From: Takakia lepidozioides
Taxonomy: Eukaryota; Plantae; Bryophyta
DNA length: 64,000 nucleotides
NCBI GenBank assembly: GCA_030704615.1
Contig: CM060731.1
Coordinates: forward strand, 93,248,001 to 93,312,000
Direction: 5' to 3'
Shown piece after piece: positions 1-64,000 of this stretch (its first letter is position 1; the number at the start of each line of letters is the position of its first letter). The translations under genes were made by a program, and so were the position numbers. A model generated the notes under the pieces. The model saw only the letters and a program-made list of their open reading frames with translations, searched no databases and was not told the DNA's origin.

Positions 1-69
1 CTTTGTCAACTTCATGTCCTCTATCGCCGAGGCCATGTTCTTCTTCCCACCCTCTCCCTTCTTTGTAGT

Positions 70-1372
70 CTATTTCCCCTGCTCCTTTGTTACCCCACTG
101 CCCTCCCCCGCAAGCACACTCACCCCTTCCTCTCCATGGGACTTCTTCTTATTTTTCTTATTTTCCTTCCCCTTCTCCACGACCATCTCCTTCCCCTTCC
201 CCGCTACTTCCTCTCTCTCCTTCTCCCTCTCCCTTCTCTCTCTCTCCTCGGCAGCCCCTTCATTGATGGTAAAAGGGATCTCGGGAGGTCGAGGCCTCTT
301 CTTCTTACCTTTGGTGTTTGGGTCCTTCATGAACACCACGTGCTCTCCCTCATTGGCAACCCCACTGGACTGCACCAATGAGGCCAGCCATGTTGCTGCC
401 TCCTGAAGACAAATAACCCCCCCAAATTCAAAAAAAGAAACAAACAACAAAGAAAATCATGCATGCAAAGGAAAAGACAAAACATGGAACAAGGTGCGAC
501 AGTTGTACCTTTGCAAGCTTGTCCAACTCGCCCCCGGTGTCACCCAATGTGGTAGGAGTCCCCGTTGCCGGATGTGCCCGCGCTATCCCCTCCCGGAGCG
601 CCATTGGAAGTAGATTCCAGATGTGGAGCATAGCCGGCGGCGGCGCCCCGTAGTCTAGGCCCTTCTTTGCTGACCGCTCAGGCTCAGGGGGCGGCGTCGC
701 TGATCGGCTAGGCCACTCCAAACCGACCCATACCTCCCCCCCCCCCCCAAATGCATAGCAAGGTAGAAGCCCTCACCCGGCCTGACTACTTCGAGGCGCT
801 AAGCTATCTCGGCCACTTCATTGGCCTCCTCGTCTCCTCCTCCCTCATCGACAACATTGGGCTAGCAATGACCACTTTCAAAGGCCCTTGAACTTGACGT
901 TGGGCCTTGGCAAGTGCAGCCTTCGCTGCGGAGGAATGGGTAGCTATGGGGGTGACATCCAAAAGTTGCCCATACCGGGCCCCCGAACGGGTGATGTGCT
1001 TGCCAAGGTACATTTCACCCGTCTTGGTGGCCGGGGGTGTGCCCAACTGAGCATTCGGCTCAGCAACAACCTCCCGAATAGGAGAGCTGGCTGAGCCGGC
1101 CCCTGGTGCATCCAAGATGGGGACAAGAGGGGGGGTACTGGCCTCGGGGGCAGACGAGCCCTCCAACTGCGGCTGTCGACGGGGCTGGTAAACCGTGAGA
1201 CACCCTGGCGCGCCACACGTGCCGGTAGAGCAAACGGATTGTCCGCCCTTTTCTTTGGGGCAGGGGACTTCTTCGCTTTCCCCATAAGCTGGCACCTGTC
1301 ATGCAAACCCACAAGTTGGCCTCATTAGGAAACAACCTCTACATTCCAGATCAAAAACAAAAAAAACCAAGC
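70..1372 (-). other. Fragments of an unidentified spliced gene (Lys/Glu- and Pro-rich), possibly a transposon accessory gene
   Basis: Successive minus-strand open segments (804-1295, 510-720, 70-403) separated by AT-rich gaps, one with GT..AG ends (~404-508). No recognisable domain. Confidence 0.3.
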
Positions 1373-3023
1373 ATGTCGGGTGCTGAGAGCAGCAAGTGCT
1401 GGGGGTCTCGAGAGGGGGCAACAAAGAGAAAAGAAAAAGGTTGGGGGGGGGGGGGGATGACTGAGCAGCAGCAGCAGCTGCTGAGCACCACGGGCTCAGT
1501 CACTCCCCCCCACTTTTTTTCTTTTTGTTTCCTGATCTCTCCCTCTCACTCCCTCACTCCCTCACCCTCTATAACTCTTTGGATTTCATCTGGCCTTAAC
1601 CTTTTTAATGCTGGTTATTTGGTTGTTCATCCCAATTCCCTTTTCATCCAAAGCTGGATGAATGTTTTGAAGGATGATGACCCTTACTGTGCAGAAATCT
1701 TGGTTTATCATTTGTTTTCTCCTTTTTTTATCCAAACTGGATGAATTCCATGAATGATGGTGACCTATTTTAATCAAGGAGATAGTAATTTTACCATCAT
1801 AAATGATGGCAGTTATTAAACTTGAGCCTATACCCTAACCCTAAAAGTTACATTTTTAATGGATGTCATCCATTGACAAGTGCATCTCCTGCTAGAATGC
1901 GACTTTTCATCCCCCCCCTGGATGATAAATCGGGGATTTGTGGCCTAAGCGGGTCAACACCTTTCACAACACAGAACTCGTGCTTCAGGGATCCTTGATG
2001 ATGCGCCGTGTAAATCTGCTCCCCAGCTGCTGCATGGTACCCGTGACGGCTGGCTCTTGGGATGCGCATTGGCGGTTATGCAGATTCTTCTCTGGCAGGT
2101 GACAAAGCGATGATTGCTTTGCTCAGACCCTCATGGTTCTTTTTAATCGCAGCGGTGCTTTTACTCCTTGTTGGGAAGTACTCTACCCCTATTTATATAC
2201 AAATTACATATGGCTCTTTCACTTTGTATGAGCTCTTATCTATCTGTGAACCCTTCTACTTCGATTGCGTTCTGTTGGAGACGATCTGTTGGACGCCATG
2301 GCGCAGGGCATACCGCAAACACTCAAGGTCTTTTGACGTTACCCTTGCTTGAATTGTGATCTGTACATGACTCAAATAAGCCATGTCATTGCATGTAATG
2401 CTTGCTTATATGTTTGCAATGCTATGATACCTTCAGGCTGGTTGTTGTTTTAGGAAGGTGACTTATTCAAAAATTGGATTCTAAAACAGTAACCTTTATG
2501 GTCCAGCAAGTAGCCTAGCATGGCAGTTTTAAATACTTTTTCATGGCCTAAACCTGGTCATAATACACCTTGCTAGGTGTAGAGATATTCTTACTTAGAT
2601 AAAACTAAGCAAGAAAGACACTTGCTGCTTGAAGGGCTTGGTTCTGGTGATTATCTCCAGACCTGCAATCTGGTTTCTGAAATGAAGGTACAATCTGCAA
2701 GTATAGGGGTGAATTTTTTATCAAACCATGGTACTTTCATGATATGATTGACCTGAAATTTTGAGTTATTTATTTTTTACCCTGGCAGAGCTGTTTATGA
2801 GGCCCTGGAATACCAATCCAGGCCTGCATATGCCTGAAAAAACTCAACCCCGTTTCTACTTTATGAATCTTGCATGTGTCTTGGCACTGATAGATCAGTT
2901 TCAAGCCAACACAGGATGTCTTTTTAGGAAGATGAATGGCTCAAGAACTGGATTATGTAAGGCTTGACCCATGTCAACAAAAAATGAGGAATCATTATGT
3001 CAACAGGCAAATGCTTAAGACAT

Positions 3024-3667
3024 GCTCCCTCTTGTCGTCCTCAACATGGTCATCCTCCGGCGGAAGCACCTGGAACACTCTCTCCGTCTCTACTTCCCTC
3101 TCCCCGGCTTCACCTCGAACTTGCACAATCCGTGCTCTTTGTGGTGTTCTTTCACCTCCTCTAGTCTCCACCGTATGGGTAATTGCGGGGGCTGCTCCTG
3201 CCCGCGATGGTGTAACCGGTGTGTTACTGCCTCTTTGTGGTGTCTTGGAGGGATCCACCGTCTCTGTGCGTCCCTCGCTTACATGGGCATCTGTCATTTT
3301 GACACCCTTGGCCTCTTCAGTGGCCTTTTCTCTTGCCTCCTGGCTAGCCTTCTGCCTCATCTTTTCTTTTGCCCTCTCACGGGCCTTCTGTTTCTTACTA
3401 GGGGTAGCAACAGGGGAGGCCTCCAGGACGACCACCTTTGATTGAGGCGAACTGACACCCTTGCGCGCCCTGCTCACTCCCCTCTCTGCAGCCCGTGACG
3501 GCTCTCTCGCCGGGGATTGCATGTGCTTGGCTTTCTTCTTCTTCTTTGTGTGGGCGGGCCCTATTGCATGTGCATCAACATCCTCCATTGCCAGATCTGC
3601 TGTCCTCATCCCACGCCCTTCACCTGCCACGCCGCCTGCACCAACCTCCCCAATGCCTATTTTGTCG
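3024..3667 (-). pseudogene. Truncated inverted copy of exon 1 of the ParB-MTase accessory gene
   Basis: ORF 2995-3630 matches the N-terminus of 10835-11455 and 21730-22336. Homology stops abruptly at 3024. Confidence 0.9.
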
Positions 3668-3706
3668 GAGGTTAGCTATTTCATGAGCATGAGCGGCATG
3701 AGCGGA
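3668..3706 (+). repeat. Left terminal inverted repeat with CATGAGC(GG) sub-repeats
   Basis: gaggttagctatttcatgagcatgagcggcatgagcgga; inverted match to 15529-15567. Confidence 0.85.
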
Positions 3707-3919
3707 GTAGTAAGACAATCGGTTTTCATGAGGAGAAGTACAAATTCTGCAAACAAAAAACATTAAAAAAACATTAAATATTATTTTAATGGGATGTGTC
3801 CCCAAAAAAAAAAAAAAAAACCAATATAATATTCATTGTTTGAAGTAGAAATTGTAGTTTTGAGAGCCGTGCTCATGATATTTCGTTTTCTGCTCATGCG
3901 AATTCCGAGCAACATCTGC

Positions 3920-4240
3920 AAAAATGGCACCGAATTTCGCGGTAATATGTTCCCGCAAGCAGAAAAATCGGCGACGTATTGCGCGGTAATAGGTGACTCC
4001 GGCGAAAAATGGTGCCGAATTTCGCGGTTATAGTCCCAACTTCATTGAAGTGTAAGCCCAAAATTTGGAAATGTGGCGTCGAATTTCGGTACATGGTGCC
4101 GGGCATTGCACAAATGTTGGGCAGTTCTGGGCCATGTAACTGGAAATTCGGCACCATTTTTCCATACATCGTCTCCAGACAATGTTGGGACTTAGCCAGT
4201 TTTCGGCCCAAAAAGGGAAATTCGGCGCCATTTTTCCAGA
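3920..4240. repeat. Cluster of degenerate GGAAA-N3-GGCGCC-N3-TTTCC palindromes downstream of the transposase
   Basis: About six copies, e.g. 4142 ggaaattcggcaccattttttcc and ~4217 ggaaattcggcgccatttttcc. Confidence 0.75.
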
Positions 4241-4512
4241 AATGCCCCCTCAACTGCAACTGTTGGAACTCAGTTTTCTGAAAGATTTGCAAATTTTTCT
4301 TGCCGCCATCTTTGTATTGATTCTGTTTCGACATTGAATTGCCACTGGACGTCAACGGATATCCAACAGTCCCTAGTGTTTAAAAGACATCACTTTAATA
4401 TTGTCTGTCTCATTCCAGGAGTTTTGGGGTGCAATTCATTACACTGCAAAACAAAGTCTAATGCATAAAAATGCAATTGCAAATATCCATATGGTGGATT
4501 CCCTTTTCCCCA

Positions 4513-7500
4513 TCAATGATTTCTGGAATCCCGGCGGAGGAGTTTGTGCAGCTCGTTCACGCTCAACGCTGGTGCATGAATAAAGTCATCAATAGTCAAG
4601 TTCATCCTCAACCTCTTCAGGTAAATGTAATACAGATGCTTGCACGGATAATACTTTGACCCCTTCTTTGCTTCCATCAACGAGAAGTCTGTACAATTGC
4701 AAGTCGGCTCCACTCCAATTGTAATTGTGTATATGTCGTCGCGTACAGCTGAGCCGGCCGTTGCCATCCGATAAACACGCCCAAGGCCGGGTGGGGGTAC
4801 GTCCACGGAGCTCTGAATAGTGCAAGTCATCCCAAGAGCATTGGCAATCCGAGTCTCATTCAACTTGTTGGGAGGGTGTCGTCTCTTCACTCTTCCGAAT
4901 CGCATTGTAGGATGTGCAGAATTGTCCAATCCGTCTCCACAGGACGGAGCAGCCTACAATGGCTGGGTGTGAGGAACTGGAAACGAGTGGGCCGGGACGT
5001 CTGTGCGTTGCACCATTCGAAATCCTGTTGCAGAAAGAGCATCCGCCTCATTCTGAGAGAGGTTGCAACCTGGTGCAACAGGCCAGACGCCCGGAGGCTC
5101 CGACATTCCTTGAATCCCGTACTTGGGCTTGCCAAATACACAGGTCATTATGTCATGCCTACAGAACCAAAACGTTTGCGTTGTGGCGTGAGAGAATGTG
5201 GGAGTCAAAAATCTGCCGCTGAAACAAGGTGTAAGTACAGCACCGTGTGGGTTCCTCCGAATCATCTCACCACAGCGTGCTCTCGTATCCACCCGGATGG
5301 CGCAGCACTTCCCTCGAAATGCCGGCAATGTCCTTGCTATTCTCCACTGTGACTCCGACACTCTTGTCTTCACAATGGGTATGTTGTACTGCGTTACTAC
5401 AGATGGCTCGTTATGTTCCTCGGGCACGTGCCCTGTGCTCAAAGGAGATGACGATCTTGAACGTGCAGGACTTGCGGTGCTTGACGAGACCTCCTCGGGC
5501 AACATCATGGGACCACGAGGGAGCGTGCGCATATTCTTGTTAGCTCGCCATGAATCCTCTTCTCCACCAGGTGCCTCGTCAAGTCTTTGTCTCACTGGAC
5601 GGGTGTGAACATCTCCTTCCAAGTGTTGGCCTCTTCGAAGCAATGGCGTGTCCCGAAGGCCCTCTCGCAAGGCTGCCGCCCACTTGCGAGGATTCTTCGA
5701 TCTGGAGGCAGTCCGCATCAGCATTTCCTGCCTGTCCGGCCCTAAGTCCCACTGTTTCCCTTTCAAGAACTCGTTGTACCTGCATTGCTGCATAATTGAC
5801 CTGACAATGTCCTCCATTGCGGTAGTGAGGATGTCCACCAGATGCGCCGCAGAGGAGGCACGCCAGGAAGAATGTACTGATTCGGCCATGTTTGTTGTCG
5901 GCATGTCGGTGTCGGAGTCCAGATACATTTCCTGCACACACATGTTGAGGTTACAAGCAAGTTACAAAGAATGAGTAGCATAATATTCAACGTGACACGA
6001 ATTCGTCCAACTCACCTCCCCCTGCATATAGTCGCCAAACTGGAGGAAACGATAATGCCACCATGCTAGCCAACTGACCATTGCTCCCTCGTCTAATTTC
6101 TTTACAGCACCTGACGTTGTCCACCAAGCCCGTATACATGCAAATTGTGTCTATGCATCATCCAAGGTGGGAGCACGCTTCCACGCAAGACACATGGAAC
6201 GGTGCTCCTCTCTGAAATCTGGCGCCATGAGCCGGGTTGTGTACTGCGACAAGCTCTGCAAAAAATGGAACCCACAAGACCTCTCCTTGCCTTCCATCGG
6301 AACATTGGGTCTTCCCCGTACACCCTTCAGATGGCAGCCCAATTTGCTTGTTCGTTGTCCGCCATGAAACCACGGAAATTGGGAGGGGGCAATCCCGCCC
6401 TGGCCATCTGTTTGTTTATTCCATGCCAAAGAAGCATCTCCGATTGTGTGTCCTCTCCTTTCATCTCACAAATAGCAATTGTCATTAGCATCCTGCAGTG
6501 GGTGTCGTAGACATGTGAGCCATTGTCACCCACTGGTGATTTGTAATTCGCTTGATATGGTCGAACATGACCCAACTGTTTGACAAGTCCCCACTCGTCA
6601 TCCGGTCGACCAGTTCGCGCCGCTGCCAGGCCCACACGTGGACATTTTGAATACAAAACAACGATCTGCCTCAGTCCCTTGTCCTGGAAACCTACTTCCA
6701 TGAATGTAGTCATATCCACATCGTCGCTTCACCTCCAGAATGGAGTGCATATCCGAGCCACGCCTAATTTTCTGTTTGCAGGAGACAATGTGGTTTCGGA
6801 CATTCGGTGAATAGACGTGGGACACTGACTCCAGCAATGCCTCCATTTCCTTCTCATCGAGAGGAACTCTGTCGGAGCCGTCTTCCGACATAATTCTGGC
6901 CAATGCCATCTTATGGGCGGCCTGCAGCTGTATCTGTTTGGGTTTGGCACCAGGTCTCAACCTAACCTCCTCCTGAACGAGCTGCCATGCCTCGTGGGCA
7001 GCCTCCCGCGAGTTCCCCCTCGCCAATTTGTGACAATGGGAAACAACGTGTATGCAAGCTCGTGTGAGGTCAGGGAAACGGTGCAACACATAGAACTGCT
7101 TGGCATTACAAACAGACATGCAATGTGGTGGTTCTTTCCAATGCGCACACTTAAATGTGGAGTTTGGAACCTTCTCCTGAGCTCGAAATGGTTGATGAGC
7201 TGTGCCTGTCCAATCCGTCTCGTTCCTGTGACCTCTGGATTTAAAGTGGAAGCAAGTTGGGGAGAAACACCGCAATGCGCCCGCACAAACAACGTAGCGC
7301 AGCCGCACACCATCGAGCATCTTCATGCTGGTGGTTTTGGTGACACACCAAGGATGGCCGTCATGTTTCCTATCCATATTTGTCAACATTCCGGACGCCC
7401 TCGAATAGTCCGTTCGAGGAGGGAACTCAAAGAAGATATTACCGTCGACGTCTGCGGGAAGGCATGTAATGGATTTAATGGCGAACTTGCTATAGTCCAG

Positions 7501-8093
7501 CCCAGCCAGCTCTTAGCGGTGTCCCTCCATGTGAAGCCCTCGCAGAATTTCAAGAATGGATCGAACTGATGTGTTCGTGCTGGGAATATGACTCCCTCGT
7601 CTGCTGATGTCCATCGAGGACTTGCCTGATCTCCAGGATGATCTCGGAACTTCCATGATCTCGTCGGAGTCGGACAAGTTGTGAACTCGCTCATCTTCAT
7701 TGATGGGTTCGGCTCTAGATTTACTTCGTTGAGGACTTCTCTCTTTGAGGTACCCACTCTCTGATTCGCTGATTGTTTCGTGGAAGACGGCAGGATAGAA
7801 GGAACATTTGGGGGGCAAATGAAGTCCCCAACAACCCTGTATATGACGCAGTCCGATGGTGGAACTCGCCATTCCCTGCCGTCGCCGAAATCATCGTGGA
7901 GCACAACAATACTTTCGACTACAACTCCGTTTGAATCCTTCCTTTCCTCCTCCAAAAATACCGACCCCGGTTTCAGGTGGTATCGAACGCAGAGATATTT
8001 CTCCATCACCCGGAAGATCTCCCCTCTACACGGAAATGTAGCTCTATGCTCGTGAGGAGGGCAGTACACTATAGCGCTCGGGCTTTCTGCCAT
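4513..8093 (-). pseudogene. MULE-type transposase (GCM-like Zn domain, DDE core with CxxH, SWIM finger), frameshifted
   Basis: HDGHPWCVTKT..YVVCAGALRC..C (GCM-like), MFDH, FMADN, CGFH, TTNMAES, CNCTDF..YPCKHL (SWIM). One intron ~5932-6015, several frameshifts, TGA at 6327-6329. Confidence 0.88.
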
Positions 8094-8509
8094 GGGAGTT
8101 GTGCACACAAGACTGCCAGGACGGCGTTCGGACAAGCGCCCTGGGAGAAGGGGGGATGCAGCGAGGGGAAGGAATGCAGGGCCGATTTTTGCAAGCGACG
8201 AAGCCTATTCACGAATCCGGGGAGCCCACTCTCCCGAAAATCCACTATCAGAGAGTTAATGAACCTTGTCTACGGAATGCGGCCCCTGGCCTTTGCGCAA
8301 TAACTGCCAACGGTATGCAGTCAGAAGGTATATGACATGTGCAGATGCGCTGCGCAAACCAATCATTACAGCGTCTGACAAGAAGCGTGGGGGCGCGAGC
8401 GTGCAAGCACCTTCCCCATGGACAGAGGGAACTAACAGAGGTGGCATTCCAGTGGGTCTGATTACAAGATTGAGTGCCAGAACCTCACCGCCAAAGTCAA
8501 CATACAACA

Positions 8510-9920
8510 GCGGCGCCGAATTTGCATCCGAGGCCGGTCGGACGATTTCGTCTCCAGGGTGAGTCGGTCACCTGGCCGACAGAGAACATCACCCGGATGG
8601 AAAAACGGCGCCAAATTCCCATCCGAGGCCCGTTGGATGAAGTCGTCTCGGGGGGAGAGGCCGACACCTGGCCGACTGAGATCATCCCCCGGATGGAAAA
8701 ACGGCGCCGAATTTCCATCGGAGGCCGGCCGGATGAAGTCATTTCGGGGGGAGAGGCCGACACCTGCTCGACAGAGAACATCCCCCGGATGGAAAAACGG
8801 CGCCGAATTTCCATCGGAGGCCAGCCGGATGAAGTCGTTTCGGGGGGAGAGGCCGACACTTGCTCGACATAGAATATCCCCCGGATGGAAAAACGGCGCC
8901 GAATTTCCATCGGAGGCCGACACCTGCTCGACAGAGAACATCCCCCGGATGGAAAAACGACGCCGAATTTCCATCGGAGGCCGACACCTGCTCGACAGAG
9001 AACATCTCCCGGATGGAAAAATGGCGCCGAATTTCCATCGGAGGCCGACACCTGGCCGACAGAGAACATCCCCCGGATGGAAAAATGGCGCCGAATTTCC
9101 ATTGGAGGCCGGCCGGATCAAGTCGTTTTGGGGGGAGAGGCCGACACCTGGTCGACTGAGATCAACCCCCGGATGGAAAAACGGCGCCGAATTTCCATCG
9201 GAGGCCGACACCTGCTCGACAGAGCACATCTCCCGGATGGAAAAACGGCGCCGAATTTCCATCGGAGGTCGACACCTGGCCGACAGACAATATCCCCCGG
9301 ATGGAAAAATGACGCCGAATTTCCATCGGAGGCCGGCCGGATGAAGTCGTTTCAGGGGGAGAGGCCGACACCTGGTCGACTGAGATCATACCCCGGATGG
9401 AAAAACGGCGCCGAATTTCCATCCGTCCACGCTCCGAATTACCTGCAGGATGGAAATTTGGCGCCGAATTTCCATCCGAGGCCCGTAAGATGAAGCCCGT
9501 ATCGGCAGTTCTTCAAGAATTTATAGTCGTTGCATCAAGTTTTTCGCGTTTTTTGTATGGCTACACACTAAACTTAGAGTTTTTTGCCTACATGCCACAT
9601 TTCGCACGTTATTCCCACCATTCTGGTCCGCTAAAGACAAATTCGTTGCCGGTTTTCCATCGATGAGGTGGACCGAATTACCTGCAGGAAGGAAATTCGG
9701 CGCCGGATTTCCATCCGTCCACGCTCCAAATTACCTGCAGGATGGAAATTCGGAGCCGGATTTCCATCCGGCGCCCCTCTGACTTACCTGGCGGATGGAA
9801 ATTTGGCGTCGGATTTCCATTCGGCGTCTCCTGGATGAGAACTGCTGGGGCGGAGGGAGGGCCTCGTTGCGTCACACTTTATCCGCTGGATGGAAATTCG
9901 GCGCCGATTTTTTCCATCCA
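8510..9920. repeat. Central palindrome array with 96-, 64- and 53-bp units
   Basis: GGATGGAAA..GGCGCC..TTTCCATC starts at 8595, 8691, 8787, 8883, 8947, 9011, 9075, 9171, 9235, 9299, 9395, 9448, then 9687, 9740, 9793, 9888. Confidence 0.95.
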
Positions 9921-12900
9921 ACGGGCGATTGACGAAGTCTCGGGGGGATATTCGGTGGGCGCCTGTGACCGACCTCCATACATTAATGGCGCTTTTGGGC
10001 ATTAAATGTCCTCCACCGTCGGTTTTGAACCGGGCTGGCGACACAGGGATTCCGCGGTTTCTTCCCGGATACGCCTTGGAAACCTGATGCTAAACTTGGA
10101 TGAACTTCTATTCGAGGCATGTACACACACATTGGGCGAGATCTTTTTTCTTTTGCCGGGACTTATGCCGCGTGGAGAAGGGCGTGGCTCTCCTGAGAGA
10201 GACCCCACATCCAAACCGCGGCGGAAGCTGAAGGCTTTGTACTACGGGCGACGTCCAACCTCTCGCATGGCCAAACTTAAGCTCTAGCAGGAGATTTCAT
10301 TGTCTTGCTCACAACCCGCGCCAACTGAAGCCGAGCACTCTCAGGCAAGCCACTTCCTCTTTCGCTTTGTGTAACACGTGCGGTTTTTTTCATTTTTTTG
10401 GTTTGTTTCCGCATCTTCAGCCTGGCAGCCCTGGAAGCGCATGGTTGCATCGCAAAAGCAGGAGTTGTTGAGAAGAATGATCAAGGTCAGAGTGGTTAGA
10501 AAGGAGCCAAGTCATTGCTGCATTCAGATTTGCAACAGGGTGCACACCTCGCTGTAGATAACAGGTTGCAGTTCGGAATTAAGGAAATCCATACTGAGCT
10601 GAGAAGATTGTCTGAGCTGAGAAGATTGTCTGAGCAGATGAAGTGGTATGAAGTGGTAGATGAAGTGGTACATCTCCAATCACTCGAGCAGTCACTCCAA
10701 AAGCCGCTACTCATCGCATGTTTGGATCGCCCAACTTGGGGCGGGAGGGCAAACTAAAACCTTTTGTTGGTGGACGGGAGGACCTGCAGCGAGAGTACGA
10801 CAGAATAGGCATTAGGGAGGTTGGTGCAGGCGGCATGGCAGGTGACGGGCATCGGATGAGGACAGCAGATCCGGCAATGGAGGATGTTGATGCACATGCA
10901 GTAGGGCCCGCCCACGCAAAGAAGAAGAAGAAAGCCAAGCTCATGCAATCCCTGGCGAGAGAGCCGTCACGGGCTGCGGAGGGGGGAGTGAGCAGGGCAC
11001 GCGAGGGTGTCAGTTCGCCTCAATCAAAGGTGGTCATCCTCGAGGGCTCCCCTGCTGCTACCCTTAGTAAGAAACAAAAAGCCCATGAGAGGGCAAAAGA
11101 GAGGGCAAAAGAACAGGCGAGACAAAAGGCTAGCCAGGAGGCAAGAGAAAAGGCCACTGAAGAGGCCAGGGGTGTCCAAATGACAGATGCCCATGTAAGC
11201 GAGGGACGCACAGAGACGGTGGATCCCTCCAAGACACCACAAAGAGGCAGTAACACACCGGTTACACCATCGCGGGTAGGAGCAGCCCCCGCAATTACCC
11301 ATACAGTGGAGACTGGAGGAGGGGAAAGAACACCACAAAAAACACGGATTGTGCAAGTTCGAGGTGAAGCCGGGGAGAGGGTAGTAGAGACGGGGAGAGT
11401 GCTCAAGGTGGTTCCGGCGGTGGTTGACCATGTTGAGGACGATGAGAGGGAGCTTTCTGACCAGGATGACATCCTCCCGGACATCCCCAGGCCCCAAACC
11501 CGGAGCATACAGGCTGGATTTGGCGGTCCGGGTGGGCTGCCGGAGAACCCCCCTGCAACAGACATCATGTCGGAGGCGGATATGAAGTTTGCCACTGCCA
11601 AGATGTTGGAGGCAACCCACAACAACATTGGCAGGGTCCTGGGGGGCATGGTGTACCCGGCCAAGCTTCGGATTCCCCTTTGCCGCTTGGTTTCATTGCA
11701 GGTGGTCAGACCTGCCCTCCCAGGCGATATTGACAAGCTGAAATTCTCTTTCCGGGAGGGATATCGAATGGGGTCTGCCGCATTTTACGTTTCCATGGAG
11801 AACGACCACGGAGCTTCTCGTGCCCACACTTCCGATGAGGTGGACAAATGGGGTCCCCATTGGCAAAGGGAGGAGTTCGAGAGATTGATTGCTACTGATC
11901 CTCTTTTCCAGCACTTGTCCGGAAAGATGTTTTACGTGTGGGACGGCAATCATCGCCTCCTGGCATGGATGGAGTACATAGCCCAAGCCCACCCCAACGA
12001 CCTGGATTGGCATTTCGCCGTGGAGTGTGTTGTGCTCAAGGTTGCGGGGCCCAAAGATCGCAGTCTTCTCAAAGCGGCAATGGCAGACATCAACTCGTAA
12101 GTTACAATGCTTCTTGCTTTGGAACTTTGAATTTGAAACTGACATTTCATTGCCAATCGTCATATTTGTTGCAAATTATCATTTCTGTATTGTTTAATGG
12201 AAATGTGGCATTGCAAGGTAACTGAGAATGCCTTCATTGCCACCAACTTGTCCCATATGCTCTTTCCGAGTGAAGGATGTCGGGAAGCAGGGGGTGCAAG
12301 AGTTTGCCAATTCGCTCAGTGCCGACCTCCTGCACAAGTCGGAGGCAAAGGCACACAGAACCTGATATAGGCTGAGCATGGATGCCATGGTGGATTACTT
12401 ATTTTGGGTAAAGCTCCTCACTGTTTGTTGAGCTAATCTGTCTCTCCTCCCCCAATAGAAGAAAAAGTGTTGAGCAGGATCTCTAATCTTATGTGCGCAT
12501 TCTTGACAGACGAAAATTCAGCAGGATTTGGCACATGCGCGGAGGTTCTACATGGAGTTAGAGGAGAAGAAACTAACCCTTCCGGCACTGGAATCGTATC
12601 TCAAAGCTGCGGAGGCGATGGCCCGCATCAAGTACAAGTCGCGAATGGTAAAGTACGCGGCCATAGCTGATCCCGCCCTTGGTGCCGATTTTTTGGTGGA
12701 GGTGGGGAAGCACTTCTCCCGCGCTCTGAAGCCCACAATGACATTGGAGAAGCTGCATCGTCTAGCCATATCATGTGTGGATGCAACAGAAAAGGTTATA
12801 CATTCTTAACCAAATTGTCGTGGCAGCAATTCATTTTTGTGGTGTTTGGCGCTTACTAATATGTTGGGTGGTTGGACAGACCCGGTGGCTCCAAATCTAG

Positions 12901-13237
12901 AATGGTTCCCAAAGTACAAGGGACATGTGGACAGGTGACGACGAATGCGCAAGAGCAGCTTGACACACAAGCACATCAGTTCAAGCTGGAGATTTTTGGC
13001 GAAGCAGAGAGCCTACGCGACTATGTGACGAGGTATTTTCTGCTCTACAAAACCGACCTATTCTTTCGAGAGATACCCCATGCCCGCCGGAGCCACGAGT
13101 TCACCGACCAGCCAAACGCGGACAAAGCGGCAATGCGCCTTCTGTACAGGTACATACGCTGTGCCTTTTTTTTTAGTCCTAACATTTCCAGGATGTAAGA
13201 GGCCCTATGTGGCGCATGAAAATTAGTTGTGGTCCTA

Positions 13238-13745
13238 GGAAAAATGGCGCCGAATTTCCGAATTCGGGCCCTGGGGGATGGTTGTCCAGGGGGTGCGTGG
13301 CACTCAGTCCGGAAATTCGGTGCCATTTTTCCAGGTTCAAGCCCAGTGAGATCTGGGACTTAGCCATTCTCAGCCCCAACCTGGGAAAATGGCGCCAAAT
13401 TTCTAGTTGAGGGCCCCGAAAATGGCTAGGTCCCTGGGGTGGCTGGCACCGAATCCGGAAATTCGGCGCCATTTTTCCAGATCAGGGCAAAGTCAGCTCT
13501 GGGACTTAGCCATTTTCAGGCCCAACCAGGGAAAATGGCGCCGAATTTCCAGTGAACGGCCCCGAAAATGGCTAAGTCCCTTTGGAGGCAGGCACCGAAA
13601 CCGGAAATTCGGCGCCATTTTTCCAGTTCCGGGCCCAGTGAGTTCTGGGACTTAGGCATATTCGGTCCCAACCTGGGAAAATGACGCCGGTTTTCCAGTG
13701 CACGGTCCCTAGTGTGGCAGGCACCGAAACCGGAATTTCCAGTTT
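13238..13745. repeat. Intronic 146-bp tandem repeat with two oppositely oriented palindromes per unit
   Basis: ggaaattcgg at 13311, 13457, 13603; lies after splice donor 13150. Confidence 0.9.
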
Positions 13746-14967
13746 CGGGCCTAGTCAAGGACATCTGTCCTTCGAGCCGCCATTCTTCCTCGCATGGAGG
13801 AACCCTGGGGCTGACTCCATGTACACTGATGTCATCGTGAAGGAGTGACATCTGGAACATTTGCGCGACTGCCCTTGGTATGTGGACCTTCCGCCCGGCT
13901 CGCTTGACCCATCCGAGTTTCAATTCAAGCTGGATGTTGAGGCTCGACGAAACCGGGCTCTGCTGCCTCCGCTGGGTCCAAAGGAGGCAAGAGCGCTTGC
14001 CCAGTCCAGGAAAGCGGCAAAGCTTGCTCAGGCAGGTATTCAAGAGAAATTGAATGAGAAGAATAAAGGACAAAAGAAAAGGACACGGAAACAGGGGAGT
14101 ACAGTAACCCCCAAAAAACAGAAAACCACCGGGGCACGAGAGAAGGCGCAGGAGGGGCCCCAAGGGAGTGACTCCGATGACGACTTTGTGCAAGGTCCTG
14201 CGACTGCTGTTGCTGCTACCAAGTCACCGGTCGTCCGGGTTTTCAAGTCAGTTCGGTCTAGGACTGGCTCTGCCAAGAAGTTGGCATTTGAGGGCCCGCT
14301 TTGTCCCTCAGGTGTCTCAATGTGGGCAGGGACATTGTCCGACAGGCATGTCTTCGCCTTCGAGCCAGATACTGCCCTCCACAACTCCGAACTTGCAGCG
14401 GCTGAACGTCTGCCGAAAGAGGAAGAGGCATCCTCGGAGGATGAGGAAGAATCCGACAAGGAGCAGGGGGAGGTACAAGTTGGGATCGAGGCCGAGGAGC
14501 TCCCGGTGTATGAGTGAGTGGTCGCATTGTAAGTTGCCTCCTGATTTCGTGAGGCACCTCCCTTCGCTCTCTTATTTCATTGAAAGACCCTTTTTTGTTT
14601 CTCCTGGTATTGACAATCTTAAAGTGGATTTGTTCTTACTGCAGGATGCCAAGTACTTTAGGAGGGACGTCTACACCGCAGTTCATGGGCAGGAGGAACG
14701 TGCATTTTTTTGCCAGGGGGGATTTCATGCCTAGTCCATAAAGGAACTACATCCTTCCTACTTATGTTGCCCGGCTTGCTTCGGTGTCCATTAGGAGGTC
14801 TTCCGAACCTAGTCGTGTACAACAGATTTTAGACGAGGCAAGCCTCAAGAAAATGAAGATGAGGGAGGAGGCATCAGCTATAAGAGCCCGTCAGGCTCGT
14901 AGATTTGTCTTGGATTCTGCTGAGGAAAGTGGGGGAGAAGAGGCAGAAGATTCCCAGGAGGTGAGGT

Positions 14968-15212
14968 AGAGGCTTCAGTGGAACATGTGCACCACTGCGC
15001 AAGCGATACATCACGCATTCGTGAGGGGATCATATGACTATATGTATGCAGAGCGATATCTACATGGAGAGGCGCCGGATGGACACGTGCGCCACTGCGG
15101 ATTTGACACGTCATTTTTTAAATATTTTTGAATAATATTTTTAATTTTAATAAATCAAATTACAAAATTACAAAATTTAGATTATTAATTGATTTAAATT
15201 CTTCATTATGTT
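14968..15212. mobile_element. ~245-bp insertion in the last exon, probably a truncated end of an unrelated DNA transposon
   Basis: Absent from the homologous site at 32690-32700. GC-rich start followed by an AT-rich tract; no TSD. Confidence 0.5.
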
Positions 15213-15528
15213 TTCCCCCAAGGAGAGGACGGAATTTTTGAGAGGCATAGTGGAACTGATGCATCACAGAGCTTGGAGGATGGGGGGGATGAGGAGGAAG
15301 GCGGGGCAAGTTCCTCGGAGGGTGTAGGAGAGTAGTGCCGATTCCGGCTATGACAATTATGACACACTTGTATAGATGTGGCTTGCCACAAAATTTGTAA
15401 TAAAATGTTGCATTTCATTGCTATGACGAGTCCATTGGTGCCAAATTCCAACTTGATATGACCCTATTTCCGTGCCTCCTAACCCTATTTCCGTGGACAC
15501 ACAATGGTCCGCTCATGATTTTTTTTTT

Positions 15529-15567
15529 TCCGCTCATGCTCATGCCGCTCATGAAATAGCAACCCCC
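15529..15567 (-). repeat. Right terminal inverted repeat of copy A
   Basis: tccgctcatgctcatgccgctcatgaaatagcaaccccc. Confidence 0.85.
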
Positions 15568-16774
15568 TTCCGTCGTACTCTCGCTGCAGGTCCTCCTGTC
15601 CACCAACGAAAGGTTTTAGTTTGCCCTCCCGCCCCAAGTTGGGCAATCCAAACATGCGATGAGTAGCGGCTTTTGGAGTCACTGCTCGAGCAGTTGGAGC
15701 TGTTGATGATACCACCAGCGTGTCGGGCTCGTCATCACTTTGTCATCCCCAAAAATCGTGAGAACCAACATCAGAATGAAAACCACCATCGCAACGAGCA
15801 GCGCAACCACCATCGCAACATTCGAGGAACAACAATGAAAACAAAACAAAACCAAGTATGGAGTGGCATGGAACAACAATGAAAAACAAATCCAACCAAT
15901 GCCTAAGAATGACATGCACAAGCAGCCTTCTCCAGAGCTGCCGGCTTTGCACACGCATTGCAAACTATCTAAGGTTCACTCAACCAGTAACTTGCAGAAA
16001 TCAACATGAAACACGATGAACAAATGAACACAAATTCCATAAGACGGGAAAACAGGGTTAAATGTTTTGAAGGCACTTCATCTGCTCAGACAATCTTCTC
16101 AGCTCAGCATGGATTTCCTTAATTCCGAGATGCAACCTATTATCTACAGCGAGGTGTGCACTCTATCTGGCAAGCAATCTGATTGCAGCAACGACCTGGC
16201 TCCTTTCTAACCACTCTGACCTTGATCATTCTTCTCAACAACTCGTGGTTTTGCGATGCAACCATGCGCTTCCAGGGCTTCCAGGCAGAAGATGTGAAAA
16301 CAAACTAAAAAAACGAAGAAAACCGAAAGAGGAAGGGGCGGAACCTGAGAGTGCTCGGCTTCAGTTGGCACGGGCTGTGAGCAAGACAATGGAATTTCCT
16401 ACAGGAGCTTAAGTTTGGCCATGCGAGAGGTTGGACGTCGCCCATAGTACAAAGCCTTCAGCTTTCGCCGCGGTCTGGATGTGGGGTTTCTCTCAGGAGA
16501 GCCACGCCCTTCTCCACGCGAAATAAGTCCCAGCAAAAGAAAAAAGATCTCGCAGTATGTGTGCGTACATGCCTCGAATAGAAGTTCATCCAAGTTTAGC
16601 ATCAGGTTTCCAAGGCGTATCCGAGAAGCAAGCGCGGAATCCCTATGTCGCCAGCCTGGTTCAAAAACGACGGCAGAGGACATTTAATGCGCAACTACGC
16701 CATTAAATGTCGTAGGTATGGAGGTCGGTCACAGGCGCCCACCCTCCCCCGAGACTTCGTCAATCGCCCGTTGG

Positions 16775-17900
16775 ATGGAAAAAATCGGCGCCAAATTTCC
16801 ATCCAGCGGATGAAGTATGACGCAACGAGGCCATCCCTCCGCCCGAGCCGTTCTCATCCAGGAGACGCCGGATGGAAATCCGGCGCCGCATTTCCATCCT
16901 GCAGGTAATTCGGAGCGCGGCCGGATGGAAATCCGGCGCCGAATTTCCATCCCAGAGGTAATTCCGAGCGCGGCCGGATGGAAATCCGGCGCCGAATTTC
17001 CATCCGCCAGGTAATTCAGAGCGCAGCCGGATGGAAATCTGGCGCCGAATTTCCATCCCAGAGGTAATTCGGAGCGCGGCCGGATGGAAATCTGGCGCCG
17101 AATTTCCATCCGCCAGGTAATTCGGAGCGCGGCCGGATGGAAAAACGGCGCCGAATTTCCATCCCAGAGGTAATTCGGAGCGTGGCCGGATGGAAATCCG
17201 GTGCCGAATTTCCATCCCACAGGTAACACGGATAGAAGCCGGATGGGAAACCGGCGCCGAATTTCCATCCTGCAAGTAATTCGGTCCACCTCATCGATGG
17301 AAAACCGGTAACGAATTTGTCTTTAGCGGACCAGAATGGTGGGAATAACGTGCCAAATGTGGCCTGTAGGCAAAAAACACCAAGTTTAGTGTGTAACCAG
17401 ACAAAAAAACGCGAAAAACTTGATGCAACGACTAAAAATTGTTGAAGAAGTGCCGATACGGGCTTCATTCAACGGGCCTCGGATGGAAATTCGGCGCCGA
17501 ATTTCCATCCGGGGGATGTTCTCTGTCGGCCATGTGTCGGCCTCTCCCCCCGAGACGACTTCATCCAACGGGCCTCGGATGGAAATTCGGCGCCGTTTTT
17601 CCATCCGGGGGATGTTCTCTGTCGGCCATGTGTCGGCCTCTCCCCCCGAGACGACTTCATCCAACGGGCCGCGGATGGAAATTCGGCGCCGTTTTTCCAT
17701 CCGGGGGATGTTCTCTATCGGCCAGGTGTCGGCCTCTCCCCCCGAGACGACTTCATCCAACGGGCCTCGGATGGAAATTCGGCGCCATTTTTCCATCCAG
17801 GGGATGTTCTTTGTCGGCCAGGTGTCAGCCTCTCCCCCCGAGACGACTTCATCCAACAGGCCTTGGATGGAAATTCGGCGCCGTTTTTCCATCCGGGGGA
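16775..17900. repeat. Central palindrome array of the inverted copy (8 sites at 53 bp, 5 sites at 96 bp)
   Basis: Sites at 16870+53n to 17241 and 17481+96n to 17865. Perfect 32-bp palindrome at 17480-17511. Confidence 0.95.
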
Positions 17901-18406
17901 TATTCTCTGTCGGCCCGGTGACTGACTCACCCCCGAGACGACTTCGTTCGACCGGCCTCGGCTGCAAATTCAGCGCCGCTGTTGTATGTTGACGATTGGC
18001 AACGAGGTTCTGGCACTCAATCTTGTAATCAGACCCACTGGAATGCCACCTCTGTCAGTTCCCTCTGTCCATGGCGAAGGTGCTTGCACGCTCGCCCCCC
18101 CCCCCCCCCCCACGCTTCTTGTTAGACGCCGTAATGATTGGTTTGCCCAGCGCATCTGCACAGGTCATATACCTTCTGACTGCATACCGTTGGCAGTTAT
18201 TGTGCAAAGGCCAGGGGTCGCATTCAGCATACAAGGTTCATTAACTCTCTGACAACGGACTTTCGGGAGAGTGGGCTCCCCGGATTCGTGAATAGGCTTC
18301 GTCGCTTGCAAAAATCGGCCCTGCATTCCTTCCCCTCGCTGCATCCCCCCTTCTCCCAAGGCGCTTGTCCGAACGCCGTCCTGGCAGTCTTGTGTGCACA
18401 ACTCCC

Positions 18407-20854
18407 ATGGCAGAAAACCCAAGCGCTATAGTGTACTGCCCTCCTCACGAGCATAGAGCTACATTTCCGTGTAGAGGGGAGATCTGCCGGGTGATGGAGA
18501 AATATCTCTGCGTTCGATACCACCTGAAACCGGGGTCGGTATTTTTGGAGGAGGAAAGGAAAGATTCAAACGGAGTTGTAGTCGAAAGTATTGTTGTGCT
18601 CCACGATGATTTCGGCGACGGCAGGGAATGGCGAGTTCCACCATCGGACTGCGTCATATACAGGGCTGTTGGGGACTTCATTTGCCCCCCAAATGTGCCT
18701 TCTATCCTGCCGTCTTCCACGAAACAATCAGCGAATCAGAGAGTGGGTACCTCAAAGAGAGAAGTCCGCAACGAAGTAAATCCAGAGCCGAACCCATCAA
18801 TGAAGATGAGCGAGAACCGGGTTGTTCACAACTTGTCCGACTCCGACGAGATCATGGAAGTTCCGAGATCATCCTGGAGATCAGGCAAGTCCTCGATGGA
18901 CATCAGCGGACGAGGGAGTCATATTCCCAGCACGAACACATCAGTTCGATCCATTCTTGAAATTCTGCGAGGGCTTCACATGGAGGGACACCGCTCAGAG
19001 CTGGCTGGGCTGGACTATAGCAAGTTCGCCATTAAATCCATTACATGCCTTCCCGCAGACGTCGACGGTAATATCTTCTTTGAGTTCCCTCCTCGAACGG
19101 ACTATTCGAGGGCGTCCGGAATGTTGACAAATATGGATAGGAAACATGACGGCCATCCTTGGTGTGTCACCAAAACCACCAGCATGAAGATGCTCGATGG
19201 TGTGCGGCTGCGCTACGTTGTTTGTGCGGGCGCATTGCGGTGTTTCTCCCCAACTTGCTTCCACTTTAAATCCAGAGGTCACAGGAACGAGACGGATTGG
19301 ACAGGCACAGCTCATCAACCATTTCGAGCTCAGGAGAAGGTTCCAAACTCCACATTTAAGGGTGCGCATTGCAAAGAACCACCACATTGCATGTCTGTTT
19401 GTAATGCCAAGCAGTTCTATGTGTTGCACCGTTTCCCTGACCTCACACGAGCTTGCATACACGTTGGTTCCCATTGTCACAAATTGGCGAGGGGGAACTC
19501 GCGGGAGGCTGCCCACGAGGCAGAGCAGCTCGTTCAGGAGGAGGTTAGGTTGAGACCTGGTGCCAAACCCAAACAGATACAGCTGCAGGCCGCCCATAAG
19601 ATGGCATTGGCCAGAATTATGTCGGAAGACGGCTCCGACAGAGTTCCTCTCGATGAGAAGGAAATGGAGGCATTGCTGGAGTCGGTGTCCCACGTCTGTT
19701 CACCGAATGTCCGAAACCACATTGTCTCCTGCAAACAGAAAATTAGGCGTGGCTCGGATATGCACTCCATTCTGCAGGTGAAGCGACGATGTGGATATGA
19801 CTACATTCATGGAAGTAGGTTTCCAGGACAAGGGACTGAGGCAGATCGTTGTTTTGTATTCAAAATGTCCACGTGTGGGCCTGGCAGCGGCGCGAACTGG
19901 TCGACCGGATGACGAGTGGGGACTTGTCAAACAGTTGGGTCATGTTCGACCATATCAAGCGAATTACAAATCACCAATGGGTGACAATGGCTGCACATGT
20001 CTACGACACCCACTGCAGGATGCTAATGACAATTGCTATTTGTGAGATGAAAGGAGAGGACACACAATCGGAGATGCTTCTTTGGCATGGAATAAATGAA
20101 CAGATGGCCAGGGCGGGATTGCCCCCTCCCAATTTTCGTGGTTTCATGGCGGACAACGAACAAGCAAATTGGGCTGCCATCTGAAGGGTGTACGGGAAAG
20201 ACCCCAATGTTCCGATGGAAGGCAAGGAGAGGTCTTGTGGGTTCCATTTTTTGCAGAGCTTGTCGCAGTACACAACCCGGCTCATGGCGCTAGATTTCAG
20301 AGAGGAGCACCGTTCCATGTGTCTTGCGTGGAAGCGTGCTCCCACCTTGGATGATGCAGAGACACAATTTGCATGTATACGGGCTTGGTGGACAACGTCA
20401 GGTGCTGTAAAGAAATCAGACGAGTTAGCAATGGTCAGTTGGCTAGCATGGTGGCATTATCGTTTCCTCCAGTTCGGCGACTATATGCGGGGGGAGGTGA
20501 GTTGGACGAATTCGTGTCACGTTGAATATTATGCTACTCATTCTTTGTAACTTGCTTGTAACCTCAACATGTGTGTGCAGGAAATGTATCTGGACTCCGA
20601 CACCAACATGCCAACAACAAACATGGCCGAATCAGTACATTCTTCCTGGCGTGCCTCCTCTGCGGCGCATCTGCACAGACTTCTCGTTGATGGAAGCAAA
20701 GAAGGGGTCAAAGTATTATCCGTGCAAGCATCTGTATTACATTTACCTGAAGAGGTTGAGGATGAACTTGACTATTGATGACTTTATTCATGCACCAACG
20801 TTGAGCGTGAATGAGCTGCACAAACTCCTCCGCCGGGATTCCAGAAATCATTGA
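18407..20854 (+). pseudogene. MULE transposase copy with GCM-like domain and a ~1.15 kb internal deletion before SWIM
   Basis: ORF open to 19912. Shares the frameshift (~19892) and TGA (20182-20184) with copy A. Intron 20497-20580; deletion junction ~20672. Confidence 0.88.
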
Positions 20855-23459
20855 TGGGGAAAAGGGAATCCACCATATGGATATTTGCAATTGCATTTTT
20901 ATGCATTAGACTTTGTTTTGCAGTGTAATGAATTGCACCCCAAAACTCCTGGAACGAGACAGACAATATTAAAGTGATGTCTTTTAAACACTAGGGACTG
21001 TTGGATATCCGTTGACGTCCAGTGGCAATTCAATGTCGAAACAGAATCAATACAAAGATGGCGGCAAGAAAAATTTGCAAATCTTTCAGAAAACTGAGTT
21101 CCAACAGTTGCAGTTGAGGGGGCCATTTCTGGAAAAATGGTGCGGAATTTCCCTTTTTTGGGCCGAAAACTAGCTAAGTCCCAACATTGTCTGGAGACGA
21201 TGTCTGGAAAAATGGCGCCGAATTTCCAGTTACATGGCCCAGAACTGCCCAACATTTGTGCAATGCCCGGCACCATGTACCGAAATTCGGCGCCACATTT
21301 CCAAATTTTGGGCTTACACTTCAATGAAGTTGGGACCTATAACCGCGAAATTCGGCACCATTTTTCGCCGGAGTCACCTATTACCGCGCAATACGTCGCC
21401 GATTTTTCTGCTTGCGGAACCTATTACCGCAAAATTCGATGCCATTTTTGCAGATGTCGCTCGGAATTCGCATGAGCGGAAAACGAAATATCATGAGCAC
21501 GGCTCTCAAAACTACAATTTCTACTTCAAACAATGAATATTATATTGGTTTTTTTTTTTTTTTTTTTGGACACATCCCATTCAAATAATGTTTTTAATGT
21601 TTTTTATTTGCAGAATTTGTACTTCTCCTCATGAAAACCGATTGTCTTACTACTCCGCTCATGCCGCTCATGCTCAGGAAATAGCTAACCTCCGACAAAA
21701 TAGGCATTGGGGAGGTTGGTGCAGGCGGCATGGCAGGTGACGGGCATCGGATGAGGACAACAGATCTGGCAATGGAGGATGTTGATGCACATGCAGTAGG
21801 GCCCGCCCACGCAAAGAAGAAGAAGAAAGCCAAGCACATGCAATCCCCGGCGAGAGAGCCATCACGGGCTGTGGAGAGGGGAGTGAGCAGGGCGCGCAAG
21901 GGTGTCAGTTCGCCTCAATCAAAGGTGGTCGTCCTGGAGGCCTCCCCTGCTGCTACCCCTAGTAAGAAACAGAAAGCCCGTGAGAGGGCAAAAGAATAGA
22001 CGAGACAGAAGGCTAGCCAGGAGGCAAGAGAAAAGGCCACTGAAGAGGCCAGGGGTGTCGAAATGACAGATGCCCATGTAAGCGAGGGACGCACAAAGAC
22101 GGTGGATCCCTCCAAGACACCACAAAGAGGCAGTAACACACCGGTTACACCATCGCGGGCAGGAGCAGCCCCCACAATTACCCATACGGTGGAGACTGGA
22201 GGAGGTGAAAGAACACCACAAAGAGCACGGATTGTGCAAGTTCGAGGTGAAGCCGGGGAGAGGGCAGTAGAGACAGAGAGAGTGCTCCAGGTGCTTCCGC
22301 CAGAGGATGACCATGTTGAGGACGACAAGAGGGAGCTTTCTGACCAGGATGACATCCTCCCGGACATCCCCAGGCCCCAAACCCGGAGCATACAGGCTGG
22401 ATTTGGCGGTCCGGGTGGGCTGCCGGAGAACCCCCCTGCAACAGACGTCATGTCGGAGGCGGATATGAAGTTGGCCGCTGCCAAGATGTTGGAGGCAACC
22501 CACAGCAACATTGGCAGGGTCCTGGGGGGCATGGTGTACCCGGCCAAGCTTCGGATTCCCCTTTGCCGCTTGGTTTCATTGCAGGTGGTCAGACCTGCCC
22601 TCCCAGGCGATATCGACAAGCTGAAATTCTCTTTCCGGGAGGGATATCGAATGGGGGTCTGCCGCGTTTTACGTTTCCATGGAGAACGACCACGGAGCTT
22701 CTCGTGCCCACACTTCCGATGAGGTGGACAAATGGGGTCCCCATTGGCAAAGGGAGGAGTTCGAGAGATTGATTGCTACTGATCCTCTTTTCCAGCACTT
22801 GTCCGGAAAGATGTTTAACGTGTGGGACGGCAATCATCGCCTCCTGGCATGGATGGAGTACATAGCCCAAGCCCACCCCAACGACCTGGATTGGCATTTT
22901 GCCGTGGAGTGTGTTGTGCTCAAGGTTGCGGGGCCCAAAGATCGCAGTCTTCTCAAAGCGGCAATGGCAGACATCAACTCGTAAGTTACAATGCTTCTTG
23001 CTTTGGAACTTTGAATGTGAAACAGTCATTTCATTGCCAATCGTCATATTTGTTGCAAATTATCATTTCTGTATTGTTTAATGGAAATGTGGCATTGCAG
23101 GGTGACTGAGAATGCCTTCATTGCCACCAACTTGTCCCATATGCTCTTTCCGAGTGAATGATGTCGGGAAGCAGGGGGTGCAAGAGTTTGCCAATTCGCT
23201 CGGTGCCGACCTCCTGCGCAAGTCGGAGGCAAAGGCAGACAGAACCTGGTATAGGCTGAGCATGGACGCCATGGTGGACTACATATTTCGGGTAAAGCTC
23301 CTCACTGTTTTGTTGAGCTAATCTGTGATAGGCTGTGTCACGTTTGTTTTGCCCGCCCTGGTCATATATGCTGGGCCTAGCGACAAGTGCTCCATACTCC
23401 GTTCGTAACACTGGTGCAGCCCGTGACTGCTCTTGCGGTTCAACATGCAAATCATGCTG

Positions 23460-24786
23460 CAAGGGTTTGTCATGGATACCACTGTACCCCTTCAACTTAT
23501 TGGCATTGACTCTTCCCAGCATTTCTTTGTTAATGGTTTGTAACATGGCGGTGTTGTTATCATACATCTTTTGTATGACATAAGGTCCTTTCCATGGTGA
23601 TTTAAGCTTAGAAGCTTGAATCTTTCCTTTCTTCTGCAACCATAGAACCAAATCCCCCGTCTTAAAGTCTTTAACTTGCCTTCATCAAACTGTTTATTTC
23701 GCTTCATCTGAATTCTGGTCATATTATCAGCTGCATCAGCACGTACATTCTTCACACACTTCCACATGGTATAATTCATGTTTCCTGACCTTGATGGAGT
23801 CTTCCCCGCAATAAATCCAATCTTTTTCTGCCCATTCTCTTTCCCACTCCGTTCTCATGGTAGGTAACAGGAATTCCACTGGAAGTAAGGCTTCCATACC
23901 ATAAACTAATTGGAATGGTGTATACTTAGTGGTGACTTTATATGAAGTCTTGTATGACCACAAAGCTGTCAGCAGCTTTGTATCCCAATCCGTTCTGTTT
24001 GCATTGACTATCTTAGCCAAGATAGTACATAGTATTTTGTTGGTAGCCTCTGCCTGCCCATTACCCTGTGGGTAATATGTTGTACTATTTCTATGCACAA
24101 TCATAAACTCTTTAGTCAACAACTCAATGGTCTCATTCATGAAGTGACTTCCCTGATCACTGATAAATTCTAAGGAACAGCCAAATCGTGTAAGTATGTT
24201 CTCGTATAGGAACCTTGCTGTGGACTTGGCTGTGTTGTCCCTCAAAGCTTTAGCTTCCACCCACTTTGTAGTATAATCAGTGGCTGTAATTATGTACCTG
24301 TTTCGTGTATTCTTGGATGGTGGGTTAATTGGTCCAACAAAGTCTAGTCCCCATTTCTGAAATGGTTCCGTAGGCATTGTAGGATGCAAGGCCATCCTTC
24401 CAAATCTCTGCAAAGGTCCTAGCCTCTGACATTCATCACACTTCTGACAATACTCGTGTACATCTTTGAACAAAGTAGGCCACCAGTATCCTGCGAGTAG
24501 TATCTTCCTACTGGTAGTCTCTTCTCCAAAATGACCTCCAGCCACTCCTTTATGAACTTCTGCCAAAACTTTATTTACTTCATGGTGGTACAAGCATCGT
24601 TTTAGTACTCCATCAGGTCCTAACTTATACATTCTGCTTCCTACCATAGTATAAGGTAAAGCTTTGATAGCGATTCTCTTCCTCTGCTCCTTACCATAAC
24701 TAGGTGGGCACTGACCATGAGCAAGGTAGTATCTGATTGGCCACTGCCAATCTAACCAGTCATCTGCACTTCCCTGCACCTCCACT
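23460..24786 (-). pseudogene. Gypsy integrase
   Basis: H..GGH..CQKCDEC zinc motif, WGLDFVGP, SDQGSHF, NGQAE, WKGPY. Confidence 0.92.
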
Positions 24787-24839
24787 CTTTCTTCCATGGG
24801 TTTACATTGTTCTTTGCCTAACCCCTAAAATGAAAACGA

Positions 24840-27056
24840 TCAAGTGTAGTAATCCAATTGAGAATTGGAAGCACAGAACTAACTGATGTACTGATAGATG
24901 GTGGTTCTGGAGTAAATATCATGACAGACCAATTAAGGACGAAGCTTGGTCTAACTAACATGAAACCAGCCCCATTTACAGTAACAATGGCAGATCAAAG
25001 AAGTGTACAACCATTGGGATTAATAAGATGAGTTAAGATACAGATACAGAAGATGATCTTTATGATCACAGTAACTGTATTGAAAATGGATGAAGTCATG
25101 GAGGCTTACTCCTTATTATTGGGACGTCCGTGGCTGAAACAGGCCAGGGTATTCCATGACTGGAATTCTCAGTTACTAACCGTGCATAATGGGATACACG
25201 AGATACAAATTACCACAAAGAAATCTAGTAGATTACCTGCTACAAGAAGACCTCGAGGAGTCAGAGAGTATGACTGGAAAGGAGGACTGGATGAGGAGCA
25301 GGAAGCTACCCTATTTGCTGCACACCCAGAGTGGGAGCAGGTTGCAGAGATGCGGCTGGAAAGCCTAAGTTGTTTGAGAGGTATCTACTGTGGTGTAGTG
25401 ACAGCAACACCAACTGAAGAGGAAACCAGCATTTACCCATCACATTTCTATGAAGAAAGAGAAGGAGAAATAGAAATCCTAGAAGAACCAGCCACTGTGA
25501 GCTTACAGGATGAAGTGGTGACTGGTTGGACAATCACAGCTGATGAGCAGGTGAGGGAAGTGAATGTGGGAACTAAAGAGGAACCGAGGATGGTGAAAGT
25601 AGGAGCTGATTTGGAGCCGGAATTCTTCGAAGAAGCTAAAAGCTTGTTCATCAAATACAGAGATGTATTTGCTTGGAGCTATGAGGATCTAAAAGGGATA
25701 CCACCTGAAGTCTGTCAACATAAGATTGAACTGGAACCAGGGTCAGTACCAATCAAGCAGGCGAGGTATAGAATGAATCCCAACTACGCACAGAAGGTTG
25801 GAGAAGAGATAAAGAAGTTGGCTGAGGCTAAGTTTATATACCCAATAGAGTATACAACTTGGTTGTCACCCATTGTTATAGTTCCCAAGAAGAATGGCAA
25901 ACTAAGAGTATGTGTGAACTATAAGAAGCTGAATGCTTGTACGAAGAAAGATCCTTTCCCTTTGCCATTCACAGAAGCAGTATTAGACACTGTGGCAGGC
26001 CATGAGATGTACTCATTCATGGATGGCTTCAGTGGTTATAATCAAGTGCAAGTGACAGAAGAAGACCAAGGGAAAATAGCTTTCATCACAGACTGGGGGG
26101 CTTATGCATACAAAGTCATGCCCTTTGGACTTTGTAATGCACCAGCGACCTTTCAGAGAGTGATAAGTGAATCTTTTCATGAGTATCTGGATGATTTCAT
26201 GCAGGTATTATTGGATGATTTCAGTGTGTACAGCTCTAAGAATGAGCACTTGCATAAATTGGAGTTATGTTTGGCCAGATGCAGGATGAGAGGTCTGGGC
26301 CTGAATCCAGAGAAGTGTACTTTCTGTGTGAACTCAGGGTGCTTCTGGGACACATTGTGTGTAAGAAGGGACTCCTTGTGGATCCCAGAAAGACAGAGTC
26401 CATTAAAGCCTCTCCACCACCAGTGAATGTTAAAAGTCTACGGAGATTCCTTGGGCAAACCAGTTATTACAGGAGATTTGTCAAAAGGTATGCACAAATA
26501 GCAGCACCATTGAGCAAACTACTGAAGAAAGATGCAGTGTTTGCCTGGACAGCTGAATGTCAACAGGCATTTGAGGAACTTACACTGTCAGTAACAACTA
26601 CACCTGTGCTGATTAACCCTCACTGGCATGTAGTATTCCATGTTCACTGCGATGCATCAGGAGAAGCGTTGGGAGCGGTGTTAGCCCAGAATGTTACAGG
26701 GAATATAGATTCACCTGTGTACTATGCTAGCCGGTTGATGAACAGTGCTGAAAGGAACTATAGCACAACGGAAAGAGAAGCATTGGCAATGATCTATGCA
26801 GTGAAGAAATTCAGGCATTACCTGTTGGGCAAGAAGTTTATGTTCTATGTGGATCACCAGGCTCTGATATACCTGGTAAACAAACCTCTGATAAGCGGAA
26901 GAATAGCAAGATGGTTGATAATCTTGCACGAGTTTGAGTTCGAGGTTGTTTACAAGCCTGGGAGACTGCTTCTTGTGGCGGATCATTTGTCACGATTGTC
27001 AACAGGAGAACTAGCCACAGGAATAGATGATCAATTACCAGATGCGAGTCTCTTTG
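24840..27056 (+). pseudogene. Gypsy protease, reverse transcriptase and RNase H (inverted segment)
   Basis: LIDGGSGVN, MPFGLCNAPATFQ, LLDDF, HCDASG, NYSTTERE; frameshifts. Confidence 0.92.
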
Positions 27057-27059
27057 CGG

Positions 27060-29531
27060 CTTCACATTATAACTGGTCACCTTGTTGTTCAGGTCTGTGT
27101 TTCCTGTCTCTTGGGCAATTCGATTGATTGCCTGATACAGCGTGTGCCTACAATAAGGTGCCACAGCTAATAGCTGTCCAATGGTAATTTCTGCTTTGGT
27201 CTGGCATATTACTTCAGCCAAAGTCTCTTCATTACTTTGCATGTCTGCATCTTCTTTCTTCCTTTCTTCCTCACTCCCTTCTTTTTCTCCATCCGAATCA
27301 GAGGAATCTGCCACAGGAATATCAGTACTCTTTTGCATTTCCCTTATAGTATCTGCCACTTCCTTGTGCAGTTCCTTCTCATCTTCCCAAGTCTCTTCAT
27401 CTTCAGGCATATCATTGCCAGTTCCATTATCATCTTCTTCCTCTTCTACTGGAGGTATTAGTTTGGCTTTACTTCTTGTTACTATCATTGTACTTACTTC
27501 TGGTACAACACATGGCCTAACCATGTGAGCTGCCACCACTGGGCCCTCATTCACAGGAGCTCTCATCTCATTCTGGTGTCTTATCCAGAATGAACAGGCT
27601 GCCTTGCGATGTCCTGGCTGATTACAATAGTAACATAGCTCTTCACCATTGGGTCCTCGCCCTTGGTCTGTTCTTGGATTATTTCTATAATCCTGATTCC
27701 CGGGCTGGTAATTCCCCCTTGGATTACCCTGATAGTTGCCTCTGGAATTTCCTTGGTAATTCCCTCTTGAATTACCTCTCCCTTCCATGCCATTGTTATA
27801 ACCACCAGACCTACCATAGTGGTCCTGATCATTGTTTCTTCTTGGCTGGGGCTGCACCTGATGCACCCTTACTTGCCTAGGTTCTCTTGCAGCTGTCCTT
27901 CTGTTGTAGTAACAATTCTCAGTAGAATGGTTATCCATTTTACAGATAGTACAGTGTTTCTCCTTCATGTAGCATTCTGTGGTGGTATGGCCTTCATTCT
28001 GGCACTTTGCACACCATACACCCTTCCTCCAATGTGTTGCAGCCTCTGTGGCATACTTCTTCAAGATTTCTTCCAATTTTTTTTCATAGTTATCCCTCGT
28101 CAACTTCTCCTTTCTCTTACTCTTTCTTTTTAGTTCTTGCTCTTCTTCTTCATCTGACTCATCCTCAGAGTCCTCATCTTCCTTTTTCTCTCTCCTGAGC
28201 ATTCCCAATTGCTCAATTCTGTTTGCAGTTTCAAATACCTCCTCCACTGTATTATGGGGTAACATATCCACTTTCTTTTGCAACTCTGGTCTTAGTCCAC
28301 TCACAAACCAAGTCTTCTGTAAACCGGGCGCTGGTACTGCAGCCAGCTTTTTCATCATCAATTCCATCTTCTCCATATACTCTTCAACAGTTTCATGCTT
28401 CTTCTGCTTCAGCTGTTGTAAACTTCCATACACTTCATCCTCAGTTTTACTTGTCCTGAACCTATTTCGAAATGCTGTATTCAAGCCATTCCAGGTTAGG
28501 AAATGATTATCAGGGAATCTTGCATACCATTCACTTGCTTTCTTGATAAGTGAACAAGGAAACAATCTCATCTTGGCATCATCGCCATTCTCATTGTTCA
28601 CTATACACATGTGCTCAAATTGGCTAATGTGTACATCGGGATCCCCTTTTCCTGAATATATTGGAAAGGGTGGTTTTGCCCGTGTTGGTTGTAACGCCAT
28701 CTGTGGCCCTACCTTCTGCCCACTGACAGGTGCTGGCACCCTTGCTGGTGCTGGTCCTTCTGGACCTATTGTTTTTGTGGTGGATCTTCCACCAAGTGGT
28801 GGCCCTTGAGCACTCCTTGCTTCTGGCCCCACGATATTCACAGTATTCCCAGCTTCAGTTGCACTACTTCCCACACTCCCTGTCCCCCCAGAGCCAGATC
28901 CAGGCAGCCCGCCTGATCCCCTTGAGCCGACACCTTCGTTGGCCTGTGATCCAAGTGCTCCACTTGATCCAGGTCCAACGGGTTGGGATGTCCTCGTTGT
29001 AGTCTCAACCTCAGCTGTTGGGTCTACTTCTTCATATTCTTCCTCTTCCAATTTCTTCTCTCTGTTTTCATCCTCCAAGTTCTGCCCTTGGGTTTCTTCT
29101 TCACTCATGTAACTCAACTGTAATGGTGTTGGAGAGTCTGAACTCTCCGTTGGCTCTGCCACATCCTCTTCTCCTTCTTCACCTTCTGCTTCAGAAACTG
29201 GAGTTCCTGCTTTTGGTGTTCCATGCCAACTCTTATCAAAGATTTCTGTCAAATCTTTTATCCAAGGATATACCTCAGATCTTTCACCTCGTGATTGATC
29301 TTCTTCCTGTACCAATTCCCTTAATCTTTCTTGCAAAGAAACAGAAGGAGTGGCATCCAACTCTAGTTCTTCCGGTATAGGTGATGTACTCTTTGATCTT
29401 AATGGTGTGAGAGGTCCAGATGATTCCCCTATGTCTATTCCTCTCTCCCAAAGATATGGATAATTAGCTTTCAGATAGCTTTCTCTTTTTGCTGAATATC
29501 TCTGTCGTCTAGCTTCTCTTTCATCACTCAT
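27060..29531 (-). CDS. Gypsy gag with CCHC zinc knuckles (open, cut at the inversion breakpoint)
   Basis: Retrotransposon gag motif (LQQLKQKKHETVEEY); CAKCQNEGHTTTEC, CTICKMDNHSTENC, CYYCNQPGHRKAAC. Confidence 0.88.
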
Positions 29532-30299
29532 GTCCCATGTCTTTCATTTCTTTTAATTTGGCCCCCAATAGAAGAAAAAGTGTTGAGCAGGATCGCTAAT
29601 CTTATGTGCGCATTCTTGACAGACAAAAATTCAGCAGGATTTGGCACATGCGTGGAGGTTCTACATGGAGTCAGAGGAGAAGAAACTAACCCTCCCGGCA
29701 CTGGAATCGTATCTCAAAGCTGCGGAGGCAAGTACAAGTCGCGGATGGTAAAGTACGCGGCCATAGCTGATCCCACCCTTGGTACCGATTTTCTGGTGGA
29801 GGTGGGGAAGCACTACTCCCGCGCTCTAAAGCCCACAATGACATTGGAGAAGCTGCATCGTCTAGGTATTTGGCGCTTACTAATATGCTGGGTGGTTGGA
29901 CAGACCCGGTGGCTCCAAATCTAGAATGGTTCCCAAAGTACAAGGGACATGTGGAGCTTCCCCAAACCCGACAAACTGTCCGACCCCACATTCGACATGT
30001 GGATGAACCACATGACATGGTGGTTTCAGGTACTTTCCCACGCTTCATTTGGGGCGTCTACTCTTGTATCGGATGGATTTATTGTATTTTTTGAGGAAAG
30101 CGGTCTGATAGAGAATCTCCACAGGTGACGACGAATGCGCAAGAGCAGCTTGACACACAAGCACATCAGTTCAAGCTGGAGATTTCTGGTGAAGCAGAAA
30201 GCCTACGCGACTATGTGACGAGGTACTTTCTGCTCTACAAAACCGACCTATTCTTTCGAGAGATACCCCATGCCCGTCGGAGCCACGAGTTCACCGACC

Positions 30300-30815
30300 A
30301 CGGCCCCGAAAATGGTTAAGTCCCTGGGGTGGCTGGCACCGAAACTGGAAATTCGGCGCCATTTTTCCAGTTCCGGGCCCAGTCAGTTCTGGGACTTGGC
30401 CATTTTCGGGCCCAACCAGGGAAAATGGCGCCGAGTTTCCAGTGCACGGCCCCGAAAATGGCTTAGTCCCTTTAGAGGCAGGCACCTCAACTGGAAATTC
30501 AGCGCCATTTTTCCAGTTCCGGGCCCAGTGAGTTCTGGGACTTGGCCATTTTCGGCCCCAACCTGGGAAAATGGCGCCGGTTTTCCAGTGCAGGGCCCCG
30601 AAAATGGCTAAGTCCCTAGTGTGGCAGGCACCGAAACCGGAAATTTGGCGCCATTTTTCTAGTTCCAGGCCCAATCAGTTTTGGGACTTAGCCATTTTTG
30701 GCCCCAATCTGTGAAAATGGCGCCGAATTTCCAGTTGAGGGCCCCGAAAATGGCCAAGTCCCTGGGGTGGCTGGCACCGAAACTGGAAATTCGGCGCCAT
30801 TTTTCCAGTTCCGGG
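30300..30815. repeat. Intronic 146-bp palindrome repeat, second copy
   Basis: ggaaatt at 30347, 30493, 30639, 30785; upstream of the acceptor at 30885. Confidence 0.9.
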
Positions 30816-33161
30816 CCTAGTCATTTTCATTCCCTAAAATTTACCTCGTTCCCGGGACCTCATTTTGTGTGTTTCTTGAATGCAGGTACTGCAAGTTCTC
30901 CCTTTTGGAGAAAGGACATCTATCCTTCGAGCCGCCATTCTTCCTCGCATGGAGGAACCCTGGGGCTGACTCCATGTACACTGACGTTATCGTGAAGGAG
31001 TGGCATCTGGAACATTTGCGCGACTGCCCTTGGTATGTGGACCTTCCACCCGGCTCGCTCGACCCATCCGAGTTTCAATTGAAGCTGGATGTTGAGGCTC
31101 GACGAAACCGGGCTCCGTTGCCTCCTCTGGGTCCAAAGGAGGTGAGAGCGCTTGCCCAGTCCAGGAAAGCGGCAGAGCTTGCTCAGGCAAGTATTCAAGA
31201 GAAATTGAATGAGAAGAATAAAGGACAAAAGAAAAGGACATGGAAACAAGGGAGTACAGTAACCCCCAAAAAACAGAAAATCACCGGGGCACCAGAGGAG
31301 GCGCAGGAGGGGCCCCAAGGGAGTGACTCCGACGATGACTTTGTGCAAGGTCCTGTGACTACTGCTGCTGGTACCGAGTCACCGGTCGTCCGGGTTCCCA
31401 AGTCAGTTCGGACTGGGACAGGCTCTGCCAAGAAGTTGGCATTTGAAGGCGAGCCTACACGGCGGTATTCGGCGGTGACGTTTCCGAAGAGGCCAAAGCT
31501 AGAACCCCCAACCATCATCCAATGTGTCAATGAAAGCTTCATTGACGCTCTGGCTGCCAGGGCGAAGAAGGTGGCACACAACAAGTCTGTGGAGGAGCAG
31601 AAGGGGAAAGCCAAGAAGAGGGCTCCCAATACAAAGCCTACAGACACCCCTGGTTTCGAATCCATGATGGAATTCTTCACGGCTGTGAGCACGGATTGCA
31701 AGAGCACTCGGGGGGGGGGGGGGGGTTGAGGAGGAGAGAGCCTGCGATATGATTCTCCTCGATATTCCAGATGGGGAGTTGCTGGAGGGCCTGGATGGTG
31801 TGCCCACCTGGAATAGGTTTACTGAGGACTACTGGAGAGCCGGGTTTGGGCTGGCGGGGATGCTCCTGGGTGACGGTGGATGTATGGTGGTCCTTGCCAC
31901 AAGAGGGAAGACCACAGACAATGTTGTGGCAAGGTGACCTCACATGCGGCACGGGTAAGCCTTCACGTGCACATTTTGTCCCCTGGCCCGATTGCAATTG
32001 CATGTTGCATGCTACTAACCGCCCGCTTTGTCCCTCGGTGCTTCAATGTGGGCAGGGACGTTGTCCAACAGGCATGTCTTTGCCTTCGAGCCAGATACTG
32101 CCCTCCACAACTCTGAACTTGCAGCGGCTGAACGTCTGCCGAAAGAGGAAGAGGCATCCTCGGAGGATGAGGAAGAATCCGACGAGGAGCAGGGGGAGGT
32201 ACAAGTTGGGATCGAGGCCGAGGAGCTCCCGGTGTACGAGTGAGTGGTCGCATTGTAAGTTGCCTCCTGATTTCGTGAGGCACCTCCCTTCGCTCTCTTA
32301 TTTCATTGAAAGACCCTTTTTTGCTTCTGCTGGTATTGACATTCTTAAAATGGATTTGTTCGTACTGCAGGATGCCAAGTACTGCAGGAGGGACGTCTAC
32401 ACCACAGTTCATGGGCAGGAGGAACGTGCCTTTTTTTGCCAGGGGGGATTTCATGCCTAGTCCAGAAAGGGACTACATCCTTCCTACTTATGTTGCCCGG
32501 CTTGCTTCGGTGTCCATTAGGAGGTCTTCCGAACCTAGTCGTGTACAACAGATTTTAGACGAGGCAAGCCTCAAGAAAATGAAGATGAGGGAGGAGGCAT
32601 CAGCTATAAGAGCCCGTCAGGCTCGTAGATTTGTCTTGGATTCTGCTGAGGAAAGTGGGGGAGAAGAGGCAGAAGATTCCCAGGAGGTGAGGTGGACAGT
32701 CCCCCAAGGAGAGGACGGAATTTTTGAGAGGCATAGTGGAACTGATGCATCACAGAGCTTGGAGGATGGGGGGGATGAGGGGGATGAGGAGGAAGGCGGG
32801 GCAAGTTCCTTGGAGGGTGTAGGAGAGTAGTGCCGATTCCGGCTATGACAATTATGACACACTTGTATAGATGTGGCTTGCCACAAAATTTGCAATAAAA
32901 TGTTGCATTTCATTGCTATGACGAGTCCACTGGTGCCAAATTCCAACTTGATATGACCCTATTTCCGTGCCTCCTAACCCTATTTCCGTGGACACACAAT
33001 GGTCCGCTCATGATTTTTTTTTTTTCCGCTCATGAAATAGCAACCCCCAGCTTACATACCAAGGCCTAACAAACCATCCTAATTTATTGTTGGCCCAAAA
33101 ACTAGTATAGTTTTTGGTTCTTTGTATCATTGGACATACCAAAGTGACTGAGCAGTAAGTA

Positions 33162-33345
33162 TGTCGCGGCCCTTTGCCTTGAGGGCAGGGGGTCGGGACA
33201 CATCAGGGGCTGCCCCTGTGGTGGGGGCAGCGGCAGCGATAGGTATGGGGGGCTGAGGCACCCTTGAGTGCCCAAGGCACTCAGGGAAGCGGAGGCGCTC
33301 ACTAGGTGGAGCCCCGCACACCGGGTTGCGGTGGGGGTGGCTCCA
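33162..33345 (+). mobile_element. 5' fragment of a chromovirus LTR
   Basis: Starts TGTCGCGGCCC; reverse complement of 42924-43107; preceded by aagta. Confidence 0.9.
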
Positions 33346-33346
33346 A

Positions 33347-35182
33347 CCACTGTGAGTTTACAGGAGAAGTGGTGGCTGGATGGACAATCACAGCTGAGGA
33401 GCAGGTGAGAGAAGTGAATGTGGGAACGGATGAGGAACCAAGAATGGTGAAAGTAGGGGCTGATTTGGAGCCAAAATTCTTTGAGGAGGCTAAGAGCCTG
33501 TTTATTAAGTACAAAGATGTATTCGCATGGAACTATGAGGATCTGAAAGGGATACCCCCTGAGATTTGCCAGCATAAGATTGAACTGGAACCAAGGTCAG
33601 TACCAATCAAACAGGCAAGGTACATGATGAATCCCAACTATGCACAGAAGGTTGGGGAGGAGATCAAGAAGTTGGCTGAGGCTAAGTTCATATACCCAAT
33701 AGAGTATACAACTTGGTTGTCACCCATTGTGATAGTTCCCAAGAAGAATGGCAAACTGAGAGTTTCTGTGAACTATAAGAAGTTGAATGCTTGTACAAAG
33801 AAAGATCCCTTTCCCTTGCCATTCACAGAAGCGGTACTGGACACTGTAGCAGGCCATGAGATGTACTCATTCATGGATAGCTTCAGCGGGTATAACCAAA
33901 TGCAAGTGGCAGAAGAAGATCAGGGAAAGACAGCTTTCATCACAGATTGGGGTGCTTATGCATACAAAGTCATGCCTTTTGGACTTTGTAATGCACCAGC
34001 AACATTTCAGAGAGAGATAAGTGAATCCTTCCATGAGTATCTGGATGATTTCATGCAAGTGTTCTTAGATGATTTCAGTGTGTACAGCTCTAAGAATGAG
34101 CACTTGCATAAATTGGAGTTATGTTTGGCGAGATGCAGGATGAGAGGTTTGGGTCTGAATCCAGAAAAATGTACTTTCTGTGTGAACTCAGGGGTACTAC
34201 TGGGACACATTGTGTGTAAGAAGGGTTTACTTGTGGATCCCAGAAAGACAAAGGCCATTAAAGCATCACCACCACCAGGAAATGTTAAAAGTCTAAGGAG
34301 ATTCCTTGGACAAACCAGTTACTACAGAAGGTTTGTTAGACGGTATGCACAGATGGCAGCACCTTTGAGCAAGCTTCTGAAGAAGGATGCAGTGTTTACA
34401 TGGACAGCTGAATGTCAGCAGGCTTTTGAGGAACTTACATTGTCAGTAACAACTACACCTATGCTGATTAACCCTCACTCGCACGTAGTATTTCATGTAC
34501 ATTGTGATGCCTCAGGAGAAGCATTGGGAGCTGTGTTAGCCCAAAATATCATAGGAAACATAGATTCACCTGTGTACTATGCTAGTAGGTTATTGAACAG
34601 TGCTGAAAGGAACTATAGCACCACTGAAAGAGAAGCATTTGCAATGATTTATACAGTCAAGAAATTCAGGCATTATCTATTTGGAAGGTAGTTTATGTTT
34701 TATGTGGATCATCAGGCTTTGATTTATCTGGTGAACAAGCCTTTGATAAGTGGCAGGATAGCAAGATGGTTAATAATCTTGCACGAGTTTGAATTCGAAG
34801 TTGTTTACAAGCCTGGCCGTTTGCATCTTGTGGCAGATCACTTGTCGCGCCTAACAACAGGAGAGCTCGCCACGGGAGTAGAAGACCAACTACCTGATGC
34901 GAGTTTATTTGTAGTGGAGGTGCAGGGAAGTGCAGATGATTGGTTAGATTGGCAGTGCCAATTAGATACTATCTTAATCATGGTCAGTGCCCACCCAGTT
35001 ATGGGAAGGAACAGAGGAAGAGAATAGCTATCAAGGCTTTACCTTACACTATGATAGGTGGCAGATTATATAAGCTAGGACCTGATGGAGTTATGAAACA
35101 ATGCTTGTACCACCATGAAGTAAATAAAGTTTTGGAGGAAGTTCATAAGGGAGTGGCTGGAGGTCATTTTGGAGAGGAGACT
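33347..35182 (+). pseudogene. Gypsy RT, RNase H and start of integrase (same family as 24840-27056)
   Basis: FLDDF, HCDASG, GVAGGHFGEET; stop and frameshift; truncated at both ends. Confidence 0.9.
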
Positions 35183-37084
35183 GATAACGGCTATGCTACG
35201 AGGGACAGACAACGAGGGTCACAATGGGACATACTGGGTAGTGATGGACGTACACTACCTGAGCCACAGGCAGAGACAGCTAAGTACGCGGTACTTAGCC
35301 AATGGCGGGACAAGGGTACATTACCACGAGAGCAGTAAGGGGTAGTGTAGTAACCGTGAGCCGTGAACCACGATATCACACGGTCACGACAGCATCGGCT
35401 TTAACCAATAGAGGGAGTAGTGGACCGTTTACTGCCTCACGACCACCAGAACGAGCCACTTTTTAGCAAACCTTTTAGGTTGCGTAGGCAGTTAGGCAAA
35501 CGGTCATTAACGACCACAGGTTGTAACTTTGTTTGCTTCTTATGCAGATGCTCTCCTCTTAGCTACTGATTGTCTCATCTTTAGCCGCGTATATATCCAC
35601 AGGCGATCCTTTTGAGTTCCTCCTCGCAACAATCTGATCTCATTCAACTTTGGGCTAGTTTGTCTCACACTTTTCAGGTCTTGCTGCTTCTCAAACAACG
35701 ATCAACAGATATCAAGCTGCTACACCGTGTCGGTTAATCAGGGACCCCGATCTTGGTCTTCTGAAGAAGCCACGCTTGGCAATTTTGGACTCCCTGTGGC
35801 ATACAGTTTGTTGCTCTCTCCAACCCCAGAAGCTCCCTATGCTGTTGCTACAAAAAATTTATCTCTAGTGGAAAATTTCCCCAAACTCCAGCATTTCTCT
35901 CTTGCTACAGAGTTTGGTGGCCCCTCGCTTCGCACAGCGTTTTGATTGCCGCAAGACACAGTTCCCTCTGTTTGCTATGATCTTTTTGACTTGTAGCAAC
36001 ACGAAGTTCTTCCTGCCCAGCGCCGCTTTCCTGCTATTGATCTATTAAGAGCCCCGATGGCGGCTTTATCGTGTGAGTGTTCCCGCGCCAAGCTGGAGTT
36101 CACTGCACCCACAGAGGACGCTTCTACACCAACTCTAAAAGGTGGATTGATCTCGCCCAAGCAGAAGACCTCCCCCCCCGAAGGATTGGACGTTGCTTAC
36201 CCTTATCCATCTTACGACGGTTGCTAACCTCAAGGTTTATCTTGCTGCCTTTCTATGCCTTGTTTTCTTGGTGACTCCCACGCATTGTGTTTGTTTTCCA
36301 ACTTCTTTGAGACACAGTGCTTGCAGACCTGCACTATTGAAGGATGGTACTCAGTGGAACCCCGTCATCCCAATTCCATGGGTCACAGCTGACTGTTTGG
36401 ACAGAGAAACTGCTTCGAAGCGTCTAGTTTTGGGACGCAAACAGACCTACCCACCTTCCTTAGGATACTGCCACCTCTCCTATGGGGTTTGTTGCTCCTA
36501 CCTCCTCTTCACACACCAAGGGCTCACCACACTCTCAAATGACAAAACCACTCCGCTTTTTGGGGAAGATGCTCTCATTTTTCACATAAAATGACTCTTG
36601 GCCTTTACACATTAGGTCCTAGGATCTCCTTAGTCTCCCTAGCACTTATAGATGCTTCCTCCAAGCTTGCCTAAAACAACTAGGCTAATCTTTAAGCCAA
36701 CAAGCAATCTAGGACTTCACAAGCAAGATGCTAAGGCTAAGCAAGCTTCTCAAGCTAGCTCTCTAAGCAACTCACTAACAAGCACTACAAGCAAAAACAA
36801 AATGTAAAGTGAAGTGGTGAGCAAGCTCACCTCCTAATCTACTTATACTAGAAATACTATAAAAAAAGAATGGATGAAATCCAAAATCCTTGGATGGAAA
36901 AGGCTATCAACCGCTTTTTGGTTGGTAGGTGGCAAATATCATCCAACCAGCTGGTTAGGGGCGGTGCTAACTCTTGGGACCCAAAAATCCCATCAAAATG
37001 AATTTCTCTTGGCCACGGTCGCCCGAAAACCTCAAAAATAGTGAATTGTTGCTAACTTCCTCCAAAAATCTCGAAACTTGGCCA

Positions 37085-37230
37085 GCTTGATCAGCCATAG
37101 TGTTGAACACTCCCTTTGCATCCTCGATGCACCCACATTTTGCAAACATGTGCACCAGGGTCTTGTTCAGAATGACATCTGGTACAATTCCAGCTCTGAA
37201 GATGTCTTTCCTTTTTTCTACAGCTGTCAG
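37085..37230 (-). pseudogene. PLS-class PPR gene fragment
   Basis: AGIVPDVILNKTLVHMFAKCGCIEDAKGVFNTM; similar to 54140-54245. Confidence 0.75.
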
Positions 37231-37239
37231 GGAGTGTTC

Positions 37240-39379
37240 AGATTGACATTTGGTACAATTCCAACTTTGAACTTCCAACTTTGTGTGCAACTTTGGTGCG
37301 TGCGGGCAGGCTCTCTATCTAGCTGCAGTGAATGGGAGGAGGTCGGATTGAGAGGTTGCATTGGTTTCTGGTGTAGGTATGAGTGATAGGAGGGTGGAGC
37401 AAACAATGTGGTTTAGCTGTTTTTGGCTGAGATGTTGCTATGAGGGGTATAAAGAGGCTGCATATGTGAGAACAGATGGTGTTAGCCATGACTGATGGAT
37501 CATGAGCATACCAAGGGTCACTAGTTTGGTTTATTGTGAGGCCCGTTGGGTGGATTATGTCATGTAAACCCCGAAAAATGGGGGGGTGTGGATGAATGTA
37601 TTGTTGAGTACGGGTTTTGAGTTAGCATTGGGTTGTAGATGCGGGGGGTCGTAAGAGGGCATGGGGCGCAATGAGTGGAGTATTGGGAGATAATGGTGTG
37701 TGGGCGGTGGGGCCCAATGAGGGAGTATGTATTTGGAGTGTGCTGGGTTAATGTGAGTGATGTTGGCAGTCTTTTGTAATACCCCTGGGGGTGGGATAGT
37801 TGGAATTTTGGGTGCAGTGCTCTGTTGGTTATAATATGTGTGTCATAACGTGGATAGAATTCGTTGTGTCTTGTATATGCTAGGGTGTAGAATTCTGGGA
37901 ATCGATGGCGAGGAGTGGATGTACGATATACATTTGTGGGATGGTGGCCAGTGGGATGAGGGTGAGGGGTAGTTTGTAGGGGATGATATCTAGAATGATG
38001 GTGGGTGTGTACCGGTGTGTCGAATGTGACGTCATGTTGTAGTAGGTGGTCAGTGTGACAGAAGGGAGTGCACTAGAATCGAGTAGAGTGCAGGGGCTGG
38101 ACGTAAGTGGATGGGAACAATTTAGGAAGTGGAGACGAGTAACATGCGAGTGGAGAGTGATTGGGAGCAAGTGCTGGACAAGATGATGCATGAAGAGAAG
38201 ACACATAAAATTGAGTATAATCTTGAAGTGGAAATATTTGTGTAGGCTCCCCAGGGGAGTGTAGCCTTTGTGTAAAGCCTTTTGAAGTGGAGAGATACAG
38301 CATGTCCCTAGTGGGGCAGTTGATAGTAAGTGAGGTCATGGTGAGACAAGAGTGGATGCACAGTATTGAAAACGAATTTGAAGTGGTCCAGAGAACTGTG
38401 TATAATCCTGCAGGGGGAGTAGCTTTTTTGCAGGACGGTTTGAAGTGTAGAGAACCAACGTGCCCAGAGGGCTTGGTAGCCAGGAGTCGAGAGTGAGGAA
38501 GAGCCATTGCCTGGAGACGGTTCTGTAAAACAGAGACATGGGTTAGAAACGGGGGTAGATGAAGGTAGGGGCAGTTTAGAGATAGGGCCCTTAGACAATG
38601 TCTATTTTCTTAACGAGGATGGAGAGGAGACATTATTCAGGCCTTGTATGGTATTGGTATATGAGCAGTTACAGGGACTGGAATAAATGGAGCTGGGCAG
38701 TGGAGTCCAATGGAGTAGAGCAAAGGCAGACCCGACCTATTGGGTTTGGAGGATCTAATTGTAGTGGTGCGCATCATAGGAAGGAAGCCTTTAGCATGCA
38801 TAATCATGAGTTGAGCAAGACTGTAATATGGTGGGGGGGGGTCCCCTGCAGCACATAGGGGGGTAGGGTATTAGAAGTAGGTGTAGAAGGATTGTAGTGG
38901 TCGCCAGTAAAGAGATTGTATAGAATCTGGGAAAGCATGGTAAGCCTTGTACCTGCGAGCGATATGCACCGCTTATTCTTGCAATCCGATGGCGTGGCTG
39001 GAAAACCGGCCCATTAACCGTCATCACCGGCGGCATTCATAACGCCAGTATCAACGACATACATGATAACTTCAAAATCCCCATCCTCCCCATCCATAAA
39101 TGTTTCAAAGCAATTCACCTCACGGCACTCCGCTCCCTCACAACTATTATCACCAACAAACGCCAATTGGAATCTGGCTCTTCAAACGCACCCTAGGTCC
39201 CCCAGGATACCCCTGGGTACCCAGGGGTACCATAGACTCCCCTATTTTCTACGGTCATCTGGTGTCCCACATGACACCTTTCTTTTTATAGGGCCCACCC
39301 CCGAAAGGGGGCAGTAGCCGCAAGGCGAAGTGGCTCTTAGTTACGCCGGCTTCGGCCGGAGTCTTCTCTCTCTCTCTCC
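37240..39379. mobile_element. Degenerate non-LTR retrotransposon: plus-strand 3' end (~38960-39379) with a probable inverted upstream part
   Basis: PLILAIRWRGWKTGPLTVITGGIH..AIHLTALRSLTTIITNKRQLES resembles the C-terminus of RLE-type LINE ORFs. Structured UTR and (CT)n tail. The C/A skew flips near 38960. Confidence 0.45.
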
Positions 39380-39881
39380 AAGACTACTATGAAGCCTACA
39401 ACTGTGGCACCAACATTGCGCAATTACAATTGTTTGTTTCACTATTACAATTACAAAGACGACAAAATAACCTCACAACGTGAGTGCCATAGAGGCTGCC
39501 ACGGGAAGACCCTGCTCCCTCCCCAAATAACAATGAGAGTTGGGATCACATTCAAAAGATGATTGCAGTACATAGCGACAGGAGCACATGTAGACTTCGA
39601 AAGGTGCAATGATGCACGTGCTTTTGAAAGTTGCCACTGAGAGCTCACTGACTATAGTTGGAAGCATAATGGAGGGATAAGGGATGCCATATCATTGCAC
39701 CGCTGACGATGTTGCAAATGAATTGAATTGAATTGAATTTCAATGACAATGTTGCAAATTGCACATTACACAGCATGGTCGCCGATATACCACATTGCAT
39801 ACTCACAGTCCATATAAACCAGATTTCAGATTGAAATTCCAGATTGCACATTCACCACATTCCAGATACACGAAGTTGATT

Positions 39882-42011
39882 CTACCTATGTGTTGTATCC
39901 CGCTGCAATAGAATATTGACTTCGTTGAAAGTCAGAGTGGCCTGGTGAACGAAGTTGTCACGCTTGGGATCACAAACCATCATCTTCAAAAATATGAAAT
40001 ATAAATGTTTGCAGGGTATGAATTTACCTCTCTTGCCCAAATTGGTTGATAGCATATTCACAAAATCAGGACAGGTGCAATTGGGGAAATTGGAAACTGT
40101 GATGTCGTACGCCCTGTCATGAACAGCAGATGTCGAAGTGATCATTGTGTTCACCCGACCATGCCCTGGATCGGGCACTTCCGTGGTGCTTGCAACACAA
40201 GCTTGGAGCATTCTTGCGGACTCCACCTTGCCGAAGTATTCTGCGGTTGGAGGGAAACGCCGAACCAGCTTTCCATCTCGTTTGGTTGGCCACAAGTGAG
40301 GATTTACCGGAGGGACCCGACAAGACGCGGAACTGGAAGCAGATGCATGCAAAGGGGGTTGTCTTGCAAGGGAAAAGCCTGCCTCCTCCAGCATTGCAAT
40401 CTCTTGACTTGTGAGATGTGTTCCCACCTTGACGGGCCAAACGGTTGGAGGAGCTGGCTTCATCACCATGGAAGGTCGCACAGTTCCATGCACACATCTA
40501 CCACAATCATCTGCGCAGAACCAGAACTTGTGGTTCTTGGCTTCTGGTTGGCCGTATGGACGCATCAAACCAGTGAAAGTCGGAGCAGGAGACCGGGCAC
40601 CACCTCTGGATATAGATGAATTGTATTTTTCGATATTAGTTGCCCTGATCTCCGTACATTTCACACGAGACCCTGCACTTGTGCGTTCTATGTGCCAAAC
40701 GTGGTCGGGGCACGCGGACTCCAGCACATCAAGGAGGAAGTCTGTCTCCTGCACCATTTCAGTGGTAGTGTTTAATGCTGGAGCCTGCCGTCGTGACTGA
40801 GGTTCCTCCAGAATGGAGGTTCCGGACATGGATCTGTCATGCAGGGGAACACGAGGCTTCGAGAAGTTAGCACGGTCTGCCCTGTGCGAATCGGAATCCG
40901 AACCAGGTGGGGTGTTCAATTTCCTCTTACAGGAGCCGAATCTCTCCTCCCCTTCCAGATGTGGAACTCTAGACACAAGTGGCGTTCCCTGGGCATACAT
41001 GCTCACCGCCCGTGCTATCTTGCTTGGATCCCCAGATCTGCTCGCAGCACGCAACATCAACTCTAGTTTGTCCGGACCCTTGCCACCAACCCCACCTCGC
41101 AAGAAGTCACGGTATCTGGTTTGTTGTTGCAAGGCACGTATCAGATCATCAGTTGTTGCCACATACAAATCTGGACCTCGTTTCCCAGACTGTTGTAACC
41201 ATGTGTTGTGCACTATCTCTGCCAAATTGCAAGATGGCATGTCTGCCATTTCCTCAATGGAGATGTTCTGCAAAGTGGAAAACCACACTTCAGAACAGCG
41301 GACAGGCAACAACATAAAGAAAGCAAACAGAGCAAAATTTGGAAAGTAAAGTTATGAATAAAGCAAGCAATAGAAGCCACGCACCATTGTCATGGCTGCT
41401 CCCCACTGTCTGTACCGGAAGGGCCAAAACGCTAGCCAATCTTCCAATGCTCTCATACTCTCAAGCGATGCAGCTCTAGAAGAGAACCACCAGACACAAA
41501 TTGTTTGGAACAAAGTGTTCGCCTCCTTCATTGTTCTAGCATCTTTGTACTCTTTGCACAATTTACGATGTTGTGTCTGCATCTCTGGTTTGATGTCCGA
41601 CTTTGTATGTTTCTCCAGAGATTGTGTCCAATGGAACAGACATGTACGCTCTCTGCCCTCCATTGGCACTTTTGGGTCGCCTGATCCGAAGACAATTCAA
41701 ACAGCATTGAAATTCGCCCGAGCACTATCTGCCATGAAACTAGCAAAATTTGGAGATGGTAGCCCATAACACGAATCAGCAAATTCCACATTAGCTTATG
41801 GGATTCCGTATCCTCGGATTGCATGTCACACACTGCAATTGTCATAACTCGTTCGTACACAGGATCGTACACATGACAAGCCATTGTCGTCCAATCTTTC
41901 ACTCGTTTCACATGATCAAACATAAGAAAATAATTCTGCAGGTCCCCACTCTTCTGCATGCGCTTCACGAGGCTAACCCTGCTGCCCTCCCCAGCAGTCG
42001 ACATTTTGAAA
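39882..42011 (-). pseudogene. Divergent relative of the MULE transposase (DDE core and SWIM), 5'-truncated
   Basis: FKMST..SGDLQ..MFDHVKR, FMADS, CLFH, CNLAEIVH, CTCPDF..IPCKHL. Intron at the same position as in the other copies. Confidence 0.88.
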
Positions 42012-42383
42012 GCCTGTTATGGTAATGATTTCCCTACCCCAGACATAGAACTTGGTCTTGGGGCATGGAATAAGAGGTGGGAATATTACTCTACCCTGTC
42101 ATTGAAATGATACACCAGCCCCAGATCTAAAACAGATCATGGGGCAAAAAACATGGTGTCAATAAGTGATTTGATGTGCAAAGTAGGGCAGCTGATTATA
42201 CCCTATTGTATAAGCTGCCAAATATCAGTCTGTAACCCTGCTTTGGTGATGTTCTTTATGTAAAGAAATGCTCTTATTTTGTCCTTAAGCCTTCTATGTG
42301 ATCATAAATGGCTTCTTTAAGACAAACAAACATTTCTAGCCATGAACAGTGATCAATGGATCTTTATTTGGACATGGATACTT

Positions 42384-43107
42384 TGTCGCACACCTCATTT
42401 CGGTAAACTCCCCTTCAAGTCATAGTTACTCGCTTTGATGCGCGCGCCTGACTCCCAACCTGGCCGCCGGGCCAACTTGGAGTTTCGGCTGCTCACCGGG
42501 ACATAACGGTCCCCTTCCGCTTCCCTCTAAACCCTCCACCTATTTGGGACTAGGAGAATTCCCTTTGGTAGATGGCAGTCCGGAACAGCTCCCCACTCTT
42601 TGGTCGCTTTCCGGCTCGCTCGCTTACTCACTAGTTTTTGGTCACCAACGGGCTTGCACCGTTCTCGGGGTTACTACTCCCTATATATACTTCTGTAGCT
42701 GTCCGCGGGGGTTCCACAACCAGCCATGCCATTTTATGGCGAACCACCACGAAAACCCTCGACTCCCGGTGGTGAGTCGCGGTGAGTCTTGGCCCGCTCA
42801 CCACGGCCCCTATGGACCGTGATGAGTCCCAAGACTCCCCACGACTCCCACCACGAGGTCCCCGCCCCATGGTGAGTCCTATGCCACCCCCACTAAGTCC
42901 CACTAAGCTACCACCACCCCTTGTGGAGCCACCCCCACCGCAACCCGGTGTGCGGGGCTCCACCTAGTGAGCGCCTCCGCTTCCCTGAGTGCCTTGGGCA
43001 CTCAAGGGTGCCTCAGCCCCCCATACCTATCGCTGTCGCTGCCCCCACCACAGGGGCAGCCCCTGATGTGTCCCGACCCCCTGCCCTCAAGGCAAAGGGC
43101 CGCGACA
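42384..43107 (-). mobile_element. 3' LTR of chromovirus element 1 (724 bp)
   Basis: TGTCGC..GCGACA termini; purine-rich tract adjacent on minus; left flank tactt. Confidence 0.92.
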
Positions 43108-44013
43108 CACACCCCTACCAACAGGGAGTCGATGTCCTCATCGACTTGTCCATTTTGTAGAAACGAACATCCAAGTTGTGGCGTCCCACATCAAGGAGTT
43201 TGTTTCCGCACCATGGCGTCCCATGGCAAAGAACCAAACCCCACACTTGACTCTACTCTCCACTAGCTAGTTCGGCCGACTTCCTCCAAGTCCCGGCCAA
43301 GGGTGGAGCCTCTCCAGCTCCTCCCAGTGCACTCTTCTTGGCCTACTTCAAGGCCAAGGAACGATCCTCCCCGAGGATCGAATCGCCTTACTGCAACAAC
43401 ATTGCTTGCGATCGCTCATGATGCCGCTTTTGGCATCACCTTGAGCAAGGGTTCACCTGGAACCCTCTTTGACTAGGAAGATAATCTTGAACCAACCGTG
43501 CGCCCCAATCACTACAATTGGGTCCGCCTTGGAATGCTGGCCTGAGGTACGGGAACACGCCGAAGCCGCACTACGACTTCGTCCCGAGGCTACACGATTA
43601 TAGTACGTGAACGGAAGCACGTAGCTTCCGCGTTAGCCCGCACTACAAGGCAACCCCCTCGGTAGCGCAGTTATAGTACGCGCACGCGCCAGGTGCGCAC
43701 TAGCACGTGAACTCCCAAATAAGGCGCAAGTTTCCTTGCCCCTTGGATGGGAGTCACCCGATTTCGGCACTGCGCAAACACACGATTAACCCAATTTACC
43801 TCTCCCACTTTTGTAAGCTAGCATGCATTCTACACACTAGCCAACCACACCAAGCATCACCATTCCAAACACAATAGGACGCACAATATTTGGGACCCAT
43901 TTCCTTTATAACAAATTTTTGTACAATACAAGTTTTTGCAATCGGATTCCTGAGCTAGCTAAACCGGGCTAAGCATGCATTTCCTCCCCCACGCTCCAAG
44001 GTTGATGTCCCCA

Positions 44014-46610
44014 TCAACGTTTCTTCCGCTTTTGAGGTCGCCCTTCGAACGCTGCAACTGCCTCGGATGCGTTTCCCATTTCTGAGGCACGCACCCAAGA
44101 TGCCTCCACAAGATGATAGCCCTTCCATTTGACGAGATACTCCGTTTCTCGGTTCTTGAACCTCCTCGACTTAAGTATTGCCTCCACCTCGTACTCAGGT
44201 TCATTTTCATGATCCAACAGCATAGGTGGCGGACGCAACACTTGCTGCCGATTCGGACGTGCTTCATCTTTGAAGTAAGGCTTCAAAAGGGAGACATGGA
44301 ATACTGGGTGCACCTTGCTGTTTGCCGGCAGCTCCAATTCATACACATCCTCATTCATAACTCTCCGAATGCGAAAGGGACCCGCATACGGAGGTACGAA
44401 CTTCGGACTCACTTCCGGAGGTAGTCGAAAATTCTTGATGTTCAACCAGACCTCTGTGCCTGCCTCAAACTTCACTTCCCTCCGCTTCCGATTCGCCTGC
44501 CTTTCATACCGTTTCCTAGCTTTGGCAATGTTGTACTTTGCGAGCTTCAACAAACGCTCGCGTTCTTCCAGTACCGCCGCTACTGCCGGTTCCTCAACGT
44601 CCTGGGCGGCCCAACTTGTCGGCACCAGAGGTGCTTTTCCATAGACCAACACAAAAGGGGAAACTCCCGTCGCGGAGTGTTCTGTGTTATTATAACAGAA
44701 CTCTGCCGCGTCTAAGTGTTCCATCCAGTCTGATTGGTCTGCCGACACGTAATTCCGCAAGAATTGCTTCACTACGGAATTCACTCTTTCCGTTTGGCCG
44801 TCCGTCGTAGGTCGGAAGGCGGTGCTCATCTTCAGCCTCGTCCCCATCTTCTTCCAAAGTGCTCTCCAGAATTTACTCGTAAACTTTGGATCGCGGTCCG
44901 AGACAATATCCTTCGGGACTCCATGATGCTTTAAGACGTGGGCGAAGTAAAGACGCCCTGTCTCCTGCGCCGTTGCCGTCTCCTTGGTGGGGATGAAATG
45001 GGCCATTTTACTGAACCTATCTACCACCACCATGATTGCATCGAATCCTTTTGACATCGGCATAGCAGTCATGAAATCCATCGAGACGCTTTCCCAAGTC
45101 CCCTCTGGAATCGGCAAGGGTTGTAACAGCCCCGCTTGCTTTTTGTACTCGCTCCGGTTTTGTTGGCATGTGGTGCATGTCTTGACATACTCCTCTGCCT
45201 CCTCCCTCAGTTTGGGCCAGAAATACTCTTTCTTCAAGAGTGCCGCAGTGCGCTTGGCTCCACCGTGGCCCGCAAGCGGGCTATCATGGCATTCTCTCAA
45301 GAGACTATCCCTGATCCCTCCCTTCGGCACGTAGAGACGCTTTTGCTTATACCGGAGCAGTCCATTCTGCAAGTGGAACTGCGATTTAACCCCCATCCTC
45401 AAGTCCTGCATCACGGACTTCGCCAGCTCATCCTTCCGACAAGCCTTCCGGATCTTCCCTTGGAGTGCCGTCTCGCCCTTGTACACCAACAAGAGCTGCT
45501 GCTTTCTACTTAAAGCATCGGCCACCACATTGTCCCGTCCCGGTTTGTACTGGATATCCACGTCGAACACTGCCAAAGTATCTTGCCACCTAAGTTGTTT
45601 TGGGGACAACTTGGGCTGCGTGGCAAAATACTTCACCGTGACATTGTCCGTGAACACCTTCACTGGGTTGGAACCAACATAGTGGCGCCAGAGTTCAAGG
45701 CAATGCACCACCGCCTTCATCTTTTTTCGTGCGTCGGCCACCGTCGCTCCACTTCATTCAGTTTCTTACTTTCGTAAGCCACTGGACGTCCATCTTGCAT
45801 AAGTACACCCCCAATTGCGAAGTCCGATGCATCTGTATGAATCTCAAACGGACGATCGAACTCCGGGATTTTCAAGACTGGAGCTTCCGTCATCCGCTGC
45901 TTCAATTCAGCAAAAGCTTGGCCACAAAATGTGTTCCATACCCAGACTTTGGATTTACACAGAAGGTCCGACAGCGGCCCCGCGATCTTGGCAAAACTTC
46001 TCACATACTTCCGGTAATAGGAGGCGAGTCCTAGGAAGGATCGCACTCCCGGGACCGAAGTCGGAGGCTCCCAGTCCAAGATCGCCCTCACCTTTCTGTC
46101 ATCCATTTTGATCCCATCCTGTGTAATCACATGCCCCAAGAACTCCACTTTTGTGACCCCGAATTCGCACTTTGAAGCTTTGGCATACAGCTTCCCTTCT
46201 CGCAATTTCTGGAACACCCTTTTGAGATGCTCCAGGTGCTCCTCCTTTGTTTTCGAGTACACCAAGATGTCGTCGATGTACACGATCACAAAGTCATCCA
46301 ACCACTCCTGGAAAAGGCTGTTCATCAGCGTGCTAAATGTCGCTGGTGCATTGGTGAGCCCAAAAGGCATCACCAAGAACTCATATGAACCATACCTTGT
46401 CCTGCACGCGGTCTTCTCCTCATCTCCTTCTGCCACCCGAATTTGGTGATAGCCGGAGCGCAAGTCGATCCGGCTGAAATACTTCGCTCCTGCCAACCGA
46501 TCGAAGAGGTCGTCGATCCTTGGCAAAGGGTACCGGTTTTTGATAGTCACCTTATTCAAAGCCCTGTAATCGACACACATCCGCAGCGTCCCATCCTTCT
46601 TGTCTGCAAA
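44014..46610 (-). pseudogene. Chromovirus pol: RT, RNase H, integrase, chromodomain
   Basis: YIDDIL, TDASD, SMDF, SDRD, DGQTE, EYEVEAIL..EYLVKWKGY. One frameshift ~45728; cut at 46611. Confidence 0.93.
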
Positions 46611-47870
46611 TGGTGGGAGTCGTGGGGAGTCTTGGGACTCATCACGGTCCATAGGGGCCGTGGTGAGCGGGCCAAGACTCACCGCGACTCACCACCGGGA
46701 GTCGAGGGTTTTCGTGGTGGTTCGCCATAAAATGGCATGGCTGGTTGTGGAACCCCCGCGGACAGCTACAGAAGTATATATAGGGAGTAGTAACCCCGAG
46801 AACGGTGCAAGCCCGTTGGTGACCAAAAACTAGTGAGTAAGCGAGCGAGCCGGAAAGCGACCAAAGAGTGGGGAGCTATTCCGGACTGCCATCTACCAAA
46901 GGGAATTCTCCTAGTCCCAAATAGGTGGAGGGTTTAGAGGGAAGCGGAAGGGGACCGTTATGTCCCGGTGAGCAGCCGAATCTCCAAGTTGGCCCGGCGG
47001 CCAGGTTGGGAGTCAGGCGCGCGCATCAAAGCGAGTAACTATGACTTGAAGGGGAGTTTACCGAAGTGAGGTGTGCGACATTTGGTATCAGAGCTTAGAG
47101 TTCAGTACGCGATCGTCCTTGGGATTGGCCTCATCATGGGGTCGGGCAAGCCGAAGCGAAAGCGGAACGGCCCAAAAGATGATGATCCCGGTGAGCCCGA
47201 TGGGGGCGACGTGTCACCGAGGCGGCCGTTTGAGGAAGCGATGAATGTTTCCGAAAACGAGGCCGCTCAGGAGCGGGAGGAATCCGAGGAGTCGGAGCCC
47301 GAGGAATCCTTGAGAGCTCCGACAAACCAAGAGATGCCTCCCATGCCGGCAGCCTTTTGGGAAGGGTTGTTGGCGCAGTTTGGCGGGACGTTGAAAGACG
47401 TGTTGAAGGCGGCTAATGCCACTTCCACTAAGGCAAAGTTTAAGGTGAAGCCTAAGGAACCCGGCACCTTCGAGGGCGTTCGAAACCGGAAGGCACTCAA
47501 CACCTGGCTCCTGGAGCTAGAGCAGTACTTCCGGGCGGCCAAGTTGAGTGACGAGGATCGGGTGGAAGTGGCTCCCACCTATTTGAGGGGCTATGCTCAA
47601 CAATGGTGGCAGAAACGCCTTCACGACCGAGGCCCAAGCCCGGAAACCTTGAACTGGAGTGGGTTCAAGGAATTGATGAAGAGACAGTTTGTGCCCCTCA
47701 ACGCATCCTGGCTTGCCCGGGACAAGATGAGGAATTTGAAGCAAACAGACGACATTCGGGGGTATGTCCAGGCTTTCAATGTGCTGTTGCTCGAAGTCGC
47801 GGACATGGCAGAACCAGAAATGGTCTTCAACTTTGTGGCAGGACTGGCCCCATGGGCTAGGCGGAAGTTG
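46611..47870 (+). mobile_element. Inverted 5' part of chromovirus element 1: partial LTR (46611-47080), tRNA-Met PBS (47083-47094) and truncated gag
   Basis: The LTR piece is nearly identical to 42384-42853; TGGTATCAGAGC; gag ORF from ~47136. Confidence 0.9.
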
Positions 47871-47879
47871 GCTCCACAT

Positions 47880-48123
47880 CAAGTCCTCCCCTCCAGTCAT
47901 ACTCTCTGACTCCACGAGGTCTTCTGGTAGCATGTAGCCTACTAGATTTCTTAGTGCTGACCTGTATCTTGTGCTTCCCATCATGCACAGTCAGTAACTG
48001 GGAATTCCAGTCATGGAATACCCTGGCCTGTTTCAGCCATGGTCATCCCAGCAATAAGGAGTAAGCTTCCATGACATCATCCATTTTCAACACAGTCACT
48101 GTGATCTTAAATATCATCTCTTG
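47880..48123 (-). mobile_element. Small fragment of the other gypsy family (protease region)
   Basis: Reverse-complement similarity to ~25045-25290. Confidence 0.75.
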
Positions 48124-48125
48124 GA

Positions 48126-51100
48126 TCATCACCTTGCGCAAGGGTTCACCTCGAACCCCCTTTGACTAGGAAGATAACCTTGAACCAACCGTGCGCCCCA
48201 ATCACTACAATTGGGTCCGTCTTGGAATGCTGGCCTGAGGTACGGGAACACGTCGAAGCCGCACTACGACTTTGTCCCGAGGCTACACGATTATAGTACG
48301 TGAACGGAAGCACGTAGCTTCTGCGTTAGCCCGCACTACAAGGCAACCACCTCGGTAGCGCAGTTATAGTACACGCACGCGCCAGGTGCGCACTAGCACG
48401 TGAATTCCCAAAGAAGGCGCATGTTTCCTTGCCCCTTGGATGGGAGTCATCCGATTTCGGCACTGCGCAAACACACGATTAACCCAATTTACCTCTCCCA
48501 CTTTTGTAAGCTAGCATGCATTCTACACACTAGCCAACCACACCATGCATCACCATTCCAAACAAAATAGGACGCACAACATTTGGAATCCATTTCCTTT
48601 ATAACAAATTTTTGTACAATACAAGTTTTTGCAATCGGATTCCTGAGCTATCTAAGCCGGGCTAAGCATGCATTTCCTCCCCCACGCTCCAAGGTTGATG
48701 TCCCCATCAACACTTCTTCCGCTTTTGAGGTCGCCCTTCAAAAACTGCAACCGCCTCGGATGCGTTTCCCATTTCTGAGGCACGCACTCAAGATGCCTCC
48801 ACATGATGATAGCCCTTCCATTTGACGAGATACTCCGTTTGTCGGTTCTTGAACCTCCTCGACTTAAGTACTGCCTCCACCTCATACTCAGGTTCATTTT
48901 CATGATCCAACAGCACAGGTGGCGGACGCAACACTTGATGCCGATTCGGTCGCGCTTCATCTTTGAAGTAAGGCTTCAAAAGGGAGACGTGGAATACTGG
49001 ATGCACCTTGCTGTTTGCCGGCAGCTCCAATTCATGCACATCCTCATTCATAACCTTCCGGATGCGAAAGGGTCCCGCATACGGAGGTACGAACTTTGGA
49101 CTCACTTCCGGAGGTAGTCGGAAATTCTTGATGTTCAACCAGACCTCCGTGCCTGCCTCAAACTTCACTTCCCTCCGCTTCCGATTCGCTTGCCTTTCAT
49201 ACCGTTTCCTAGCTTTGGTAATGTTGTACTTTGCGAGCTTCAACAAACGCTCACGTTCTTCCAGTATCGCCGCTACTGCCGGTTCCTCAACGTCCTGGGC
49301 GGCCCAACTTGTCGGCACCAGAGGTGCTTTTCCATAGACCAATACGAAAGGGGAAACTCCCGTTGCGGAGTGTTCTGTGTTATTATAACAGAACTCTACC
49401 GCGTCTAAGTGTTCCACCCAGTCTGTTTGGTTTGCCGACACGTAATTCCGCAAGATCTGCTTCACTACAGAATTCACTCTTTCTGTTTGGCCGTCGGTCG
49501 TAGGTCGGAAGGCGGTGCTCATCTTCAGCCTCGTCCCCATCTTCTTCCAAAGTGCCCTCCAAAATTTACTCGTAAACTTTGGATCGCGGTCCGAGACAAT
49601 ATCCTTCGGGACTCCATGATGCTTTAAGACGTGGGCGAAGTAAAGTCACCCTGTTTCCTGCGCCGTTGCCGTCTCATTGGTGGGGATGAAATGGCCAATT
49701 TTACTGAACCTATCCACCACCACCATGATTGCATCGAATCCTTTTGACATCGGCATAGCAGTCATGAAATCCATCGAGACGCTTTCCCAAGTCCCCTCTG
49801 GAATCGGCAAGGGTTGTAACAGCCCCGCTTGCTTTTTGTACTCGCTCTGGTTTTGTTGGCATGTGGTGCATGTCTTGACATACTCCTCTGCCTCCTCCCT
49901 CAGTTTGGGCCAGAAATACTCTTTCTTCAAGAGTGCCGCAGTGCGCTTGGCTCCGCCGTGGCCCGCAAGCGGGCTATCATGGCATTCTCTCAAGAGGCTA
50001 TCTCTGATCCCTCCCTTCGGCACATAGAGACGCTTTTGCTTATACCGGAGCAGTCCATTTTGCAAGTGGAACTGTGATTTAACCCCCATCCTCAAGTCCT
50101 GCATCACGGACTTCGCCAGCTCATCCTTCCGGCAAGCCTTCCGGATCTTCCTTTGGAGCGACGTCTCGCCCTTGTACACCAACAAGAGCTGGTGCTTTCT
50201 ACTTAAAGCATCGGCCACCACGTTGTCTCGTCTCGGTTTGTACTGGATATCCACGTCGAACACCGCCAAAGTATCTTGCCACCTAAGTTGTTTTGGGGAC
50301 AACTTGGGCTGCGTGGCAAAATACTTCACCGTGACATTGTCCGTGAACACCTTCACCGGGTTGGAACCAACATAGTGGCGCCAAAACTCAAGACAGTGCA
50401 CCACCGTCTTCATCTCTTTCTCGTGCGTCGGCCACCGTCGCTCCACTTCATTCAGTTTCTTACTTTCGTAAGCCACTGGACGTCCATCTTGCATCAGTAC
50501 ACCCCCAATCGCGAAGTCCGACGCATCTGTATGTATCTCGAACGGACGATCGAACTCCGGGATTTTCAAGACTGGAGCTTCCGCCATCCGCTACTTCAAT
50601 TCAGGAAAAGCTTGGCCACAAAAGGTGTTCCATGCCCAGACTTTGGATTTACATAGAAGGTCTGACAGCGGCCCCACGATATTGGCGAAATTTCTCACAT
50701 ACTTCCGGTAATAGGAGGCGAGTCCTAGGAAGGATCGCACTCCCGGGACCGAAGTCGGAGGCTCCCAGTCCAAGATTGCCCTCACCTTCCTGTCATCCAT
50801 TCTGATCCCATCCCGTGTAATCACATGCCCCAGGAACTCCACTTTTGTGACCCCAAATTCGTACTTTGAAGCTTTGGCATACAACTTCCCTTCTCGCAAT
50901 TTTTGGAACACCCTTTTCAGGTGCTCCAGGTGCTCCTCCTTTGTTTTCGAGTACACCAAGATGTCGTCAATGTACACGATCACAAAGTCATCCAACCACT
51001 CCTGAAAAAGGCTGTTCATCAGCGTGCTAAATGTCGCTGGTGCATTGGTGAGCCCAAAAGGCATCACCAAGAATTCATATGAACCATACCTTGTCATGCA

Positions 51101-54045
51101 CGCGGTCTTCTCCTCATCTCCTTCCGCCACCCGAATTTGATGATAGCCGGAGCGCAAGTCGATCCGGCTGAAATACTTCGCTCCTGCCAACCGATCGAAG
51201 AGGTCGTCGATCCTTGGCAAAGGGTACCGGTTTTTGATAGTTACCTTATTCAGAGCCCTGTAATCGACACACATCTGCAGCGTCCCATCATTTTTATCTG
51301 CAAATAGCACCGGGGCTCCGTAAGGTGACTTACTCGGCCGGATGTACCCCTTTGACATTAGATCTTTGAGCTGAGTCTTCAGCTCGACAACTCTCTGTGG
51401 CTCAACCGGTAGGGCGCCTTGGCAGGCGGTTCCGATCCCGGTATCACCTCAATCTTGTGGTCAACTCCTCTTCGCGGTGGCAAACCGCATGGTAAATCCT
51501 CCGGCATCACATCATGGTATTTCTCCAAAATCCCCTTGATCCAATCTGGGCTCGGTTCCCCATCGCCTTCTCCCTTCACTTCTCTAATGTAGAGCAAAAA
51601 CTGGGGCTCGTGTGCCTCCTCCACGGCCCACTCCCTTGCTGACAGAAGGTTTATTCGCCCTCCCACGGGTTTGGGCATTTCCGACACTCGTAAGACCTCG
51701 CCACCATTCCCACATGGCAGCGTGACTACTCTCTTGCGGCCATCTATGACCGCTCCGGATTTGCTCAAAAAGGTCATCCCCAATATGAGATCCACTCCAT
51801 CGATCTCGCAGATGGTGAAGTTCTCACGTCCCTCCCACCTCCCCAGTTGAAGAGGAACATCAAACGCCAACCTTGTCGCCAATTGCGGTTCTCCTTTGGC
51901 AGAACGCACCTCAATAGAGGCCCCCACGTCACTTGTCAGGAGTCCCAGCTTTTGTGCCGTTGTCGGTGTCATGAAGGAGTGCGACGCTCCTGTGTCCACC
52001 AACAACGACACGTTAGTTCCGGATATTATCCCATCCACGAACAATAACTGACTCCCTTTACGTAAGGCGCCAGTTTCTTGATACAACTCACAAGAAAATT
52101 TGCCTACCTTGCAAGTCCTGGCGACCACCGCTTCCACCAAGCGACTGATGGTATCTTCCGACAGCTCTGTGGTCGCCCGAGTCATGTTCAATTGCCGGGG
52201 CTTCGTGCACTTCTTGGCCATGTGCCCGGGCTCCCCGCAATTGAAACACACTCCATCAAAGGTTGCCTTCTGTCCGCCATAGGCCGCTCCACCCGCTTTT
52301 CCTTTCGAAGCACCGGGTGCCGCCTTGACTGGTGATGGCCCTCCCTTTGATTTCCACGTGCCATTGTCGCCGCGTGGCCTATCCCACTTCTTTTCCGGTC
52401 GGAAGGAGTCACCTTCCCGCCGGGTCTTCTTGTGGTTCAGCTCCGTACGGCCTTGTCTTTCACCCCTAGGGACATCCGAGAAACATTCAGCCCTCTCAAT
52501 TGCCTCGTTCAAAGTCTTAGGTGGCTTCTCCTCCAACTTCCGCCTGGCCCATGGGGCCAGTCCCGCCACAAAGTTGAAGACCATTTCCGGTTCTGCCATG
52601 TCTGCGACTTCGAGCAAAAGCACATTGAAAGCCTGGACATATCCCCGAATGTCATCTGTTTGCTTCAAATTCCTCATCTTGTCCCGGGCAAGCCAGGACA
52701 CGTTGAGGGGCATAAACTGTCTCTTCATCAATTCCTTGAACCCACTCCAGTTCAAGGTTTTCGGGCTTGGACCTCGGTCGTGAAGGCGTTTCTGACCATT
52801 GTTGAGCATAGCCCCTCAAATAGGTGGGAGCCACTTCCACCCGATCCTCGTCACTCAACTTGGCCGCCCGGAAGTACTGCTCTAGCTCCAGGAGCCAGGT
52901 GTTGAGTGCCTTCCGATTTTGGACGCCCTCGAAGGTGCCGGGTTCCTTAGGCTTCACCTTAAACTTTGCCTTAGTGGAAGTGGCATTAGCCGCCTTCAAC
53001 ACGTCTTTCAGCGTCCCGCCAAACTGCGCCAACAACCCTTCCCAAAAGGCTGCCGGCATGGGAGGCATCTGTTGATCAGTCGGAGCTCTCAGGGATTCCT
53101 CGGGCTCCGACTCCTCGGATTCCTCCCGCTCTTGAGCGGCCTCGTTTTCGGAAACATGCATCGCTTCCTCAAACGGCCGCCTCGGTGACACGTCGCCCCC
53201 ATCGGGCTCACCAGGATCATCATCTTTGGGCCGTTCCGCTTTCGCTTTGGCTTGCCCGACCCCATGATGAGGCCAATCCCAAGGACGATCACGTACTGAA
53301 CTCTAAGCTCTGATATCAAGTGTCGTGCACCTCACTTCGGTAAGCTCCCCTTCAAGTCATAGTTACCGGTTTGATGCGCGCGCCTAACTCCCAACCTGGC
53401 CGCTTGGCCAACTTGGAGCTTCGGCTACTCACCGGGGCATAACGGTCCCCTTTGATCTCCCAAAGAACCCTCCACCGATTTGGGCCCAACGGGAATTCCC
53501 TTTGGTAGTTGGCAGTCCGGAACAGCTCCCCATTCTTTGGTCGCTTTCCGGCTCGCTCGCTTACTCACTAGTTTTTTGTCACCAACGGGCTTGCACCGTT
53601 CTCGGGGTTACTACTCCCTATATATACTTCTGTAGCTGTCCGCGGGGGTTTCACAAACAACCATGCCATTTTATGGCGAACCACCACGAAAACCCTCGAC
53701 TCCCGGTGATGAGTCGCGGTGAGTCTTGGCCCACCCACCATGGCCCCTATGGACCGTGATGAGTCCCAAGACTCCCCACGACTCCCACCACGAGGTCTCC
53801 GCCCCAAGGTGAGTCCTATGCAACCCCCACTAAGTCCCGCTAAGCTACCACCACCCCTTTGTGAAGCCACCCCCACCGCATCTTGGTGTGCGGGGCTCCA
53901 CCTAGTGAGCACCTCCGCCTCCTTGAGTGCCTTGGGCACTCAAGGGTGCTTCAACCCCCCGTACCTATCGCTGCCACTGCCCCCACCACAGGGGCAGCCC
54001 CTCATGTGTCCCGACCCCCTGCCCTCAAGGCAAAGGGCCGCGACA
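48126..54045 (-). mobile_element. Chromovirus element 2: 5' LTR (53321-54045), degenerate PBS and disrupted gag-pol; 3' LTR missing
   Basis: gag CFNCGEPGHMAKKC, protease LVDTGAS, YIDD, integrase, chromodomain; multiple stops and frameshifts. Confidence 0.93.
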
Positions 54046-54588
54046 GGTGAAGTGCGACCACATCACGTTTTTGTGCGTTTGCAATGCTTGTGCAAGCCTG
54101 GCAGCCCTGGAAAAGGGAAAAGGGTGCATGGTGACATCATCAAAGCTGGAATTGTACCAAATGTCATTCTGGACAGTGCCCTGGTGGACATGTATGCGAA
54201 ATGTGGGTGCATTGAGGATGCAAAGGGAGTATTTGACAATGTGGCTGAATGAAATGTGGTGTCGTGGAATCCGATGATCGCATGATATGCCTAGCATGTT
54301 TGTCATAGGGAGGTCCTGCAACTATTTGAAGGAATGCAAAAGAATGGCTTGAAGCTGGACAGTATCACCTTTATATGTGTTCTCTCTGCATGCAGCCACA
54401 CTGGCCTACTGAATGAAGGAAGACGCTACTTCGATTCCCTGAGTCAACATCTGGTGTCACCCTGCCAGTAAAGCACTTTGGCTGCATATATGGTGGACCT
54501 TTTGGACGTGCGGGACAACTACATGAGGCAAGGTACCTGATTAATAAAATGCGAATCAATCCAGATGTTGTGGTGTGGAAAACCTTGC
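54046..54588 (+). pseudogene. PLS/E-class PPR gene remnant abutting the LTR
   Basis: ITFLCVCNACASLAALEKGK, SALVDMYAKCG, VVSWN, ITFICVLSACSHTG, GRAGQL, PDVVVWKTL, with stops and frameshifts. Confidence 0.85.
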
Positions 54589-54589
54589 A

Positions 54590-54885
54590 TGTAACCCTCC
54601 ACTTGGTGTAACCCTCTGAAACCCCGATTTCTCATGTAACTCTGGTTGGTCCATTTTATACTTAACCACATTTGGACTTAGTCAAATTTCGAGACCAAGT
54701 GTGGGTTACACCGACTGGAGTTACACTCCATTCTGTGTAACCCCGAGTGGAGTTACACACCTTGTCGTGTAACCCGATGTAACCCTGAGTGGAGTTACAC
54801 ACCTCGTCGTGTAACCCGATGTAACCCCGAGTGGAGTTACACACCTCGTCGTGTAATCCGATGTAACCCCGACTGGAGTTGACAC
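54590..54885. repeat. Short tandem array (42-bp unit, ~3.5 copies) built of TGTAAC/GTTACA inverted motifs
   Basis: gtaaccccgagtggagttacacacctcgtcgtgtaacccgat repeated over 54737-54885. Confidence 0.85.
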
Positions 54886-56056
54886 TCTTTCAGTTCCATG
54901 TCACTCTCAAGAGAGGGTGGGGAAGATTTGACATGCCGGAAACCAGCATACCAACCTGTCAGAGGTTGCACGTGCGTTAATTTCTTACATTATTCCGATT
55001 ATCTTCCCTGCAATTGCTTGGTCAAACCTGACATTGCAAGTTTCTTCCCAAAAAGAAAACAACCCCCACCAAAATACTATAATCTTGAAATTTTTGTGGT
55101 GAAATTTTTTGCAATTTGGTATCTATGGATGGATGTGGTAGGTAGCCACTGATTTATAAGGTTCATATTTTTGGATGTACTATGTTAGGTGTGTCCAGGC
55201 CCCAGGGGTAAGAAAATTTAAGGGCAAAAAAACCCTATCTGTAGGAAGTTAAGTGTTATTGTACAAGAGTCATGGAGGTGATATATGTAATGACGCTGCT
55301 CTCACTCATGATTCTTCATTCTAAAATCTTCATTATTTGCAACTAAAATGATTTATAATGGTAGATAATTTTCTCAACTACTTGTGCTTCAGCCAACAAG
55401 CCAAGAATGCTACTCTATTTATGCTCAACTTCATGGTTGGGCTTGTATGTACACTTTATTGCTCATTGGCACGCACCTGTAATTTTCCAAACAACACTAA
55501 TTAAGGTTGTGTAGCTACAGCACTACATGCTGGTAAACTGGCAAAGTAGGTAACAACAGAACTTTCATTTCTGCATTTCAGGTAACTTTCCCTTCTGGTT
55601 ACAATATTTCGTGAAGGGGCTGTAAAACCAAGAGTTTTGCACTGCCCAGTCATGCCCCAGGTTGGAGTAAGCCAAGAGAGGCCTAATCAGAGTGAATTTT
55701 CTGTAACTGAAAAGGGGTCAGCTCTCTATACTTCCCTCACTTGCACATTAAGATGCTCTCTGGGGGCTGAGACCTTCAGACATAACCACCAATATGATGT
55801 TTCAATGTGAAGTTACCAGAGTCTACTGGCAGTGGTTCTCTGCATGTGAGAGCAAATGCTTGCTTTAAGCTTTTACTCTGCTAAACCTGAGACTAATATT
55901 GTAGGGTACTAGCTAACAATTTGATATGGCAAGCTCAAATCATTCTAGGCATATAGGCACAGGCCACTGACACAGGACTCTTGCAGTGGTCAAGTGCAGA
56001 AGTTCCAATCCATCAACTTTTCCGAAGCAGATTTCACAATGTGAGAACATGTGTTA

Positions 56057-59000
56057 TCAGCCACCACATGACATGCACTCATCTTTGTTTTCCAGTGAGC
56101 ATGCTAACTGGGCCATTTTTGTCTTCAAATCCACATCTGTCATGGTTTGTTTACTCTGCAACACAAGTACAGACATTGTAGGAGTGTCATTTCAATGTAT
56201 GGATAGAGAATGTGCGACCTCCCAAATGATTTGAAATTTAGATAGTTCATGCTGGACCCTTCTTACATGACTTAGTGGCTCATGTGCAGAATTGACTTTT
56301 GTCTGACTTATATCATTGTCTCAGAGTGTCATCAGGGAAGTCAAAGGGCGCTGCTGGCTTGGTCAATTGATGAAAGTCAGGTATTATGAACTCCTGCAAA
56401 AAGATATTCAATTTGGAATATGCAGATTAGCTTAAAATGGTTGGGAGAAGAGGAATGAAGTGAGCAGTTACACTGATACTGTTGAAAAGATCCTTAAGTG
56501 GTCAGCTGGATAGAGAAATACCTTTAGGCTACTGGGATCCACAGTGTACTTTATGGCATCAGCTGCAGCACGCGACCGCAAGTAGTACATGCCCGTCTTA
56601 AGACCCTGCCAATTTGCACAATTGCAAAGAAAGCATTCCATCACAACCATGGTGTTAATATCTCACTTCAACAAATATAAGTCAAATTCACTATCATCAA
56701 GATGGCTGACTATTATTGGGATGGAAACCATGCTGGATGAGCAAAGTGAGATGGGATCCAACATCCAAATCATAACAAAGAAGCATCTTCATCAGATCTT
56801 CATCTAATTCAACGAGGCAATGAAAGGAGGCAATTAGGTAGCCAAGTTTGCAGGCTTGCACCTTTGACCAGGTGTAGAAGTGCAGAGATGTCAGCTTCCC
56901 AAAGTTGGGTTGGTCCATGTGAATGTTGAGGCTTTGGCTCTGGTCAATGAAGGCCCCTCGCTCAGCAGCCATGTCCACAATGGATCGTTGTTTTATTTCC
57001 CATACCGTCCTACAAAAACAACAAAGCAAATATGTGCCTGTGAGAAGCAGAAGAGGGGACTCAAAAGTCAGAAAGGGATGTAATCATTAGCTAGGTGCCG
57101 AAAGAATGTCACTTAGGGTTTAGAAAGGCAGGGAAGGATTACATATTGTGGAGGTCAAAGGATGCAGATATGTACAGGAAGATGGGGGATTTAGCTGTGT
57201 AAGGCATCTATGCAAAGCCCAGAGAGCAGGCACCAACTCTGCAAGCATACCCAATAAGGGCACAAGAGCTACCTGTATATGCATTTGAGATCTTCAGGTA
57301 TCCCATCTATCTGTTGAATGGAGCCATTGTTGTAGATGATCTGGTTTTTCAACTCAGGAGTCCATATACCCATGTTGGTCAAATCATTTAGCAGATGCTT
57401 GTTCACCACCACAAATTCACCACTGAACAGGACAAGTTGAGCAAACACATCAAATTAGAGACAGCAAGTCCTGGCGGAATGCATCAGTTCTAAACAAGGC
57501 ACAGATACAGGGTGTGAAATCCAACAGAATGCCAGTCACTATCACTCTGCCAATGAGGAAGAGTAACTACTATGCCTTGTTCTTACTTCTGTTCAATGTA
57601 TAGAACTCTCTGAAGAATGAAAAGACTTTCCAATTTTGAGGACAGTCAGAATAAAATAGTAGAGCTCACTGTGTTGGGCAAGGCACAATGCTCACAACTA
57701 TCTTTCCTCTCTAGGTGAATCCCCTCCCACTTGAAGCACTAGGCTTGTTGTAGAATCTGATCCTTCTCCTTGGCAATCACTCTAGGTGCCGTCTCCAGAT
57801 GTGGATAAACAAGGGAAACAAAGGGTTCCGCTCTATATTATAGCCTGAACCAGCTGTTCAAAAGACAAATTGCAGATATGGAACAGGTGAGGTTGCAGGT
57901 TTCTAAGTGGATTGCAACCTGAAATAGGTACTGGTTATCAATGAACCTGATCAACATTTACCAGGACCTGAACAGCACAATGAGTGCAGGTTCAGATCCT
58001 GGCACATCTACCACACTGCCAAAACTGTCAGGTCCAAGGATGAAATTTCACCTTAATACTCGACGGCTGTAGATGTTTGAGGTGTAAGGCTCAAAGCACT
58101 CATTGTTTCCCAGTATTTGGCTGGTGGAAGCAGTTGGCATTGGTGCCACTAGAAGGGAGTTTCGCACACCTGTCCTTGCTATTTTCTGTCGCAAGGCATC
58201 CCAATTCCAGCGATCCGAGGGCTGAATGTTCCACATGTCTGGTTGTAAGATTCCCTGCAAAAAAGCAAACATTAGGTGAGCAAATACTCTCACTCTCTAC
58301 TCAAGAAATGGCTTTGTTTGGTGCACATGAAAGAAAAGGAGAGACTGGCAGCAGAAAGGTTGGAGTTGAGGGGGTCAAGGTAAACCTCACCTTGCTAACA
58401 GGACAGCCAGCATACGTCTCATAGACACCCTCCTCGCCTGCTAAGTCAGCTGATGTATTAAGTGCATGGTAGTAGATTGTCTCAAAAATGTCTCGATTTA
58501 GATTCTGGGCCTGAAGTCATGCAAACAGCTAAGAATTACTTCACCTTGTGCCATTGAAGGGATTTCAAACTCACATATTTCACAAACATAGCCTTTCACT
58601 AAAGACCTGTGACCTGGAGCTGACAAGATGTGTAAGAAAACACTTCGGAATACACAGACCCTGGAAGAACGCTGCAAAATATGTTTAATTTAGTTTCTGG
58701 GCTTGCAGTTTAGTTCCCCTCGAGACATTGCTGTGAGCAGGACACATTATCCAGCGTACAGTGCCCAATGTATTTGTTGTCAGGGGAGGAGACTCTGATA
58801 GAAGGGTATCCTGGGAAATCTTAATCTACTAACTTCATACAAGAGAACCAGTAACAAACACAACTTCCATGTCATTGGGATTAGATCAATTACTAAACCC
58901 AAATCTCAGCCTGGGGTTCAAATGCACTCTCCCCAAGACAAGCAGATAACTGACCTCCTTAGAATCAAAGGCCATGCCAAGCAAGATAAAGGCATCAGCC

Positions 59001-62000
59001 AGGCCCTGCACCCCTAAGCCGATGGGCCTGTGACGCAAATTAGAGCGCTTTGCTGTCTCAACTGGGTAGTAGTTCACGTCAATAATTTTGTTGAGATTGC
59101 GTGTCACCAGGGCTGTGATCTACCACAAGTCAACAAATCAGACTCAGAATATACCTCAATCACGGCCTCTATCACCTACTTGTTAGAACTGTGAAGTACA
59201 ACAGTAATGCAAGCCTGGAGCAACAACAAAAGTGCAAACTCACCTCTCCAAGCTTCTCAAAATCAAAGTATCGATTTGTGTGACATCTACTGCCAATGAG
59301 TTTTGTTGGGTGTGATTCCATGGGGACGTCCTGCTTTCACCACCACAGTAAATGAGGTCAGGGTTTTTAAGTTCACAAACTGCTTCAGTGCCAACTTGAT
59401 CGACATCTGTCCAACAATGAATCTTGTCAGAAGGGTTTCATTGCAACATTGTAAGAAGGCAAGGAACGGTATTCTCAATGTGATGGTTAAGGAGAATCAA
59501 CTTCTGTATAATCTGATGTCCATAGTTCTGCTTTCTGCAACAAAACAGTCTAACAGCTCACCTTTTCACGAACACAGCGAGGAAGAGCCAGGGAGGCCAA
59601 GTTGCAAACAGCCATTTCTTCAGGACTTGAAAACTCTACAATCTCCGTGCATAAATTAGAGGACTTGATGGTGCCCAGGTTTTGTTGATTGCTCTTCCTG
59701 TTGCATGCATCCTACACTCAAACCAACCATTCAATCCATAAGGCTGCACAATAAATCCCACCATTAACAGTAATAGAGAAGGGCAGTACAACACCATCCT
59801 TAGTGTCAGCTCACAGAATGAGCATATTCAGCACAAGCAGGAGATAGCAACCTTGTAAAGCATGTAAGGATTGCCAGTCTCAATTTGTGCTTCCAAAATT
59901 GAAAACCATAGCTTCTGTGCTTGCACCACCCTCTTGGCCTTACCCTGTTAAAAAACACCACACTGGATCAGGAGAAGATCTAAAGCCAGCTGCTGATATG
60001 GAAGTGCAATCTACTAGCATGTAGAAAATACAAATGATCTTTTCACAGCATACATTCTGCTTTTGTGATGATAAGAGGAACATCTAAGGCATCAGCTACA
60101 AGTTGCAGGTAGATTTAGTGATCAGAGATCATTACGGAGAATTTTACTGAACATATTATGATCCAACAATTGGAAAGCCTCCCATGGGTGGAGGCTCAGT
60201 CAAAACTCAACAATACGAGGAAAGTAACCTCAGAGGGGACAGTGTAATGTTACCTAACTCCTTTAACTACCTTGTGTACGAGCCTCTCAAAACTATCAAC
60301 CCAGCAGTCCACAGACCAAGTAACAGCAGCTTGTCACTGGGACCAGAAAAGAGACAATGGTCCCCATTTCTTGCGACCGATGCATGGAACAAGATCAAGG
60401 GATCCACAGCCCATAGAAAACTTAGTTCACCCCCCGTGCGCGGGCTCTCCTACTGCAAGTAAACAACTGTCAGGTTGCCAATCCAAAAAAGGTGAGCTAC
60501 AGCAAACCTTAGCATCAAAAACAGAATCTGGACACCTAAGAGCCTTTCAATCATCTAAATGTTATGTTCCATGTAGAGTCAGAAATCACCCAGGACATGT
60601 CCTTTATGCCTTCAGTCTGGTATCCCTGCAAGTGGTTGACAGTCTAGCTCGTATTCACTGATGCCACATCAAGCAGTGCTCCCTATATTATGATTGGTAA
60701 TTACTAATTCCTTTTCTCACAAACCTCAATCATTAATTCTCAATGCAAAGTCAATAGCGTGAAAGATAAATCTCTGAAGGAACCAATTTCATAAGAATTG
60801 ACCAGCTACCTTGCCATGGTTCTTTCTCAAGTCAAGCCAGTCAAAGATGTCAGCATGCCATGGCTCAAGGTACACAGCAAATGCACCTGCATCCATGGCC
60901 ATACAATCATTACCAATCAATAACTAAAAATGAATTGGAGCTTGCCTCCAATCACTCAGCAGCAGAACAACCTCAACTAATAGTCCTCTTTGAACAAAGT
61001 TAACCACTAGTATGGTCAGCGAAGGAAACGACCTCTAACCAGAAACATCAGAACATAGCTTACCTTTCCTCTTGCCACCACCTTGGTCAACATACCGAGC
61101 TGTGTCATTGAACACCCTCAGCATTGGAATTATGCCATTAGATGTGCCATTAGTACCACGGATGTAGCTGCCAGTTGCACGGATACAGTGCGCTGACAGC
61201 CCAATTCCCCCAGCAGACTTGCTGATCACAGCACACTCTTTCAGTGTGTCATAAATGCCCTCAATGCTGTCCTCTTTCATACACACCAGGAAGCAACTGC
61301 TGAGCTGCAACATCCTCCCAGTTGGAAGTCCAGTGAGATTTTGTTACACTGTACACCTTAGAACATATATGCAAAGATCTTGCACCTGACACTGCCACTC
61401 CTGTGACTCACTTTTGGTAAGGGTATACTGGAAACTGAATGCATCCATGAATTCCACAACAATATTACGTTCAGAATGAAACCTGGGGCCTTGGATTCCC
61501 AGCATTGAAGAGAGTGGGTGAACCATGGGTGAACCACCGCTGTGACATTGTGTGGTAAGTCTTAAGAGCAGCTTCAATGTCATTCTTGTGAATACCCACA
61601 GAGACTCTCATCAGCATGTGCTGGGGCCTTTCCACCACTTGGCCATTGACTTTCAGAAGGTACGATCGCTCAAGGGTTTTGAACCCAAAGTAATCATAGT
61701 CAAAATCCCTGTCATAAATGATCTCACTATCCAGCCGTGCTGCATTCTGCAAGAAGAAAACAAATGAAGACTGTTACAGTCCAGATTCACATGGTTGACC
61801 AAACACATTCCTTTATTTGCCATCATCCTTTTCTTAGACCCCCTTCTATGATGGACCTGTCCTGCCACCCACACCATGTTTTGCAGTTCTTGCAAGTTAA
61901 TGAGGTACTGAACTACTAACCCCCACACTCACTTGCTGTAGATGAGACAAATTGATGAGGTCCTCACCTGCATGATTATTTCGTACACATCATCTGCAAT

Positions 62001-62670
62001 AAGTTCTGCTTTCTGGTTTGACTTGTCATTCACATGGAAGTACATATCTTTGATCCTGTAGAAACAAGAAACCATACAGATGCATTTGTAAGTCTGATAC
62101 CACAGGAAGGGCAGCTAATAGACATCATAGTGTGGGGTGCAGGAATGTAATACAATTAGAGCAACAAGCAGGGGCAGAATACATACGTCTCTGAAAAAGA
62201 CTTTTTGGTCTTCTTATGCAAATTGGAGACTGCAATCCTGGCTGCAAGCTGCATTCAGGAACACCAAATGGTAAATGCAGTACCTCACTGGTATCAACCA
62301 GACTGCCTGATATAGCCTCGGCTCATGTCCAGCTCTCATTCCAAATGGAGCATGGCAATCTGCTCATCAGCATCACTCTAATAGTGTTTACACGGTGAGC
62401 ACAAGTCAACAAAGAGTTGCAACCTCTCAGCACCTAATCAGAAATGTAGTTTGTATGCACATGCCAGATGCTTCTCCTAATAATACATATTATAAGGAAC
62501 TTACTGGCTGCTTCAGGTCAATGCAAAATGTGTGTGTGTGTGGAGAGAGAGAAATGAAATGAAATGAAATGGTGCTTTATAACGTCCGCGGAAAGCTCAT
62601 AGAGCTTATGGGACAAAATGGAAGAGAACATGAGAGAGGAAACAAAAAACCAGAGCGAAGGATAAAAACT

Positions 62671-62701
<31 letters not shown>

Positions 62702-62942
62702 TTCCAGGACTCACAATTGCATAGTCAGGATGGTTGGTAGTCATGGCCGCAGCAGTCTCAGCAGCCAATTCATCGAGCTGGCTGGTGGTGACTCCCTTGT
62801 AAACCCCCATACACACTTTCTGAGCAACTAGCACCGGTTCACAGTGATCTGGGTGCAAGCCATAGCTCAGCTTCTTCAGCCGTGCGGTGATTTTGTCAAA
62901 ATGTACGGACTCCTGCCTGCCGTCTCTTTTTATCACATACAT
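56057..62942 (-). CDS. RNR1: Ribonucleoside-diphosphate reductase large subunit (multi-exon)
   Basis: ATP cone [55 protein letters not shown]. Last exon 56057-56155 ends [18 protein letters not shown] introns. One exon (~60254-60452) is corrupted. Confidence 0.96.
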
Positions 62943-63202
62943 TGTCGAAGATTTTCAAAGTTTTCCACAGCTCCCCTTTTGGTCTACGAAGCGAGAGCAC
63001 ACCCACCGGGATTGGATCCTCGCAGTCTTCTGGCTTGAAGAGAGAGTAGAACAACAGAGAACAGAATGTAGGCTCCAGCGACCAAGAAGACTACCACTCG
63101 GCAGAAGGCTTGGTAAACTTGAGATTAGACAGGTGGGTGTTCTGTGTACGTATGTAGAGAGGGGACTGGAGACATATAGACAAAGACAGAAACAGAACGA
63201 GA

Positions 63203-63262
63203 ACGCGGGGGAAAGAGATGTGAGGATTCAAAACGGATGGCGGGCTTGAAAGTTCCCGCGCT
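63203..63262. promoter_or_regulatory. Possible E2F-type sites upstream of RNR1
   Basis: cgcgggggaaa (~63204) and gttcccgcgc (~63252) resemble TTTSSCGC; plant RNR genes are known E2F targets. Confidence 0.3.
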
Positions 63263-63450
63263 CCAGCACAGAGGGCAGTCATGATGCCTGCCTGCCACAT
63301 CCACCCCTCCATTTTGCCCCCGTCCTGCGATTCAATGCTCTGTACGTTTGCAGCGAGGCAGCCGCACTTCCTCAACAAATCGCTGCTTCCCACTCTGCCC
63401 CCAACCAAATTTTGCGTGGCTTTCATTCAAGCACACCCACCCTAAAACAC

Positions 63451-64000
63451 TTTTTTTTTTTTTTTTTTTAAGGGGGGGATTGTAGCCCCGACAACTTTAT
63501 TGAAGAAGAAGTAAGGAAAAAATAACCTTACATAGAGCCATAAGGCAGATTACAGAGGTACCACTCAGAAACAACTTACAGAAATCAAGGAAGATGAATC
63601 TAGACTAAGTAACCCTTACATAGTCGAAACAGGGAGAAGTGAGGAGAAAGGATAGAGCTGAAGTGTCCACCCTACAGAGATGAACCTGTCCAGCAAGAAG
63701 AAAGAGAGCATGACCTAGTCTGCCAAAAAACATCCTACATACTGCCTCATTTCCTCTTAGGACCCTCATAAGTAAGCTGTGTCTTTGCTTTTGCTTTCCT
63801 AGAGCCACTACGTTTGTGTCTCCAATTTATTTCCGTATCTTCGTTCTCCAGCGGAGTCTGTTTCGTTCTAGTTGAGCTTCCAACAGGCAGGGGGGAGTCT
63901 TCCCACACAATTCTTGTGTCTTCAATTCTCCTGCAGAAAACAAAGTCCTTCCCCCAAGATTCGTCGAACTTGGCAAAGAGTTGGGGTCTTCGATTGCTGT
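63451..64000 (-). mobile_element. 3' end of a LINE-like retroposed sequence with a poly(A) tail
   Basis: Poly-T at 63451-63469; AATAAA on minus ~63496-63501; degenerate Cys-containing coding-like sequence towards the window edge. Confidence 0.5.

Follow-up and report, generated by a model that had tools for sequence, protein, structure and literature searches.

Only for a few elements has it been shown by experiment how transposons evade silencing by their host. Within VANDAL MULEs, VANC targets tandem repeats that lie in introns, between genes and near the termini (PMC5735166), and the accessible part of a Bostrychia preprint names VANDAL alone as binding and modifying its own sequence. ParB domains have been described in algal transposon genes. 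As far as the available portions of these reports go, the Ectocarpus element Sola1-1_Ec32 carries a 1,104-aa ParB plus N4/N6-methylase gene opposite its transposase, with similar green and red algal proteins cited (PMC12477816), and in red-algal Plavaka a ParB-oxygenase gene adjoins inverted-repeat arrays (bioRxiv 10.1101/2025.02.11.637652). For the ParB-methylase class there is to date no more than a proposal, made in a few sentences of work on algal genomes. In KorB, N146 is required for clamp closure (PMC11790492), and in phage loci ParB adjoins methylases (PMC4738411).

Here we analyzed a 64,000-nucleotide stretch of the Takakia lepidozioides genome (Bryophyta; GCA_030704615.1, contig CM060731.1, positions 93,248,001 to 93,312,000, forward strand), referred to as the window, in whose coordinates all positions are given. 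An exon with a predicted ParB/sulfiredoxin (Srx) fold is the first exon of a broken, intron-bearing gene within a 12-kb plant cut-and-paste transposon, where the gene lies head-to-head with a Mutator-type transposase inside terminal inverted repeats (TIRs). The element and its second copy comprise the following features.

3667..3706, + strand: left TIR, aligning with the reverse complement of 15529-15567; outer base uncertain, 3667-3670
4067..4240, strand not given: subterminal copies of the 22-bp palindrome
4600..8204, - strand: broken Mutator-type (MULE) transposase with stops and frameshifts, read in translation
8599..9915, between the divergent genes: tandem arrays of 53-, 64- and 96-bp units with the 22-bp palindrome
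10835..11587, + strand: exon 1, disordered N-terminus with NLS-like KKKKKAK (putative NLS function)
11588..12096, + strand: exon 1, predicted ParB/Srx-fold domain; R41, DGNHR (119-123) and N169 of the 170-aa model
12097..12217, + strand: intron 1, at a family-conserved position; acceptor unlike that of the second copy
12218..13150, + strand: exons encoding the middle, all-helical region, disrupted by a 1-nt insertion near 12263, an in-frame stop and an internal deletion at 12931
13151..13756, + strand: intron with 146-bp repeats carrying the 22-bp palindrome, skipped in a contig of run X9
13757..14517, + strand: downstream exon with the end of the middle region, a linker and the last methyltransferase-like strands; methyltransferase N-half deleted at 14295
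15529..15567, - strand: right TIR; past 15567 other copies diverge, and contigs have loose ends
15568..21690, + strand: inverted copy of the element's left half (arrays, transposase, left TIR)
21693..33048, + strand: second broken ParB-methyltransferase gene copy, ending in a right TIR; Ty3/gypsy insertion at about 23327-29561
31722..32130, + strand: methyltransferase-like remnant of the second copy, with DIPD, DLTCGTG, an intron and the last strands; middle deleted at 31936

The TIRs, at about 40 bp short for a MULE, delimit an element at 3667-15567 and bear out residence in a TIR transposon, as the initial annotation had claimed. Their end motif occurs 4 times in the window against 0.28 expected. 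The minus-strand gene contains D (VMFDH), D (FMADN), CxxH (CGFH), E (TNMAES) and a C-terminal SWIM-type CxC..CxH, which assign it to the MULE DDE transposases with CxxH and SWIM finger; a Pfam scan gave no MULE domain match on the pieces scanned. The flanks are rearranged; where a MULE would have an 8-11-bp target-site duplication, they show a putative, decayed one of 7-10 bp, which repeats a site from the 5' region of the element itself.

Window 3024-22336 forms an inverted duplication of about 19 kb whose arms share 86-99% similarity. Both ends of the element meet a single site upstream in its own ParB gene, in the 5' region, with the decayed 7-10-bp duplication; the arrangement resembles the outcome of alternative transposition, sister-chromatid or intramolecular. 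A second, diverged MULE transposase remnant with a SWIM finger lies at 39885-42010 on the minus strand and is related to the transposases beside ParB genes in loci L012, L050, L069 and L080; its part at 39885-41351 matched Pfam SWIM below the cut-off (E=0.0097). Rearranged and broken Ty3/gypsy elements occupy 23327-29561 and 33306-35182, one of them inside intron 2 of the second ParB-methylase copy. Two Ty3/gypsy copies with a chromodomain, 92-99% alike and in direct and inverted arrangement, are found at 42384-54045 and have a CpG o/e of 0.86, versus 0.25 in older gypsy. A short ORF at about 36970-37310 (minus strand) resembles, by eye, a fragment of a PPR protein.

The open reading frame of exon 1 has its ATG at 10835, and all motifs quoted in the initial annotation are in frame.

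10919-10939, + strand: KKKKKAK
11672-11689, + strand: IPLCRL
11705-11713, + strand: VRP
11726-11752, + strand: DIDKLKFSF
11783-11791, + strand: FYV
11933-11968, + strand: YVWDGNHRLLAW
12086-12094, + strand: DIN

The N-terminus had been described as long, basic and disordered. The first 250 residues do have a disordered look, with 1 aromatic residue and 105 P/G/S/T/A, and KKKKKAK is present, but they are not net basic (39 K+R versus 39 D+E). Judged by sequence, the ParB exon domain exceeds chance, with 267 homologues at E<=0.001 (among 4,787 candidates) and 445 cluster representatives at 50% clustering. Of 30 homologues looked up, 13 carry an organism name: Riccia sorocarpa (6), Adiantum nelumboides (5) and A. 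capillus-veneris (2). Searches of Pfam and PDB by sequence or profile returned nothing significant for the domain, while a ParB-like PHROG match reached only E=0.029 and a weak DndB match appeared in 5 of 85 domain members, at best with E=0.0059.

An AlphaFold2 model of the domain, built from an 85-sequence alignment, has a pLDDT of 88. Compared with 48,161 solved chains, it reached Z of at least 5 with eight: KorB, PadC, plant and human sulfiredoxin, SerK, a ParB-N domain, SbnI and Atu1540 (Z 6.1-8.1, rmsd 2.3-4.0, 80-100 aligned), after which scores drop to 3.0. Taking SerK, SbnI and Atu1540 as members of the ParB/Srx superfamily, the top chains are all of this type. Foldseek gave nothing at E<=0.001 in the PDB and viral libraries, with Srx, Noc, PadC and ParB as top PDB rows (best E=0.043) and ParB-like phage proteins as top viral rows (best E=0.0018). 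Each score alone is not strong, and a Z of about 8 is middling; from their agreement across the structure searches the exon domain is predicted to have the ParB/Srx fold, in line with the original call.

The model also places the most conserved residues. A GxxR-type nucleotide motif (DGNHR) and an upstream Arg are present and near-invariant in the 85 rows (R41 in 81, G120 in 84, H122 in 83, R123 in 79), as is N169 (82). The KorB structural match stops at residue 170 of the model and 147 of KorB, which suggests that N169 corresponds to KorB N146, the register being read from the range ends only. Modeled as a homodimer with ATP/Mg, homologue P0001 (80-300) scored 0.52 versus 0.00 for the best control, with at least 75% of contacts agreeing between runs and pLDDT of at least 66. 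Of the solved pairs, 21 of 30 attained the dimer mark, as did 0 of 23 single chains, but among eukaryotic pairs lacking an older relative the figure was only 1 of 7; the P0001 pass may reflect memory of ParB dimers. A ligand was present in the modeling, with ATP replacing CTP. N235 and R107 are at the interface of the modeled dimer, where the same memory caveat applies. The ParB/Srx fold is also found in non-clamp enzymes such as Srx and SerK.

A search of the ESM Atlas with the ParB exon showed 0.94 feature-level similarity to ascomycete clusters, with DUF3723 in 31% of members. We take DUF3723 to be Starship cargo, and these clusters are a possible second eukaryotic mobile-element ParB family; a literature search on this lead found no paper.

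Exon 1 ends exactly at 12096, with a GT donor at 12097. The identical DIN-x position is where 66 of 120 listed homologues stop, and this common stop argues for a shared intron. GT..AG introns at 30026-30122 and 32254-32371 are skipped by contigs of X8 and X9, which are RNA by guess only, no run being recorded as RNA. Together the two observations confirm the spliceosomal introns proposed at the outset. Downstream, the middle region of a homologue gave an all-helical model (pLDDT 71). A search for relatives of this region found no specific match, to an HTH domain or otherwise (Atlas best 0.81; VIA best Z 7.7, generic helices; viral best E=0.37).

The initial annotation recognized the ParB domain correctly but was incomplete, as this domain is the N-terminal part of a ParB plus N4/N6-methyltransferase fusion. 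The second half of the gene, missed earlier, is on profile and motif evidence a permuted (beta-class) N4C/N6A DNA-methyltransferase domain. The liverwort protein Riccia P0261 (1,207 aa) has the full ParB-helical-PF01555 chain, its paralogues P0265 and P0271 are above the PF01555 cut-off (31.7 and 27.0 versus 26.7 bits), and the fusion also occurs in fern proteins P0182 and P0207 and in loci L003 and L081. The methyltransferase profile matched M.CcrMI with E=0.0048, with motif IV ahead of motif I in the permuted order. The window remnants align with the PF01555-positive homologues, and in the second copy motif IV (DIPD) is at 31761-31772 and motif I (DLTCGTG) at 31936-31956. Eleven phage records matched the methylase weakly (E 0.004-0.06), and the best PHROG match had E=4e-9. 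UniRef labels Riccia sorocarpa P0259, P0261, P0262 and P0266-P0268 as 'Trimethylguanosine synthase', where the labeled region is the methylase-like part of the transposon gene; the label is probably wrong.

In one rival model, ParB loads an active DNA methylase at the palindromes, and 6mA or 4mC marks the element active or blocks 5mC. An active writer was put forward for the Ectocarpus protein (PMC12477816), bacterial-type 4mC enzymes are functional in Marchantia and rotifers according to the accessible literature, and the present family retains motif I and the following acidic residue in liverwort, metagenome and window copies. Motif IV mostly keeps its D and P, with DVPF in one fern copy. 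However, the catalytic (D/N/S)-P-P-(Y/F/W) motif is absent, the window reading DIPD, and an aromatic fourth residue is kept in 1 and gone in 23 of the 24 rows read, which represent 16 proteins (14 of them Riccia paralogues) and 8 locus or window rows. Since motif IV is degenerate, we class the domain as methyltransferase-like rather than as an active member. It is probably a methylase domain without normal (canonical) activity, and we regard an active writer as unlikely.

Both window copies are dead. The central copy is disrupted by one inserted nucleotide near 12263, by a stop, and by three deletions, at 12931, 13757 and 14295; the second copy has frameshifts, is split by a Ty3/gypsy element and has lost the middle of its methylase at 31936. 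Related contigs carry extra bases at 31936, about 417 in X6 and about 347 in X9, and related copies are more complete than those in the window. In one DNA-type run, 15,672 contigs map to 3.5 kb, a figure that is not a copy number but points to many variant copies.

The 22-bp palindrome occurs 24 times in the element and 0 times in its coding DNA, which makes up about 54% of the element by rough exon bounds. It was found 0 times in 30 shuffles and 0 times at window 33,100-64,000. The copies fall into three clusters expanded in tandem (subterminal, intergenic and intronic) and are for that reason not independent. Of 48 related loci, 11 have palindrome families of their own and 37 have none, where five local shuffles gave 0-1; the 232 kb around the gene contain 65 sites, and the 160 kb farther out a single one. 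The palindrome sequences vary by family, several with a GGCGCC-like core.

These sites could instead be bound by the transposase, with the ParB-methylase protein serving as a transposition helper (end pairing, target choice, or divergent-promoter control as in MURB or KorB-type repression) and having no anti-silencing role. Palindromes also lie directly inside the left TIR (4067-4240), two divergent genes flank the largest array, and the AtMu1 transposase itself activates cognate copies, as stated in the accessible part of that report (10.64898/2026.08.24.746577). Yet in the window element, as in L030, L049 and L057, a palindrome array sits deep within the accessory gene, in an intron remote from either terminus, a placement that fits the VANC pattern and the arrays adjoining red-algal PAG3. 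We consider a transposition helper rather unlikely.

To place the gene among its relatives, the best 80 of 108 matches in a metagenome scan plus L081 were reduced to 48 distinct loci. Within this set, an opposite-strand transposase lies upstream in 7 of the 14 distinct loci with at least 8 kb of upstream sequence; 1 of the 14 has a same-strand transposase upstream, and 6 have no upstream transposase match, many loci being short or decayed. Downstream, any transposase was seen in 1 of 13 loci with at least 8 kb (upstream opposite-strand versus downstream, Fisher p=0.033). A check of the linkage of homologues to transposases had been suggested initially, and the locus comparison supports a gene family linked to transposases rather than ordinary host genes. 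No convincing TIRs were found in 11 long related loci.

MULEs frequently capture host fragments, and both window copies are broken, so that a passively captured host or contaminant gene of the Pack-MULE type, of no use to the element, has to be considered. Against capture, the head-to-head layout, the intron positions and the near-invariant residues are kept at about 40% identity over many loci, the Riccia paralogues are dispersed (26 of 26 matches), and no single-copy host orthologue was seen among the 30 proteins looked up. Given the conserved linkage, passive capture is largely refuted and appears very improbable.

The initial annotation had further proposed that the domain was acquired long ago from a prokaryote or virus. 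Both domains are of prokaryote or phage type, and a prokaryotic origin is likely, but sequence searches, including viral contigs and 50,697 phage records (E<=1), turned up no homologue of the ParB exon in prokaryotes or viruses. An older transposon cassette of eukaryotes may have been the immediate source. The only GTDB match, L081 (1-4691), comes from a cyanobacterial bin and was considered as a bacterial donor. It has the introns of the plant gene, so it is a plant contaminant and not a donor. L081 is a complete ParB-methylase transposon gene with its own palindrome array, and such contamination could be mistaken for a bacterial donor.

Our preferred reading, which we put at about an even chance, is that the gene encodes a spliced accessory protein joining ParB, a helical region and an N4C/N6A-methyltransferase-like domain, which intact copies use to shield the DNA of their own element from silencing. 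The protein would bind the element's palindromes as a dimer, a nucleotide-dependent clamp would close as in ParB/KorB, and from there the clamp would extend over the element. The main part of the SAM-binding methylase fold would be that of a shield that binds DNA or flips bases, not that of a canonical methylase, and the element would be guarded against silencing in a VANC-like manner. The anatomy, the fusion, the linkage to transposases, the conserved nucleotide-site residues, the degenerate motif IV and the non-coding placement of the palindromes are observed, whereas we infer binding, clamping and anti-silencing from KorB and VANC. A bolder reading, which we consider less likely than not, is that seedless land plants have a eukaryotic ParB/parS-like system, in which a transposon-encoded, NTP-gated sliding clamp loaded at family-specific palindromes would spread a methylase-like domain over kilobases and keep the element unsilenced. 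If true, this would be the first such sliding-clamp chromatin regulator in a plant nucleus and a second, independent MULE invention of anti-silencing.

A ParB clamp offers a concrete way in which short motifs could protect a whole element. With land-plant members that have spliced copies and a cognate palindrome of known sequence, the class can be tested directly in bryophyte or fern models. The ParB plus methylase accessory class is already in print for algae, where it is only proposed; the land-plant MULE variant is new. Our literature search found no land-plant report of a ParB-methylase transposon gene, with thin coverage of subscription papers and supplements, which may list plant members.

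The comparisons that follow draw on the accessible portions of the cited works. Bacterial-type amino-methyltransferases have been recruited by eukaryotes or transposons in Marchantia (MpDN4MT1), in bdelloids (N4CMT) and in DAM-carrying retrotransposons (10.64898/2026.05.21.726589). Unlike the present domain, MpDN4MT1 and N4CMT retain SPPY; the elements that carry DAM are retrotransposons; and 'ParB' occurs 0 times in the main texts on all three. The ParB/KorB/Noc clamps share with our protein the predicted fold, a GxxR-type motif, the conserved Arg and Asn, nearby palindromes and, tentatively, a predicted homodimer (PMC11790492), and the phage loci share a ParB beside methylases (PMC4738411). 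These prokaryotic and phage systems differ in that identity is only 10-20%, whereas here there is no ParA and no recognized HTH or C-terminal dimer domain, and the gene is spliced and eukaryotic.

Closer in setting are the eukaryotic transposons. Plavaka PAG2/PAG3 likewise has a ParB-like domain in a transposon accessory gene beside tandem inverted-repeat arrays, and the cassette also occurs in Chondrus Mutator elements; there, two separate genes carry the domains, one with ParB fused to a 2OG-oxygenase and one with the methylase fused to a SET domain (bioRxiv 10.1101/2025.02.11.637652). VANDAL/VANC of Arabidopsis is also a MULE that carries an accessory gene, and its fast-evolving motifs form arrays within introns, between genes and in terminal DNA, but VANC function was shown experimentally, its motifs are short and non-palindromic, and no ParB or methylase domain is described in the accessible text (PMC5735166). 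Ectocarpus Sola1-1_Ec32 differs in being a Sola element of a brown alga rather than a MULE of land plants, and motif IV is mostly degenerate here. In domains and layout the two agree: in the fusion within a single protein, whose size is similar (1,104 aa, against 1,207 aa for the Riccia protein), in the strand opposite the transposase and in residence in a large DNA transposon, and for the Ectocarpus element, too, modification of the element itself has been proposed.
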